From an uncultured Verrucomicrobiae bacterium (lineage in GTDB: Bacteria; Verrucomicrobiota; Verrucomicrobiia; Chthoniobacterales; JAFAMB01), in NCBI GenBank assembly GCA_963736745.1, contig CAVTQD010000006.1, positions 18,898-82,897 of the forward strand: a stretch of DNA of 64,000 bases. Reading direction: 5' to 3'. The translations under genes were made by a program, and so were the position numbers. Below are positions 1-64,000 of this stretch, piece after piece; position 1 is the first letter of the stretch, and the number at the start of each line of letters is the position of its first letter. The notes beneath the pieces are model-generated. The model searched no databases. It had not been told where the DNA came from and saw nothing but the letters and a program-made list of their open reading frames with translations.

Positions 1-1004
1 CGAACCTGTTCGGGAGTGGCCTTGGGCAGGAATTGTTGGATGTCAATGCCTCCGTGAAATGCGATCCGGCCGGCGAATTCCTGGGCAAGCCTTTCGGGAT
101 TCATGTTCTTAGCCGAAGGCTGAATCGGATTCAGAATGCTTAGTCCCATATCGATCAACCGGTTGACCAGCAGATAGACCGATCCGCAGCAGTGCATCAT
201 TGCGCGTTTGCCGCGGCTAACTGCGAGGTCGATAATCCGCTGGTGGAACGGCTGAAGGTACTGCCGGTACATCTCCGGGCTCACCAGAAGAGCATCTTGC
301 GATGCGACGTCGTCATAGAAGTAAACGATGTCAATCAGGTCCCCGGCAACATCGAGAACCCTCTTCAAGTTGTCGAGGTGGACTTCGGCGATACGTTCCA
401 TGATGTACAAGGGCAACGCTGGAGTGATGGCCAAATCGATCAGGAACTTCTCAAGGCCGACAAGTGACCACGCAGTTTCAAAAACTGATCCGACCCTGTA
501 ACGAATGTTGTAGGCCTCCGATTCATCGAAGGCTTGAATTGTTTCAGGGAGTCTACTGAAATTCCACCACTCTGTTGTCGGCCAACTATACTGTTTCAAA
601 TCTTCGAGGGTATTCGCGTCCTCGAGCGGAAAGGATGCCAACTCGTCCAGGATGCCAAAGGCATTAGCAACCCTTCTTCGGTGCGCTCCCCAGATATCGC
701 GATTGCTGCCATCAGATTCGACTCGCCGCCACATGCCGCCGACAGAAGATCGCTCCTGCGAGGCGCTCTGATCTATCTCAGCTTGTAAAACGCCTGGAGG
801 GGAACAGAAACTATCGTATGAAACAATACGACAGTCGACGTCGAGCCTTTTGAGAATCGCGTTGCGATCGTCAGTTCCGAAATGCTTCGCCAACTTCGTC
901 CATACTTCCGGGACCGCGGCGAAATCGCGCGGCGTCCGATCAGGTTTCTGAAAGGCGACGGCGTGGTTGACTCGATCTTTGTGTATGGTGCTCTTTTGGT
1001 TCAT
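1..1004 (-). CDS. Uroporphyrinogen decarboxylase (URO-D) family / MtaA-like methyltransferase; 3' end lies beyond the window
   Basis: Not in the ORF track because it runs off the left edge. My minus-strand translation from the ATG at 1004 reads MNQKSTIHKDRVNHAVAFQKPDRTPRDFAAVPEVW... It continues with ...MMHCCGSVYLLVNRLIDMGLSILNPIQPSAKNM...IAFHGGIDIQ, the URO-D/MtaA family pattern including an H-x-C-G zinc motif. Confidence 0.8.
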   Translation of the reverse strand, partial: MNQKSTIHKDRVNHAVAFQKPDRTPRDFAAVPEVWTKLAKHFGTDDRNAILKRLDVDCRIVSYDSFCSPPGVLQAEIDQSASQERSSVGGMWRRVESDGSNRDIWGAHRRRVANAFGILDELASFPLEDANTLEDLKQYSWPTTEWWNFSRLPETIQAFDESEAYNIRYRVGSVFETAWSLVGLEKFLIDLAITPALPLYIMERIAEVHLDNLKRVLDVAGDLIDIVYFYDDVASQDALLVSPEMYRQYLQPFHQRIIDLAVSRGKRAMMHCCGSVYLLVNRLIDMGLSILNPIQPSAKNMNPERLAQEFAGRIAFHGGIDIQQFLPKATPEQV

Positions 1005-1139
1005 CTGGACTTTTATTTCGCGTCAACCAAACACGCTTACGAGCTTATATCTGATTTTCACGCAATCAAGTTGATCGACCCAAGCAGGAGAAACGAATCG
1101 GCGGGCTCAGCGTACCGACCCGCCGATCCGTTTCCCAGA

Positions 1140-2543
1140 ATGATCCTGCTTTCTCTTTTGAGATTGCAAGATATGTTGCAGGACACCGCCAGCTGGTGTT
1201 TACCCCCCTCGCACGCAAATATGGATGTGGCGAATCTTTATCTCCCAAGTGAACAACCACGCGCCCGGTGGAACCGCTTGGATGCAGCCCAGATCCTTAA
1301 GCGATTCTTCTTTTGCGAGCGGGCAGTAATTGTCAGCGCGTCGAGTTGGATACCGCGCCTTGCACGGCTTGAGCTTAAACTGGAGATCCCCTTGCTCTGC
1401 TGGCAAAATGCCGAAACGGCGAATGCGTTACGCCAACGGGTCTTTGAGCTACGCTTTCCGAGCCGATTGATGGAGCATGAGGGCGCAGACAAACCCCTGG
1501 CCGATTTCCTGAATCTGCTCCGCCAGGCTCCTCTCGAACGAGCATTCGTCGAGGCCCTGGCAAATGTGGTGCTGCCGGCGCTGCGGGATGCTTATCGCGA
1601 ATTCCTCTCTTATTCTGATCCGTTGGCCGATGCCCCGACGTATCGATTCCTGGAACTTTCGGTTCGCGAGAAGGATCAGCAGATTGCGGATCTTCATCGG
1701 TATCTAATCGAAATGACGGCTGAAGGAATCGGAACCGAGGCAGTTAGCCGGGCATGGGTGAAAGATTTCGATGAGCAGTTGAAGGTGCTTGGAGGGATCG
1801 GAACCGACCGGGCTCCTGCCGATCGAGTCATTACGCCGCCGGTTGGCTCGCGGTCCTGGGACATCCCAGACACGCCGGCACGCGATTCGCGTTATTGGCC
1901 CTGCCGTTTCTATTGGCCAGATATTTTCGATTCAGATTTTCCGTATGGCAGCGGATTGCGATTGCAATTGCGCTCGGCAGTCAGTCACCTGAACGAGGTA
2001 TGGGCAGTGGAGCACGGCGGTATCATACTCAGCGGGTTTGCCGATGTTTTGCCGTGGGAATGGATCTATGATGCCGCGCGTTGGACCTACGATGAATCCC
2101 GCCATTGTTCGATGGGCAAGGTACGCTTTGATGCCTGGGGATTCGCGCCCGGGGAAATTCCGCTGGGATCGTATATCTACGAAAGCGCGAGCGGTAGTGA
2201 TCCGATCTACCGACTCGGAATGCTGTATTTCTTCGAGACCAAGAATATCGGTCGCAAACCCGAGCGGACGGCGGCTTTCAAGGAGATCGGCGATGCCGTC
2301 AGCGAACATGACATGGATTTTGATTGGGCTGACGAGACGATCCACGCGACCTACGGCAATCGCTGGCTCAAGTCGTTGCACGAGATCGATTCCGAGAAAT
2401 ATCCAGCTCCCAATCTAGTACGCCAGCGTTGCGAGGAACTGGTTCAATCCATGATTGCCAAGGCGTCGAACGAAGAAAAGCGAGCGATCACTGACCGCGC
2501 TAACGCCCTGATTCAACGCGCCAGCATTCTCGCGGCAAGGTAA
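1140..2543 (+). CDS. Ferritin-like (di-iron carboxylate type) domain protein, function unknown
   Basis: From ORF 882..2543. The first ~85 codons overlap the URO-D gene start on the other strand, so I moved the start to the ATG at 1140 (uncertain; 1173 is also possible). Repeated E..H-type segments (EVWAVEHGG, YDESRHCSMG, VSEHDMDFDWADETIHATYG) suggest a di-iron helical bundle. Confidence 0.55.
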   Translation: MILLSLLRLQDMLQDTASWCLPPSHANMDVANLYLPSEQPRARWNRLDAAQILKRFFFCERAVIVSASSWIPRLARLELKLEIPLLCWQNAETANALRQRVFELRFPSRLMEHEGADKPLADFLNLLRQAPLERAFVEALANVVLPALRDAYREFLSYSDPLADAPTYRFLELSVREKDQQIADLHRYLIEMTAEGIGTEAVSRAWVKDFDEQLKVLGGIGTDRAPADRVITPPVGSRSWDIPDTPARDSRYWPCRFYWPDIFDSDFPYGSGLRLQLRSAVSHLNEVWAVEHGGIILSGFADVLPWEWIYDAARWTYDESRHCSMGKVRFDAWGFAPGEIPLGSYIYESASGSDPIYRLGMLYFFETKNIGRKPERTAAFKEIGDAVSEHDMDFDWADETIHATYGNRWLKSLHEIDSEKYPAPNLVRQRCEELVQSMIAKASNEEKRAITDRANALIQRASILAAR

Positions 2544-2561
2544 GTACTCTCTCTTCGCCCC

Positions 2562-3587
2562 ATGACCCCTGAGGCCATTCCCAAAGACGCAAGCCAGTCG
2601 ACCGATTTAAAGGGACGAATCCGTTCACTAATTGCCGCCCGCGAGACCGGTGTATTGCTTGCTCTGCTGGTGATCTGTGTGTTCTTGACGTTCGCAACGG
2701 ACAGTTTCCTAACCGTCCGAAATCTCCTTAACGTCGGTCGCCAGATTTCGCTGCTAGGCATCATGGCAATTGGGATGACTTTCGTGTTGGTTTCCAGAGA
2801 GGTGGACCTTTCGGTCGGCTCGATTTATGCAATCAGCGGTCTCATCACCGGAATGCTGATCGTCAGAGGATTCACTCTGATCCCCGCGCTGAGTGTCGGC
2901 CTCGCGTTAGGAATCGCAATTGGCACCGTCAATGGCATCCTTTCTACCTACGGAAAACTTCCGTCGTTCATCGCAACTCTCGGTATGTTGAGCGTTGTCC
3001 GAGGTACCGCCCTGCTGATTACCGACGGTCAACCGGTGACGGTCGATACAACGCGGGGTGGTCGACCGGAGGTGGTAAATCAATTCTACGAGCTTGGACA
3101 GGGCCAGGTATTTGGCATTCCGATGCTCCTTGTTTGCTTTATCGCTGTGGCTGCCATTTTCTGGTTTGTTCTCGCGAAAACGACATTCGGGTTTCGCGTT
3201 TACGCAGTTGGTGGCAGCGAAAAGGCGGCCCGACTTTCGGGTATCCAGGTATTTCAGACGAAGATTTTCACTTTTGGGCTGATGGGTCTTCTGAGCGGGT
3301 TCGCCGGGATCCTCAGCCTGGCCTTCCTGCCGAGCGGTCAGGCCGGTCGTACCGGCGTCGGGCTCGAACTAGATGTGATTGCTGCAGCCATCGTCGGTGG
3401 AGCATCGCTTTCGGGTGGCGAAGGTACCATTCTCGGAACAGTATTTGGCGCGCTGATCATTGGGATTCTGCGGAATGGCCTTGTTCTCCTGAGCATCTCT
3501 CCATTTTGGCAAACCACCGTGATCGGACTCGTGATCATCTCCGCCGTCGGCCTTGATAAATGGACTGCCTTGCGGCGCAACCAATGA
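2562..3587 (+). CDS. rbsC: CUT2-family sugar ABC transporter permease (RbsC-like)
   Basis: 341-aa polytopic protein with typical ribose-type permease blocks (REVDLSVGSIYA, GKLPSFIATLGM, IAAAIVGGASLSGGEGT). It is the first gene of an operon that also has rbsK and rbsD. Confidence 0.85.
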   Translation: MTPEAIPKDASQSTDLKGRIRSLIAARETGVLLALLVICVFLTFATDSFLTVRNLLNVGRQISLLGIMAIGMTFVLVSREVDLSVGSIYAISGLITGMLIVRGFTLIPALSVGLALGIAIGTVNGILSTYGKLPSFIATLGMLSVVRGTALLITDGQPVTVDTTRGGRPEVVNQFYELGQGQVFGIPMLLVCFIAVAAIFWFVLAKTTFGFRVYAVGGSEKAARLSGIQVFQTKIFTFGLMGLLSGFAGILSLAFLPSGQAGRTGVGLELDVIAAAIVGGASLSGGEGTILGTVFGALIIGILRNGLVLLSISPFWQTTVIGLVIISAVGLDKWTALRRNQ

Positions 3588-3625
3588 CTTTTTCTTCAAA
3601 CTAACAATGCTCCATACCCCCCAAC

Positions 3626-4627
3626 ATGATCATCCACTCACTTCAGCACCGTACCAAATTCTTGGGCTTGATGTTTGCCGCATTTTTGCCGGTCATTGTC
3701 TCCGCCCAGGACAACAACTCGTTTACTCTCGCAAGCACGATCCAGGATCGGATGACGAAGGGCGAGAAGCCCATCATTCGTGTTTCCTACCACGACGTCT
3801 CAAATGAATTCGCGCCCTTTATCAGGAAGGGAGTCGAGAAGGCGGGTGCCGATTTTAACGTCGACGTGAAACTAGTGGGACCTGTCGGTGCGGATGCCGA
3901 GAAGCAGGTCTCTGAAATCGAAAGCCTGATTGAAAAAGGGGTCGACGGCCTCGCCATTTCGTCGGTGAGTACGGACGCGCTCGCCCCTGTCATCCAACGG
4001 GCAATGGCTCGCGGAATACCTGTCGTGACCTTCAACACCGACAATCCGACCAGCAAACGGCTCGCATTTGTCGGCCAGAACCTGGTTGAGTCAGGAAGGG
4101 TCGCCGGTAAGCTGCTCGCCGACACATTGGGAGGGAAAGGGAACGTGATTATCACGACGCTCGATGCCGCCGCGCAATGGTCTATCGATCGGGAGAAAGG
4201 CGCTCGCGAAGCTCTCGGACAGTATCCTGGCATCAAGATTCTCACAACAGTGACGACAGGAACCGAACCACAGCAGATCTACGGATCGGTGGAGAATGCG
4301 ATGCAAGCCCATCCGAACGTTGACGGGATTTTGTCTCTAGAGTGCTGCTCGACTCCCGCTGCCGGACAATATGTCCAACGAAATGGCTTGGTCGACAAAG
4401 TGAAGATCGTCGGCTTCGACATGCTCCCGGAGACGATCAAGCTGGTCCAGGGAGACGTTGTCGCGGCAACAATTGATCAAGTGCCCGAAAAACAAAGCTA
4501 CGACGCTGTGCGGCTTCTCTTGGACGTCCTCAAAGGGAAGAAAATCCAGGACGTCGATACCGGTGCAGGAGTTTACACTTCCAAAAATATCGGAGATTAC
4601 ATAGTGGCTTCGAAAGAACAAAAATAG
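3626..4627 (+). CDS. rbsB: Sugar ABC transporter periplasmic substrate-binding protein (RbsB-like)
   Basis: 333 aa with an N-terminal signal-like segment (FLGLMFAAFLPVIVSAQ) and periplasmic-binding-protein type I motifs (GVDGLAISSV, GIPVVTFNTD, KIVGFDMLPE). Confidence 0.85.
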   Translation: MIIHSLQHRTKFLGLMFAAFLPVIVSAQDNNSFTLASTIQDRMTKGEKPIIRVSYHDVSNEFAPFIRKGVEKAGADFNVDVKLVGPVGADAEKQVSEIESLIEKGVDGLAISSVSTDALAPVIQRAMARGIPVVTFNTDNPTSKRLAFVGQNLVESGRVAGKLLADTLGGKGNVIITTLDAAAQWSIDREKGAREALGQYPGIKILTTVTTGTEPQQIYGSVENAMQAHPNVDGILSLECCSTPAAGQYVQRNGLVDKVKIVGFDMLPETIKLVQGDVVAATIDQVPEKQSYDAVRLLLDVLKGKKIQDVDTGAGVYTSKNIGDYIVASKEQK

Positions 4628-4635
4628 TAATCGCC

Positions 4636-6187
4636 ATGGTTACGACGGCTCCAATGTGCGCCGCGAACGTTCAACCCGTAATCGCGCTCAAAGAAGTCTC
4701 CAAGCACTTTGGTGCCACCCAAGCGCTGGACAAAGTTTCTGTCGCGATTCGGCCCGGGGAAGTTCATGGTCTGGTTGGAGAAAATGGTGCGGGTAAGAGC
4801 ACGCTCATCAACATTCTTGGCGGTGAATTTCAGCCCGATGCGGGCGAAATCCTGCTTTACGGGGACCGGGTGCGCTGGAGAGATCCGCATCATGCGTCTG
4901 CCAATGGCATAAGCGTGGTTCACCAGGACCTATCGTTATGCCCGAATCTTACCGCGACAGAAAATATTGGGTTGGCTCGGGTTGCGGCTAACGCCGCTTG
5001 GCAGTTGGTAGATCGTTCGCGGATGCGGCATGATGCGCCAGGTTCTTGTCCAGCGTTTTGGGTTTCCGGAAGGCGATTTGGACAAACAGGTCCATCGGCT
5101 TTCTCTTGGCCGGCGACAACTCGTGGATATCGCCAAAGCTTTGGCGACGAACGTCAAAGTTTTGATCTTAGATGAGCCAAACTCAGCCCTGACTGCGGAC
5201 GATTCCGCTCGCTTGTTTCAAATTGTTCGCGACCTTCGTGACCAGGGTGTCGGGGTGGTTTATGTCTCGCATCGTCTCGAAGAAGTGTTGGCGCTGGCGG
5301 ACCGAATTACAGTTATGCGAGACGGGGCTGTCGTAGACGACGGTCCAAAGGATGCTTATTCGATCGAACAACTGATCCGCAAGATGGTGGGTCGAGAGAT
5401 TGATCACCTTTTTCATCGTCAGCCTGTGAAGTCGCCTGGCAGTCGCGAGGTCTTCGCCGTTCGCCTGCTGGGCGATCGGAAACTGCTCAAGGACATCTCG
5501 TTCTCCGTTAAACAAGGTGAGATTTTTGGCGTGGCCGGCCTGCCAGGTTCCGGGAAAGACGAGCTAGTCGATTGCCTAACCGGGCTGCGGGCATATCACG
5601 GGGCAGATCCTCATAGATGGAAAATCGCGGGCAATTCGGTCTCCAGAAGACCTGTTACGCAACGGAGTGGCGATCGTACCGTCGGATCGTCGGACGGCTG
5701 GCGCGTTCCAGGTTTTGAACTTGTTAGATAACATCGCAGCTGCAAATCTAAGAAATGCTCAGCCGTTTTGGCGTGCTTCGACCGAAACGCAATGCGAGCG
5801 CTAGCGAGCAAATATGTGGATCGGTTTCAGATAAAGACCGGCTCGCTGAATCAAAGGGTTGCAACGCTCAGCGGTGGTAATCAGCAAAAGGTGATCCTCG
5901 CCCGCAATTTCGCAACCGATCCGAAGGTTTTGCTTTTGCATGAACCAACTCGCGGCATTGATATCGGAGCAAAAGCCGAAATCTACCGAATCCTGAATGA
6001 ACTGGCGGGAGCCGGAATCTGCGTGTTGATCATTTCATCGGAATTGCCGGAACTAATCAGCCAGTGCGATCGAATTCTAACCATGCACGGCGGTCGAATC
6101 TCAGCGGAGTTCGAAAGAAGCGAGTTCCGCGAAGAACGAATCCTGGCTGCCGCGATGGGCCAGCAACCGGGAGTGGCACGGAACTAA
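4636..6187 (+). pseudogene. rbsA: Sugar ABC transporter ATP-binding protein (RbsA-like, two ABC domains), reading frame broken at least 3 times
   Basis: ORFs 4636..5175, 5030..5731 and 5768..6187 together give one two-domain ATPase (GENGAGKSTL ... LSLGRRQLVDIAKAL ... LSGGNQQKVILAR). Conserved sequence moves from frame 1 to 2 near 5030, from 2 to 0 near 5590 (ITGQILIDGKSRAIRSPEDLLRNGVAIVPSDRR is in the third frame), and back to 2 near 5770. Confidence 0.85.
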
Positions 6188-6204
6188 CGTCTCATGAACA
6201 TCTC

Positions 6205-7208
6205 ATGAAAAAACCAATCATCACGGTTGTCGGAAGTTTTGCCGTCGGAATGACGCTTCGCGCCGAGAGGATGCCTATCTTTGGAGAGACCTTGATGGCA
6301 TCTGAGTTCGATCTCGGACCGGGTGGCAAGGGATCAAATCAGGCAGTCGCTGCGGCCCGACTTGGGGCGAAGGCTCACTTTGTGGGACTGATTGGGGATG
6401 ATCCGCTTGGGAAGATCGCGCTGGACCTTTATGCGGTTGAAGGTGTTGACGCGAGTCATCTGGTCGTTTCAAAAAAGCTCCCGACTGGAGTAGGCTTTAT
6501 TATCGTCAATGCGGAAGGAAAGAACGGCATCTTGCTTGATATGGGCGCTAACAAGTGGATCGACCGTCCCTTTGTCGAACAAGCCGAACCGCTGATAGCC
6601 CAAAGTGACGTGGTTCTTTCTGTGTTGGAGATCCCGGTCAGGCAGCATGCACAGCCATGGAGCTAGGTCGAAAGCATGGGGTAATGACAGTGCTGAACCC
6701 GGCGCCGGCGATTGCTATACCCAAAGACGCGTTTCGTTCGATCGATTTACTGACGCCAAATGAAACAGAACTCAGAATCTTGCTTGGATTACAGCCGGAT
6801 GACGCAACCCCGACTGTCGATTTAGCTTCCCAGTTGCAACGCGAGTACGGGACAACCGTCATCGTAACCCGAGGCGAGCATGGCAGCCTGTTATTAACCA
6901 AGGAAGACCGTCGAGAATTTCCTGTTGTTCCGGTTAAGGTAGTGGACACAACCGGGGCGGGCGATGCTTTCACTGCGGCGTTGGCTGTCGCTCTGGCGGA
7001 AGGCAAGGACATTGCGACAGCCATCCGATTTGCCACTTGCAGCGGCGCCTTCGCCTGTACTCGCCTTGGAGTGATCCCGTCCTTGGGACACCGGCCAGAA
7101 ATCGACAATTATTCGACCAGCATTTTACCCACTAACATTCGACATGAAAAGACACGGCATTCTAAATCTGGGCCTCAACCAAGCAATCGCTGCAATGGGG
7201 CACGGTGA
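6205..7208 (+). pseudogene. rbsK: Ribokinase, frameshifted
   Basis: MKKPIITVVGSFAVGM...GGKGSNQAVAAARLG from the ATG at 6205 continues in another frame as ...AACTAMELGRKHGVMTVLNPAP...DTTGAGDAFTAALA. A one-base deletion near 6638-6641 (gtc-agg where gtc-cag would restore the frame) explains it. The 3' end is uncertain: a stop at about 7135 is reached in another frame. Confidence 0.85.
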
Positions 7209-7601
7209 TTACCTCATCGTTTGCGATGCAGGTTTTCCGATTCCGAGCGAGGTTTCTCGCATCGATCTGGCGGTGATTCCCGACCTACCGGACATCGAGA
7301 CGGTTCTCACCGCGATCAATCGCGAGTTCATCGCGGAAAAGGTCGCTTACGCTGCAGAGATGGCGCAAAATAATCCGCGTTTAAAAGAAAAGGTCGACCG
7401 CATCTTTGCTGGTGTTGAGTTAACGGCGTGCCGCATGCGGATATTCTTGGGCCGCTATCGCACAAAGCGAAGTTTATAGTTCGCACCGGAGCGTTCGATC
7501 CGTGGGGCAATATTCTATTGTATTCGGGCGTTGACGTGAAGCAATGGTTTACGAAGCCAGGAACGGTCGTGCCGGACTATTATCAGGCTCGGATGCAGTG
7601 A
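7144..7601 (+). pseudogene. rbsD: D-ribose pyranase RbsD, frameshifted
   Basis: MKRHGILNLGLNQAIAAMGHGDYLIVCDAGFPIP... switches frame near 7420 to ...VNGVPHADILGPLSHKAKFIVRTGAFDPWGNILLYSGVDV, ending at the TGA at 7599-7601. Confidence 0.8.
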
Positions 7602-7630
7602 GGAGTTTCCTACTCGATCACACGACGCTA

Positions 7631-8753
7631 TACTGAGCGTCATAAATAATTGCGCATTATCTGAAGTTTGCTAAGTTTGGAATATGCGCGCAAGGACGAT
7701 CGACGATGTCGAGGAAATGTTGTGGGTTTGCAAGATGAGATTCGGCGTTCTGAAGAAGCCCGCTATGACCACCGGTTGCACGGTGTTCTCTTGGTAGCGC
7801 AAGGAATGAGTGCACCACAGGTCGCGCAATTTCTTGGGGATGGCACACGCACGGTTGAATATTGGGTCAAGCGCTTCAATGAAGAAGGATTGTCGGGATT
7901 AGTTGAAGGAGAAAGACCCGGGAGGCCTGCACGGCTCTCGGAAGCCCAAGCTAGAGCAGATTGGGGTAATTCTGCAAGAGTGCACGGGCCCACGGCATGA
8001 CGGGAAATCTTTGGGATGGTAAGACGTTGGCTGAGTGGCTACGGCGTAACTGGACAGTGGAGTTGAGCGTTCGCCAGTGTCAGCGACTCTTCCGGCAGTT
8101 GGGCTTCCGTCAACGCAAACCGCGTCCACTCATCGCGCATGCTGATCCGCTTCTGCAACGGGCGCACAAAAAAACTTCGAAGGCTGGCCGTTCATCCGGA
8201 CGTGGACCTCTGGGCTCTAGATGAGGTTCACTTTCAGCAACACGGTTCCCGGTGCCGAATGTGGGTTCCGCCGGAGGTCAAAGAACCCGTCCTGTTGCAC
8301 GCGCCGACGCGCAAAAGCGTGGGCTATTTCGGAGCCGTAAGATTACGCGACGGAAGATTTATTTACGCTCGCGAAGAGGAAAAATTCAACGCTCAAAGCT
8401 GTTGGCAATTCTTGCGGCAGGTGCGTCGGAAGAGCCTTCGGAGCGGTAAACGAGTGGTCATCATTATTGACAATGCGAAGTATCATCACGCGCTCCTGCA
8501 TAAGGCTTGGAGAGAGGAGGCTATGCCTCAATTTGGGCTAGACTTTCTGCCGCCTTATAGTCCTGACCTCAATCCGATTGAGCGTGTCTGGAAACTGACG
8601 CGCCGACTTTGCCTACATAACGTTTACTTCCCAAAACTTGATCACGTACGCGAAACCGCAGAGCGACAGTTCGACCAATGGAACCGTGGAAGCACTGCAC
8701 TCAAAAAGCTGTGTGCAATCGTATAAATACGCAATTACTTATGTCGGCACGTA
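7631..8753 (+). mobile_element. IS630-family insertion sequence (about 1.12 kb) flanked by a TA target duplication
   Basis: Imperfect terminal inverted repeats: 7631-7658 tactgagcgtcataaataattgcgcatt versus the reverse complement of 8726-8753 tacgtgccgacataagtaattgcgtatt (21 of 28 identical by hand). TA is present at 7629-7630 and again at 8754-8755. It encloses a DDE transposase of IS630 type. Confidence 0.85.
7668..8726 (+). pseudogene. IS630-family transposase, three frame changes
   Basis: The HTH part (RLHGVLLVAQGMSAPQVAQFLGDGTRTVEYWVKRFNEEGLSGL) is in frame 0. LEQIGVILQECTGPRH is in frame 1. NLWDGKTLAEWLRRNWTVELSVRQCQRLFRQLGF is in frame 2. The DDE core (LWALDEVHFQQHG...IIIDNAKYHH...FLPPYSPDLNPIERVW) is back in frame 0. 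The shifts lie near 7950, near 8000, and in the A7 run at 8168-8174. Confidence 0.85.
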
Positions 8754-8774
8754 TAGTGCTAGTGTCCTGTCCCC

Positions 8775-9040
8775 GAATGGCGCGAAGATAAGCAGAATTT
8801 GGAGCGATCTATGCCCCGGAGGGGCTACAGGACTCAGCCCTGGGTTTCAACCCGGGAAGCATTCAATTAAAGCGGTTCGCCCTGAAGGGGCGTAAGATTT
8901 GCCTCGATCAATCCCACACCGCTCTCTATCTTGCGCCCTTACAGGGCGCGTCGCCAAGGGTGTTCCGTTTCCGTGGTTGAAACCTCCTGTCCCTTCGGGA
9001 CGAAGAATCATCCCAAACAGCCCTTATCTTCGCGCCATTC
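8775..9040. mobile_element. MITE-like non-autonomous element (266 bp) with perfect 18-bp terminal inverted repeats
   Basis: GAATGGCGCGAAGATAAG at 8775-8792 is the exact reverse complement of 9023-9040. The 11-mer GTCCTGTCCCC flanks it directly at 8764-8774 and, after one extra A, at 9042-9052. The interior is itself a long imperfect palindrome (for example gggtttcaacc versus ggttgaaacc, and cgccctgaaggggcg versus gcgcccttacagggcg). There is no coding capacity. Confidence 0.55.
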
Positions 9041-9041
9041 A

Positions 9042-9114
9042 GTCCTGTCCCCGTAATAACAGGCATATTGCCGACGGTCAGCTGGCTGTTTTTCAAGGCG
9101 CGAGCGAAGCGCCC
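9042..9114 (+). repeat. Copy A of a 59-bp intergenic repeat (plus a short conserved tail), left flank of the methyl-transfer island
   Basis: The 9042-9100 core gtcctgtccccgtaataacaggcatattgccgacggtcagctggctgtttttcaaggcg matches 17065-17123 at 52 of 59 positions (hand alignment, no gaps). The tail motif aagcgccc is at 9107-9114. The 5' end of this copy (ctagt-gtcctgtcccc, 8759-8774) was separated from it by the MITE insertion. Confidence 0.6.
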
Positions 9115-9129
9115 GGTTTGTCGATCACC

Positions 9130-10038
9130 TCATGGTCCCGTGACGCCTTTAACAGCGCGACTGATCGCTGAAAGATGTTCGGACGTGGTCCCGCAGCAGC
9201 CTCCAACGATCTGTACGCCGGCGGCAAGTAGCTGTAATGTGGTCGACGCCATCTGCTGGGGCGTGGCGTCGTAAACGGTCCGCTCGCCTTCTGTTCGGGG
9301 GGAGCCGGCATTCGGCTGGATTACCACGTGCGCACCACCCGCAACGGCGACGATCTGTTTTGCAAGTTCGACGTAATCCTTGAGATCGAGCAGAGTGCCA
9401 CAATTTGCCCCGACGATCTGCGCGCCGGAATCAATTGCGCGCTGTATGGCTTCCTCAACGCTGGTGCCCATCATCGTGCGGAAAACGTCCGGCGAGGTCT
9501 TCTGAAAAGCATAGGTCACGATCAGCGGTACACCTGCTTTGGAGGCCTTCGCGGCCTCGATTCCGACGACCGCTTCGGCGGGGTCGCTCATGGTTTCGAG
9601 AAGGATCGCATCCGCGCCTCCAGCAAGCAGCGCCTCTATTTGCACTTGAAATATATCTCGCAACTGATCGGGTGTCGTCTCGCCAACCGGTTCGAGGAAA
9701 TCACCGAATGGTCCGACATCGCCGAGCACCCATCCGGTGTCGCCCGCCGCATCGTGCGCGATTTGCGCGGCGGCACGATTCAATTCCCCCGTGCGATCGG
9801 CGAGGCCGTGGTGATTCAGCATGAAGCTTGAGCCGCCGAACGAGTTTGTCGTGATCAAGTCGGATCCGGCCGAGCGATAAGCATTGTGGATCTCGAGTAC
9901 ATCCGCAGGCCGATCCACATTCCACAGCATGCCACACTCGCCTCCCCTGAGGCCGCGGGCGAGGAGTTGGGTCCCCATCGCTCCATCGCAGCAGAGTCGC
10001 CTTGTTACCAGTTCGCTTAGAAGATCATTTCGTGCCAT
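9130..10038 (-). CDS. Homocysteine S-methyltransferase family protein (MetH N-terminal-like Hcy-binding domain only)
   Basis: 302 aa with CDGAMGTQL, ITTNSFG, IVGANCGT and IVGGCCGTTSEHL, the zinc-thiolate Cys pattern of the Pfam S-methyl_trans domain. No pterin-, cobalamin- or AdoMet-binding domains are attached. Confidence 0.85.
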   Translation of the reverse strand: MARNDLLSELVTRRLCCDGAMGTQLLARGLRGGECGMLWNVDRPADVLEIHNAYRSAGSDLITTNSFGGSSFMLNHHGLADRTGELNRAAAQIAHDAAGDTGWVLGDVGPFGDFLEPVGETTPDQLRDIFQVQIEALLAGGADAILLETMSDPAEAVVGIEAAKASKAGVPLIVTYAFQKTSPDVFRTMMGTSVEEAIQRAIDSGAQIVGANCGTLLDLKDYVELAKQIVAVAGGAHVVIQPNAGSPRTEGERTVYDATPQQMASTTLQLLAAGVQIVGGCCGTTSEHLSAISRAVKGVTGP

Positions 10039-10216
10039 GTAAGTCTAACCTTTACAAGCGCGCGTCGTGGTACGCAATTGAGAGCACGAAATCACAAGAG
10101 AATCATCCAGCCGCTGGTCTGGCGGACATGTGCGACTGGCGGGCCTGCGAGCAGGCAAGCCACTTTCCCGCGACGACTTCAGGAGGTAAGTTTCCTCAGC
10201 CTCAACAAATAGATCT

Positions 10217-11566
10217 ATGAAAACCATGACCTCGCGCCAACGTCTCATCACCACCCTAGAGCATCGCCAACCAGATCGGGTCTGCGTAGACTTCGGAGGC
10301 ACCTGGATCACCGGCATCCACACCTCCATCGTCCACCAACTCAAACAACGGCTTATCGGACCTTCCGCCACCCTGGCCCGTGTTCATGAACCCTACCAGA
10401 TGCTTGCAGAGGTGGACGCCGAACTCAGGGAAGCGCTCGGTGTGGATGTCATTGGCGTTTGGCCGCGTAAGAACCTTCTTGGTTACGAAGCCACTGATTG
10501 GAAACCGTTTACGTTGTTCGATGGCACGCCTTGTCTTGTCCCCGGAAATTTCAACGTCTCGCCGGCTGCCGATGGAGGCTGGCTCATGTATCCTGAAGGC
10601 GACACTTCAGCCCCACCTTCTGCCCACATGCCTAAAGGCGGATATTTCTTCGACACGCTCATTCGACAGGAGCCGATGGATGAGGACAATTTGAACCCGG
10701 AGGACAACCTCGAGGAATTCGGCTTGCTCTCCCCGGAGGACATCGCCTACTACCAGCAACAGGTGGCATGGTTGGACCAAAATGCCGGCGACTACGGGGT
10801 AATCTTGCTCGCTCCCGGCACCGCCTTTGGCGATATCGCTCTGGTTCCTGCCCCGTTCCTCAAGCATCCAAAAGGCATCCGGGACATCAGTGAATGGTAT
10901 ATGGCCACCGCGGCGCACCCGGACTATGTTCATGCTGTGTTCGAAAAGCAGTGCGAGTATGCTTTGAAGAACCTCGACACACTCATTGACATGTTCGGCG
11001 ACCGAGTGCAGGTGGTGGTAACCACCGGTACCGACTTCGGAACGCAGAATAGCCTGTTTATATCCATAGAATCCTATCGGGACTTGTTCAAACCCTATCA
11101 CAAGCGGCTAAACGATCTCATCCATCGGAAGTCGAACTGGAAAGTGTTCATCCATTCCTGCGGCGCGGTAGGGCAGCTGATCCCGGATTTCATCGAAGCC
11201 GGCTTTGACATTCTAAATCCCGTCCAGTGTTCCGCCGCCGGCATGGACCCCGTTCAACTCAAACAAAATTTTGGCCGGGACATCACCTTTTGGGGTGGGT
11301 GTGTCAATACCCAGCACACCATGTATCAGAGCCCTGAGGCAGTGTATCGCGAGGTGCGTGAGCGCATTGACATCTTTAACCAGGGCGGCGGTTACGTCTG
11401 CAACTCCATCCACAACATCCAGGGAAATTCACCGATTGAGAATATCCTCGCGATGTTCAAAGCCATCCACGACAGCAGCGACGAGCTGTCTGCTGCTGCT
11501 CCGGGCGGTCTGGCGCCTGGTTCTGGAAACCAGGGGCATTCGCTGGAAGAAGTCCAACAGAATTGA
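10217..11566 (+). CDS. Uroporphyrinogen decarboxylase family protein (MtaA/CmuA-like methylcobamide methyltransferase candidate)
   Basis: 449 aa. RQRLITTLEHRQPDRVCVDFGG at the N-terminus, FIHSCGAVGQLIPDFIEAGFDILNPVQ (H-x-C-G zinc motif) and GGYVCNSIHNIQ near the C-terminus. It is a paralog of the partial gene at 1..1004. Confidence 0.85.
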   Translation: MKTMTSRQRLITTLEHRQPDRVCVDFGGTWITGIHTSIVHQLKQRLIGPSATLARVHEPYQMLAEVDAELREALGVDVIGVWPRKNLLGYEATDWKPFTLFDGTPCLVPGNFNVSPAADGGWLMYPEGDTSAPPSAHMPKGGYFFDTLIRQEPMDEDNLNPEDNLEEFGLLSPEDIAYYQQQVAWLDQNAGDYGVILLAPGTAFGDIALVPAPFLKHPKGIRDISEWYMATAAHPDYVHAVFEKQCEYALKNLDTLIDMFGDRVQVVVTTGTDFGTQNSLFISIESYRDLFKPYHKRLNDLIHRKSNWKVFIHSCGAVGQLIPDFIEAGFDILNPVQCSAAGMDPVQLKQNFGRDITFWGGCVNTQHTMYQSPEAVYREVRERIDIFNQGGGYVCNSIHNIQGNSPIENILAMFKAIHDSSDELSAAAPGGLAPGSGNQGHSLEEVQQN

Positions 11567-11658
11567 TCGCGCAACGAACCGGTCAGGATTGAGCGCGCGA
11601 GTTTCATAGGGAGAAAATGGGCAATTGCACCAGAGACGAGCCAAGGTCGCACTAACGG

Positions 11659-12438
11659 ATGATCAAACGGAAGAAACAACAGTCGGCCGGCGAGCGACCA
11701 CCACGGCTTGCGCTGTTTGCCTGTCGGGTGTTCGAGCGGGAAATTGCGCTCCACGCGGCCGCCGCCAAACACATCATGGTAACCAGGTATTTCGAGGTGG
11801 GGCTGCACGACCGTCCAGACGAACTTCGTGCGACTCTGCAAGCAGCCCTCTCCGAGGTGGAACAAAGGGACGACATCGAAGCTGTGGTGCTGGCCTATGG
11901 TCTATGCGGACGTGGCACTGCGGGATTGCAGCCATCGAGGCACCGACTCGTCATCCCACGTGCGCACGACTGCATCACGGTTTTCATGGGCAGTAAGGAA
12001 ATCTACGCGGAACACCAACGCCGCTGTCATACCTGCTACTTCTACACGCCCGGCTGGAATCGCGAACGACGTGTTCCCGGCCCGGAACAGCTGGAATCAA
12101 AACGGGTCGAGTTCCTGAAAAAGTTCGATCCCGAGGACGTGGACTTTCTCATTGAAACCGAGCGCGAACAATGGGCGATGTACGACACGGCGACCTATAT
12201 CGATTTAGGAACTGATGATGCCGCGGCGGAAGCGGAATACGCCCGCCGATGCGCCGACTGGCTTGGCTGGAAGTTTGAGCACATGCACGGCGACCCGGCG
12301 CTCCTGCGTGATTTGCTCTGGGGCAACTGGGACGCGGATCGCTTTCAAATCATCGAGCCGGGTTCGCGTTTGGGCCACTCTCCGGACGAAGCCATTCTTC
12401 GATCAGAGCAGGTGGAAACCAAAACGCCCGAACCATGA
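11659..12438 (+). CDS. DUF1638 domain protein
   Basis: 259 aa with VVLAYGLCGRGTAGL and VIPRAHDCITVFMGSKE, the signature blocks of DUF1638. This family recurs next to corrinoid methyltransferase systems. Its stop overlaps the next start (ATGA at 12435-12438). Confidence 0.8.
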   Translation: MIKRKKQQSAGERPPRLALFACRVFEREIALHAAAAKHIMVTRYFEVGLHDRPDELRATLQAALSEVEQRDDIEAVVLAYGLCGRGTAGLQPSRHRLVIPRAHDCITVFMGSKEIYAEHQRRCHTCYFYTPGWNRERRVPGPEQLESKRVEFLKKFDPEDVDFLIETEREQWAMYDTATYIDLGTDDAAAEAEYARRCADWLGWKFEHMHGDPALLRDLLWGNWDADRFQIIEPGSRLGHSPDEAILRSEQVETKTPEP

Positions 12439-14074
12439 AGAGCGGCGAAAGGATCGTGGTGGAATTGGAAGACGGCCAACGCCGGACATTCGCCATCCCT
12501 TCGGGAACCCATTCGCTGGCGGATGTGCTTGCGTTGCAAGGATTGCCGTTGAACACCCGCTGTGGACAGCGTGGACTGTGCCGCGGCTGCGAAGTGACTT
12601 TGCGCGAAGGTACGCTCGCCACCGACGGACGGCCCGTCAATGCGCCCGCCACGATCCAGGCTTGCCGGGCGCGGCTGGTTGGTGACGCAATCATTCATAT
12701 TCCGGCGCGCTCGCGCATGGAACACCAACCGCGGGTTGCCGAGACGTTTGAAATCGCCGTGGCTTATGCGCATCAACCGTTGTTTGCGCCGGTCTCCGGT
12801 ATTCGCGATATGGCATTCGCTGTGGATGTGGGCACGACGACAGTCGTCGTGCTGCTGGTGGATTTGGTGACGGGCGAGGTACTCTCGCGAGCAGGCGGAT
12901 TCAACGAGCAGATTCGCTTTGGCGACAATGTAGTGACACGGATTGACCAAGCAAGGTCGCAGGAGGCCATTGCGTCCCTGCAAAATGCGGTGGTGGCGCA
13001 AACGATTGCGCCCCTGCTGCGGCGCGCCTGCGGGCGGGCGGGGCGGATGCCGGATCGAATCGCCGGGGGAGCGATCGTGGGCAACACGACAATGCTCCAT
13101 CTTCTCGCCGGCGAAGACCCTTCCTCGCTGGGGGTCGCGCCTTTCACCCCGCGATTTATTGAGGGCCGTCGGCTTACCGCCCGTCAAATCGCGCTTGAGA
13201 TCGAAGGACTGCGTCCGGAAACGCCCGTACAATTACTCCCGGGTATCGCGGCTACATTGGGGCGGACATCACGGCCGGCGTGTATGTAACGGGGATGGCT
13301 TTCGACGAGGCCCCGAGCCTGCTGGCGGACGTCGGAACGAATGGGGAAATCGTTCTGCAAAGCGGTGGTCGGCTCACGGCCTGCGCGACGGCAGCCGGGC
13401 CCGCCTTTGAAGGTTGTGGGCTGAGCTGCGGAACCAGGGCGAAGGAAGGAGCGGTGAGCGACCTGCGCTTTACGCTCGATCCGTTCCGTCTTGAGGTGGA
13501 AACCATCGGACAGGTTCCATTGGCGCGAGCAACCGGGGTATGCGGCTCGGCGTACATCGATTTTCTGGCGCTGGCGCGTCGAAATGGACTGCTTGCGGAG
13601 ACAGGACGATTTGAAATCGCGGCCTGGGAAAAAATCCCGGACGGTTACCGCGATGTGAGAGAAGACGAAAGGGCGGTTCGCCTTGGGGATGTCGGCCAGG
13701 CTCGGCAGTGGCGAATCAGCGAAGTGGACGTAGCGCTATTGTTGCAGGCCAAGGCGGCGATCGGGGCGGGCATTGAAACCCTGCTGCTAACGGCGGGGGT
13801 CCCTGCGGAAGAAGTGGGGCGGGTCTGTCTCGCCGGTGGATTCGGGATGCACTTGAATGTAGCCCACGCGATTGCCATCGGACTGCTGCCGGGCTTTCAC
13901 GAAGCACAGGTGCGCGTGGTCGGCAATACAGCGCTGGCAGGCGCCTTGCTGGCGCTGGTGGACCGCAACACGCTTGGGGAAATGGAGGCGCTGCGCGCGC
14001 AGGTTGAAGTCTTCGAGCTGAATCTGGCGGACGGCTTTGAAGACCGCTATATAGAGCACCTGATGCTGCCATGA
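12435..14074 (+). pseudogene. RamA-like corrinoid reductive activase (2Fe-2S ferredoxin domain + ASKHA/DUF4445 ATPase), one frameshift
   Basis: N-terminal CGQRGLCRGCEV ferredoxin-like Cys cluster, then ASKHA phosphate motifs FAVDVGTTTVV and LLADVGTNGEIV. ORFs 12435..13289 and 13280..14074 join as ...LLPGIA-GYIGADITAGVYVTGM if one G is restored in the gcgg run near 13248-13251. Confidence 0.8.
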
Positions 14075-14793
14075 ATGATTTTCCCGCCGTGCCGCTGCTG
14101 GAATACCGGCCTTACGATCGGATCCGAGAATTTTACCTTTATCAGGAACCGCATCTCATCGCTGCCGTCCGGCGGGGAGACCGCGCCGAGGCAAGGAGGA
14201 TCATCAATCATGTGCTCGTCCATATTTACAGTGCCGGCGAGGGACGGAGCGATCTGCTCAAGGGACTTTTATTGGAGCTGGTGGTGATGATTTCAAGGGC
14301 GGCGGTCGAGGCGGGTGCAGTGCAGTCCGAACTGCTCGGCATGAGCTTTCGTCTATTGACTGAGTTAGCGGATATTGACGACGACGAACTACTGGTCGCA
14401 TGGCTGCGCAGGACGCTAGAGAATCTCATGACCGCCATCGAGCGACAGGAGGACTTCACCCCGCCGTTGCTGATCAAAAAAGCGCTCGATTTTATGCGGG
14501 AAAATCTGCACCGGGAGATTTCACGCGACGAAACGGCGCGTTTTGCCGGAATTTCGCCGAGCCATTTTTCACGGTTGCTCAAGGAACGCACGGGACGCTC
14601 GTTCACGGAATTGTTGCGGCAGTGCCGGGTCAATCTGGCCTGCGAACTGCTCGTTAAGACCGACCGGTCGCTGGCAGAGATAGGCGGCGCGTGCGGCTTC
14701 TGCGATCAGAGTTATTTCACCCGGGTCTTTCAGGACGTCAAAGGCGCGACGCCCAGGCAGTTCCGGGCGGCCGCGAGACCTGAGGCGGTTTAG
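14071..14793 (+). CDS. AraC-family transcriptional regulator
   Basis: 240 aa with a C-terminal double HTH (ARFAGISPSHFSRLLKERTGRSFTELLRQCRVNLACELLVKTDRSLAEIGGACGFCDQSYFTRVFQ). The start overlaps the activase stop (ATGA). Confidence 0.85.
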   Translation: MNDFPAVPLLEYRPYDRIREFYLYQEPHLIAAVRRGDRAEARRIINHVLVHIYSAGEGRSDLLKGLLLELVVMISRAAVEAGAVQSELLGMSFRLLTELADIDDDELLVAWLRRTLENLMTAIERQEDFTPPLLIKKALDFMRENLHREISRDETARFAGISPSHFSRLLKERTGRSFTELLRQCRVNLACELLVKTDRSLAEIGGACGFCDQSYFTRVFQDVKGATPRQFRAAARPEAV

Positions 14794-14913
14794 CCTGCAC
14801 CGCTCACGAACCTTTAGAGATTGGTGACCGGTGCAGGCTGGATGCAAACCCACGGCATCGCAAAGCACGAAATCAACAAAGAAACGTTCCAAAGTACAAG
14901 ACCGGTTCGTGAG
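14792..14913 (+). promoter_or_regulatory. Structured leader between the araC-like gene and mtaC: two perfect, mutually crossing inverted repeats
   Basis: agcctgcaccg (14792-14802) pairs with cggtgcaggct (14829-14839). The immediately adjacent ctcacgaacc (14803-14812) pairs with ggttcgtgag (14904-14913). The arms interleave, so they form either a pseudoknot or alternative conformers. Function is unproven. Confidence 0.35.
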
Positions 14914-14936
14914 GATCAATTAATCTGGGACACACC

Positions 14937-15575
14937 ATGAACGACGACGTACATCCTCTTACGCAGGCCATCATCGCGGGGCGCCGCAAGGAAGTCTCAG
15001 AACTGGTTAAACAATGCATTGATGCGGGCGAGAGCGCCGGCTCCATCGTGGAGAAGCGCCTGGTACCGGGAATGGCGGCGGTAGGCGAGAAATTCAAGCG
15101 GCATGAAATTTTTGTTCCCGAGATGCTTATTGCCGCCCGCGCCATGAAGGAGGCACTGAAAATCCTCGAGCCCCTGCTCGTCGCGGCGGGAATTAAACCC
15201 GAGCACAATGCCGTTATCGGGACTGTTGAGGGCGACCTGCACGACATCGGCAAAAACCTCGTCGCCATGATGTGGAAGGGCGCAAACATCAACGTGATCG
15301 ACCTGGGTGCGAACGTGCCCCCCGCGAAGTTTCTCGAAGCCATCAAAGAGCATCAGCCTAAGCTGGTGGGACTATCCGCGCTCCTGACTACAACCATGCC
15401 CGCGATGCGCGACACCGTGAAAGCCATTCGCGATGCGGGACTGAGCTGTAAGATCATGGTGGGAGGAGCTCCGATCACCTTGGAATATGCCCGCGAAATC
15501 GGCGCCGACGGTTACGCACCCGACGCCGGCAGCGCGGTCGATGCGGCGATGGCAATTTTACAGGAAAAGGCCTGA
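14937..15575 (+). CDS. mtaC: Corrinoid (B12-binding) protein, MtaC/MtbC-like
   Basis: 212 aa with an N-terminal helical cap and a Rossmann B12-binding domain. The base-off/His-on motif is GTVEGDLHDIGKN, followed by GLSALLTTTM and MVGGAPI. Confidence 0.9.
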   Translation: MNDDVHPLTQAIIAGRRKEVSELVKQCIDAGESAGSIVEKRLVPGMAAVGEKFKRHEIFVPEMLIAARAMKEALKILEPLLVAAGIKPEHNAVIGTVEGDLHDIGKNLVAMMWKGANINVIDLGANVPPAKFLEAIKEHQPKLVGLSALLTTTMPAMRDTVKAIRDAGLSCKIMVGGAPITLEYAREIGADGYAPDAGSAVDAAMAILQEKA

Positions 15576-15668
15576 ACCCCGGCCCCCGATTACGGGAACA
15601 CGATCAAAGGGAAGGTGGAGGCGCTCCTCGGCGGAGACTGACTCTGTATCACAAAAAAACAATCCACT

Positions 15669-17045
15669 ATGTATTTCAAGTCCCTTGCCATCGACGATCC
15701 CACGGACCTGATCTTTGGCGTTGCCCCCAAACCGTTGACGACCCGCAGCGGAATGGTGATCGGCGGCGGCACCGTTTATCCGGAACTGAACTTTACGCTG
15801 CCACCAATGACGATCGATGCGAGCAGCATGGGAGAGGTTCGCCGCAACTACGAGCAGATCATTGAATTGGCCCTTCGCCGGGCTGCGGAGCTTGATGCGC
15901 CCGGCGTGGTGATCGAGTTTGAGACCCTGCCGCCGATGACGGAGCATCCCGCGTGGGGCTTGGAAATAGCGAAGATTCTGCTGGAGGGCATGCAGCGCGA
16001 GCAGAACAAGAGCGGCCTGAAAAGCGTTCTGCGCATGACGCCCAATGACAACCGCGAGTTCGAGCGTCCCCCATTGATGCGTCATGGCCGCTACTGGGAA
16101 GCGATGCTGGAATTGTTTGAAGGCTCGGCGGCAGCGGGGGCTGAGTTGTTAAGCATCGAATCAGTCGGAGGAAAGGAGCTGCACGACGAGGCACTGGTCA
16201 ATGGCGACTTGGCGCGGAGCCTGTTTTCGCTCTGTATCCTCGGCGAACGCGATATGCGCTTTCTCTGGACGCATCTTCAGCAGATTGCGGACAGAAACGG
16301 GGTGAAATGCGCAGGGGATACCGCGTGCGGTTTTGGAAACACGGCAATGGTGTTGGCTGAACAGAAGATGATCCCGCGGGTCTTCGCCGCCGTCGTGCGT
16401 GCCATGACGGCCGTCCGTTCGCTGGTCGCCTATGAATGCGGCGCAGTCGGGCCGGGCAAGGATTGCGGCTACGAAAATCCGATCCTGAAGGCGATCACCG
16501 GTTATCCCATGGCGATGGAAGGCAAGACCTCGGCCTGCGCGCACCTCAGTCCGATGGGCAACCTGGCCGCCGCCGCCTGTGATACCTGGTCGAACGAGTC
16601 GGTTCAGAACATCAAGCTCCTCGGGGGCATGGCTCCGACCTGTTACATGGAGCAACTTATTTATGATTGCCGCCTGATGAACACCGCGCGCGCAAGCGGG
16701 CGCGAGTCCGCACGAATGCTTCAGCGTTGGCTGGTGGATTCCGACGTGGCCTCCGATCCGCAGGCGTTCATCATTTCCCCGGAGTCCTCGGTCGAGCTGG
16801 CGCGCGTGATTGTCGCCGCCGACTCACACTATCATGCAGGTGTGGCGGTGGCCCGGAAAGCAGTGGAGTTGCTGCGCACGGCGCACGAGGAGGGCAGGGT
16901 GCGGATTGCCAAGAACGAAACCGACTGGTTCGGCACGATGCAGGACGCCCTGGACGAACTACCCGAAACCGAGGGACGATTTATTGAGACGCAACTTGCG
17001 CTGGCCGACACCAGTCAGTTCCTGCAGTCCGAATACGGATTGTGA
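15669..17045 (+). CDS. mtaB: MtaB-family methanol:corrinoid methyltransferase homolog
   Basis: 458 aa, collinear with archaeal MtaB as I recall it: LLSIESVGGKE, AGDTACGFGNTAM, SLVAYECGAVGPGKDCGYENPILKAITGYPMAMEGKTSACAH, CDTWSNESV. The Glu/Cys/Cys contexts that bind zinc in Methanosarcina MtaB appear conserved. Confidence 0.85.
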   Translation: MYFKSLAIDDPTDLIFGVAPKPLTTRSGMVIGGGTVYPELNFTLPPMTIDASSMGEVRRNYEQIIELALRRAAELDAPGVVIEFETLPPMTEHPAWGLEIAKILLEGMQREQNKSGLKSVLRMTPNDNREFERPPLMRHGRYWEAMLELFEGSAAAGAELLSIESVGGKELHDEALVNGDLARSLFSLCILGERDMRFLWTHLQQIADRNGVKCAGDTACGFGNTAMVLAEQKMIPRVFAAVVRAMTAVRSLVAYECGAVGPGKDCGYENPILKAITGYPMAMEGKTSACAHLSPMGNLAAAACDTWSNESVQNIKLLGGMAPTCYMEQLIYDCRLMNTARASGRESARMLQRWLVDSDVASDPQAFIISPESSVELARVIVAADSHYHAGVAVARKAVELLRTAHEEGRVRIAKNETDWFGTMQDALDELPETEGRFIETQLALADTSQFLQSEYGL

Positions 17046-17058
17046 GCGCGACCGGATC

Positions 17059-17152
17059 CTAGCAGTCCTGTCCCCAAAATAGCAGGTATATTGCCGGAGG
17101 TCAGTTGGCTGTTTTTCAAGGCGGTCCGAACCGGACTGCCGGTAAAGCGCCC
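17059..17152 (+). repeat. Copy B of the 59-bp intergenic repeat, right flank of the methyl-transfer island
   Basis: The ctagca lead-in is at 17059-17064, the core at 17065-17123, and aagcgccc at 17145-17152. It has the same orientation as copy A and starts 14 bp after the mtaB stop. Confidence 0.6.
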
Positions 17153-17297
17153 ATATCTGATGCCCATCCAATGAAAACGATGAAAAGTCATGCCTCTTGA
17201 CAAAGCTGCCACTTTTTCCAGTTTGCTATCTCCGGGCTTTCTGGTTGATTCCTCCGCCCATCCCCTCACTAACAGATAAACTCCACCCCCCCACCTT

Positions 17298-18275
17298 ATG
17301 CGCAATTCGCACCCGATCGTTTCGAGGCTTTTCCTCCTCGGCTTCCTTGCTTTAGTCAGCTCAGTGAGCGTGCCGTCTAAGGCCGCTACTTCTGACCAAC
17401 TCTATGTTGAGGTGTCTGCTCTTGGCAGCCTCGACTATTTCTACGATCACAAATTGGGCCTGCAGGAGGCGGGCAAAGCGATGGGCGTGCAAACCGCCTA
17501 CGTAGGTCCCGCCAGCTATGATATGTCTGCGATGATCACTGCGTTCGAACAGACCATCGCGCGTAAGCCCGCAGGCATCATCGTTGTCGGCTTTGAATCT
17601 TCCCTGAACGCAATTGTGGACAAAGCAGAAGATGCGGGCATACCCGTCGTCACAGTTGACGCCGACCTGCCTGGTTCCAAGCGCATTGCCTTCGTCGGCA
17701 CCGGGAATCTACAGGCGGGCTACGAAGGTGGCAAGACGCTCTCGCGGTTGATTGGAGGAAAAGGCAAGGTGGCCTTATTGACCAAGCCAGGACAATCCAA
17801 CCTGGAGGAACGCATCGCGGGCTATAAGAAAGCTTTTGGCGAAAGCAAGGATATACAACTGGTACAGGTGGCTGATACCCAATCCGATCCGAGCGTCGCG
17901 GCACAGGCCGCGGCGTCTCTTCTCCAGAAATTCCCCGACCTGGGTGGAATCGGTTGCGTGGAAGCGGCGGGCGGCAGCGGGGCAGCGACCGCGGTCAACG
18001 AAGCCGGTAAGAAGGGGACGGTGAAGATTGTTTCCATGGATCGTGGCAACGATGTGTTACAAGGTATTAAAGACGGTGTGATCTCCGCAACCGTTGTGCA
18101 GCAAACCGCCCTCATGCCTTTTTACGCGCTCCAGATTCTCTACAATCTGAAGAACCATCCGATAGCGATCTCCAACGATAACGCGGCGGCGCATGTCCTC
18201 GGTGTACCAGCGGTAGTAGATACCGGCGTGATTATTGTCGACGAGCACAATTACCAGTATTTCATGCGCAAATAG
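17298..18275 (+). CDS. Sugar ABC transporter substrate-binding protein (CUT2 type)
   Basis: 325 aa with a signal peptide (LFLLGFLALVSSVSVPSKA) and PBP type I blocks (KPAGIIVVGFE, GIPVVTVDADLPG, VKIVSMDRG). Confidence 0.85.
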   Translation: MRNSHPIVSRLFLLGFLALVSSVSVPSKAATSDQLYVEVSALGSLDYFYDHKLGLQEAGKAMGVQTAYVGPASYDMSAMITAFEQTIARKPAGIIVVGFESSLNAIVDKAEDAGIPVVTVDADLPGSKRIAFVGTGNLQAGYEGGKTLSRLIGGKGKVALLTKPGQSNLEERIAGYKKAFGESKDIQLVQVADTQSDPSVAAQAAASLLQKFPDLGGIGCVEAAGGSGAATAVNEAGKKGTVKIVSMDRGNDVLQGIKDGVISATVVQQTALMPFYALQILYNLKNHPIAISNDNAAAHVLGVPAVVDTGVIIVDEHNYQYFMRK

Positions 18276-18376
18276 GCGTCTTTTTGGTGGCAACAATGCT
18301 GGCAGGAAAAGGAAATCTTCCAGCGGCTAGCCAGCGCAGTCATCGGTTTTCGAATAAAAACAGGTGAAGTTGTCCG

Positions 18377-19889
18377 ATGGATGAATCGAACATGCTTGAG
18401 CTTCGAGGCATCACCAAAGAATTCCCAGGGGTGCGCGCAATTGATGACGTCAGTTTTGAGCTTCGGCGGGCCGAGGTGCATGCTGTGGTGGGCGAGAATG
18501 GCGCGGGCAAAAGCACGCTGATGAACATGGTCGGCGGGGTTCTGCAGCCCGATGCGGGCGAGATCTTGCTTGAGGGCAATCCGATTCAGTTTGCAAATGC
18601 GGCTGCTGCGGGCCGCCGAGGGATCGCGGTCGTCTTTCAAGAACTCAGCTTGGTTCCGGAGCTCAGCATCGCTGAAAACATTTTCTTCAATCGACAACCG
18701 GTCAACACTCTCGGTTTTGTCGCCACTGCTCGTCTTTACGCCCAAACCAAAGAACTGCTGAGTTTGTTCAATCTCGCGCTTAAACCCGCACGTCTCGTCA
18801 AAGACCTGTCAATGGGAAACCGCCAGTTGATTGAGGTGCTGAAAGCCATTTCTCTCAAGCCTAAAATCCTCATCCTGGATGAACCAACCTCATCGCTCGG
18901 CGCCGCGGAAAAGGATCTGCTCTTTGCCAATATTCGGCGCATGAAGTCAGAGGGTGTGAGTTTTCTTTATATCTCGCATCATCTTCCTGAGATTTTTCAG
19001 ATTTCCGACCGAGTGACCGTGCTGCGTGATGGCAAACGCGTCGGCACCTTTCCAAACTTCGGAACTTAGCAAAGAATCGCTGGTAAAGCGCATGGTCGGG
19101 CGGGAGTTGACGAACATGTACGGGCAACGAAGGCCGCCAATCGGGGAAATCTGTTTCCGATACGAACGCTTGAATGATCAAAGCGTTGCCCTTGAGCTGC
19201 GAAGCGGTGAAATTCTGGGACTCGCGGGACTAATCGGTTCCGGGCGATCAGAGCTCGCGCAGGAGATCGTAGGTATCGCTCCCAATTCAGCTTCCAGAGT
19301 TTACCTGGATGACCAGGAGTTTAGTTTCAGGCACCCGGCGGAAGCGATTCAGCGCGGTATCGTCTATCTTACAGAAGATCGGAAAGATTCCGGTCTGTAC
19401 CTGTCCATGTCTGTGCAGGAAAACTGCGTGGCGCCTACATTGGCAACTTTTGCGAATTCTTTCGGCTTTCTTTCGGATCGGAAAATCGCCTTGGCTGCTG
19501 GCGCCGCCAAGCGGGATTTTAATATTGCTACTCCCAGCATCCGTAAAGCGGTCTCGCAGCTATCCGGGGGTAACCAACAGAAGGTCCTTCTGGCAATGTG
19601 GATCGGGACAAAGCCGCGCGTGTTGATTGTCGACGAACCAACGCGAGGCGTGGACGTAGGAGCGAAGTCAGAAATTTACCGGTTGCTGCGAGATTTGGCT
19701 GAAGACGGCGTGGCGATTCTGATGATCTCCTCTGAACTTCAAGAAATCCTGGGAATGAGCGATCGAGTAATTGTCTTTCGCGATGGCCGCAAGGTAGCCG
19801 AATACGATCGCAAACAGGCCACTGAAGAGAACCTAATTCTTGCCGCGACCGGGGTGGGGTTGTCCCCGATCCAAGGGAGGGCGGCGTGA
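18377..19889 (+). pseudogene. Sugar ABC transporter ATP-binding protein (two ABC domains), one frameshift
   Basis: ORFs 18377..19069 and 19026..19889 join as ...VLRDGKRVGTF-QTSELSKESLVKRMVGREL, with a one-base insertion near 19049-19054. Walker A GENGAGKST and signatures LSMGNRQLIEV and LSGGNQQKVLLA are present. Confidence 0.85.
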
Positions 19890-20905
19890 AGGGGGGATTG
19901 GAGCCTGCGGTTCAATCCGAAAAGTCGTCCGAAGGTCGCCCTCAATCCGGGTCACGGCAACTGATCGGGCGGCTGACCAATTTCCGGGAGTTCATGATCC
20001 TGGCCATCATCATCTTCGGCTGTGTATTGATGAGCTTTGCGTCTCCGATTTTCATGACGTTTGGGAATTGGTCGGCGCTGCTTCTTCAGGTGTCGGTGGA
20101 ATGCATCGTGGCGATCGGGATGACCATTCTGCTGGTGAGTGGCGGGTTTGATCTATCCGTGGGATCGACATTTGCCTTGGCCGGCGTCGTCACGGCAATG
20201 TCGATCTCCGCTGGAGTGCCGGTCTTTTTTGCCCTTTTATTCGGTCTGGCAGTCGGCGGATTGGTCGGATTGGCCAACGGATTGATCATCGCAAAGATTG
20301 GAATCAATCCTTTCGTTACCACCCTGGCCATGATGAGCATCCTGCGTGGCACTCTTCTCGTAATCACGAGCGGTCGGAATATTTCGGGCCTGCCCGCCTC
20401 CTTCAAAGTTATCGGTCAAGGCAACTTCCTCACGGTACAGAACCCGATCTGGATCGCGCTGATCCTCGTGCTTATAGGCGACATTCTGCTTCGCAAATCG
20501 CGCTTCTTTCGGCAGAACTATTACCTTGGCGGCAACGAGCGTGCCGCGTTTTTGTCCGGTATCCGCGTCGAGCGCCTGAAGATCTTTAATTATGCACTGA
20601 CCGGTATGCTTGCGGCGTTGGCCGGAATCATCATGACCGCTCGACTCGGGACCGCTTCGGTGACGGCTGGAACTGGTCTTGAGCTCGCCGTTATTTCTGC
20701 AGTGATCATTGGCGGAGCCAGTCTCAAAGGCGGAGAAGGAACAGTTCTGGGCTCTTTTCTCGGTTCCTTGTTGATGGGGATTCTCGTGGGAGCCCTGACC
20801 TTGCTCGGCGTCGACGTTTATTGGAACACCTTGGTGATCGGATCCACGCTCCTTATTGCGGTGCTCATCGACAACCTTGGGCGACGAAGGCGCAGTCTGC
20901 AGTAA
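19886..20905 (+). CDS. Sugar ABC transporter permease (CUT2 type)
   Basis: 339 aa multi-pass membrane protein with GGFDLSVGSTFA, NPFVTTLAMMSILRG and ISAVIIGGASLKGGEGT. The GTG start overlaps the ATPase stop (GTGA). Confidence 0.85.
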   Translation: MKGGLEPAVQSEKSSEGRPQSGSRQLIGRLTNFREFMILAIIIFGCVLMSFASPIFMTFGNWSALLLQVSVECIVAIGMTILLVSGGFDLSVGSTFALAGVVTAMSISAGVPVFFALLFGLAVGGLVGLANGLIIAKIGINPFVTTLAMMSILRGTLLVITSGRNISGLPASFKVIGQGNFLTVQNPIWIALILVLIGDILLRKSRFFRQNYYLGGNERAAFLSGIRVERLKIFNYALTGMLAALAGIIMTARLGTASVTAGTGLELAVISAVIIGGASLKGGEGTVLGSFLGSLLMGILVGALTLLGVDVYWNTLVIGSTLLIAVLIDNLGRRRRSLQ

Positions 20906-20970
20906 CACAAGCTTAATCCAAACACCGAAGAAAACGGTTAGACCACAGATTTCAAATTCGGAACTTGGGA

Positions 20971-22659
20971 TTAAAGCTCGAATCGAACAAATGGCAACCC
21001 GCGCAGGAGCTGAGGAATCCAGCGCTTCATGCCGCGTCTGGCCACGGGGTGAAGCCAGGCGCAAGGTGTCCCAGTTCGCGCAATCCGACGCAGAATTTGC
21101 CGCAACCGGATCAAAGTCTCGGCCGGATTTTCCCCTGGATCCGGACTGGCCAGGCCGTCTGAAAAGATTACCAGCCGATCCTTGGGGGCATTTCCTTTGC
21201 GTAATTTTCCGCGATGCAGACAAGTAATCCCTTCTATAATCTGGCTCTTTCCAATGGCTTCCCGCACCAGCTCTAGCGCGTTCTGAAAAGCTGTCGCGGT
21301 CGCATTTCGTGTGGCCCACCGGATTTCCCCTGCGGCAAGGACGACAAGATGAAATCGCCAGGATTTTAGGCGCGACGGCACTCCGGCAAGCACGTTACGC
21401 GCGGCGTCTAGGAACTGATTCATGCCGGTGGAGCGACTCGCATCCAGAAAGCACCAGAAGCTTTCCCTGCTTGGAAGCGAGCGATATTGGAGACGCATTG
21501 GGCCTCCGTTATCGAGCCAGCCGCTTTTGATTGAAAACAGGAGCGTCTCCAGCCAGGCAATTGAACCTCGTGGTTGGACGAAAACCTTGGCGTTTGTTAA
21601 TCGTGCCAGCACGGTCGCAAAATCTGGCGAACTTCCACGGACCCAAGTCAGAAACTGAAAAAACGAATCGGGTTTTAACAAGCCTACGACCTTTGGATCG
21701 GGCCGGGACCCCAGCGGCGCGCTGGACGTTTCTGTCGATCTATTCCCGAACAAAGGCGGGCGCGTAGCCGGAGGGGGCGATGGCGACTTGGGCGGGCCGG
21801 ATTGATCAGTTCGCCGATGCCCAAGGCAAAGGCGCCACGCTTCCTCAATGTCGCGTTCTTCGACTGAACGGCGATCATCGAAAGCAGCCGCACATCGCGC
21901 GGTCCGGACAACGGCCAACTCAGCGCGGAGGCCTTCGAGTTTGAGCTCCCTTCCGTTCGCAGCCACTGTCATTCGTTGATCGTCCGAAACAAGGACCTTT
22001 GTTATTCGCCGCCGCGCGAGTGCAACACGGTCCGCCAATTCAGACACCGACGGCACGAATCCCGCGATAAACCTCTCGGGATCGTCGTCAAAAGCGATTC
22101 GGCGCTTTACTATCTCAACGCGTTGCTGATGATTAAAATCATCCCGAATCAGGACGCCGTGCGCGAACCGGTCAGTGAGCTGAGGCCGAAGATCTCCTTC
22201 ATCCGGGTTCATCGTTCCAACCAGGATATACCGGCTTTCGACAGATCGCGTGATCCCATCGCGTTCCATGCGGTATTGGCCGGAAGCCGCCGAATCAAGA
22301 ATGTAATCTGCGAGATGATCCGGTAGCAGATTGATCTCATCGATGTAAAGGACGCCGCCGTGTGCCTCCTCAATCAAACCGATTCGTCCTGACCATTGCC
22401 TCTTTTCGACAAGAGCCTCGGCGTTCACCGAACCCAGCAAACGATCCTCCGTCGTCCCCAGAGGGACTTCGACAAATGGCGCGGTCTCGGTTGAGACTAA
22501 GCGCAGAACCTCGGCGAATGACCGGACCAATGTGCTCTTCGCACAGCCGCGATGACCGAGAAAGAGCGTACCCCCGATGCGTGGATCGATCGCGTGGTAA
22601 ATCAGCGATTTTTTCGCGTCCTCCATTCCGACAATGGCGGTGAACGGGAACGAGATCAT
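20971..22659 (-). CDS. Chelatase ATPase subunit, ChlI-like AAA+ domain fused to a ChlD-like vWA domain
   Basis: The start MISFPFTAIVGMEDAKKSLIYHAIDP was chosen because its ATG overlaps the cobN stop (ATGA at 22656-22659). AAA+ motifs: GHRGCAKST and VLYIDEINLL. It has a Pro-rich linker and a C-terminal vWA domain with MIDAS-like FLDASRSTG. The upstream part of ORF 20971..22959 is out-of-frame cobN. Confidence 0.8.
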   Translation of the reverse strand: MISFPFTAIVGMEDAKKSLIYHAIDPRIGGTLFLGHRGCAKSTLVRSFAEVLRLVSTETAPFVEVPLGTTEDRLLGSVNAEALVEKRQWSGRIGLIEEAHGGVLYIDEINLLPDHLADYILDSAASGQYRMERDGITRSVESRYILVGTMNPDEGDLRPQLTDRFAHGVLIRDDFNHQQRVEIVKRRIAFDDDPERFIAGFVPSVSELADRVALARRRITKVLVSDDQRMTVAANGRELKLEGLRAELAVVRTARCAAAFDDRRSVEERDIEEAWRLCLGHRRTDQSGPPKSPSPPPATRPPLFGNRSTETSSAPLGSRPDPKVVGLLKPDSFFQFLTWVRGSSPDFATVLARLTNAKVFVQPRGSIAWLETLLFSIKSGWLDNGGPMRLQYRSLPSRESFWCFLDASRSTGMNQFLDAARNVLAGVPSRLKSWRFHLVVLAAGEIRWATRNATATAFQNALELVREAIGKSQIIEGITCLHRGKLRKGNAPKDRLVIFSDGLASPDPGENPAETLIRLRQILRRIARTGTPCAWLHPVARRGMKRWIPQLLRGLPFVRFEL

Positions 22660-25600
22660 TCGAGTTGGCCTTGCAGTTCGAGCAATTTGATTCCAGCGCG
22701 GCAACCGTGTCCTTGTCCGGGCACTCCCATAAGCCGCGTTCAGCCGCTTCCAACAAACGTTCGGTGGCCTCTTCCAGCGCCGCCGGGTTGTGCCGCCGGA
22801 AAAATTTTTTTTGTTCAGAGTCGAGCAAGAGCGCCCAGGCGACCTGCTGATAATGGACATCCTTGATGAGATTGGTCGTCGCCCCGTAGCCGAAGAGGTA
22901 ATCCACGGAAGCGGCCATCTCAAAGGCGCCCTTGTAGCCATGGCGCCGCATCGCTTCAATCCATCGAGGGTTAAGCACGCGACTATGAATCACCCGTACG
23001 AGCTCTTCTTCCAAGGTGCGGACGCTCGGTTGTTCAGGACGGCAGGAATCGCCATGATAAGTCGCGGGAGCACTCCCGCGAAGCTCTTTGACTGCGGCAT
23101 GCAGCCCACCCTGAAATTGGAAATAATCGTCTGAATCAAGAATGTCGTGTTCGCGGTTGTCCTGGTTTTGATGCACCACATCTATTTCGGAGAGGCGCGC
23201 ACGGAAGAGGGCGATCTGCTCGTCGGCCGAACCATCACTATCAAACGCGAATCCGCCCCATCGGCAAAAGACTTCCACTAGATCGCATTTTGACTCCCAA
23301 TTGCCTGCATCCATGAGCGGGAGCAGCCCGGTCCCATAGGCGCCGGGCTCCGAGCTGAAGACTCGGAGAGCAGCGACCCGAGCCGCTTCCTGGCTAGGCA
23401 TTCCTCGTTCAATCGCGATTTGCCGATCTCGCAGCCACGATTCACGGATTGGATTCATCTCGAGAGGCTCATCCTGCTCCGCCAATCTTTTTGGAACGGC
23501 GGCAACCAACCGCATCGTTTCGCCAAAAGCATCACGGAACATTCCTGACACACGCAACAAGACGTCCACACGCGGCCTCCCGAGAAGACCTAAGGGCAGG
23601 ATTCGGAAATCCACAACACGGCCCGACACTTCTTCCCAAACTGGTTCGCATCCCCACAGGCACAAGGCCTGTGCGATGTCATCGCCTCCGGTGCGCATAT
23701 TGGAGGTGCCCCAAACAACCAAAGCAAGTTTACGCGGGTATTCTCCCTGCTCCTGGCGATGCCGCTCCATCAACTGGTGCGCCATGGCTTTGCCGCATTG
23801 CCAGGCTGTCTGTGTGGGAACAGCGCGGGGATCAATCCCAAAAAAGTTTCTCCCGGTTGGCAAGACATCGATTCGACCGCGAGTCGGTGCTCCAGCCGGG
23901 CCCGGGGGAACGAACCGTCCGTTCAGGCCATCGAGCAGATTTTGCAGCTCGTTTTCACACTGAGATAATCTCGGGATCACCTGTCGTAGCACGAACGTAC
24001 GCAATCGCTCTAGATCTTTATCCGGGGAGGTCTGGGCTTCCGGCTCATCTTTGGCCGAATCGCGCGTGAGCGCATCCCCGTCATCCGACGCGGTAGCAAC
24101 AGAGCAACTCCTGCCCTCTGCCGGAGAACACCGCTGCGTTCAGTGCGCGGCGCCGCCGAAAGCAGGAAAGCTCGGCCACGACGGAGCGCGGCTCTCTACC
24201 GCTCTTCAGGATATCGCTTAACCACGTTCGCGCCCTGGCTTCCAACGCATCGCGTTGGGCTGAAGTGAGATCGTCGAGTTTGGGCCCGGACGGGAGCTGC
24301 TCGCATTCTCCATCGGTACGGCTATCTATGCCGCTCGAGTTCAATGCTTCCAGCAACCCTGGCCGGTCCCCGCTGGGAACACGAACCAGGCTCAGCAGAA
24401 AATCGATCTCCCGCTCGCCAGTTGGTCTCTCTCCCAGAACGTGCAAAGCCGACCGAATCTGACTTTCCTTTATATCGCAGAGAAAGCTGCCAATTGCCTC
24501 GATCGACTTGGTGCCATTCGGCAAGTCGTTGCGCCAACTCGAATGCTCCAGCATTTGACGGATTTCGCGCTCAAGCTCGATAGCGCGGCTTGGATAAAGG
24601 CTCAAACAGTGGGCATGTTCTTCGAGCAAGCGCTCCATCTTTTCCAGGTCGCCGTACAATCCGGCCCTGGTCAACGGCGGAGTCAGGTGATCGACAATGA
24701 CGGCAGCGGTTCGCCGCTTGGCCTGAGAGCCTTCTCCAGGGTTGTTGACGATGAAAGGATAGAAATGAGGCAATGGGCCAAGACAAAGCCAAGGATAATC
24801 ATCCCCGCCGAGCGCAACACTTCGGCCGGGTAACCATTCCAGATTCCCATGCTTACCGAGATGCACAACCGCGTGCGCACCAAATGTTTCGCGAATCCAG
24901 AGATAAAAAGCAAGATATTCGGGTGGCGGCGGTAAGGTAGGACTATGGTAGATCGCTTGCGGTTGTAAAGAATAGCCCCTTGGGGGTTGGATCCCAACAA
25001 AGACGTTACCGAGTTGTATACCTGCTCACGGGTACGTTTTCCGCAAAAGCCAACTGCCAGTCCCGGCCAAGCTCATCTCGACGTTTCGGCGGCAATGATC
25101 CGAGAAAAACTTCGAATTTTTCCCGATTCATTTCCTGGTAGCAAGGCTTCCCATAAGATCGCTCGCGATCATTGGTGACTCCCGACTGTAACCAACGCAT
25201 CAACTCTTCGCCGTCTCGCGGGCAAGGTTCTACCAGGTATCCTGCTGCACTCAAACGGGACAACATTTTCACCGTGCTGGCGGGCGTGTCGAGTCCAACA
25301 CCATTCCCGATTCGACCGTCACGATTCGGATAGTTGGAAAGAACAATGGCAAGTCTCTTCTTCGAGGGTGGTACCCGACGCAGTGAAGCCCAATTCTTCA
25401 CCCAATCGGCAACATGACTGATCTGTGAGAAATCAGGCTTTAACCGCTTCAGCGTGAACTCGATTTCCGCGAGCCGTGTCTCCTCCTCCTTAAAACCGAT
25501 CACGGTGCCGAACAGACGACCGTCAATCTCGGGCAGCGCGACGTTCATCGCAGACCTCCGCCGGGGCCAAACCGCCGAGACTGCCGAGCCAGGCCTCCTT

Positions 25601-26453
25601 TGAGCAGAGTGCGACGGGCACTTGCAAGACGGGGCAATCCAGTTCTTCGAAAAATGACATGCGCTCACCGTCATTTAAACAGATCGAAAAACTTTGCATC
25701 ACCACGACGGCATCGGGACGGCATTCTTGCGCTTGAGTCAGGAGCTCAGCCTGCACCGCAGGACTCCTGAGCGACAACGAGTAAAGGCAATGAACCTGCA
25801 ATCCTTTCTCCTCCAGCGCGGAGAACAAGGCGTCCACTACCTCAAGATCGCCGGCCTGCAGCCAGGCCCGATAAAAACAAATCCAGACCATGGCAGTCGC
25901 CGGCCTCGCGGAAGTTTTGTAAATTCCAAATTCCGGCATCGGCACCGGTTCGAGGAGTTCATCGCGATTCGCGAGCAACTGCTCGACACCCTCCGCGGCG
26001 CGGCGAATATTCTCCATGCCGCCGTGTTTGAAGAACTCGAACATTCGCCTGCAGACGGCCGACGGAAAATCGCTTAGCGCAGCCAACTCTTCCTCGTCCG
26101 ATCCTGTCCCGGAAAAAATCAAGAATTTCGGGCGGACAGGCTCTTCTTTCAAATCCAACAGTCCCTGGATGAAGTGAGCAAAATAAGCTTGTCCACCCAA
26201 CAGCCGGGCGACGATCAGCTTTGATTTCCGCACGACCGTCTCAATGTAGTGATCGGCCGCGACCGGCTGCCGAAGCGAAAAGGCGTTAGCAATCCGCAAC
26301 CGATTGCCAAAACGCTGGACGCCATACGGAAGAGACGCACGAAAGATCGGTATCGGCAGCGCTGAGGAAAACAATCTCGCCTGGGGTTTGATCGATGAGG
26401 ATCAACTCCCGCTCAGCGTCCAAGCAACCAGGCTGTGCGGATGTCCAATGCAT
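22656..26453 (-). pseudogene. cobN: Cobaltochelatase large subunit CobN, at least 5 frame changes
   Basis: Fragments are ORFs 25523..26374, 25006..25674, 24081..24866 and 22370..24004, plus unlisted pieces. I recovered the N-terminus MHWTSAQPGCLDAERELILIDQTPGEIVFLSAADTDLS (ATG at 26453) and the C-terminus ...IKLLELQGQLE (TGA at 22656). Conserved blocks: GNVFVGIQPPRGY, VVHLGKHGNLEWLPG, DVLPTGRNF, HRVLNPRWIEAMRRHGYKGAFE. The shifts lie near 26340, 25553, 25024, 24080-24150 and 22690. Confidence 0.85.
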
Positions 26454-26502
26454 AGTGCGTACGGAATCGCGAAGCAGGCGAAGCGTCCCGGCTTTGCACT
26501 CT

Positions 26503-27681
26503 TCAAAGCGTGCAAATGCGAAACGGTTCGCCTACCTCCAATCGGTACTTGGTTAATTCCTCATTAAATGCCGTGATCTGATCGCGGCGAGGATGGTATC
26601 CGATAACGACCAAAGTTGAATGCGACTCGTCGGATTGCTTTTGCTCGAAGTAGGTTTGCACCCGGTTACGTACAGCCTGCACGACCAGCCGATGACGCTT
26701 GCCTTCGATCGAAACAAAACCCTTTGCCCGCAGAATTGGCTGCTGCAGAGTCATTTCGCGCACCGCTGCTTTCAATTTTTCTGCGTCTTGCGGGTCGTCG
26801 CTCGCGAGCACGAAAGATTGCCAGCCGGTGTCATGCTCATGAAAGTGCTGATGAGTACGTTCGCCATGTTCGTGTGCGCCGAGCCCGGTATGAGAGTGGC
26901 CATCAAACTGTCCCTGGTCTTCGAGTGGCCGATCCGATTCCGCTCGGCATCTGTTGTACGGGGCCGTGATGATGTTCGTGCACGATGTGCAGGCCCTCCT
27001 GCACGAGTTCATCATGCAAATTTAATCCCATGACACAGACGGGTATCGAGTTCCGCATGGTGAGCAAGTTCGAGGAACCGAACTTTCGGGGCCTTTTGGC
27101 GCACCAGTTCTTCCGCTTTCATGAGAGAGTCTTCGGTCAGATCGTCGATCTTATTGAGAACCACTACGTCCGCGTTTTCCAACTGTTGGTTCAAGATGAG
27201 GTCCACCGACGCGGCATGTTGCGGGGCCTGCGGCAGCATCGACCCCGGGTATCGGCTTTCCGCTTTCGAGACTGCCACCAAGCAGCTGCGGTGTATCGAC
27301 GACGGTAAGCACAGCATCCAGTTGAAAATCATTTCGGATCTCTGGCCATGCCAAGGCTCGCATCACCGGCGTTGGTAACGCTAATCCGGAGGTCTCGATC
27401 AGGACATGGTCGATTTCGTGCGTCCGGCGCTGGAGTTGCTTCATCACCGGCAAAAAGTCATCCTTGATGGTGCAGCAGATGCATCCATTTGGCAGGTCGT
27501 GAATTTCGGCTCCATGCTCCTGCCCAGCCGCGCGCAGCAGAGTGCCGTCGATAGAGACTTCCCCGAACTCGTTGATGAGTACTGCCAAACGACGATCTGG
27601 AATCTTTTTCAGTAACCCGCAGATCAGAGTGGTTTTGCCGGAACCGAGGAATCCGGTGACGATCGTTACTGGTATTTTCAT
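26503..27681 (-). pseudogene. cobW: CobW / COG0523 metallochaperone GTPase, about 3 frame changes
   Basis: VTIVTGFLGSGKTTL, CICC and LIETSGLALP come from ORF 27151..27681. ENADVVVLNKIDD is in ORF 27012..27332. A His-rich linker and C-terminal domain (ILRAKGFVSIEGKRHRLVVQAV) are in ORF 26503..27015. An extra piece, VMGLNLHDELVQEGLHIVHEHHHGP, sits in a third frame near 26960-27030. Confidence 0.8.
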
Positions 27682-29352
27682 AGTGGATGTCTTTTAACCG
27701 CGAATGCACACGAATTGAACACGAATAATACCGCTTTTGAATCTGATTCCGCTTCGCGTCCATTCTGTTTTTCAAATCTGCAGGGACGAACTGGGGCCGA
27801 GCAACTGCTGCAACTGTTAACTACTGTTTCGAAATCATTAGCAACGATCGGATAGTCGACTTGGGGTCGCTCCACGACGATAGCTGGGATTCCAAGCAAA
27901 TAGGCCGCTTCGGCCTTCGCCAGGAAACCGCCAGCTTCGCCGGACTCCTTGGTAACAACACAGTCGATCCGCCAATTTCTCCAGAGCACTTCGTCGAACT
28001 CTTTCAGAATGGACCCTGCATCGCGCAGATGTTCGCCCGAGGCACTCCAAGGTTCAGCGCGCGTTCCAGGGAATCGGGTTCCGGCATTATCCGCACATAC
28101 CACTCGGCAACGAGATGCTCCTTCATGCTTGAGAAAAACGGGCAGTTCTTTCGCACCCGTAGCTAAAAAGATACGGCTTCCTCGGGCAATCGATTCCGCC
28201 GCGGCTTCCCTTACGGTTTTGCAGAAAACGGCAGGATACGAACTAATCGCAGGAGGGCGCTCATACCGCAGGTAAGGAATCTTGATCTCTTCTGCAAGCT
28301 GCATCAGTTGGGAAGAAATCGCGGTCGCGAATGGATGCGTTGCGTCCACAATGGCCCGAGCACCGGAATTCACAAACTCGCGCCGGCGAGCTTCCACACC
28401 CATTCTTCCCGATCGTACCGTGATTCCAGGCAGACATTCAGAAACGATTTCACGGCCGTATTCGGTGGCCGTGGATACAATGATGTGATAGCCGGTTTCA
28501 GAAAGCTTTGACGCCAGGGCATTGCCGTCACTTGTTCCCGAAAAGACCCAGACCGGGGCATCGAATGAGCGTCTCGGCGTTTCGGCGTTTCGGCGTCCGC
28601 CCCCGGCCTCGTTCCAAGCCCGGTAACCGCGCGGCGTGAAAATGAATTCACGCTTCCGCTGCGTAAACCGGTTGCCGACAATAATTGTAGTCAGCATGTC
28701 GAACCTGCGTTCGAGCAACTCGGCCAAGGTGCAGATGTAAGATTCCTGACTCGCCCGATAACCGTTACGGACGACGCCGCACCAGGTCGTCGCGGCTTTG
28801 TCTTCCAGGAAGAGGCGAAGGATCCGGTAAACGCCTTCTTGTCGAGTTTTGCTTTGAACATTGTACAGTGCGACAACCAAGTCTGCCTGTGCCAATTGGC
28901 GAGCCCGGTGCTCTATCCAGTCCCAAGGGCAAAGCAGATCGGAAAGAGATAGACGTTGCAAAATCGTGCGACAACGGTGAGCCAAGCAAAGAGGCACAAC
29001 TTGTAGCGGCGGAAATCCCGGGAATGACGCTTAACTCGAACGTATCTTCCTCGGCCATTTCCTCAAGAACGAGCGCGGCCATTCCATAGACTCCAATATC
29101 GCCGCCCGAAACGAGACTCACAACGCGTCGGTTTCGCGCATGCTCGATGGCCAAGGACGCTCGTTCGCGTTCATGTGTCAGCGCATAGGCATGAACCGCC
29201 TTGCCGTCGATCCACGGTTTTATCCAGGTCAGATAAAGTTCGTAGCCGACGACCACCTCGCTGGCACGCAGCGCAGTTTCGGCGAGCGGGGGAATCAGCT
29301 CGGCCAAGCCCGGGCCTACCGAAACAAGTTGAAGCTTGCCTCTGGGCCTCAT
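27678..29352 (-). pseudogene. Fusion of precorrin-3B C17-methyltransferase (CbiH/CobJ) with precorrin-6x reductase (CbiJ/CobK), about 3 frame changes
   Basis: The CbiH part is MRPRGKLQLVSVGPGLAELI...SLVSGGDIGVYGMA...IPGISAATS, then ...SLSDLLCPWDWIEHRARQL after a shift near 28955. The CobK part is VWVFSGTSDGNALA...VDATHPFA...IDCVVTKESG. The conserved WYVRIMPEPDSLERALNLGVPRANICAMQGPF is out of frame between about 28125 and 28000. Confidence 0.8.
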
Positions 29353-30107
29353 AAGCCCGGAGCCTCCTCGACGATAGCCACCGCAACACCGTTCGAGGCT
29401 GTTTTTGGAAGAATGAGTCGTCCGCGAAAAGTCGCGAGCAGAGCACACGGCTCACACACTCCATCGACGCCGACCTTTTCGCGCACCCAAGCTGAAGCAT
29501 TCGTGACCCATGGCCGCTCACGAATCAGCGTTCGCGAAATAACTCTTAATGGCACGCATTCTCGCTCGCACCACTCCAAAATGCCACGCTCTTCTCCCTT
29601 GAGATCGACGGTTGCAATTTCACGGATTTCAGCTTGCGTTCGGGACACCTTCAGGAGGGCCTGGCGGACCGCTGCGTCGATATGATCAGCTCGAATCCCT
29701 TTGCGGCACCCAATCCCGACGACAAGCGGCTTGAGCGCTTCGGTAGCAGTCGTGACGACCGGCACAGCTCCAGTTAAATTCGCGACGCGGTAAGCCAAAA
29801 AATTCGCCCCACCTTCGTGACCGCCCAGCAGGGAAACCGCAAACCGGCAACCTTCATCAATCACAACCACGCCTGGATCAGTTTTTTTGTCCTTGATCGA
29901 TCCTTCGAGATAACGAACGGCGATACCTGTCGTCATGACAAGAACCCATTGCCGGTAAGCGGCGAACTGAGATTTAAACGCGTCGCGATTGGTTTCGCGG
30001 CCGCTATAGTTCAGACCGCCGAGGTGACCTCCGAGCTTGACCTCAAGGTATCGCCCGAGTTCCTCCGCTTCCTTCCGAACAACCCAGATTCCAATCGCCG
30101 AAATCAT
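29349..30107 (-). CDS. cbiG: Cobalamin biosynthesis protein CbiG (cobalt-precorrin-5A hydrolase)
   Basis: 252 aa, apparently intact: VLVMTTGIAVRYL, VVVIDEGCRFAVSLLGGHEGGAN, VVGIGCRKG, IATVDLKGEE. ATGA overlaps are present at both ends. Confidence 0.8.
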   Translation of the reverse strand: MISAIGIWVVRKEAEELGRYLEVKLGGHLGGLNYSGRETNRDAFKSQFAAYRQWVLVMTTGIAVRYLEGSIKDKKTDPGVVVIDEGCRFAVSLLGGHEGGANFLAYRVANLTGAVPVVTTATEALKPLVVGIGCRKGIRADHIDAAVRQALLKVSRTQAEIREIATVDLKGEERGILEWCERECVPLRVISRTLIRERPWVTNASAWVREKVGVDGVCEPCALLATFRGRLILPKTASNGVAVAIVEEAPGL

Positions 30108-30881
30108 GCGGTCGCTTTCTTTGTCGCCTTCCTATAGCGATGCGAGTAATCGGCAGCATAAAGGCGTGATTCGGTTCCCGCGTCCTGCTTCAAGGCTTGG
30201 CCGACAATCAGCATAGTCGAGAGCTCCCAATCCCGCGGCACGATCTCATCCACGATTCTTGTCGAGCGAGCCGGACCAGATCTTTTCCTCCGGCCACGTT
30301 GCCTTATGAACCAGAGCGGCGGGAGTATCCGGCGGATAGTGGGCCAGAAGCTCAGCAACGACATGCGGCAACTGCCCGCCGGATAGAAAAATACACATCG
30401 TCGTAGTATGCCCGGCGAGCGCTCGCAGCGCCTCGCTTTCGGGCATGGGTGAAGCCCGGCCGGCGGTTCGCGTGAGGATAATCGTCTGAGCGATTTCCGG
30501 TTTGGTCAGCTCGGTATTCAGGAGAGCGGCAGCGGCGGCAAACGAAGAGACTCCGGGCACAACTTCAAATTCAATTCCGAGGCGATCGAGCCTGCGCATC
30601 TGCTCCGCGGTCGCGCCGTAGATGGACGGATCGCCGGAGTGCAGACGGGCGACATCCAGGTCATGATCGCGAGCGTAGGCATAATGAGCTTCCTGCTCGT
30701 TCAAGCTCAGTTTCGCGGTATTGATGATTTGAGCGTCGGCACGGCAATGAACTAACATCTCCTTGCTGACCAGTGATCCGGCATAGAGCACCATAGCGAC
30801 TCGGCCGAGGATCTTTGCACCGCGAATTGTGATCAGGTCAGCGATTCCCGGTCCGGCTCCAATAAAATAGACTTTCATCAT
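30104..30881 (-). pseudogene. cbiF: Precorrin-4 C11-methyltransferase CbiF/CobM, one frameshift
   Basis: MMKVYFIGAGPGIADLITIRG...VARLHSGDPSIYGA...VVPGVSSF from ORF 30246..30881. The C-terminus ...RIVDEIVPRDWELSTMLIVGQAL is in ORF 30104..30364. The shift is near 30256-30262. Confidence 0.85.
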
Positions 30882-31622
30882 TGAGCTCCCAATGACGTTT
30901 TTCGGGCATATCCTTCCGGATCAGGAGCGTTGAGAGATAGCCCCGGCTTTTTCCCGGATCCATCTCCGCGGATGTCGCGTAAAGGATCGCGTCCGCCATC
31001 CCGACATGACTACCGAAAACGCACTGGCCGGCTATCCCAATTCGTGGAGCAAGGCCAGCACGGCTGGCAGTCGATCACCGATTTTCATCAGAACCACAAT
31101 GTCGTGCGTCTCGATCATCGATCGTAGTTCGATCATCTCAGCCGGACATGGCAAGATAAGGATGCGCTCTTTCCCTTCCCCGAGCGCAAATCCGGCTGCT
31201 GCGGCTACGGCGCAATAGCTCGGTACTCCGGGAAATGTTCGGTACTGCAGATCCGGTATCCGATCCTGCAGTCGCTGCGAGCGTGTACGCGTAGGTCGAA
31301 TAGGTCGACGGATCGCCTAACGTGAGGTAAGCGACGTCCTTCCCTGCACTGCAACTCGATGGCGATGATCTCTGCAAGTTCCGTGTAATGCGCGGAGAGA
31401 ACGCTCCGATCCGATTCCATAGCGAACTCAATTTCGCGAAATCGATCTTGCGGAATCTCGTCTGTCGGTAAACAGCCACGTGCAACCGAATGATTCATGG
31501 TCTTAGCCCGAGGGGCAAAGATTACATGACACTTTTTCAGAGTGTTCCAGGCGGCAACAGGAATCAGAGCCGGATTCGCCAGGGCCGACACCGATTCCGA
31601 AGAATGTTCCGGATCGGATCAC
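30878..31622 (-). pseudogene. cbiL: Precorrin-2 C20-methyltransferase CbiL/CobI, at least 5 frame changes
   Basis: The GTG start at 31622 is preceded by gggaggg. FFGIGVGPG, then NPALIPVAAWNTLKKCHVIFAPR, GKDVAYLTLGDPSTYSTY, RLQDRIPDLQYRTFPGVPSYCAVAAAAGFALGEGKERILILPCP and IGIAGQCVFGSHVGMADAIL each lie in different frames. The 3' end (30878) is inferred from an ATGA overlap with cbiF and is uncertain. Confidence 0.7.
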
Positions 31623-32712
31623 GGTTGCCCTCCCAATGGTTTGCCATCCATTTGGAACAGCCGTACGGAAACGGTCTCAACATGCATCAGCAGACAGGAG
31701 ATTTGAAAGGCGATTCTTTTTTCGACCAAGCACCAGAAATCCGTCTAGAAAGCTTCGGACTTTAGTAGCTCGATCTGGCCTTCTACGGTTCTCGATTGCG
31801 CCATCGATTCCAGGAGCGGGCCGGAGATTCCATACTGATCGGCAACTCGGCAAACCGCGCCAACGGCGCTTCGACTTTGCGCGGAATGCGTATCGTAAAC
31901 GTCGTCCAGAATCTTCGCGAGTTTGCCGGGATGGCCAATGACCCACAGCCTCGGTAAGCCGATAACCGTTTTCTTCCAACGTACGGTCGACACAATCCAA
32001 GGCAAAGCCGATAAAGTTGGCCGTCTGAACCACCCGTTTAAGCGGCAAATGCAGAAAACTGCGCGCGAACCGTTGACCGAGGTTTCCCGGAGCCACAACA
32101 ATTTCGCCTGGAGCATCCCCAAGTGCGACCCTCACATAAACCTCGATTGAGGCCTCAAAAGCTGCGGTCGATTTTGGCTCGACAATTCCGGTTGTACCGA
32201 GGATCGAGATCCCGCCTTCAATGCCTAGTCGAGGATTAAAAGTGCGTTTCGCAATTTCCTCGCCGCTCTCACAGCCAATTTGAAGATCAAATCCATGGCC
32301 GATAGTCTCGTCCCCCTCGCCGAGGACCTCGTGCACGGCGTTGATCATCATTTTTCTCGGAACAGGATTGATCGCCGGTTCGCCCAACTTGAGCTGCAGG
32401 CCAGGCTGCGTCACAACGCCAACACCTTCGCCGCGTTGGAATACGATCTGGCCGCTTTGATTTCGTCTCACCCTCGCGAATATCCGCGCGCGATGGGTCT
32501 GGTCTGGGTCGTCGCCTGCATCTTTAATGACATCTGCTCGAACAACCCCAACTGCTTCCTCCGAGACTCGATCGATGGGAACCGCCAGATACTGTAAGGC
32601 TATCCGGAAGTATCACATTGACCTCCGGCGGTGTCTCGTTACAGACGAGTTTTAGGAGGGCCGCCTTAACAGCGGCGGTCGCACATGTACCGGTCGTATA
32701 CCCGCGTCTCAA
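31619..32712 (-). pseudogene. cbiD: Cobalt-precorrin-5B C1-methyltransferase CbiD, two frame changes plus an in-frame TAG
   Basis: LRRGYTTGTCATAAVKAA starts at the TTG at 32712. There is a shift near 32595 to AVPIDRVSEEAVGVVRADVIKDAGDDPDQT...ISILGTTGIVEP, then a shift near 31960 to LWVIGHPGKLAKILDDVYDTHS. An in-frame TAG lies at 31745-31747. The frame then continues to a TGA at 31619 that overlaps the cbiL GTG. Confidence 0.8.
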
Positions 32713-33413
32713 ACCGTTTTCCGCAAGTTTTGTCCAGATCGAAACGGAAGGGGAAAAACTGCTCGGGATTTCCTTCGGCGCCCTTCATTTGCTGCTTCCT
32801 GATTGGCCAACTGGATAAGCATCGCGTTCACCACAGCGGCTGCCCAAGGCGATCCTCCACGAGTCCCGCGATTGGTGATCCGTGGCACGGACAGGCAGCG
32901 TCTCAGCTTTTCCTTGCTCTGTTCAGTCCCGACAAACCCGACTGGAAGCCCGATCACAAGATGCGGTCGCCACTGGTGCAAATTGACCAGCCGCACCGCT
33001 TCTTCTACGGCTGTCGGAGCATCGCCGATTGCGAGGATCAGATGGTTCCCAAACTGCATCCAAGCCCGCCTGATGCCGGCTGCGGACCGCGTGATGCCGG
33101 ACGCCTCGGCGAGCAAGCTCGTCTCCTCATCGTGAACCGTGCAAACCGTCTCAATCGCGAATCGATCGAGCAAGCTTCGCCGCAACCCGCTCTGGACCAT
33201 GGCGACGTCAGTTACGATCGGCACGCGCCGCGACAACGCCCGAATCCCAGCACGAATCGCTCCCGGTGAAATAAAGACCTCGTCAACGACATTGAAGTCT
33301 CCGCTCGTGTGGACCAGACGTTTCAGGATATCTCGCTCCGGCTCCGGGATTGCGGACCAATCGCGGCTGGCATTGATAATTCGAAAACTTTCCAATTCAA
33401 TCGGATGTGGCAC
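32709..33413 (-). CDS. cbiC: Precorrin-8X methylmutase CbiC/CobH
   Basis: 234 aa, intact: LVHTSGDFNVVDEVFISPGAI, IVTDVAMV, ILAIGDAPTA, VIGLPVGFVG. Confidence 0.85.
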   Translation of the reverse strand: MPHPIELESFRIINASRDWSAIPEPERDILKRLVHTSGDFNVVDEVFISPGAIRAGIRALSRRVPIVTDVAMVQSGLRRSLLDRFAIETVCTVHDEETSLLAEASGITRSAAGIRRAWMQFGNHLILAIGDAPTAVEEAVRLVNLHQWRPHLVIGLPVGFVGTEQSKEKLRRCLSVPRITNRGTRGGSPWAAAVVNAMLIQLANQEAANEGRRRKSRAVFPLPFRSGQNLRKTV

Positions 33414-34341
33414 TACCTCGCGCGCGGCGGCAGGCAGGCGTTCCCGCGCCTCCGCACCGGCGCTCGCACGTGGTAATGGTGTCCCTGTTGCGGAGCACCG
33501 ACTTCCTTTTCATAGCCGATGATCTGCACCCGATATTTGCAGAGACTGCAGTTGGCTATAGCTCTCCCAGTGACACTCTCTTCTGCCCGTTCGAGCAGTG
33601 CGTCTGCCAGAAGTTCGTGAACGCCAAGATACTCGCATTTCAAAAATTCAATCTCTGGATGTCGCATCGCGAGAGCTGCGACGGCCGAGTAGATCCGCTT
33701 TACCAGGATTCCTGTAAACAGAAAAAAAGGCGCAACGACGATTCGCGAAAATCCGAGCCGCACCGCCATCTTAAGCCCATCGGCAACCAGCGGCTTCGCG
33801 GTCCCGGAATAGCAGACGAATGAAGCTCCGAACCCCAGTCCTTCCTCCAGCATTCTCGCAAGTTTCGACACATCGGAGTTGGCGTCCGGATCAGTCGTAC
33901 CTCTTCCGACCACGGCCAGACAGCTTTGCGATCTTTTGAGCACCTGCGGGGATTGAGCCTCGGCCTGTATGATCCTTTCGCGCATCAGTTTCAGGACCAA
34001 TGGATGCAGCTGGAGTGCCGCACCGTAATGCACCTTCGTCTGAGGAAATTCTCGCCGTAGTGCGAGAACTTCACTTGGTATATCGTTCTTCGCGTGGGTC
34101 GCGGCGAGCAAAACGCCAGGGCACAACCGCAACTCGCTGCGCTCCCGCAGCGATATTGGCGCGGATCGCCTCATCGATTGTTGGGTGGGCGAACTCTAGA
34201 AAGCCATGGTTGACCCTTCGCCCGCGAGCGCGCTTCTGGACAAGCTGTACGAGACGCTCAAATTCACGAACTCCTTCCGGGTCCCGACTCCCGTGTCCGG
34301 CGATAACAATGTCGTATTCCGATGTCCTGTGAAGAAGTCAT
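33413..34341 (-). pseudogene. cbiX: Sirohydrochlorin cobaltochelatase CbiX (long form), about 2 frame changes
   Basis: The ATG at 34341 overlaps the cbiE stop. EYDIVIAGHGSRDPEGVREFERLV...[21 protein letters not shown] is in one frame. [17 protein letters not shown]...[14 protein letters not shown]...[14 protein letters not shown] is in ORF 33413..34174. The shifts are near 34320 and 34120. A C-terminal ANCSLCKY Cys pair is present. Confidence 0.75.
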
Positions 34342-35128
34342 TTTCGATTCGTCCTCGTACTCGCCATCAAGTTTCCCGGGTTTCCCTGCCCTCTTCTTTC
34401 ATACAAGCAATATTCTCCACGGCCCCGGAGGCGCCCGAGCCGGATTTCTATCGGTTCTAGCTGGCTTTTCATGGGACTCAGTGTCCGAATCAGCATGATG
34501 CTCATGTCGCTAAAGTCGGCGCAGCAATCACCGAGCGTTCCCAACCAGGCGGCTTCGTTTTGAGTAAGACGTTCCCAGACTTCTGTTTGATGACCCGGTG
34601 CGATGCCTCGAGCCAGCAAAAAAGCAGCGATTGCTTTCGGCATGAAATCCCATGGGCGCGGAATGACAATCACGTTCCGATCGTCTTGGAGCGCATGCAC
34701 GAGATGTTCTTGGAATGGCGCAATATCGCCGCGTCGATGAAAAGTAATGAACGACGTTTCATCAAAGCAAACACGGCAACGTGAAGCCAGGATCTGCGCT
34801 GCGCTAATCCCGGCCACCGTTTCTACCGAGTGACCGCATGCACGCTCAACACGTTCAAGGAATTGAAATCCGGAAAAGTGAATGTCTCCCATGAATACGA
34901 CGACGCATTTAGCGCCCTCATGGTGCAGCGAAGCAACCTTCTGCAGTATTTCTACCTGGTCCTTATAGCCCATGGTAACGATCCTGCACTCATTCCGGTA
35001 ACGAGTGGTCTGACCAAATCCACCACCGCCCTGAAACCGGCAACAACATCGGCCGTTTCGATCAATTCCCGGCCGCGTTGAGTTAGATAACCCAAGTCGC
35101 CTGGACCGGCGCCGAGACAGCAAATCAT
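34338..35128 (-). pseudogene. cbiE: Precorrin-6Y methyltransferase CbiE-type, one frameshift
   Basis: [32 protein letters not shown] starts at the ATG at 35128, which overlaps the cbiA stop. It joins ORF 34338..35123 ([11 protein letters not shown]...[13 protein letters not shown]...VAGISAAQ) after a shift near 34990. No CbiT-like domain was seen. Confidence 0.7.
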
Positions 35129-36471
35129 AAAGCCGCCATTCTTGTCTTGTTCGTCAAGGGTCGCAGCACAGCCTGACTTGCAGGGAAGTAAAGGTGCACG
35201 TACGACGCATGGAGATCGTTTTTCTGAAACCCTTCACGGCGTGTTGAGCCAAGACGTTTCTGGCATACCGTCCAAAGATTCGCTAGATGCGGTTCTGCCG
35301 TCCAGCGTGAATGATGAAATTCATGTCCGCGAAACGTTTCGCTTAGGGCGCCTGGCAGCTCAGAGCATTCGCAGTACCCGAAATGCTGAAGTCCCGGCGT
35401 CATTTCCACCGCCCCGGGGATTGCGCCGACCATCGGGAAACGCCGTCCAGATCGACTAACGAGCTCTTCGGCCAGCCACATCAATCCTCCGCACTCGGCA
35501 TAGCAGGTCAAACCGTCCGCAATCGCTGAATGGATTTCTGACCGGATTGCCTGATTCTGAGCTAGTTCGTCAGCGAACACCTCCGGAAAGCCACCGCCGA
35601 TGATAAGCCCATCCAGGCCAGGCGGCAGTTTTGAATCGTCCAGGGGTGAGAACTCGACCAGTTCAGCGTCGTTGCGACGCAGATAATCCAGATTCGCTTC
35701 GTAATAAAAGTGGAAGGCTTTGTCTCTCGCTAATCCAATCCGGACCCTTTACCGGGTGGATCCGCTGCCGCCGGGTACCCCCGAGCGGGCGCAATTAAAG
35801 CAGAGAATGGCGGACAAATCAAGATATCTTTCAGCGAGCTTTGCGAGCTCCGTTCGGGCAGGCAAGCTATGCTCCTCTTGAGCCTGCAACCCGAGATGTC
35901 TTTCAGGCCAGGAAAGCTCCGAACAAACCGGGATCGCTCCGAAGACCGGCAACTTAAGAGGAGCGATCGCCTCGCGCAAATAGTCTGCATGGCCGCAGCC
36001 GCTGACGCCGTTCAAGATCACACCGGCAAGCAGGTCAGGACCAGCCTCGGCAATAAAACCGCGAAGTGCGGCAGCCAGTGAACGTCCCGTTTTGGCGCTC
36101 GGAATGACCAGGAGCACCGGCCAACGAAGGAGTCTTGCAACGGCCATGGTGCTGCCCTCTTCGGATTTTACATCGCTTCCATCAAACAACCCCATCACTC
36201 CTTCAACAATCGAGATTCTGCGAGCGCCGTGCGTCGTCGTTTCATGAACGATTCCGACATCTTTCATTAGCCAGAGATCCAGGTTTCGCGACGGCACACC
36301 CGCAAATCGGGTGTGGTATCCGGGATCGATAAAGTCAGGCCCCACCTTGAAGGGCTGAATCGCCAGCCCGCGTTCGGACAGAGCTGCGAGAAGCATGCAG
36401 GTCACAGCGGTCTTCCCGGCGCCGCTCTGCATTCCAGCCAGGATCAATCCGTCGGATGGATAGGTTATCAT
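35125..36471 (-). pseudogene. cbiA: Cobyrinic acid a,c-diamide synthase CbiA/CobB interrupted by a single in-frame TAA
   Basis: ORFs 35749..36471 (LILAGMQSGAGKTAVT...FKVGPDFIDPGYH) and 35125..35580 are in the same frame. The sequence reads ...GSGSTR-TAA-RVRIGLARDKAFHFYYEANLDYL...YAECGGLMWL..., with the stop at 35749-35751. Confidence 0.85.
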
Positions 36472-36533
36472 CGCGTCATCCTAAATCTTCCTCGTCCTCG
36501 ATCTCGTCCTCGTCCTCGATTTAACTCTTTCAT
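36468..36533 (-). CDS. Candidate 21-codon Arg/Gly-rich micro-ORF bridging cobO and cbiA
   Basis: MKELNRGRGRDRGRGRFRMTR. Its ATG shares a base with the cobO TGA (TGATG) and its TGA overlaps the cbiA ATG (ATGA). The DNA is a short tandem repeat (cctcgtcctcgat). Expression is unproven. Confidence 0.2.
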   Translation of the reverse strand: MKELNRGRGRDRGRGRFRMTR

Positions 36534-37096
36534 CAGAACTCGATCCCCCTTCGTGCCTGCACCCCGTCATCGAAGTGATGTTTGATTTTCCGCATCTCAG
36601 TGACTACCCCGGCACGCTCAATTAATGCCTCTGGCGCGTATCGCCCTGTGAAAACGAGCTCCACGTTTGGGGGCCGGTTCTCCACGAGCGCGATCGCTCG
36701 TTCCACCGAAATTAAATCGCGGTGGATGCAATAGTTAATCTCGTCAACGATCACTAGATCGTACTCGGAACTCACGATGAGGCGCTCGAGTTCGTCCATC
36801 ACTTGACAGAGCGCAGCCCTCATTGCCTCCACGTGTTCCGGGATATTTTTACTCTTCGATAAAATCCAGTCCTGCTCGACATTCTTATACGTTAGATTCG
36901 GATGCAAAGTCGGTAAGATAGCCAGTTCGCCCGTTTTCCAGCGAGGCTTCATCATGCGCAGATAATAAACGCGGAACCCGCAGCCGAGTGCCCGGAGCAT
37001 GAGTCCCATCGAAGCGGTGCTCTTGCCTTTGCCTTCGCCTGTATAGATCTGGAAGGCACCTTGTTTTAGACGCGGTCGTGCGGTTTCTGGGTTCAT
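36533..37096 (-). CDS. cobO: Cob(I)yrinic acid a,c-diamide adenosyltransferase (CobO/BtuR type)
   Basis: Start moved to MNPETARPRLKQG at 37096. FQIYTGEGKGKSTASMG P-loop, VIVDEINY, and GRYAPEALIERAGVVTEMRKIKH. Confidence 0.9.
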   Translation of the reverse strand: MNPETARPRLKQGAFQIYTGEGKGKSTASMGLMLRALGCGFRVYYLRMMKPRWKTGELAILPTLHPNLTYKNVEQDWILSKSKNIPEHVEAMRAALCQVMDELERLIVSSEYDLVIVDEINYCIHRDLISVERAIALVENRPPNVELVFTGRYAPEALIERAGVVTEMRKIKHHFDDGVQARRGIEF

Positions 37097-37152
37097 TTCA
37101 GACTCTGGCCTCAATAAGCGTTTGGATGCATACGGCGCGTGAAGTTTGGGTA

Positions 37153-38100
37153 CTAACGGGAGAGAAAAAACGATATAAGAAGGAATAATCCGGCACACGC
37201 CCCGGCAATCCGCCACATCCAGTCGAGACTTCTTGCGATATCCATCGCGCTTGCAGAGCGCCCGGAAGGATTAAACACCGGCCCACGGACACAGAGACCA
37301 TCATAGTAATTGTCGCCGCCGAGGCGCACACCTAAAGCATAAGCCATGGCAGCTTCGCTCCAACCTGCGTTCGGACTCGCGTGGGATGCGGCTTCCTGAC
37401 ATATCGCTCCCCAGCGACGAGCAGAATGGAAAAAACATAAGAATATCGCGCAAATTCTGGCCGGCACCCAGTTCAACAAGTCATCGATCCGGGCTGATGC
37501 TTTCCCGAACTTTTCGTAGACGTCGGTTCGATGTCCAACCGTTGAGTCCAGTGTGTTGGCGATGCGGTAAATCAGCGCTCCGGGAGCGCCGGCAATCACA
37601 CTCCAGAACAGAGGCGCCACGACGGCGTCGGTGAGACTTTCCGCAACGCTCTCGATCGCGGCTCGGCTGATTTCCGGCTCGCTCAGCGTTTCAGTGTCGC
37701 GACCGACAATCCATGCGAGCCGGATGCGAGCCTCAGCCAAATTACCCGCCGCGAGAGGCTGAAATACCGCCCGAACGTGGCGATGCAGATCCATTGCGGC
37801 GATCGCCTGGTAAATAATGAGGGTGTTGAGAAGCCATGTCGCAGCAGAACCCAGCCTGGCGCAGAACCAATAAACGACCGCATAGCATGCAAATATCGTT
37901 CCGGTCACCAGTCCCCAGAACACGATACCGAGCCCAACGCTCCGTTGCACTCTCCGGGTCAGAACGGCTTCGTATCGAGCCGACAGTTCACCTGTCAACC
38001 GAGCAATGTGCGGCCAGCCGCGTGGATCACCGACAAGAAGATCCAGCACGATCGCCGTAAAAATCTGGGAAGGATCAGCCCGCCACATAATCCCAGACAT
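37153..38100 (-). CDS. cbiB: Adenosylcobinamide-phosphate synthase CbiB/CobD
   Basis: 315-aa membrane protein: LDLLVGDPRGWPH, IVGRDT, NTLDSTVGH, SPNAGWSEAAMAYALGVRLGG. Confidence 0.9.
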   Translation of the reverse strand: MSGIMWRADPSQIFTAIVLDLLVGDPRGWPHIARLTGELSARYEAVLTRRVQRSVGLGIVFWGLVTGTIFACYAVVYWFCARLGSAATWLLNTLIIYQAIAAMDLHRHVRAVFQPLAAGNLAEARIRLAWIVGRDTETLSEPEISRAAIESVAESLTDAVVAPLFWSVIAGAPGALIYRIANTLDSTVGHRTDVYEKFGKASARIDDLLNWVPARICAIFLCFFHSARRWGAICQEAASHASPNAGWSEAAMAYALGVRLGGDNYYDGLCVRGPVFNPSGRSASAMDIARSLDWMWRIAGACAGLFLLISFFLSR

Positions 38101-39526
38101 CCTCCAGATTCAGATGTTCCTCCAAAAGATCGGCCATTCCATCGTAAACGCCCTGAAGATGTTCCCGCCACGGGACAGTCGCCGATCGATAATTCGAAAA
38201 TCCGGCGCGGCTCGCCAATTCTGAGCGGATCGCGGATGATTCGAACATCCCGTGCAAGTAGGTGCCCCAAACATTTTGCATCTTACAACCTTCAGGGCGC
38301 GCAACCCCGCCGTGTTCGACGGAGCATAAGGGCGCACACGGACCGGTTGGAATCGTCGTTCCCATGTGGATCTCGTAGGCTTGCCATCGCTGACCTTCCC
38401 AAGAGGCAAACACCTGTACGACTTTCTTCGTCTTTGAGAAAGTCGTCCGCACTGGGAGCAGGTTTAGTCCAGGCACAACCCCTTGGTCGCCGGCAACGCC
38501 CTCCGTATCGCGCACCAACTCGCCGAGCATTTGGTATCCCGCGCAAATCCCGACGATGGGAACACCGCGCTGAGCGGCGCGTTTTACATCCTGCGCGATC
38601 CCCGTCCGATGAAGCCACTGCAAATCTGCTAGGGTGTTTTTGCTTCCGGGCAAGATTACTATTTTCGCGCCATCCACACCGTGCAGATGTTGAATCCATC
38701 TGACGCGTACGCCGCTGTCAAGGAGCCACGGCTGACAATCCTGCGAGTTTGAAAGATGCGGAAAACGAATCCAGGCGACCGTGTCACCATCACCGTGCTC
38801 CTCTGCTTCCCGGCAGAGGCTATCTTCGCTTTCCGGTTGAAGTTTTGGCGAAAAGGGAAGGACGCCAAGGTATGGTAGCGAAGTCCTTTTCGCCAAACAG
38901 TGGCGCGCGTCCCCGAATAGCGAGATATCGCCGCGAAATTTGTTCACGGCAACACCCAGTCCGCGTGCCTGATCATCGCGATCAAGCAAATTCCAGGTGC
39001 CGACGATCTGGGCAAAAACACCGCCCCGCTCAATATCAGCAACAAGTACCCACCTGCCATCCAGGTGCCGGATCGGGCGCAGATTCGCAATATCGCGGCT
39101 CATGAGGTTAAGTTCGACCGGGCTCCCGGCGCCTTCCAGAATCAACACGTCACACCGCTTTTTCCAATACTCCAAAGCTTCGCAGACGATCGGCCACAGT
39201 TTCTCAATCAACTCGTAATACTCGGCTGACTCAACGTGTTCCGTTGCGCGGCCCAACAGCACCAGTTGCGATCCGAGCCGGCCGGACGGTTTTAGCAGGA
39301 TCGGATTCATTTCCACAGTCGGCTGCAGACGACATGCTTCGGCTTGAGCTGCTTGCGCTCGACCAATCTCGCCTCCATCGAGCGTGACAAAGGAGTTATT
39401 CGACATGTTTTGCGCTTTAAAAGGCGCCACAATCAGTCCTTTTCGGCGCAGCAACGCACAAAGGGCAGTGGCGAACCAACTCTTGCCGCTGTTGGACGAA
39501 GTTCCGAGAACAGAAATTGCCTTCAT
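38075..39526 (-). CDS. cobQ: Cobyric acid synthase CobQ/CbiP
   Basis: The start MKAISVLGTSSNSGKS at 39526 overlaps the upstream stop (ATGA). ILEGAGSPVELNL. C-terminal glutamine amidotransferase domain with GICAGYQMLG and GTYLHG. Confidence 0.9.
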   Translation of the reverse strand: MKAISVLGTSSNSGKSWFATALCALLRRKGLIVAPFKAQNMSNNSFVTLDGGEIGRAQAAQAEACRLQPTVEMNPILLKPSGRLGSQLVLLGRATEHVESAEYYELIEKLWPIVCEALEYWKKRCDVLILEGAGSPVELNLMSRDIANLRPIRHLDGRWVLVADIERGGVFAQIVGTWNLLDRDDQARGLGVAVNKFRGDISLFGDARHCLAKRTSLPYLGVLPFSPKLQPESEDSLCREAEEHGDGDTVAWIRFPHLSNSQDCQPWLLDSGVRVRWIQHLHGVDGAKIVILPGSKNTLADLQWLHRTGIAQDVKRAAQRGVPIVGICAGYQMLGELVRDTEGVAGDQGVVPGLNLLPVRTTFSKTKKVVQVFASWEGQRWQAYEIHMGTTIPTGPCAPLCSVEHGGVARPEGCKMQNVWGTYLHGMFESSAIRSELASRAGFSNYRSATVPWREHLQGVYDGMADLLEEHLNLEDVWDYVAG

Positions 39527-40626
39527 GCAGCTCTCCGAATCAACTCTGCGCAAACGGTTGAAAGCTCGCCAGCCAACCGTCTGTTTTCCGAAACGGTCCT
39601 GACCGAAAGGCGGATGAAGCGGCCCTTCGCTAAGCCGCGAAATGAGTCGCATACACGGATCAGCAGACCACAACGTCCGAGCTGCTGATAGAGGCTGAAA
39701 GCGTCGAGCGCCTCGTCCATTAGTTCCACCAGGAGAAAGTTTGCCGCACCAGCGTGCACGCAGATTCCCGGAATTGTACGCAATTGCGCCTCAAACTGCT
39801 GCTTCGAGTCCCGAAGCTCATGCAAAGTTTTCAGGAGCTGCACGTGATGTTCTTTCACCAGGAAATGTTTCGCCCACGCCTGCACCACTGAGTTGATGCT
39901 CCAAGGCGGCTGCATTGTGCGCAGGCGCTCCATCGGTCCGGCCGTGGCAAGGAACCCCGCGCGTAACCCCGGGATCCGCCAGCTCTTCGTGAGCGACCGC
40001 AGCACGATCAAAGAGTGAAATTGCTCCACAATGGGAAGAAGGGTTTCCTCGTCATGGTCTGCAGTGAACTCCATAAACGCTTCGTCGACAATCCAGCGCT
40101 TCGGCCGACTCCACTCCATTTCTAAAAGTTGACGCAGCTCCTTTCGCGACTGAATTGATCCGGTAGGATTGTTCGGATTACCAAGAACAACTACGTCGAA
40201 TGGTTCGACCAGATGCATCCACTTGCCTGCCGGTGCGTGCCATGATTCCCGCGGCAATATGACGTGCACAAGTTCGCAATCAATGGTCGCAAAAGATCGG
40301 CTGTAGTCGCTGAAGCCGGGCTCAATGACCGCAATCCTGCAACCCGCGAACAGCCTGGCCGCCAGGTAGAGTCCTTCGATGGCGCCCGCCGTCGGAAGGA
40401 TGTAGTCGCTGTCCAAGCGGTAAATCTCTGCCAACCGATTTGCAAGCGTTCGCGCATCAGGCTCGGGATACCGGTTGATATCCGCTGCCCTTTGCTCCCA
40501 TTCGACGCCGGAAACGGCAGGGGCGAGCACGTTCAGATTTGAGCTGAAATCAAGAACCGACTCGTACGGCAAACCAAATTCGCGCGCCGCGTCTGACACC
40601 TGACCCCCGTGAAAAGCCTGAGCCAA
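39523..40626 (-). CDS. cobD: Threonine-phosphate decarboxylase (CobD/CobC aminotransferase class I/II)
   Basis: The TTG start at 40626 was chosen 9 nt after aggagg and just after the cobU stop; the listed ORF start at 40722 would overlap cobU. FHGGQV, LDFSSNLN, NPNNPTG, and SLTKSWRIPGLRAGF (PLP lysine context). Confidence 0.8.
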   Translation of the reverse strand: MAQAFHGGQVSDAAREFGLPYESVLDFSSNLNVLAPAVSGVEWEQRAADINRYPEPDARTLANRLAEIYRLDSDYILPTAGAIEGLYLAARLFAGCRIAVIEPGFSDYSRSFATIDCELVHVILPRESWHAPAGKWMHLVEPFDVVVLGNPNNPTGSIQSRKELRQLLEMEWSRPKRWIVDEAFMEFTADHDEETLLPIVEQFHSLIVLRSLTKSWRIPGLRAGFLATAGPMERLRTMQPPWSINSVVQAWAKHFLVKEHHVQLLKTLHELRDSKQQFEAQLRTIPGICVHAGAANFLLVELMDEALDAFSLYQQLGRCGLLIRVCDSFRGLAKGRFIRLSVRTVSENRRLAGELSTVCAELIRRAA

Positions 40627-40628
40627 CG

Positions 40629-41159
40629 CTAACCGCCTCCTTTCAGGATCCAAGGCAAACCCGCGACGATATACTCCACCTTCGTCGCGTGCCGGGCAAT
40701 TAGCTGATTGGCTGATCCACATAAGTCGCGAAAGACCCTCCCGTCCTGCGTTGCAGGCACAACCCCCATTCCGACCTCGTCGCCCACAAGGATTACCGCG
40801 CGTCTAAGTTCGCGCGCTAGCTGAAGGGCCTCCTCAAGATCCGCCAGAATTGGTTCGGGAGCACGCCGCCGCTCCAGTTGGTACGAAAGCCACAGGGTGA
40901 TGCTATCGATCAGCAGCAGGGTATTTTCATTTTCGACAACTTGATTTCGCAGGTCGAAGCGATTCTCCAGCGTACTCCAGTGCTTTGGGCGGCGACTCCG
41001 GTGCTGTGCGATGCGAGTCTGCATTTCTTCGTCCAACAATTCGGTGGCAAAGGTCGCAACAAAACAAACCGGCATCCCGCTGGAAACGGCAAGGGCTTCC
41101 GCATGACAACTTTTCCCGCTGCGGCTGCCGCCTAGGACAAAATGGAGAAAGGAGTTCAC
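40629..41159 (-). CDS. cobU: Adenosylcobinamide kinase / adenosylcobinamide-phosphate guanylyltransferase
   Basis: 176 aa: FVLGGSRSGKSCHAE P-loop, IAQHRSRRPKHWST, LLIDSITLWL, and VGDEVGMGVVP. Confidence 0.9.
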   Translation of the reverse strand: MNSFLHFVLGGSRSGKSCHAEALAVSSGMPVCFVATFATELLDEEMQTRIAQHRSRRPKHWSTLENRFDLRNQVVENENTLLLIDSITLWLSYQLERRRAPEPILADLEEALQLARELRRAVILVGDEVGMGVVPATQDGRVFRDLCGSANQLIARHATKVEYIVAGLPWILKGGG

Positions 41160-41815
41160 AACGCCAGCTCTCGTCGAGGGATCATCATGCCTGCGAAAAG
41201 ATCAACTGGCCTCCAATGGTCACCATCCCAGCAAAAGCTGGTATGACTGCCGTAGGGCACCTCCAGCTCAAATGATTTTCGAAGAGGTCGGTCGCAAAAG
41301 GCAGACACTGCCGCACGAATAACACCTGCATGAGTGACGACAAGATAATGTGGCCCGGGTGTCTCGCCCCGGCCTGCTTGCGGCACGCCCGTGTCAGACT
41401 TTGGCCCGACAATCTTGCTCTTCACCGTCATCAGCACCCGCGCTTGCAGTTGCATAAACGACTCCCCGGCGGGCGGAGTGACCGTATCGAAATTGGCTAA
41501 CCATTCGTTGAGTACTTGAGGTTCTCTGGCCTGAATATCACTCCAGCTTCGGTTCTCCCAAGTTCCAAAGCTCACTTCCCGCCAGCCCATGTCCGGTTCC
41601 GCCAGAAGACCGAGCCGGGCTGCGATTGCTTCGGCGAGGGGCTGACATCGATTCAAATCGCTGCACAGGATTTTGTCCGGCTTTAAGCGGCAAGCTTCCT
41701 CCGCAAGCGGCAGAAGGGCCGCCCGACCTTCCGGCGAGAGCTCGACGTCGGTTTGCCCAATACACCGTTCATTTCCTGCCTCGATTTGGGGATGGCGCAT
41801 GAATGTTAGAGTCAT
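41156..41815 (-). CDS. cobC: Alpha-ribazole phosphatase (histidine phosphatase family)
   Basis: Start moved to MTLTFMRHPQ at 41815. RHP...G catalytic motif, and VVTHAGVIRA (second His). It sits between cobS and cobU. Confidence 0.8.
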   Translation of the reverse strand: MTLTFMRHPQIEAGNERCIGQTDVELSPEGRAALLPLAEEACRLKPDKILCSDLNRCQPLAEAIAARLGLLAEPDMGWREVSFGTWENRSWSDIQAREPQVLNEWLANFDTVTPPAGESFMQLQARVLMTVKSKIVGPKSDTGVPQAGRGETPGPHYLVVTHAGVIRAAVSAFCDRPLRKSFELEVPYGSHTSFCWDGDHWRPVDLFAGMMIPRRELAL

Positions 41816-41820
41816 TTGTC

Positions 41821-42621
41821 TCAAGCGGTAGTTGCCGGCAGTTTCACCACCAGTGATAGATAACAACCGAGTTCGACGAGTTGATTCGCCGCGCCCAGAC
41901 AATCGCCAGTGATTCCTCCTATTTTCTTCTGAAAATAGACACCCGCGGCCCATGTTGCGACCACTGCGATGGTAAGGGGCAGAACGGCTTTGTTTCCCAG
42001 CAGAGCGATCGATAGGAGAAGCGGAGCGAAGAGCGAAATAATAAACTCTTTGTGCGTTACGGTGTTCCCGAACGGGCTCGCTTTTGACTCTTCACTTCGG
42101 ACGTACCGATGACTGAAAAGTAGCGCTACCGTCGCCGCACGGCCGAGTCCGTGTGCGACAACCAGCGCAAAGACCGCCGGAAAAACCCCTTTCTCCAGGA
42201 GCGCCGTCAGGAGAAACAACTTCGCCGTCAGCGAGAACCAGAGCACCACTGCTCCGTAGCTGCCGAGCCGGCTATCCCTCATTATCTCAAGACGCCGCTT
42301 CGGCTCGAATCCTCCAATTAACCCATCTGCAGCGTCGGCCAAGCCATCTTCATGAAGCGCTCCCGTGACGGCAATTGTTACACCCATACACAAAAGCACC
42401 GCCAACACCGGCGGAACGAGTCGCTCCGCACAAAAAAGCACCAGTCCGCCCAGCAATCCGATGATCAGACCGACACTCGGGAAATAAATGATCGAGCGGG
42501 GCAAATCCTCCGCTCGGAACACGTATTGTTTTCCAACCGGAATGCGGGTCAGGAACATCAGCGCACCAAGGAAAATGTTCATCTGATGCCGAATACTGGT
42601 TATTAAGGATTGGCCGTTCAT
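41821..42621 (-). CDS. cobS: Adenosylcobinamide-GDP ribazoletransferase (cobalamin synthase)
   Basis: Start moved to MNGQSL at 42621. FLTRIPV, ALHEDGLADAADG, and GGITGDCLGA in a polytopic membrane protein. Confidence 0.9.
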   Translation of the reverse strand: MNGQSLITSIRHQMNIFLGALMFLTRIPVGKQYVFRAEDLPRSIIYFPSVGLIIGLLGGLVLFCAERLVPPVLAVLLCMGVTIAVTGALHEDGLADAADGLIGGFEPKRRLEIMRDSRLGSYGAVVLWFSLTAKLFLLTALLEKGVFPAVFALVVAHGLGRAATVALLFSHRYVRSEESKASPFGNTVTHKEFIISLFAPLLLSIALLGNKAVLPLTIAVVATWAAGVYFQKKIGGITGDCLGAANQLVELGCYLSLVVKLPATTA

Positions 42622-42626
42622 CGATG

Positions 42627-43673
42627 TTATTTCGTCCCTTCGTTCACGCCTGAAACGCCGGCTGATTCGAAAGTAGCCATCTCGCATAAAATCTTTGCGG
42701 CAGCCTCAAGTATTGGCATCGCCAAGGCGGCGCCTGTTCCTTCCCCCAAACGCATTTTAAGATCGAGAAGAGGTTCGACCCTCAAAGCCTCAAGCGCCTT
42801 CCCATGCGCCCGTTCACCTGAACGATGGCTGAAAAAGCAGATTTCGCGAGAGCTCTGGTCGATATTGAAAGCGACAGCGGCAGCGGCCGTCGCAATAAAA
42901 CCATCCACAACAACCGGCAAGCGAGCTTTGGCCGCCTCCAGGAGAGTGCCCGTCATTGCTGCAATTTCGAACCCGCCGACAACTCGCAGCCAGTAAAGTC
43001 CCGCCGGTTCGCAGCAGAACGGAGAGTATCTCTCGAAAGCTCCGGCAACCACTTCGATCTTGTGTTGAAGTGTTACATCACCAATGCCGGTACCCCGTCC
43101 AACAGCTTCTTCCGCCTTGAGACCACACAAGGCAACGAGCAACGCCGAGGCAGTTGTTGTATTGCCGATGCCCATCTCCCCGATACCGAGAAGATCAATT
43201 CCGTCGTCCAGAGCATATCGAACTTGCTCGCGCCCGATCTCTAGTGCTTGTTGGCACTCGATCTGGTCCATCGCGGGTTCGCGAAAAAAATTCGAAGTCC
43301 CTCGCCGGACGGAGCGAAAATAAAATTTCGGCTCGTTCAAGAGAATATCAGGCCAGTCGGCATCAACCCCTGCATCGACGATATGAATGTCAATCCCGCC
43401 GTGGCGGCCCAATACATTGATCGCGGCGCCTCCGCTAAGGAAATTCAACACCATCTGAGCGGTCACTTCGCTCGGGTAAGCGCTGACACCTTCCGAGGTA
43501 ATGCCGTGAGTACCGGCGTAAACACAGATTCTCTTACGAGTGAGCTTCGGCTCCAGGGTCTGCTGCAGATCAGCCAGGCGCACCGCAACGGCCTCGAGGA
43601 CACCAAGCGAACCGGGAGGTTTGGTCTTCCGGTTCATCTTGTCCAATGCCGAGGCGGAAATATCTGTCTTCAT
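42627..43673 (-). CDS. cobT: Nicotinate-nucleotide--dimethylbenzimidazole phosphoribosyltransferase
   Basis: Start moved to MKTDISAS at 43673. KTKPPGSLGVLE, GIGEMGIGNTT, and MRLGEGTGAALA. Confidence 0.9.
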   Translation of the reverse strand: MKTDISASALDKMNRKTKPPGSLGVLEAVAVRLADLQQTLEPKLTRKRICVYAGTHGITSEGVSAYPSEVTAQMVLNFLSGGAAINVLGRHGGIDIHIVDAGVDADWPDILLNEPKFYFRSVRRGTSNFFREPAMDQIECQQALEIGREQVRYALDDGIDLLGIGEMGIGNTTTASALLVALCGLKAEEAVGRGTGIGDVTLQHKIEVVAGAFERYSPFCCEPAGLYWLRVVGGFEIAAMTGTLLEAAKARLPVVVDGFIATAAAAVAFNIDQSSREICFFSHRSGERAHGKALEALRVEPLLDLKMRLGEGTGAALAMPILEAAAKILCEMATFESAGVSGVNEGTK

Positions 43674-43746
43674 TCCTTGCGATGAAGTTTTCTCGCAATC
43701 CAGCCAACTCCGGATACGCAGAGAAAAACCCCGCGGCCAAGTATTC

Positions 43747-43906
43747 GGACTCCAGGTTCTGCCTCCAGAGGAGGACACCTTTGCTCCAGCCTTCACCAAC
43801 CGGTTGGTTGATTGGCTTTGCCCGAAAAAATTTCTTTTCGGGCGGAGAATCGTAACCTGATACCGCAGCGCAACTGTGACCGGTTTTCACGGTCTTCCAT
43901 GAATCC
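43747..43906 (-). promoter_or_regulatory. Cobalamin riboswitch aptamer in the cob operon leader
   Basis: The minus-strand RNA GGAUUCAUGGAAGACCGUGAAAACCGGUCACAGUUGCGCUGCGGUAUCAGG parallels the E. coli btuB core (GGGAAUCCAGUGCGAAUCUGGAGCUGACGCGCAGCGGUAAGG) as I remember it. Downstream come CGGGCAAAGCC and a B12-box-like AGGCAGAACCUGGA. GGAUUC (43901-43906) can pair with GAGUCC (43747-43752) as P1. It lies 74 nt upstream of the cobT ATG. Confidence 0.65.
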
Positions 43907-44101
43907 GCAGGTGTCTTCTAGGTTATTGATTCTGTCGAAAGAGGCGGTGACTCGACCAGCACTTGGAGAGCAGTTGCTCGCAGCTCCCATAGGTGTTGCA
44001 AGCAAAACCTCTCCAGTAGACTTTGAAGACAACCTCCCTTCAGAGTTCCCTGGACGGGGAGCGCTTTTCAGCAGAATCAACATGTCAAAAAACTAGCCAG
44101 C

Positions 44102-45010
44102 ATGGGAACACAGAACGATCCGAGTGTCAACGTCGGGGCCCAAAAAAGATGGGTCACCGGGAAGGTCGGTGAATGGCTTCAAGGAGTTGACAACGAAGGA
44201 GCTCCGATAGTTTACGCTCTGGCTGTAGGCTCATCACCGTTCCGGACACTGACATCGGTCGAGCCTGCCAAAACGCTTGCGGTGTTGATAAATCCGGATG
44301 CACCCGCCGAGAGTGCAAAGGTACAAAAGGCGATAAAGGAATTGGCTTCCAGCTATGGGTTCATTGGCGACTGCACCTATCGCATCACGATCAGCGGCTC
44401 GCCACCGCGCGGGAAAGGCCTGGGTTCGAGCAGTATCGACGTCGCTTCCGCGTTACTCGCTATCAACCACCAACGTGGCTTGCGGATCTCCGCTCCGGAC
44501 TTATTTAAGCTGATGTGCCGGGTGGAACGATCGGATTATCTCTTCCACCCGGAACTAATCGTGGCTGCAAATCCAAGTGACGGAAGCTCTTCGGTTGTCG
44601 CCCGGGCACCAAAATGCCTTGTTCTTGCCTGGGATACCGATCCAAGGGCAGCAGTAAAAACCGAAGCAGTCCTGTATCTGGACATTGCCCGTCGATCTTT
44701 CAGCAAAGAGTACCACGAACTCTCTGGCATGATAAAAAGCGGAGAAACAGAGAGGCTGCTTCACGCAGCCACCCGAAGCGCAGAATTAAATGATCGCATT
44801 CTTCCGAAAAGAGGGTTCTCCACGGCGCAGAAACTGGTGAACGAGCTGCGCACTGTAGGTCTGATCGCTGCGCATACTGGAACAATCCTCGGCTTCGTCC
44901 TGCCGGAACCGGTCGACAGGGACCTGCAAAGATACATTTGGGATTTCATACTCGAGCAGTATTCGGCTACACCCATGGTCTTCGAAGTGGGCACACCTCC
45001 CGCGCCCTAG
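44102..45010 (+). CDS. pduX: GHMP-family kinase, PduX-like L-threonine kinase candidate
   Basis: 302 aa: GKVGEWLQG near the N-terminus and PPRGKGLGSSSIDVASALLA (GHMP motif II), similar to Salmonella PduX as I recall it. It is divergent from the cob operon, which contains the enzyme that uses threonine phosphate (cobD). Confidence 0.65.
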   Translation: MGTQNDPSVNVGAQKRWVTGKVGEWLQGVDNEGAPIVYALAVGSSPFRTLTSVEPAKTLAVLINPDAPAESAKVQKAIKELASSYGFIGDCTYRITISGSPPRGKGLGSSSIDVASALLAINHQRGLRISAPDLFKLMCRVERSDYLFHPELIVAANPSDGSSSVVARAPKCLVLAWDTDPRAAVKTEAVLYLDIARRSFSKEYHELSGMIKSGETERLLHAATRSAELNDRILPKRGFSTAQKLVNELRTVGLIAAHTGTILGFVLPEPVDRDLQRYIWDFILEQYSATPMVFEVGTPPAP

Positions 45011-45099
45011 TGTCCCGCAATTCTGGACGTGCTCCAGCGTGAACACCTGATGGGTTATTATTTTCGGTAACTACTAGGAAAGCAGGTTGACTTATTACA

Positions 45100-45885
45100 A
45101 TGAGCAGACTCAAAGACAAGATTGCGATCGTGACAGGTGCGGGCGACGGCATCGGCCGCGGAATCGCTTTGGCATTCGCGAACCAAGGAGCGAAACTTGC
45201 CGTTTGCGATTTGAACAACGCGGCAGTTCTGGAGACGGCGGCGATTGTGCGCGAGACGGGCGCGGAGGTCATCGCGAAACAGATCGATGTCCGGAACCCC
45301 GCGGAAATTGAGTCGTTCGTATCGGTGGTTAAAGATCGGTTCGATCGGATCGATTGCCTGGTCAACAATGCTGCTGTCATGCCGATTGCGTCCGCAGACT
45401 CGATCGAGCCGGATACAATCGACTTGATTCTGCAGGTTAACTTGCGAGCACCTATCCTTTTCTCTCGCTTTGTTATTCCCTCGATGCGCGAGGTCGGAGG
45501 CGGCTCGATTATTCACATGGCGAGCGTAACCGGTCACAACGGACACCCTGGCATCTCCGTCTATGGAGCAAGCAAAGGCGCCCTGATTGCGTTAGCGCGC
45601 GGACAGGCGATCGAACTCGCGAAAAGTAACATCCGGGTTAATACGGTCTCCCCCGGCACTGTCGATTCACCGATGCTCCACCGATTCCTGCTGGAAAATG
45701 CTTCGGACTTCGAGAAGGCCAGATTAGCATTCGACCGGATGCACCCAAGGGGAAAGGTCGCTTCGATTGAGGAAGTCGCTGCAGTGTTTGTCTTCCTGGC
45801 GAGCGACGAAGCAGCAAACATCACAGCAACCGACATTCGCTGCGACGGCGGTTATGCCGTTCAAGGCCAGCAGCCTACTACCTGA
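45100..45885 (+). CDS. SDR-family oxidoreductase (FabG-like)
   Basis: 261 aa: TGAGDGIGRG, NNAAV, the S...YGASKGA catalytic triad context, and PGTVDSPM. Confidence 0.9.
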   Translation: MSRLKDKIAIVTGAGDGIGRGIALAFANQGAKLAVCDLNNAAVLETAAIVRETGAEVIAKQIDVRNPAEIESFVSVVKDRFDRIDCLVNNAAVMPIASADSIEPDTIDLILQVNLRAPILFSRFVIPSMREVGGGSIIHMASVTGHNGHPGISVYGASKGALIALARGQAIELAKSNIRVNTVSPGTVDSPMLHRFLLENASDFEKARLAFDRMHPRGKVASIEEVAAVFVFLASDEAANITATDIRCDGGYAVQGQQPTT

Positions 45886-45929
45886 TGAATTATGGGAGAG
45901 TTATTTGCGAGATTCCGAGAGAATAATCT

Positions 45930-48013
45930 TCAGGCGCCGTGTATCATCGTCCGGTACTCGATCAGCGCTTTTGCCCACTCCGGGTTCATTCTTTCGGCCG
46001 GCGTTTTCCAGATCAGGGTGTGCAGATAAGCCAAGGTCGGGCCATCGGCTAGTAAAGCGCGCCTCTCTTGAGCGCTTAGGACACCGGGGCCTCCTTCGAA
46101 AAGTCTAGCCGCCAGCGCCGCACCGTAGTCATCCTCTTCGGACGAATTTGTCGCTCGTTCGCGCTGAAGCGAAACATGTACCGCATTATAGAAAGGATCG
46201 AGCACGGCGTGAACAAATTGATCCCCATCGCGAAGCTGCAGCTCGAATCTCAAGGATATCTCTGTCGGCGGCCGGATCTCCTCCGGGGTTAGGAACAGTC
46301 GGCGGAACAAATAAGTGTCCCCGCTGACCTTGGCCACCGGGATAGCCAGCAAGAGCCCGACTAGCAACGGCGAAAGCCAAGCCAGATAGGTCGGTGAAAT
46401 CGACCAGGCCAGCGCAGCCAGGCCGGCGCCAACCAGTGGCAGCGGCCAATACTCTCGCACGATATCAAGCCAGCGCGGGCCCGCGTTCCCGCCGCGTGTC
46501 TGGGTATTCCAGATCACCGTTTTGCCCTCAATATTCCTCAGGACAAACCGGGTGTGGAACCAGATCAGGACAGGAGCCGTCAATACCGAAAAAAGTGTTT
46601 CCAAGACCACTCCCGCCAGTACCCGCATCGGGCCGCCAAAGTTGGCGAGCTCCCGAGGCCGCGAAAAAAGATGCATCACACTGAGCACCTTTGGGCCAAA
46701 TAGCAACGCCGCCGTCATCACCAAAAGCACGCCCGCAGAGGCGCTGGGGAATGTCCCAACCTGTCCACGGAACCGGTCTATCCCGGCCTGCATCGCTCCC
46801 ATAAGCACAAAGAGAACCAATAACGGAGCCGACACATAGGCCAGGATTCCCTGGATCAGGTGTATGCGGCTGATGGGTTGGATGCCCCGGGCCAATAAAA
46901 ACCATATGTGCTGCAGGTTGCCCTGACACCAGCGACGATCTCGCTTCACGTACTCGGTAAGATTTGGGGGCAATTCTTCGTAACTGCCGTCCAGATCATA
47001 AGCAAACCAGACCTGCCATCCGGCATCGAGCATCAGCGCCGCCTCAACGAAGTCATGGCTTAGTATCTTTCCGCCGATCGGTGCTTTTCCGGGCAGAACA
47101 GGAAGTCCGCAGCTGGCTAAGAACGGTGAAACCCGAATGATGGCATTGTGACCCCAGTAGTTCCCTACTCCCTGCTGCCAGAAATTCAGGCCGGCAGCAA
47201 AAACCGGGGCGTAAAGACGCGAGGCGAATTGCTGGATCCGACCAAACACGGTTTCAGACTTTATCAGTCTGGGCATGGTTTGGATGATCCCGGCCATGGG
47301 ATTAGCTTCCATTAATCGGACCAGTGATGAAACTGCTCGCCCGGTCATCACGCTGTCGGCGTCCAGGACGACCATATAACGGTATCGATGACCCCAATGG
47401 CGGCAAAAGTCGGCGATATTTCCGCTTTTGCGGTTTACCGGGAGTTTACGCCGGCGATAGTGAATTTTACCAAACCCGTTGGTCTGGCGGCAGAGGTCGG
47501 CCCAGGCCATCCCCTCCTCCGAGGCCTTGGCCGGGTCCGTCGAGTCGCTCAAGATAAAGAAGTCATACGAGCGCCAGCTCTTCTCGCTCCTGGAGCGAAT
47601 CGTGCACCGCCCGAATGTTCCCAAAAACGGTCTGCGTATCCTCGTTGTAGACCGGCATCACCACCGCCGTGGCGGCCAGAGGCACGTCTATTATCGAGAG
47701 TATTTGTGATCTTTAAGGGCTCGTGTCCCTCCGCCAGAACCAAAAAGCCGAGAAAGGCCTGAGTAAATCCGAATGACAAAGAAGTGAACAAGAGAGCAAA
47801 CAATCCCATCTCCGCAATCTTTAAGGGCGTCCATCCGCCGACGCCGACAACATCGAGCATCAACCAGAACCCCAGTAAAGAAATACCGAATGTCACCAGC
47901 GCAACCGCCCATCTCCGTCGCCTCACCTTTATTCGAAAAGCGCCTTCGAAAGCCGCCGAACCGAGTGGCTCCATCAACTTTTCATTTCTGTGATTAATGT
48001 CCATTATTGCCAT
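45930..48013 (-). pseudogene. opgH: Glucans biosynthesis glucosyltransferase OpgH/MdoH, two frame changes near the N-terminus
   Basis: ORF 47549..48013 (N-terminal TM region) joins the unlisted piece VPLAATAVVMPVYNEDTQTVFGNIRAVHDSLQERE and then ORF 45930..47624 (SWRSYDFFILSDSTDP, VLDADS, QRDRRWCQGNLQH). The shifts are near 47687 and near 47580 (gaag where gaaaag would restore the frame). Confidence 0.85.
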
Positions 48014-48168
48014 ACCGAAATAGTGTCACGACCTCACTACGGACCTTATTACGGTGCCGCCCGACGACCTGCATCGAGTCTAAGCCATCTTCAACGTCAT
48101 CGGAACGGATTTCGCAAGGCACAAAACGATCCTCTGGCCGAACCGGAAGGCATGATTTACTCTCAAAC

Positions 48169-48578
48169 ATGGTGAACGAACGAATTCAGGCGCTCGCCCC
48201 GGACCTGACGCGAGCTGCTCCGCGCAGTGCTCGGGCTCCGCTCGGACCGTACCGTGCTATTGCCGCACGTGCGGTAGACAAATGCAGAGCTGAACTTGCG
48301 GGCGCGCTGGAGCGTATCATTACAACTGTCCGCTGGACCGCGCATTTTTCGCATTCACTGGGATTGATGCTGCTGAGTTCAAACAATTCGTCGCGACAGG
48401 TGCGAGCGACGAGGAAGTCATCGGCTGGATCGCAGAAAAGTCGCGCGTTCACGACTCCAGACGTGTTGCCCTGTGGGGCCGATTGTTTCGACTTAATCCG
48501 CTAAACTGGTTGCTGGATTTTGACGATTGGCTTCACGTTCGCCGGAACGTCAGGCAGCGCGGTCTGGATGGCCGTTAA
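48169..48578 (+). pseudogene. DUF5069-like small protein, one frameshift
   Basis: MVNERIQALAPDLTRAAPRSARAPLGPYRAIAARAVDKCRAELAG continues in another frame as YHYNCPLDRAFFAFTGIDAAEFKQFVATGASDEEVIGWI...DDWLHVRR. The shift is near 48313. The family assignment is from memory. Confidence 0.55.
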
Positions 48579-48589
48579 GGATGAGAAGT

Positions 48590-49360
48590 TTAATTCCTCT
48601 TTTCTAATGCCTTAAGCAATGTCTCCACCGCTGCAATCTGCGCCTGGACGCGCTGCTCCAACGGAAGGGCGATCGGCGTTTCCGTCGTATAGCTGACTTT
48701 CGTGTGATGAACGCTCAGATACATCGCCTCCGCCCAATCGGGGCGATCTTCGAGACTCCCAAGTTTCAGAGCCAAATCTTTCCTGGAAATCACGCCGCCG
48801 TGCGCCGGGACCTCCTCGATTTCCGGGCGTAGATCGATAGGTACATGGCGTCCCATCGCGGCAATGATCTCACTGCCGAGAGTGGGCGGGAGCACCTCGT
48901 TCAGCTCGTATAGATACGCACCGATTCCTTCGAAATCCTCGTGCAGCATCATGGCCGCATCAAAGCGCCCAAGGGTCAGAAGCGCTCCGATGTGACTCTG
49001 AATTTCCAGCGACTTAGAGTTTCGATAATCACGATTCAGGTCGATGTCGTCGGCGTTGAGACGGACACCGCGAGCAAGACCGTTCGGATTGAGAACGGGA
49101 AAAATCGTGGTATCGAAGGCAGCAAAAAAATCGGGCTGGCGGAGCATTTGGAGCAGGGCGAGCGGCCCGGAAGTCTCATCGCCGTGAATGCCTGCGGAAA
49201 AATAGATGCTCGGGGCATCCAAACGACTCTGCGCTGCCCGATGAAGCCAAGGCCGCGTGCCGCTCGCCATCGGCGTGAGATAGCGGACCGTCCACCCTTC
49301 CGCCAGCGCAGCTTGCTCAACATCGCGCGCGTACGCCGACGGATCAAAATTGGTACTCAT
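48590..49360 (-). CDS. M14-family zinc carboxypeptidase / succinylglutamate desuccinylase-like
   Basis: 256 aa: FSAGIHGDETSG (H-x-x-E zinc site), NPNG, DLNRDY, and MLHEDFEG. Confidence 0.8.
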   Translation of the reverse strand: MSTNFDPSAYARDVEQAALAEGWTVRYLTPMASGTRPWLHRAAQSRLDAPSIYFSAGIHGDETSGPLALLQMLRQPDFFAAFDTTIFPVLNPNGLARGVRLNADDIDLNRDYRNSKSLEIQSHIGALLTLGRFDAAMMLHEDFEGIGAYLYELNEVLPPTLGSEIIAAMGRHVPIDLRPEIEEVPAHGGVISRKDLALKLGSLEDRPDWAEAMYLSVHHTKVSYTTETPIALPLEQRVQAQIAAVETLLKALEKRN

Positions 49361-49543
49361 CGTTTAATTCCAAATCAGCAACGGTCATCATCCGCCCCAG
49401 AGCAATTCAAAGGTCACAACCACCCTCGCCTACGCGGACATCAATGCGCAATAAATCTCCTGAACAGCTCAAAAGCAAGGAAGCCTCCTTTCAAAGATCA
49501 AGAGCGTACTCAATGGCATACTGCTTCGACTGCATTGCTCCTT

Positions 49544-50185
49544 CTAGCGAAACAAAGATACGCTATTCGCTCTCCTGACTTGCGCCAAATTTTTGCCACG
49601 CCCAAACGCCGGCCCGGTCTCAGAAAAGGCTGACGCATATGCGGCGTTCCCAGGCTGAACGATCGGAATCGCTCTCCTGATCCGTGTTACATTTCTGGCG
49701 CTCCCGATCACTTTCACCGGCGTGCCGATCTGCACCCGGGCAAAAAATTCCGCCGCAAGGTCTCCAGGCATCCGGACACAACCGTGCGATGCCGGGTAGC
49801 CAGGCAGATACCCCGCATGCATTCCGACGTATTTACGGAATTCCATAAAATAGGGCATCGGAGCAGGCATGTAGCGACATCCCGGAGGGACGTATGAGCC
49901 CACAGTCGCATTTGGGTTGACTATTCTGCCGTAAGAATCGCTGATGAGACCGAAGTTTCCGGACTGATGGTGCAAGTCTTTGTTGATGATCCTGAAGCTC
50001 CCGGTCGGGGTTCCCCAACCCTCTTTGCCCGAAGCAATCGGGGAAATGAATGCCAACCGGCCATCTTCAAGCAAGTAGACCGCCTGCTCGGTAAGATTGA
50101 TGATCACCGATGTCTGGTGAGCGCTTAGATTGGCAGTCAACCCAATTACAAACAGCACGATCGTTAGCTTAGCTTGGACTCTCAT
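49544..50185 (-). CDS. L,D-transpeptidase (YkuD domain)
   Basis: 213 aa with a signal peptide (KLTIVLFVIGLTANLSA) and the catalytic SHGCVRM motif. Confidence 0.85.
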   Translation of the reverse strand: MRVQAKLTIVLFVIGLTANLSAHQTSVIINLTEQAVYLLEDGRLAFISPIASGKEGWGTPTGSFRIINKDLHHQSGNFGLISDSYGRIVNPNATVGSYVPPGCRYMPAPMPYFMEFRKYVGMHAGYLPGYPASHGCVRMPGDLAAEFFARVQIGTPVKVIGSARNVTRIRRAIPIVQPGNAAYASAFSETGPAFGRGKNLAQVRRANSVSLFR

Positions 50186-50632
50186 AGCTTTCCTTGCTTC
50201 ATTGTTCGTTAGAGAACACTGTGGTGGATGCTGTCGAAGATAGATCGGATTCGACTATTGGAGAATTACCCAGAAGGATTAGGAGCAATGGTCCAACCCC
50301 ATTACAGGACTGGAAACTGCCTCCGCCAGTGATCACCTGTGCCGATTGGCGCTGACTAGCAATTAATTATCAACCCCTATGGTAGTCGTCCCGGTCGTAA
50401 TCGTGATGCCGGTGCCAGCGGTGCGAGTAGTGGTACTCATCCGAGCGGCGACAGAATGATCGAGACTGAAGACCACCGTTGGACGAGGGTGTAGATGATA
50501 CGACGTCATTTTTCGCTAAACCTGAACCCATGAAGCAAATCGATTCTGACCAAGCTCCGCGATTTTGACCGTCGAGCGATTCTTTGCGATCGCACACCGG
50601 TTCTTGGCCAGCGCCGACCAATCGGAGAAAAA

Positions 50633-51670
50633 ATGCAAAAAAGTGCACTCAATTGCGCCACATGCGAAGTGGCAAACAATCGGGACATAAGTGGTCGGGC
50701 GACCGCTGGACAAGTCAACCGCCCGTCGCGGATTCGAAAGAGAAACAGCTTTGGGCGCATCATCGGCTTGACCGTTCTCGGATTCTTAACAACGGCTGGT
50801 TTCATGGTCGCCTTAGGACCCATGGCCGCACGGGCGGGCGAGGATGAGGGAGGAGTGTATAAGCAAATTGAGGCTTTGGAGGCCAAGGTGTCCGCCTTGC
50901 AGGCAACTGTTTCCATATTGCAAGGACAGGTCTCTTCGCTGCAGGTTCAGTTGGCGGTGGTCCAATCCAATCCCGCACTCGCACTAGGTCCTTTCGTCAC
51001 CGTCGATCCCGACCCGGAGATTGGTGTGGTTGGTCCGAATATCACATTTAAGGGGGCCAATATTCATATCGTCAGCGGCACGGGCTTTACGGACGACAAC
51101 GACCATCCCATTGGTCTTGGCAATTTGATTATTGGCTATGACGAACCACCGGGCAGTCTCAGCAGTACTGACCGCAGTGGGTCACATAATTTGGTAATCG
51201 GAAGGTACAATAAGTTCACCCAAGCTGCTTTTGGTGGCCTTGTCGCAGGCGAACTAAACACGATCAGCAATAGAGAGACTTCCGTCACCGGCGGCGCAAA
51301 CAACATCGCCAGCGGTCTGCTTGCCAGTGTCAGCGGCGGAGTGTCCAACACCGCCAGTGGCGGCCAGGCCAGCGTCAGCGGCGGCGTAAATAACGCTGCC
51401 AGCGGCTCCGGAGCTAGCATAAGCGGCGGTGAATCCAACACCGCTTGCGGCTCCGGAGCCAGCGTCAGCGGCGGTATGAGCAATACCGCCTGCAGCAGCC
51501 AGGCCAGCGTCAGCGGCGGCGATGGCAACACCGCCAGCGGAACGCAGTCCAGCGTCAGCGGAGGTGCGGGCAACACCGCAAATGGATCGGCAACGGCAGT
51601 CATTGGGGGCCAAAACGTCACCGACAACGTTGATGGCTCAATCAGGCCGCAACCGCCCTTCACCCCCTGA
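50633..51670 (+). CDS. Secreted/anchored repeat protein: N-terminal hydrophobic segment, coiled coil, then seven 15-aa Ser/Gly/Asn repeats
   Basis: RIIGLTVLGFLTTAGFMVALGPMAARA, IEALEAKVSALQATVSILQGQVSSLQVQL, and then a consensus ASVSGGxxNTASGxx repeated 7 times. It is reminiscent of adhesin head or tail-fibre repeats. The start codon is uncertain. Confidence 0.7.
   Translation: MQKSALNCATCEVANNRDISGRATAGQVNRPSRIRKRNSFGRIIGLTVLGFLTTAGFMVALGPMAARAGEDEGGVYKQIEALEAKVSALQATVSILQGQVSSLQVQLAVVQSNPALALGPFVTVDPDPEIGVVGPNITFKGANIHIVSGTGFTDDNDHPIGLGNLIIGYDEPPGSLSSTDRSGSHNLVIGRYNKFTQAAFGGLVAGELNTISNRETSVTGGANNIASGLLASVSGGVSNTASGGQASVSGGVNNAASGSGASISGGESNTACGSGASVSGGMSNTACSSQASVSGGDGNTASGTQSSVSGGAGNTANGSATAVIGGQNVTDNVDGSIRPQPPFTP
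51278..51592 (+). repeat. Seven tandem 45-bp coding repeats
   Basis: Codons 216-320 of the ORF at 50633 form exactly 7 x 15 aa: TSVTGGANNIASGLL / ASVSGGVSNTASGGQ / ASVSGGVNNAASGSG / ASISGGESNTACGSG / ASVSGGMSNTACSSQ / ASVSGGDGNTASGTQ / SSVSGGAGNTANGSA. Confidence 0.85.
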
Positions 51671-51792
51671 TGCCCAATCCCCCTGGCTGCTCAGGGGAGA
51701 TATTGCTCGAATTGTGAATCCATCAGGTAGGACCGCGTATGGGGCGCGACCCGTGACACATTCATTAGCCCTTTCGGCGCGATGCGTTATTG

Positions 51793-52836
51793 TCAGCTCT
51801 TCGTATTGCGTCGGTCTGTGAGTTTGATGTTCACGATCACCGCCAGCGCGATCACAAGGCCCACAAACGCATCCTGAATATAGGCGTCTGTACCCAGCAA
51901 CACGAGTCCGGTTCGCACCTCGGCCATGATAAACGTGCCGATGAAGGTGCCAACGATACTTCCCACCCCCCCGGCCATCGATGTGCCTCCAATCACAGCG
52001 GCCGCGATGGCCTCCAATTCCAGCCCGGTTCCTTGAGTCGGTGTCACTGTTTTGAGGTATCCAAGTGATACGAGCCCTGCCAGACCCGCGGCGAGTGACG
52101 TAATCAAAAATCCAACCCTCTTCACTTGGGTAATCTTGATCCCGGCAAGTGTGGCAGCCTCAGGATTGTCCCCCGTCGCATACAGCTTTACACCAAAGGC
52201 GGTTCGATGCAGGAGCAGGAAAAGCAATACTCCCCATGCCGCCATCCAAAATATAGGCACCGGTATGGTACCGAAACCCTTGCCGCGGCCCATAATGTCG
52301 AAGAATGCGGTCTCAAACTGAAAAGAAGAAATCGGTTGCCCCTGCGACAGCACCATGGCGATTCCGCGATAAACCATCATCGTGGACAGGGTAGCGATGA
52401 AGGAATTGATCTTTGTCGTTGTTACCAATAGTCCATTCAGCAGTCCCAGAATCAGCGCGGACGCCAACCCGCAGATGGCTGCCGCCCAGATCTCCAGCCC
52501 GAAGTGCTTTGCCAGCAAACCCGTTACCACGCCGGTTACGGCATAGATCGCACCTACAGAGAGATCGAACTCCCCTGAGATAATGAGCATTGTCATCGCC
52601 ATTGCAATGATGCCGAGTTCCGCCGTCTGCCGTAGCAAATTCAGCAAGTTGTAAGTGGATAGAAAGACCGGTGAGGCTAAGGAAAACCCTAACCCGATTA
52701 GCAGGGCCACGATTGCGATCCCGAAATCGCGCATGAGAAACGCGCGACTCCACGCGCTTCTGAATCCGCTCGTCGGATGCCTGGCGTCGTTGGCTCCGCC
52801 TTTGCTGGCGTAGGTTGGTTCAGGTAGTCGCTGCAT
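51793..52836 (-). CDS. Sugar ABC transporter permease (CUT2 type)
   Basis: 347 aa: GEFDLSVGAIYA, NSFIATLSTMMVYRG, and IAAAVIGGTSMAGGVGS. Confidence 0.85.
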   Translation of the reverse strand: MQRLPEPTYASKGGANDARHPTSGFRSAWSRAFLMRDFGIAIVALLIGLGFSLASPVFLSTYNLLNLLRQTAELGIIAMAMTMLIISGEFDLSVGAIYAVTGVVTGLLAKHFGLEIWAAAICGLASALILGLLNGLLVTTTKINSFIATLSTMMVYRGIAMVLSQGQPISSFQFETAFFDIMGRGKGFGTIPVPIFWMAAWGVLLFLLLHRTAFGVKLYATGDNPEAATLAGIKITQVKRVGFLITSLAAGLAGLVSLGYLKTVTPTQGTGLELEAIAAAVIGGTSMAGGVGSIVGTFIGTFIMAEVRTGLVLLGTDAYIQDAFVGLVIALAVIVNIKLTDRRNTKS

Positions 52837-54306
52837 GGATGATCGATTCTTTGGTCGCTTCGGCTCTGTTCAGAATGGTTCTCACTCGCCCTCGATTCAT
52901 CACTAGCACGCGATCACTGAGCACTAGCAATTCTTCGATCGCCGACGAAGTAATGATGAATGAAAAACCTCGCAGGGTAAGAGCAAACATGAGGTCATAA
53001 ATTTCCTTCTTCGCGCCCACATCTACCCCGCGGGTGGGTTCATTCATAAGAATGATCGCCGGCTCGAGCAATAGCCATCGTGATAACAACACCTTCTGTT
53101 GATTACCGCCGCTAAGTGATCCGATGAGATCGTCTTCGTGGCGGAATTTGATCGAAAGCTCCTTTTTCATCGACGCGGCGCTGTCACGCATACCGGCGGT
53201 GTCCTTGAAAAGAAGATCCGGACGCTGAGCAGTTCGCGCGATGTGCAGGTTTGTCTTGATGTCCTGATGCGGAAACAGTCCCAGTGTCTTTCGATCTTCC
53301 GGGATATAGCCGATCCCCTGTCGAATCGCGTCGTGCGGAGACCGAATCCGGATCTGGCGATTATTGATCGTCACTTCGCCGGATTCGACCTTGTGCAGTC
53401 CAAACAAGCTCCGGACCAAGACGGACCGACCCGACCCCGTCAGCCCGGCGATCCCTAAAATCTCGCCGGCTCGCAGCGAAAAAGTGACCGATGAGAAATG
53501 GCCGGTCAGACTGAGATTGCGAACGTCGAGTACTGTTCGCTGCTCGCTACTGGGCAAATCGCGCGCCGGCGGTGTAAGAGTCCGCCCGGCAATCATTCTC
53601 GACAATGTACTTACCTCGAATGCCTCTCTGGCCAACGTGCCAATATGGCGTCCGTCGCGCAGGACCACGATGCGGTCCGAAAGTTCAACGAGTTCCTCCA
53701 GCATGTGACTAACGAAAATGAAGCTGATGCCTTTCGCGCGAAGGTTCCGAATTACACGAAACAGCCGCCCGACTTCGGGCGGTGTGAGCGCCGTCGTCGG
53801 CTCGTCGAGAATGATCAGCTTCGCCTCGCGCGAGAGCACTCGTACCAGGAGAGCCAGCTGCCGTTCCGCAGCGCTCACATCGCGGATAAGTGCCCGCGGA
53901 TTAACATCTTCATCCAGGAGAACGCGATACAAATCGACACAACGAGCCTCCATGACACGCCAATCCGGCATGAAGTGTCTTTTCGGCATTTGCGTTCCGA
54001 GAAAGATGTTCGCCGTGATTGAGAGATGCGGACAAATCGGGATCTCCTGGTGAAAAACCGCCAGACCGGCTCGGCCCGCTGCATTTGGATCCTTGGGTGC
54101 GTAAGGCTTTTGTTCGAGGAAGACAGAACCTTGATCGGCCGTGTGAATACCAGCAAGAATCTTGATCAGCGTCGATTTACCCGCGCCGTTCTCGCCGGCG
54201 AAGCCAACGATCTCTCCCTGACTGACGAGAAAGACACTTCCGACAAAGCTTGTACCGGTCCGAACCGTTTGCTGACATTTTCAATGCGGAGCAGATCAGC
54301 GGACAT
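52820..54306 (-). pseudogene. Sugar ABC transporter ATP-binding protein (two ABC domains), one frameshift
   Basis: I translated the N-terminus MSADLLRIENVSKRFGPVQALSEVSF from the ATG at 54306. After a shift near 54228 it continues as VSQGEIVGFAGENGAGKSTLIKILAG...QMPKRH into ORF 52820..53989 (LSGGNQQKVLLSR). Confidence 0.85.
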
Positions 54307-54384
54307 GAGCCGAGTGGGGATCCTACGCGAACAAAGGAGACAAGGGACTGTTTTGCCGCGCCAATTTGTGTTGAAAGGGCGGGG

Positions 54385-55368
54385 TTAGCGGTATCCTTGA
54401 GCAGCCAACTCTTTTACCTTTGCGACATTTTCCTGAGTAACCGGAGCCACACCGGTATTGATGTCGGTCGGAGCGAGGTTAAATCGCTTAAGCAGAAAAA
54501 GATTGATCACACTCTGAAACCCTTGCAAGTAGGGCTGTTGATCGATCGTGAACTGCATCTCGCCTTTTTCAATTCCGTTAAGAACATCCGCAACCAGGTC
54601 AAACGAACCTCCCGCTACTTTACCCTTCAGATTGTCGCGATCGATGATCTGTGCAATCGCCGACCCTGTAACATCTTCTACGCCGAACATGCCCTTGATG
54701 CTCGGATCCGCCTGCAATGCGGACGAGATGAGCGATACCGCTCGGACCATATCTGTCCCAGTGGCCACGACCCGGTACGAATATTTTCCGTTCTGCTTAT
54801 CCAGCACATCCTTCACCCCTTTGATCCGAGCTTCCAGATTTTCCGCTCCGGCCGTGTGGATGCACAGCAATACATGGCCCCCGTCGGGGACAACTTTAAG
54901 GATCTGCTGTCCCATAGATACACCCGCCTCATAGTTACCTTGGCCGATGTAAGCGAGCCGTCCGCTAGCCGGCGCGTCCGCGTTCAACGCGATTACCGGA
55001 ATGCCGCGTCCCATTGCTTCCTTCACCACATCATTAAACGCGGTAGGATCAGGCATCGTCGTGGCGATGCCATCGACGTTCTGCGCGATGGCAGATTTGA
55101 TGAAATCAATTTGCTTCTCAATATCGAATCCGGAAGGGCCGGTATAAGTCACGTCCGCGCCGACCAATTTCCCGGCGTCTTCAGCGCCTTTTCGGACGGG
55201 TACGAAAAACGGCACAGCCGTGGCATGTGTGATGACAACAAACTTGTACCTCTGGTTGGGCTTACCAGGCGTGTCAGACCCAGCAGCGATAACCTGAGGA
55301 ACTGCAAGGCTCAACCCAATGAGGGCGAGCCCAATAAATGCAACGAGTGCTTTCGGTAGAATCTTCAT
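54385..55368 (-). CDS. Sugar ABC transporter substrate-binding protein
   Basis: 327 aa with a signal peptide (ALVAFIGLALIGLSLAVPQVIAA) and PBP type I blocks (NVDGIATTMPD, GIPVIALNADAP). Confidence 0.85.
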   Translation of the reverse strand: MKILPKALVAFIGLALIGLSLAVPQVIAAGSDTPGKPNQRYKFVVITHATAVPFFVPVRKGAEDAGKLVGADVTYTGPSGFDIEKQIDFIKSAIAQNVDGIATTMPDPTAFNDVVKEAMGRGIPVIALNADAPASGRLAYIGQGNYEAGVSMGQQILKVVPDGGHVLLCIHTAGAENLEARIKGVKDVLDKQNGKYSYRVVATGTDMVRAVSLISSALQADPSIKGMFGVEDVTGSAIAQIIDRDNLKGKVAGGSFDLVADVLNGIEKGEMQFTIDQQPYLQGFQSVINLFLLKRFNLAPTDINTGVAPVTQENVAKVKELAAQGYR

Positions 55369-55708
55369 TTAGTCTAAGGGGGGTTGCTTTCCGAACCACC
55401 GGTCGATTAACCGCATTCGGTGTGGTTTGGTAGAACCTCACCCTACGGATTGTTTGACACAAGGTCAATGTATTGAGGCCGCCCTCGGCTGGCGCCATTC
55501 ACGCCGCTCCGATGATACTGCGATTGTGCTCGGGTCGTGAATTACTCCGGTTTCCGAAGAGAGTAAGAAGGCCTAGTCTGTGGGACCTGCGTGGCAAACG
55601 GACGCATTGAGAAAAAGCCACAGCGCAGAAAGAAACTGGGAAAGCTCAGTTAGCGGAACTCCGCGTAAGAGCTTTTCGCTTAACGCTGTGTAACGTAGCT
55701 TTAACACT

Positions 55709-56677
55709 ATGCCCTCAGGAGAACAGGAGACCAAGACAACCAACCGCCTTGTCACCCCCTTCACCGCCAAATCAACCGCCGCGGAGGTGATGGCGGGCAT
55801 CGACCTCACCGGCCGTCGTGTTATCGTCACGGGCGGGGCGTCAGGCATCGGCATCGAGACTGCCCGGGCCCTGGCTGGTGCCGGCGCGGAAGTGACCATC
55901 GCCGTTCGCAATGTCGAGGCAGGCAACCGCACCGCCAAAGACATCGCCTCCACGACCGGCAACGGCAGGGTCCGGCTTGCCCCGCTCGACCTGGCCGATC
56001 GAGCTTCGGTGGCATCGTTCGTCGCTGCTTGGGACGGCCCGCTGCACATCCTGGTCAACAACGCCGGCGTGATGGCATTACCCGAGATGCGGACAGCGGA
56101 GGGGTGGGAGATGCAGTTCGCTACCAACCACTTCGGCCACTTCGCGCTAGCCACCGGACTGCACCGCGCGCTCGCCGCAGCTGTGGGAGCTCGCGTCGTG
56201 TCGGTCAGCTCTGGCGGCCATCTGATCTCTCCGGTCGTGTTTGACGACATCCACTTTCGCGTCCGCGCCTATGAACCGTGGCCAGCGTATGGGCAATCCA
56301 AGACGGCGAATGCGCTTTTCGCGGTCGAGGCGACCAGGCGATGGGCCAACGACGGCATCACCGTCAATGCGTTGATGCCCGGCGCAATCCGGTCGAACCT
56401 GCAGCGCCATCTGGATGAGGTAGAACTTAACCGGATGGAGGCGCGGATGAATCAATCGACCGATTTCGAGTGGAAGACACCCGAGCAAGGCGCGTCCACC
56501 TCCGTGCTGCTGGCCGCGTCACCTCTGCTCGACGGCGTCGGCGGCCGCTACTTCGAGGACTGCAACGAGGCCGAGCCCAACCGGCCAGGAAGTCGCCGCG
56601 GCGTGGCCGCCTACGCGCTGGATCCGGAGGCGGCTGCGCGTCTTTGGCAGGTTTCGTTGGACATACTGGCCTCGTAA
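55709..56677 (+). CDS. SDR-family oxidoreductase (G+C-rich block)
   Basis: 322 aa: VTGGASGIGIETARAL, NNAGVM, and the S...YGQSKTAN catalytic context. Codon third positions are almost all G/C, unlike upstream genes. Confidence 0.85.
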   Translation: MPSGEQETKTTNRLVTPFTAKSTAAEVMAGIDLTGRRVIVTGGASGIGIETARALAGAGAEVTIAVRNVEAGNRTAKDIASTTGNGRVRLAPLDLADRASVASFVAAWDGPLHILVNNAGVMALPEMRTAEGWEMQFATNHFGHFALATGLHRALAAAVGARVVSVSSGGHLISPVVFDDIHFRVRAYEPWPAYGQSKTANALFAVEATRRWANDGITVNALMPGAIRSNLQRHLDEVELNRMEARMNQSTDFEWKTPEQGASTSVLLAASPLLDGVGGRYFEDCNEAEPNRPGSRRGVAAYALDPEAAARLWQVSLDILAS

Positions 56678-56926
56678 TTGGGACCAATGACCCTTGCCTC
56701 GTCGAGGCCGGCCTGATCCGTCAGAGGTCAACGTTCTCCTTTGTCAACGATCCGGCCGAATGAGATCAATGAATAGGAGCGGCGCAGTCACTGTGCTAAC
56801 TTTTCGACCCTCCGATAAGACCAAAAAACGGCTTCAGGTTCCAGCAAAGGCTCGACGAATCAATTCTGTGAATTAATCTGCTGATGGCAACGGGAAAGGA
56901 TCAACCGAAATGATGGATATGGGATT

Positions 56927-57121
56927 ATGACAGGCAATGAGGGGGAGGACAAAGACTGTAACGATGCGCTCCTGCTCTTGATCAGACACCTTGAAAACGA
57001 AGTCCGGCGTCTTGCGGCTGAAAACAACCAACTGAAGGCGGAAAACGCCGAACTGACAAAGGTTAACGACTTCCTGAATTCAATCGCCATCCGAGGACAG
57101 GACAAGCTCGACGAAAAATGA
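56927..57121 (+). CDS. Hypothetical 64-aa coiled-coil protein
   Basis: Supported only by an ORF with a heptad-like sequence (LENEVRRLAAENNQLKAENAELTKVNDFL) in an AT-richer spacer. No family was recognised. Confidence 0.3.
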   Translation: MTGNEGEDKDCNDALLLLIRHLENEVRRLAAENNQLKAENAELTKVNDFLNSIAIRGQDKLDEK

Positions 57122-57231
57122 TCACCGACTCGTTCTCCCAAGGCTCACAGTGCGCGCCAACCTATTTTTGAGATCCGCTGATTCCGTAAGATTCGAATGC
57201 CTCTCAAGCCTCATCCCATCGTCCGGCAGGC

Positions 57232-57474
57232 TTAGCAATCCTCGAGATCAAGTCGTTTGTGTAGTTCATCCAGGCTCTTTCTAAGATCAATTCGTAGGTC
57301 ATGTGCTGATTGACCAATTCTTTCTGTTCCGAGCAATCCGTAAAGGGTGCGACAAAGAATCACAGCGTCTTGAAGGCAGTGTCTTAAGAGCCTATTCTCT
57401 GCTTCAAGGGCATCTATCCGTTTCGCGAGCCTGTCTAAGTCATCCCGCAGGTCCATGAAATGACTTTCGGCCAA
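57232..57474 (-). CDS. Hypothetical 80-aa coiled-coil protein
   Basis: ORF with LDRLAKRIDALEAENRLLRHCLQD, convergent with the previous small ORF. No family was recognised. Confidence 0.3.
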   Translation of the reverse strand: MAESHFMDLRDDLDRLAKRIDALEAENRLLRHCLQDAVILCRTLYGLLGTERIGQSAHDLRIDLRKSLDELHKRLDLEDC

Positions 57475-57656
57475 GATCGTCAGGAGAACAATACGAAGCT
57501 ACGGACTTTACACACTAGCAGCATCAGCTATCGCACTACCGGCTGCAATAGCTTCCATTATTATCTCCACGGCTACAGCCGCTAAGACTTGAGCACAATA
57601 AAGCCGTTACGAAACTTCCCTTTATCAGTTTCGTCATAGAGAAAAAATTTGATTCG

Positions 57657-57968
57657 TCAATCTGCTGCGTCCTCCCGTATCGCAGCGTCGAGAATGTCCG
57701 CTGTTCCAGGACCTGAAACCTCGGCCTGCGGATCGATACGCACCGGTACGTCGCACCTTGGACAAACTTCTCGATAGCTTCCCGCTCTTCGCGCCGCTGA
57801 GCTCTTTTTCTTGAGAAATTCGGCGTATCGATCCGTGCCTTCGCCGTCGTAAGCGTCCCAGGCGCAAACGATCCGGCCCTCTGCCCTGACGAAAACGCAA
57901 CCGGACCGCTCAAGGGTCCAGTCGATCAGGGTTCTTAGTACTCCCACGTCTTTCGTATTTGCCCTCAT
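57657..57968 (-). CDS. Hypothetical protein (about 103 aa) with a CPRC motif
   Basis: ORF 57657..58037 trimmed to the internal ATG (MRANTKDVGVLRTLIDW...). An overlapping alternative ORF, 57536..57913, exists, so coding status is uncertain. Confidence 0.3.
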   Translation of the reverse strand: MRANTKDVGVLRTLIDWTLERSGCVFVRAEGRIVCAWDAYDGEGTDRYAEFLKKKSSAARRAGSYREVCPRCDVPVRIDPQAEVSGPGTADILDAAIREDAAD

Positions 57969-58096
57969 CTTTTTAAGCAAATGCGTGATCCTGAAACAGG
58001 AAACGAAAAACATGAAATCTTCAAATAGCATTGGCATCTCGTCGGAGAATGATAAGGTCTGGTCGTATGAAGGCTAAGCCATCGATTCCCCCCCTA

Positions 58097-59134
58097 ATGA
58101 CAGAATTCGATCCACGCAAGCAGTCCCGCAGGGATTTCATCGAAACGCTCGCGAAGTCGGCCGGAGCCGCCGCAGTGCTTGGCGGTCTGGGCGCCAGCCC
58201 GGCCGTCGCCGCGGAAATGGCGAAAGCCACCGGCCGGTCGGAGAAGCCGCTGAAGGCCGCATTTTCCAACGCCGGCCTGCAGGTCACTTGGTGCGCACAG
58301 GGCAAGCAGGCGGCCGAGTGGTGGGGCAAGATGTTCAATGTCGACGTGACGTGGTACGACGGCGAACTGAGCACCACCCGCCAGCGAACCGCCATCGACG
58401 ACATGGCCTCGCAGAAGTGGGACTTCGTAGCGATTCAGGCGGTCGGAATCGGCACGCTGACCGACCCGGTGAAGAAGATGATCGACGCCGGCATCCCGGT
58501 GATCGACCTCGACACGTTGATCGCGCCGCTCGACACTATCAACGTCCATAGCTTCCTCGCCCCCGACAACGAGTTCATGGGCTCGGCGATCACCCAGACG
58601 CTGGTAAACGCCATCGGCGGCAAAGGCAAGATCGTGATGACCCAGGGTCAGCTCGGTCATACCGGCGCGCAGGGCCGGGCGCGCGGCTTCCACAGCGTCC
58701 TCAAGAACTATCCGGACATCGAAGTGCTCGACGAACAGCCCGGCGACTGGGACGTCACCAAGGTCGCGCGGATCTGGGAAACGCTGCTGACCAAGTATCC
58801 GCAAATCGACGCGGCGTTCTTCCACAACGACGACATGGCGCTGGCCGCCGCCACCGTGATGCAGCGACACAACCGCACCGGCATCAAGATCGGCGGCGTT
58901 GACGCCATGCCTGCGGCGCTCGAGGCGGTCATCGACGGACGCATGCTGGCCACCGTACGCAATCCGTCCTGCCGAATCCACGGCGGTGCCATCGTCGCCG
59001 GCGTGGCAGCGGTGGTGGACGGCGAGAAGACCGGCCCCGGCGGCATCTCGAAGCAGGTCGTCACCGACGGGCCGGTTGTCACCAAGGCCAACGCACCGGG
59101 CATGATGTGGATGGAAAGCCACTTCTTGATCTGA
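58097..59134 (+). CDS. Sugar ABC transporter substrate-binding protein with a twin-arginine signal (G+C-rich block)
   Basis: MTEFDPRKQSRRDFIETLAKSAGAAAVLGGLGASPAVAA (Tat-type S-R-R-x-F), then PBP type I blocks (KWDFVAIQAVG, GIPVIDLDT, IKIGGVDAMP). The start is uncertain (58031, 58049, 58067 or 58097). Confidence 0.85.
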   Translation: MTEFDPRKQSRRDFIETLAKSAGAAAVLGGLGASPAVAAEMAKATGRSEKPLKAAFSNAGLQVTWCAQGKQAAEWWGKMFNVDVTWYDGELSTTRQRTAIDDMASQKWDFVAIQAVGIGTLTDPVKKMIDAGIPVIDLDTLIAPLDTINVHSFLAPDNEFMGSAITQTLVNAIGGKGKIVMTQGQLGHTGAQGRARGFHSVLKNYPDIEVLDEQPGDWDVTKVARIWETLLTKYPQIDAAFFHNDDMALAAATVMQRHNRTGIKIGGVDAMPAALEAVIDGRMLATVRNPSCRIHGGAIVAGVAAVVDGEKTGPGGISKQVVTDGPVVTKANAPGMMWMESHFLI

Positions 59135-59205
59135 GGCGACAAGGCACGGAGGCGCGCGGCGAAGGTATGCGCCGCGCGCCTCCTGCCCAACGCAGGGTGG
59201 AATTG

Positions 59206-60705
59206 ATGAGTGACGCGACGACGCCGCTGGATATGGCGGGCATATCGAAGTCGTTTGGCGGCGTCGATGCGCTGAAGGACGTGAATTTCACGCTTCAGAA
59301 AGGCGAGATACGCGGCGTGGTCGGCGAGAACGGCGCCGGCAAGAGCACGCTGATGAAGATCGTCGCCGGCGTGCATGTCGATTATCGGGGCACCATGCGT
59401 GTGCACGGTCGCGAAGTACGCTTCCGCTCGGCCCGCAACGCCCTGGAGGTCGGCATCGGCATGGTACAACAAGAACTCAGCAGCGTCCCGGAGTTGACGG
59501 TGGCCGAGAATGTCCTGCTGGGACGCCAGCCGACCAACCGCTACGGCATCGTCGACTGGGCCAGGATGGTGCGCGAGGCCGGCAACCATCTGCGCGGGCT
59601 CGGCCTCGACGTCGATCCTCGCGCGCGCATGGGTTCACTGCCAATCGGCATGCAGCAGCTCGTTGAGATCAGCCGGGTGCTGTTCTCGGGAGCGGACATC
59701 ATCATTCTGGACGAACCCACATCGGCGCTCTCGCCGCCTGAAGTCGAGCAGCTGTTCGCAGTGCTGCGGCGCATGCGTGACGCCGGGCCGACCTTTGTGT
59801 TCATCTCGCACTTCCTCGACGACGTACTGCGCATCTCCGATAGCGTGACCGTGTTCCACAACGGCCGCAGCGTAGTCACGGAACGGACGGCGAAAATCGA
59901 CAAGAAATGGCTGATCGAACGCATGATCGGCGTCGGCCACGGCGAGCTTGAGGCCGGCTACGCCGCCGAGTTTCAGCTCAACAGCCGGCTCGACGCACCG
60001 GTGGTGCTGGAGACCGAAGGCCTGTCGCTGGGTCGCGTCTACCGTAACGTGTCGCTGCAGATACGCGCCGGCGAGGTGCTGGGCGTGTACGGCTTCATGG
60101 GCTGCGGCCAGATCGAGCTGGCGCGCACGCTGTTCGGCAAGCTGCAGCCGGATGCCGGCACGATGCGCCTCCAGGGGCGGCCGCAGCGCCTGCGCAGCAC
60201 CGCCGCGGCCCGCCAGGCCGGCCTCGCCTTCGTGCCGGAGAACCGCCGGAGCATGCTGTTCTACCAGGAGCCGATCTACAAGAGCATCTCGATCAGCATC
60301 CTCGATCGGCTGTCGCGTCTGCTTCTCAGGCCGGACGAGGAGCGCCGCATCGCCGCCAAACGGGTGAAGGAGGTACATGTGGTACCGCCGGTGGTGGAGC
60401 GGTTGGTGGCGACGCTTTCGGGCGGCAACCAGCAGAAGGTCGGGCTGGCGAAGTGGCTGACGTTCTTGCCGAAGGTGCTGATCCTTTGCGAACCCACTCG
60501 CGGCATGGACGTGGGCGCCAAGGCCGACGTGGTCAGAATCGTCCGCGGCCTGCGCGAGCGGGGCATCGGCATCCTCGTCGCCTCGACCGAACCCGAGACC
60601 GTGCTGGCCCTCGCCGACCGCATCCTGGTAATGCGCAAGGGCGAGATCGGCCACGAATTCGCGAGCGAACTTGTCAGCAAGGATCGCCTTCTCGCAGCAT
60701 CATGA
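59206..60705 (+). CDS. Sugar ABC transporter ATP-binding protein (two ABC domains), intact
   Basis: Start moved to MSDATTPLDMAGISKSFGGVDAL. GENGAGKSTL, LPIGMQQLVEISR, LSGGNQQKVGLAK, and EPTRGMDVGAK. Confidence 0.9.
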   Translation: MSDATTPLDMAGISKSFGGVDALKDVNFTLQKGEIRGVVGENGAGKSTLMKIVAGVHVDYRGTMRVHGREVRFRSARNALEVGIGMVQQELSSVPELTVAENVLLGRQPTNRYGIVDWARMVREAGNHLRGLGLDVDPRARMGSLPIGMQQLVEISRVLFSGADIIILDEPTSALSPPEVEQLFAVLRRMRDAGPTFVFISHFLDDVLRISDSVTVFHNGRSVVTERTAKIDKKWLIERMIGVGHGELEAGYAAEFQLNSRLDAPVVLETEGLSLGRVYRNVSLQIRAGEVLGVYGFMGCGQIELARTLFGKLQPDAGTMRLQGRPQRLRSTAAARQAGLAFVPENRRSMLFYQEPIYKSISISILDRLSRLLLRPDEERRIAAKRVKEVHVVPPVVERLVATLSGGNQQKVGLAKWLTFLPKVLILCEPTRGMDVGAKADVVRIVRGLRERGIGILVASTEPETVLALADRILVMRKGEIGHEFASELVSKDRLLAAS

Positions 60706-60715
60706 GATTGACACA

Positions 60716-61759
60716 ATGACCGCTTTCGGAGCCGAACTGACAACCCCCCAAGTTACGCCGCCTGCGCCGCCCGGCGAGCGCCTGGCGCGCTGGCTGCGCA
60801 GCCGCCTGCGCAACATCGCGCCGTTCCTCACCTTGCTGGTCCTGGTGACCTTCTTCAGCTTCGCCAGCCCGTCCTTCGCCACGGCCGGCAACCTAGAGAA
60901 CATCCTCACCCAGGTCTCGGTCACGGCAATGATCGCGACCGGGCTGACCTTCGTGCTGCTGTGCGGAGAAATCGACCTGAGCGTGGCCGCCGTGGCCAAC
61001 TCGGCCGGCATCCTGGTCGCCTATTTCACGTTGCAAGATAGCAGCGTCAACATCGCCAACATACCTCTCCCGGGCGGTGTGGCCATCGTCCTCGCCGTCC
61101 TCGCCTCGCTGCTGCTCGGCTCAGTCACGGCGTTCGGCGTGACGCGCATCGGCATCCCCACCTTCATCATGACTCTGGCGATGATGGAGATCGGCGCCGG
61201 CATCTGCGCCATCGCGGTGCGCGGCCAGATCGCCTACGCAGTGCCCGACTTGGTGAAGACGCTGGGCGGCGGCTCGCTCGGCCCGGTGCCATGGATCGCC
61301 ATCCTCGCCGCGCTGACGCTCGCCATCGGCCATTTCGTGCTCACCTACACGCGCTTCGGCCGCTACGTCTACATGGTGGGCGGCAACCGCGAGGCGGCCG
61401 AATACTCGGGTGTGAACGTGCGCATGATCATCGCCGCGGTGATGATCATCTGCGCGTTCACCGCCGGCATCGCCGGCATCCTCGGCGTAGCGCACTTCGG
61501 CAGCGCGCAGCAGAACGAGTTCGACGATTACCTGATCGACTCAATCGCCGCGGTGGTGGTGGGCGGCACCAGCCTGTTCGGCGGACAGGGTGGCATTCCC
61601 AATACCATCATCGGCGTGTTCGTACTCGGCGTGCTGAACAACGGGCTCGATCACGTCCGCATCGACAGCTTCCTCAAGGTGCTGATCCGGGGCCTGATCC
61701 TGCTCACCGCGCTAATCATCAACGTCTACGCCCAGCGCCTGCGCGCCAAGCAGGACTAG
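60716..61759 (+). CDS. Sugar ABC transporter permease, intact
   Basis: Start moved to MTAFGAELTTPQ. GEIDLSVAAVAN, PTFIMTLAMMEIG, and IAAVVVGGTSLFGGQGG. Confidence 0.9.
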   Translation: MTAFGAELTTPQVTPPAPPGERLARWLRSRLRNIAPFLTLLVLVTFFSFASPSFATAGNLENILTQVSVTAMIATGLTFVLLCGEIDLSVAAVANSAGILVAYFTLQDSSVNIANIPLPGGVAIVLAVLASLLLGSVTAFGVTRIGIPTFIMTLAMMEIGAGICAIAVRGQIAYAVPDLVKTLGGGSLGPVPWIAILAALTLAIGHFVLTYTRFGRYVYMVGGNREAAEYSGVNVRMIIAAVMIICAFTAGIAGILGVAHFGSAQQNEFDDYLIDSIAAVVVGGTSLFGGQGGIPNTIIGVFVLGVLNNGLDHVRIDSFLKVLIRGLILLTALIINVYAQRLRAKQD

Positions 61760-61928
61760 CGGGGGACCGGGGGGCAGCGCGTCGGCTCAGGCGGGCGCCT
61801 CGTAGGGAGCAATCCCTTGGCGGCCAACTTTGTTGGAGCCTGGCGAGCGGCTCGTCAAAGCCTGAGGGCTTAAAGTCAATAGGACCGGATCTTCAAGCAG
61901 CCGATCAAGTCTTGGGCTAGCTTGGTGG

Positions 61929-61959
61929 ACGCCAATGCTGCACCAAGCTCGGTTAGGCC
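61929..61959. terminator. 9-bp stem-loop between convergent gene ends (possible bidirectional terminator, no U tract)
   Basis: agcttggtg (61929-61937) is the reverse complement of caccaagct (61951-61959), with a 13-nt loop. It lies between the permease stop (61759) and the mtnA stop (61979). Confidence 0.3.
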
Positions 61960-61978
61960 ATTCGGCACAGAGATCGGA

Positions 61979-63097
61979 TTATTCGGCAGCAACCATTGAA
62001 GCGTGCTCCGTTTTCTGTCGCAACTTTGCCATTTCTTCCGGGATCGTTCGGAAGTTGCCGTATTCCGTGATCAGCGCGGTGACCAGGTGGCGGGGCGTCA
62101 CGTCGAAAGCATAATTGAGAGCGGGGCTGCCCTCGGGCGTCAAACGGACCTCGCAAACCTCACCTTCTTTCGTGCGCCCCGAAATGTTCGCGACTTCCTC
62201 CGGTGAACGGATCTCGATCGGGATATCCTTAATTCCGTCCTCGATCGTCCAATCGATGGTGGAGAGAGGCAGGGCGACGTAGAAGGGGACCTGGTTTTCT
62301 CGCGCGGCCAAGGCCTTCAGATAAGTACCGATCTTGTTGCAAACATCTCCGCCCGCCGTGGTTCGATCGCTGCCGACGATGCAAAGGTCAACCTGTCCAT
62401 GTTGCATGAGATGGCCGCCCGCATTATCGACGATCACAGTGTGCGGCACCCCGTGGTGGCCGAGTTCCCAGGCCGTCAGCGAAGCGCCCTGATTTCGCGG
62501 CCGAGTCTCATCAACCCAGACATGAACCGGGATACCCGCCTCGAAGGACTTATAGATTGGGGCCAGAGCGGTTCCCCAATCGACCGTTGCTAGCCAACCG
62601 GCGTTGCAATGGGTCAGCAGATTAACCGGGCGCAAACGCCCGGTCTTATCCCAGGCTTGTTCGATGAGCAAACGTCCATACTCGCCTATCGCAGAACAGT
62701 TCGAGACATCTTCATCGCAAATCTTTTTGGCCACCGTGAACGCTGCAGCAGCACGGTCCTTCGGGTGTAGCAGGTGCAGCGCTTCCCGCATCCTATCGAG
62801 TGCCCATCTCAAGTTCACCGCAGTCGGTCGGGATGCGAAGAGCATTTCGTAGGCCCGCTGAAACGCTTTGTCGCTGGGATCGCGGAGCAAGTCAAGGGCA
62901 AGGCCATAAGCAGCGGAAGCTCCAATGAGCGGCGCTCCGCGTACTACCATGTTGCGAATCCCTTTCACAACGTCCTCGACTGTGCGCCATTCAACGATCT
63001 TGAAGTGATGGGGCAGTAAAGTCTGATCGATGACGCTGACAGAAATTCCGTCATCATTTAGCCAAATGGTCCGATAAGGTTTACCGCCAACTTTCAT
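61979..63097 (-). CDS. mtnA: S-methyl-5-thioribose-1-phosphate isomerase
   Basis: 372 aa: [44 protein letters not shown], and [18 protein letters not shown]. Confidence 0.9.
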
Positions 63098-64000
63098 AGT
63101 CTGAATACTCCTCGCCTGCTGCAGCGGTTACTTCATCAATCTTAACGAAATTCTCAGCGTTTATCACCAGCAATCGGCCAACCCGTAAAGCATGGCGTTC
63201 GCAACGGGCTCTGAGATCGGGATCAAGGATCGCCTCAAGTTCCGCAACATGAGCAAGCCCAAGAATGCGCCGAATCATCTTTAAACCCGCAAAGCCAAGC
63301 GCATCGTGAAAGAGGCGATGCAGGTAACGTCTTTGCTCCAGGATCAATGCTTCCCAGGAGGCAGGGTCGGTAAAAAGGCTGGCATGATAGGCGTCGCCAG
63401 TAACGTTCTCCCGCCAAAGCTCAATGAATCTCTTTTCGAACCGATTCCATACTTCCTCCACTATCTCCAAAATCCAGCCGCGATACTTCGCGCGTGCGCC
63501 GGGATAAGGCTCGTGACCTTCTTGAGCAAAAAATGCGAGTAGCAGATTGCCGATCACCGCACCCACATCAAATCCCATTGGGCCATAGAACGCGAACTCT
63601 GGATCAATCACTCGCGTATTCTCCGGTGTGGCCATGATCGAACCGGAATGGAGGTCACCATGGATTAGCGCCTCAGCCGAGCTCAAAAACTTAAGCTTCA
63701 TTCGCTGTGCACTGGCCTTGAGAGCGCTGTCTTGCCGAAAAGCCGATGCGATGTCGTCGAGTTGAGGCGTCGTCCATCGGTTGAGTTTCGCGAGGCGATA
63801 GGGATCGGTGAAAACGAGATCCTCCGTAATCTTGCAGAGCTCGATGTTTTCGCAAAATAGCGCCATCCGCCGTTTCTTGGAGGCAGCGTCCAGGTAAAGG
63901 TCAGACGTTTTGAAGAGTGTTTGCGCCATGAACTCTGCGACATCACTGGCCAGTCGAGGGTATGTAATGCCCTGAATGAATCCTTTGCGCAGGATAATGT
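63081..64000 (-). CDS. mtnK: S-methyl-5-thioribose kinase; 5' end lies beyond the window
   Basis: ORF 63081..63929, and the same frame stays open to the window edge ([36 protein letters not shown]). The kinase motifs [12 protein letters not shown] and [15 protein letters not shown] are present. Confidence 0.85.

Follow-up and report, generated by a model that had tools for sequence, protein, structure and literature searches.

In Phaeobacter inhibens and Ruegeria pomeroyi, a stand-alone homocysteine-binding (Hcy) module, a corrinoid protein, a RamA-like protein and a DUF1638 protein make methionine, as genetics has established, and the corrinoid protein of this split MetH also takes methyl groups from a donor methyltransferase (PMC5764234, PMC12478193). 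DUF1638 is needed for methionine synthesis by the P. inhibens enzyme, and it shares its distribution with the RamA-like protein (PMC5764234). In acetogens, the exit is MtaA, a methyl-corrinoid:tetrahydrofolate (THF) methyltransferase of about 30 kDa encoded in the same operon (PMC13391211). The UroD superfamily also contains known donor-side enzymes, the O-demethylases OdmB and VdmB (PMC10418091).

Here we compare with these systems an island of seven genes in a stretch of 64,000 nucleotides (the window) from an uncultured Verrucomicrobiae bacterium of soil. We read the island, with a probability of about 0.45, as a hub for corrinoid methyl transfer, made of modules and centered on the core components of a split methionine synthase that depends on cobalamin. 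Its layout is found repeatedly in many uncultured soil and peat bacteria, where its role is predicted from the genes.

Gene content and intactness of the island

Profile matches (Pfam and NCBIfam) identified seven families at 9130-17045. The MtaB/MtaC-type island described in the first-pass annotation is thus borne out, with strong matches for every member: S-methyl_trans, URO-D, DUF1638, RACo-type, AraC, B12-binding and MtaB (Table 1). The catalytic residues are retained in all seven proteins.

Table 1. Features of the island and its flanks, in window positions
Feature	Position	Strand	Basis
IS630-family element just upstream of island	7631..8753	+	HTH 7668-8000; DDE_3 / IS630 transposase 8139-8726
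Stand-alone homocysteine S-methyltransferase domain protein (Hcy module), 302 aa	9130..10038	-	Pfam S-methyl_trans 223 bits, full length
Divergent intergenic region, Hcy module / URO-D gene, 178 bp	10039..10216	.	Gene coordinates
Long URO-D-superfamily protein, 449 aa	10217..11566	+	Pfam URO-D 68 bits, residues 220-419, C-terminal half only
DUF1638 protein, activase partner, 259 aa	11659..12438	+	Pfam DUF1638 135 bits
RACo/RamA-type ATP-dependent reductive activase of corrinoid proteins	12435..14074	+	Pfam Fer2 + Raco_middle + RACo_C_ter
AraC-family regulator, 240 aa	14071..14793	+	HTH_18 + HTH_AraC
Corrinoid (cobalamin-binding) methyl-carrier protein, 212 aa	14937..15575	+	B12-binding_2 + B12-binding
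MtaB-family methanol:corrinoid methyltransferase, 458 aa	15669..17045	+	Pfam MtaB 547 bits, full length
Terminator-like hairpin + T-run	17093..17118	+	48 nt past MtaB stop codon
Sugar-type ABC transporter: binding protein, split ATPase, permease	17298..20905	+	Peripla_BP_4 182 bits; ORF list

The Glu/Cys/Cys zinc site ascribed to MtaB is conserved: on proper alignment to M. barkeri MtaB (PDB 2I2X; 38% identity), the segments SIESVGGKE, GDTAC and GKDCGYEN bring intact ligands onto Glu164, Cys220 and Cys269. Its score is below the NCBIfam methanogen equivalog cut-off (418 vs. 720). The GDLHDIG stretch of the corrinoid protein is the DxHxxG motif, D100-x-H102-x-x-G105 aligning with MetH D757/H759/G762, and the protein is nearer the MtgC/MtbC type (187/172 bits) than archaeal MtaC (117-128 bits; NCBIfam).

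The activase has the expected layout of 2Fe-2S, middle and ASKHA domains, and its start is overlapped by 4 bp by the DUF1638 gene. The RamA-like domains had been recognized correctly, but in the window they do not form a single ORF: the lack of a single base after 13249 splits the gene into two (12435-13289 and 13280-14074, both +). Close relatives, in their Illumina contigs X1 and X3, have an extra G or A there, restoring PGIAGYIGADITAG, and many similar 1-nt indels occur elsewhere in the window in unrelated genes. The deletion is therefore an assembly artefact.

The position of the AraC gene between activase and corrinoid protein is conserved. The order DUF1638-RACo-AraC-MtaC-MtaB appears again in two related loci (L014 and L065), and a third (L079) has RACo-AraC-(one ORF)-MtaC-MtaB, with no DUF1638 call. 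The divergent intergenic region is presumed to be a shared promoter region for the Hcy-module and URO-D genes; its single sigma-70-like match, at 10078-10106 (+), is not above chance. Transcription of the unit may stop at the hairpin beyond MtaB, of which only the position is suggestive, since such sites in the region are fewer than the shuffled expectation. The ABC transporter directly downstream is collinear with that of a close relative (L005; 93-98% DNA identity over shared segments, 98% for MtaB); the best NCBIfam matches of its binding protein, to rhizopine and allose binding proteins, are weak. The relative is without the IS630 segment. The B12 operon reported beside the island is real, though the relative lacks it at this site.

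Acceptor-side and donor-side candidates

The Hcy module is 36% identical to the Hcy domain of E. coli MetH, and its C213/C281/C282, in the GANCG and GGCCGT motifs picked out at first pass, align with Cys247, Cys310 and Cys311 of that enzyme. Among NCBIfam models, the module scores highest with the YitJ N-domain (240 bits), then with the alphaproteobacterial 'BHMT' PRK07534 (225 bits), while MmuM reaches only 107. The protein resembles MtgE as well as the MetH module. It is likely an acceptor-side enzyme, moving methyl from methyl-corrinoid to homocysteine and, as judged by sequence, is the sole recognizable enzyme of this kind in the island.

The first-pass annotation had proposed two thiol-type second-step enzymes. 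The Hcy module fits that proposal; for the long URO-D protein it is not supported. Its AF2 model (pLDDT 82.7) finds M. mazei MtaA (4AY8) as the best PDB fold match, followed by UROD structures. The residues invariant within its family, whose members are about 420 aa as against 449 aa in the island, are H313, C315, C338 and H399. The family does not keep a Cys where MtaA has its distal ligand; it has H399 and C338 instead. Against the MtaA, MtbA and MtaA-CmuA models of NCBIfam the protein scores 18-36 bits, where the cut-offs are 235-600 (36 vs. 244 for MtaA/MtbA). The commonest neighbor of such proteins, adjacent in 26 of 58 metagenome loci, is a XylE-like MFS porter of the sugar type, and this suggests a demethylase on the donor side; only 6/58 loci have a corrinoid protein nearby, and 1/58 has MtaB. 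These frequencies are more in line with an enzyme on the substrate side than with one on the acceptor side. Related islands, moreover, have several URO-D paralogs to one carrier, which we count for the donor-side role, as we do the known donor-side O-demethylases of the superfamily. The protein is thus a candidate corrinoid-linked methyltransferase, probably donor-side and acting on a sugar or cyclitol methyl ether, and methylated sugars are probably a further methyl source for the island. Its corrinoid dependence is putative, most of the 58 loci having no corrinoid protein nearby.

How often these genes travel together was seen in 80 non-redundant MtaB loci from Verrucomicrobiota, Planctomycetota, Acidobacteriota and Armatimonadota. 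Within 10 kb of MtaB there was a corrinoid protein in 63, any URO-D in 48, AraC in 46, RACo in 36, DUF1638 in 34, the Hcy module in 15 and a pterin-binding protein in none. The co-occurrence of MtaB with the Hcy module (15/80) is far over the ~0.4% that a back-of-envelope estimate gives for one given gene to lie within a particular 20 kb of a genome of ~5 Mb. In two Acidobacteriota loci (L015 and L024) an MFS porter, a long URO-D, the Hcy module, DUF1638 and RACo form a same-strand string, and elsewhere the module lies between two URO-D genes (L173). Close homologs of the module also occur in housekeeping contexts without corrinoid genes (L177 and L178). Because of these homologs, and because it is near MtaB in only 15/80 loci, the module might instead be a general or salvage enzyme.

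Possible fates of the methyl group

We infer each catalytic step, the URO-D substrate and the direction of flux as follows. The 212-aa corrinoid protein would be the methyl carrier, its oxidized Co(II) returned to Co(I) by the RACo/RamA-like activase and DUF1638 at the expense of ATP. MtaB would charge the carrier with methyl taken from methanol, which could come from, for example, pectin and other methyl esters broken down by these polysaccharide specialists. The long URO-D protein, as a second donor-side methyltransferase, would probably charge that carrier too, with methyl from an O-methylated sugar or cyclitol that has been imported. The Hcy module would then discharge CH3-Co(III) onto homocysteine to give methionine, the sole exit encoded in the island, and the AraC protein would regulate the set. 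By analogy, a route from methanol to methionine is plausible because the Hcy module, corrinoid protein, RamA-like protein and DUF1638 match the Rhodobacterales split methionine synthase (MtgC/E), MtaB standing in for MtgB, the betaine donor of that system. From its predicted proteins, the island looks able to pass methyl from methanol directly onto homocysteine with no folate-binding enzyme nearby.

The absence of a pterin-binding domain from the cluster, noticed at first pass, holds more widely: a six-frame phmmer search, with the pterin domain of E. coli MetH as query, gave no match in the whole 64-kb window or in 84 related loci. On a locus with a distant, truncated DHPS-type Pterin_bind fragment, the same query ranked that fragment first (E=0.06). 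The loci examined had no metF and only one folD, and no Wood-Ljungdahl gene names are among their partial Pfam annotations (names only). The proposed methyl route to homocysteine is partly supported, by the MetH zinc triad of the Hcy module, its recurrence near MtaB, the local lack of a folate-type enzyme and the split-MetH precedent. The claim that it is free of folate was overstated. In Rhodobacterales the pterin module is encoded at a distance from the corrinoid-protein gene, and in R. pomeroyi the genes for these two, for the Hcy module and for the activase lie dispersed on the chromosome; absence from the neighborhood is therefore of little weight. Also, purU adjoins the Hcy module in three related contexts (L011 and L017 in DNA, P0292 in a gene table alone), a hint that C1 metabolism through folate has a part after all.

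These points bear on the first alternative, that the island is a full analogue of Rhodobacterales MtgBCDE. A stand-alone MtgD-like pterin-binding methyltransferase elsewhere in the genome would swap methyl between the same carrier and THF; most methanol methyl would become methyl-THF and be oxidized (MetF, FolD, PurU), the normal source of methionine would be methyl-THF, and the island would need folate. The purU neighbors favor it, and the housekeeping contexts of Hcy-module homologs suggest a constitutive methionine synthase in need of a general methyl donor. Against the hub reading itself, methionine alone could not take up a catabolic methyl flux. Against the alternative stand the lack of a pterin-binding gene within 10 kb of MtaB in the 80 loci, as in the additional loci examined, the near absence of metF and folD, and the clustering of the THF methylase with the carrier in most characterized bacterial corrinoid methyltransferase systems. 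We consider this alternative unlikely, though a serious one.

Two further alternatives we hold to be improbable. The first is a canonical, methanogen-like three-component system where the URO-D protein is an MtaA-like MT2, the methyl goes to a thiol (an unknown cofactor, sulfide or a mercapto-acid) and the Hcy module takes no part, in essence the new thiol acceptor proposed earlier. In its favor, the order corrinoid protein, MtaB, URO-D recurs, 19/80 loci have a URO-D gene immediately beside MtaB (among them L001, with the long type), the H-x-C motif accompanies the MtaA fold match, and the complete H-x-C...C pattern occurs in some paralogs that adjoin the Hcy module (336 aa, L172/L173). It is opposed by the unconserved distal Cys, by scores far under the MtaA-type cut-offs, and by a long URO-D family that is mostly beside a sugar porter and without MtaB or corrinoid protein. 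Nor is a coenzyme M-type acceptor known from these phyla.

In the second, the set is a corrinoid-dependent methyl-ether 'hydrolase': URO-D-type enzymes move the O-methyl of a sugar or cyclitol to the carrier, MtaB runs in reverse with water as acceptor, methanol leaves, no organic acceptor is needed, and the Hcy module serves only as a side exit of minor importance. The corrinoid protein, MtaB and URO-D are often a complete local set, situated among glycoside hydrolases, rhamnosidases, pectin enzymes, sugar transporters and inositol-type genes, and candidate O2-dependent demethylases (MocDEF-like FA_desaturase/Rieske/FNR fusions) lie alongside in 13/80. The MtaB step is near equilibrium (about -7 kJ/mol), so reversal at low methanol should be feasible. 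However, hydrolysis of an aliphatic methyl ether has little driving force, MtaB is near the long URO-D in 1/58 loci only, no MtaB is known to run in reverse physiologically, and what favors this reading is gene context throughout.

Finally, that the island is a decaying, functionless remnant, as the two activase ORFs and the abutting IS630 copy might suggest, is very improbable given that independent Illumina contigs do have the base, the many indels in unrelated genes, the catalytic residues kept in all seven proteins, and the nearest homologues found, at 84-87% identity for MtaB (abundant in Verrucomicrobiota) and URO-D and about 70-88% for the Hcy module.

Comparison with known systems

The hub reading places the island closest to MtgBCDE of P. 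inhibens and R. pomeroyi. Common to both are a stand-alone Hcy-binding S-methyl_trans protein, a stand-alone cap+B12-binding carrier, a RamA/RACo-type activase, DUF1638, a donor methyltransferase feeding the same carrier (proposed for the island), and hosts that are non-acetogenic, non-methanogenic heterotrophs. The donors differ, MtaB (methanol) and the URO-D protein in place of MttB-superfamily MtgB, and pterin-binding MtgD is found neither in the island nor near the 80 related MtaB loci. The parts are mostly clustered here and scattered in Rhodobacterales, and the phyla are Verrucomicrobiota and allies.

The acetogen MtaB/MtaC/MtaA systems (A. woodii, E. callanderi, M. thermoacetica; PMC13391211) share the MtaB-family donor, adjacent corrinoid protein and RACo-type activation. 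The acetogen-type MtaA gene is not in the island, and island-type hosts are polysaccharide-degrading PVC-type bacteria. With methanogen MtaCB and MtaA (methanol:coenzyme M; PDB 2I2X, 4AY7/4AY8) the MtaB fold family and zinc site are held in common, but MtaB is only 38% identical and under the equivalog cut-off, and the carrier is nearer the MtgC/MtbC type. The island URO-D-fold protein, although methanogen MtaA is its best structural match, has about 15% identity to it, a beta-rich insertion of ~75 residues and no conserved distal Cys.

By description, OdmB, VdmB, MtvB and the type 1 mlp clusters are alike in having URO-D-fold corrinoid methyltransferases (a candidate one in the island) with a carrier and a Ram/RACE activase; several paralogs share a carrier, as in related islands, and the mlp clusters, too, are without the THF methylase (PMC10418091). 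Their hosts are strict anaerobes, mostly Firmicutes, and the substrates are phenyl methyl ethers or proposed methyl-S/Se compounds (PMC10418091), whereas the island has a context of sugar transport and catabolism.

Gene content of the island and of related loci

The island (window 9130-17045) comprises seven genes, all but the first of them on the plus strand. They are listed below as assigned with Pfam and NCBIfam models, together with the other features of the window and of related loci to which we refer.

Features of the window and of related loci (designated by L-numbers)
Locus	Feature	Position	Strand	Length and remarks
Window	DUF455 (ferritin-like) domain protein	882-2543	+	553 aa
Window	IS630-family element	7631-8753		HTH ORF 7668-8000 and DDE ORF 8139-8726, in different frames
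Window	Hcy module (stand-alone homocysteine S-methyltransferase domain)	9130-10038	-	302 aa
Window	Long URO-D-superfamily protein	10217-11566	+	449 aa
Window	DUF1638 protein		+
Window	RACo/RamA-type activase	12435-14074	+	2Fe-2S, middle and ASKHA domains
Window	AraC regulator		+
Window	Corrinoid protein (carrier)	14937-15575	+	212 aa; cap and B12-binding
Window	MtaB	15669-17045	+	458 aa
Window	Cobalamin cluster	~20924-43752		ChlID-like AAA, CobN, CobW, CbiJ, CbiG, CbiC, CobQ, CobD-like, CobT
Window	cobN	22370-26374
Window	G+C-rich stretch	58000-62000		G+C 0.64-0.65; spans an ABC transporter
Window	ATPase in G+C-rich stretch	59107-60705
Window	Permease in G+C-rich stretch	60671-61759
Window	IF-2B-family protein	61979-63097	-
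L011	purU (formyl-THF deformylase)	7295-8143		same strand as Hcy module
L017	purU	8091-9104		same strand as Hcy module
L044	FA_desaturase/Rieske/FNR fusion	5016-7499
L086	FA_desaturase/Rieske/FNR fusion	3794-6076
L076	COG0523/CobW-like GTPase	5121-6176
L079	DUF6580 protein	5698-6291

MtaB matches PF12176 over its full length (546.6 bits with Pfam; residues 3-457 cover positions 4-460 of the 460-position profile). It is 38% identical overall to M. barkeri MtaB (2I2X), and the Glu of SIESVGG and the Cys of GDTAC and of GKDCGYEN align (2I2X_A) to Glu164, Cys220 and Cys269, which we take to be the zinc ligands of that enzyme. Against the methanogen equivalog NF040651 (NCBIfam) it stays below threshold, with 417.5 bits vs. 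a cut-off of 720. The island MtaB is a member of the PF12176 family, but of a bacterial clade separate from methanogen MtaB. Its sequence makes it a candidate methanol:corrinoid methyltransferase, methanol being the predicted donor.

The carrier gene ends 93 bp upstream of MtaB, and its product keeps the DxHxxG motif and scores higher with MtgC/MtbC-type models than with archaeal MtaC (NCBIfam). In the Hcy module (36% identity to E. coli MetH), C213, C281 and C282 align to Cys247/310/311 of MetH, the Cys3 zinc site. The motifs that the first-pass annotation had quoted for MtaB, the Hcy module and the carrier are real and fall on known ligand positions in the alignments to 2I2X and E. coli MetH. 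The DUF1638 and activase genes are both present and are translationally coupled.

Relatives of MtaB at 84-87% identity number in the hundreds, and the named ones belong to Limisphaerales, Verrucomicrobia subdivision 3 or Terrimicrobiaceae. When one genome was scanned for each species, 80 loci were obtained, all from MAGs, in Verrucomicrobiota, Planctomycetota, Acidobacteriota and Armatimonadota; adding four earlier metagenome loci and removing four duplicates left 80 non-redundant loci for counting. Six-frame translated fragments of these loci were compared with the window proteins by phmmer, within 10 kb of MtaB. A corrinoid protein was found in 63 loci and a URO-D homolog of any kind in 48 (19 of them flanking MtaB directly), followed by AraC (46), RACo (36) and DUF1638 (34). 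Co-occurrence of MtaB with an S-methyl_trans neighbor, which the first-pass annotation had proposed as a check, amounts to 15/80. Two further proteins recur near MtaB: a COG0523/CobW-like GTPase (13/80), which may serve the zinc methyltransferases as a zinc chaperone, and a DUF6580 protein (18/80).

Proposed fate of the methyl group and probable role of the long URO-D protein

In the route that we propose, MtaB would methylate the Co(I) carrier from methanol, and the URO-D protein would probably do the same from a methyl ether. Carrier that becomes oxidized would be repaired by RACo and DUF1638, and the Hcy module would pass the carrier's methyl group to homocysteine.

The tie of the Hcy module to methyl-transfer genes is more than proximity. 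In two acidobacterial loci a sugar porter, the long URO-D, the Hcy module, DUF1638 and RACo are strung together on one strand, and in L173, another related locus, two URO-D genes enclose the Hcy module, which the downstream one overlaps and the upstream one abuts. When five homologs were looked up independently of MtaB, three lay in such methyl-transfer islands. The remaining two have housekeeping surroundings, one adjoining rpsM-rpsK-rpsD-rpoA, which suggests that methionine metabolism in the phylum regularly includes a stand-alone Hcy module.

Queries with the pterin-binding and the reactivation domain of E. coli MetH, run at E=50 with filters off, had no match in the whole window or in any locus. 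Once a locus that holds a truncated DHPS-type Pterin_bind gene was added, the same pterin query put it at the top (E=0.06); a MeTr/MtgD-type protein would thus have been caught. A stand-alone pterin-binding module (MtgD) is absent from the 64-kb window and from every locus examined, and the island cluster holds no acetogen-type pterin-binding methyl-corrinoid:THF methyltransferase of ~30 kDa. The earlier claim that the cluster has no pterin-binding domain is borne out, and extends to the window and to all related loci searched.

This local absence stands against a serious rival, in which the pterin module is encoded elsewhere in the genome and the system is a methanol-fed analogue of MtgBCDE rather than a folate-independent one. 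Three points speak for it, and are at the same time the weak points of the proposed route. Methionine is too small a sink for a large methyl flux. The immediate same-strand neighbor of the Hcy module is purU in L011 and L017, and purU adjoins the Hcy module also in a third context (P0292, from the gene table alone), which may point to a connection with folate C1 oxidation. Finally, in Rhodobacterales the pterin module is encoded far from the carrier (PMC12478193). Taken together, these points make an exit through folate a possibility to be reckoned with, though we would not bet on it.

The long URO-D protein was placed by fold search, as PDB sequence searches with the protein alone and with the family profile gave nothing useful. 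Its AlphaFold model (pLDDT 82.7) is a URO-D (TIM) barrel with a beta-rich insertion, in agreement with the Pfam URO-D match. The top Foldseek match is M. mazei MtaA (4AY8_A; E=9e-13, TM 0.52/0.67), followed by uroporphyrinogen decarboxylases, at ~15% identity. The first-pass annotation had taken the protein for a second thiol-type MT2 (second-step methyltransferase), and Cys395 of the window protein does sit at the distal MtaA ligand position. Most family members have Phe there. In an alignment of 30 sequences (66-93% identity) H313, C315, C338 and H399 are invariant, but although H313-x-C315 is kept, the H-x-C...C zinc motif of the MtaA/MtbA/MtsA type is not conserved across the family. Scores with the MtaA/MtbA/CmuA models of NCBIfam are 18-36 bits vs. 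cut-offs of 235-600 (PRK06252, 35.9 vs. 244; TIGR01463, 30.8 vs. 235; MtaA_Meth, 27.4 vs. 400). The claim is not supported, and a methanogen-style thiol methylase is an improbable identity for this protein.

Its gene context points elsewhere. Among 58 metagenome loci of at least 6 kb each, a XylE-like sugar porter is near the long URO-D gene in 26, mostly as the next gene on the same strand, a corrinoid protein in six and MtaB in one. Other contexts of the gene include aldose epimerase, rhamnose mutarotase, GFO_IDH_MocA and IolE-like genes, glycoside hydrolases and pectin enzymes. In islands of the type seen in two related loci, L172 and L173, a single carrier, a single MtaB and a single Hcy module are accompanied by three to five URO-D paralogs, whose metal motifs differ (H-x-C...C, H-x-C...H and H-x-D...H). 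This gene arrangement is that of systems whose one carrier serves several donor-side enzymes, and donor-side O-demethylases of the UroD superfamily are a known class (PMC10418091). We therefore read the long URO-D as a probable donor-side enzyme that would act on an O-methyl sugar or cyclitol taken up by the cell; this reading, and with it a putative likeness to MT I of the OdmB/VdmB/MtvB type, is drawn from gene context, namely porter adjacency and multiple paralogs. In L172 and L173 some URO-D paralogs have FA_desaturase-like or PhyH-like oxygenase genes as partners and AraC regulators of their own in front.

A fused FA_desaturase/MocE-family Rieske ferredoxin/NqrF-like (FNR) protein, found in 13 of the 80 MtaB loci, is a recurrent neighbor of the long URO-D gene and of MtaB. 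This fusion resembles the MocDEF oxygenase, the proposed demethylase of the rhizopine 3-O-methyl-scyllo-inosamine, and may be an oxygen-dependent counterpart acting on the same substrates.

The fullest reading is that PVC-type and acidobacterial polysaccharide degraders may have a folate-independent corrinoid system, in which URO-D enzymes would strip O-methyl groups from sugars or cyclitols and the methyl group would go to methanol, through a reversed MtaB, or to methionine, through the Hcy module. We give it a probability a little under one in five. Substrates on this reading may include 2-O-methyl-xylose, 2-O-methyl-fucose, 4-O-methyl-glucuronate and pinitol. The narrower alternative, a 'methyl-ether hydrolase' with MtaB in reverse, is doubtful in our judgment.

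Integrity and surroundings of the island

The activase is split into two ORFs in the window: the coding sequence, where ...PGIAGYIGADITAG... would be expected, is one base short at 13249/13250. Two soil metagenomes yielded Illumina-based contigs that have an extra G or A exactly there, and the window differs from them by further single-base indels at 5038, 5595, 5752, 5785, 6165 and 6639, of which 5038 and 6639 coincide with splits of the ABC ATPase (rbsA-like) and PfkB kinase genes. The nearest relative belongs to a collection of soil MAGs built from long reads. The window thus has long-read indel errors and the activase is best taken as intact; with the missing base found in the Illumina contigs we reject a pseudogene, and an island that is a decaying remnant is effectively excluded. 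Since the indel pattern is typical of long-read assembly, ORFs called anywhere in the window should be corrected for frame. The cobN gene is likewise in pieces.

Upstream of the island are a ribose-type ABC transporter, a PfkB kinase, RbsD and the IS630 copy, which lies between rbsD and the Hcy gene. The lone DUF455 protein is encoded upstream of this first transporter. Downstream, a second sugar ABC transporter is followed by the cobalamin cluster. Adjacency to a B12 operon had been taken to fit a corrinoid-dependent lifestyle. The cluster is indeed present, but the meaning of its position is weakened by the close relative L005, collinear through the island and both transporters (93-98% DNA identity over shared segments, 98% in MtaB). 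L005 lacks the IS630 copy and, at the same site, the entire ~22.8-kb cluster, joining the window flanks 20923 and 43753 save for ~1.2 kb of unmatched DNA. The adjacency is strain-specific, and the cluster is variable at this site and possibly mobile.

An Rfam scan of the window found no cobalamin riboswitch and no other RNA family, scans for promoters and terminators did not rise above chance, and no RNA-seq runs containing the island were found. Farther downstream, the stretch of raised G+C (~0.55 elsewhere) may be foreign DNA. The IF-2B-family protein is probably the methylthioribose-1-phosphate isomerase MtnA of methionine salvage.

Comparison with known methyl-transfer systems

Bacterial mtaB in peat and floodplain MAGs has been reported as methylotrophic potential, and in peat and soil it is now counted as 'anaerobic methylotrophy potential', the fate of the methyl group being left unaddressed (PMC10805028, PMC11264602). 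Literature searches for MtaB with a homocysteine methyltransferase or module, DUF1638 or URO-D paralogs, for corrinoid-dependent demethylation of methylated sugars, and for URO-D linked to polysaccharides in Verrucomicrobiota did not turn up any account of such a system.

If methyl groups of methanol or methyl sugars do pass directly to methionine, the link of methyl-donor catabolism to methionine synthesis, described only recently, would reach from marine Rhodobacterales to abundant soil phyla, the carriers of these genes would gain one more B12-dependent process beyond known B12 use, and counts of mtaB in the environment would have to be read differently. The pairing of the long URO-D with a sugar porter is a lead to an oxygen-independent carbohydrate O-demethylase. 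Should the fullest reading be true, oxygen-independent carbohydrate demethylation and a methanol-linked methionine synthase would both exist outside methanogens and acetogens.

In acetogens, MTII is a THF methyltransferase of ~30 kDa encoded together with mtaBC (PMC13391211). This folate-type second methyltransferase of the MtaABC system has no counterpart in the local gene set of the island and its 80 relatives in four phyla, where the recurring partners of MtaB are instead the Hcy module, URO-D paralogs, a RamA-like activase and DUF1638.

The closer comparison is with the split methionine synthase, and DUF1638 is the key to it. Methionine synthesis in Phaeobacter inhibens needs three separate methionine synthase pieces together with RamA-like and DUF1638 proteins (PMC5764234). 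In Ruegeria pomeroyi, methionine synthesis requires MtgC (corrinoid) and MtgD (pterin), as does the demethylation of glycine betaine by MtgB, and the stand-alone Hcy module MtgE, earlier annotated as Bhmt, completes the synthase (PMC12478193). The island likewise has an Hcy module, a carrier, a RamA-like activase and DUF1638, a module set from which a methionine synthase is predicted. In both, a RamA/RACo activase and DUF1638 are present in place of the MetH reactivation domain. The two differ in the donor enzyme, MtgB in Rhodobacterales and MtaB in the island, and in MtgD, which Rhodobacterales have and the island lacks locally. In sum, we read the island as a variant, with MtaB as its candidate donor enzyme, of the known modular split methionine synthase/methyl-donor demethylase.
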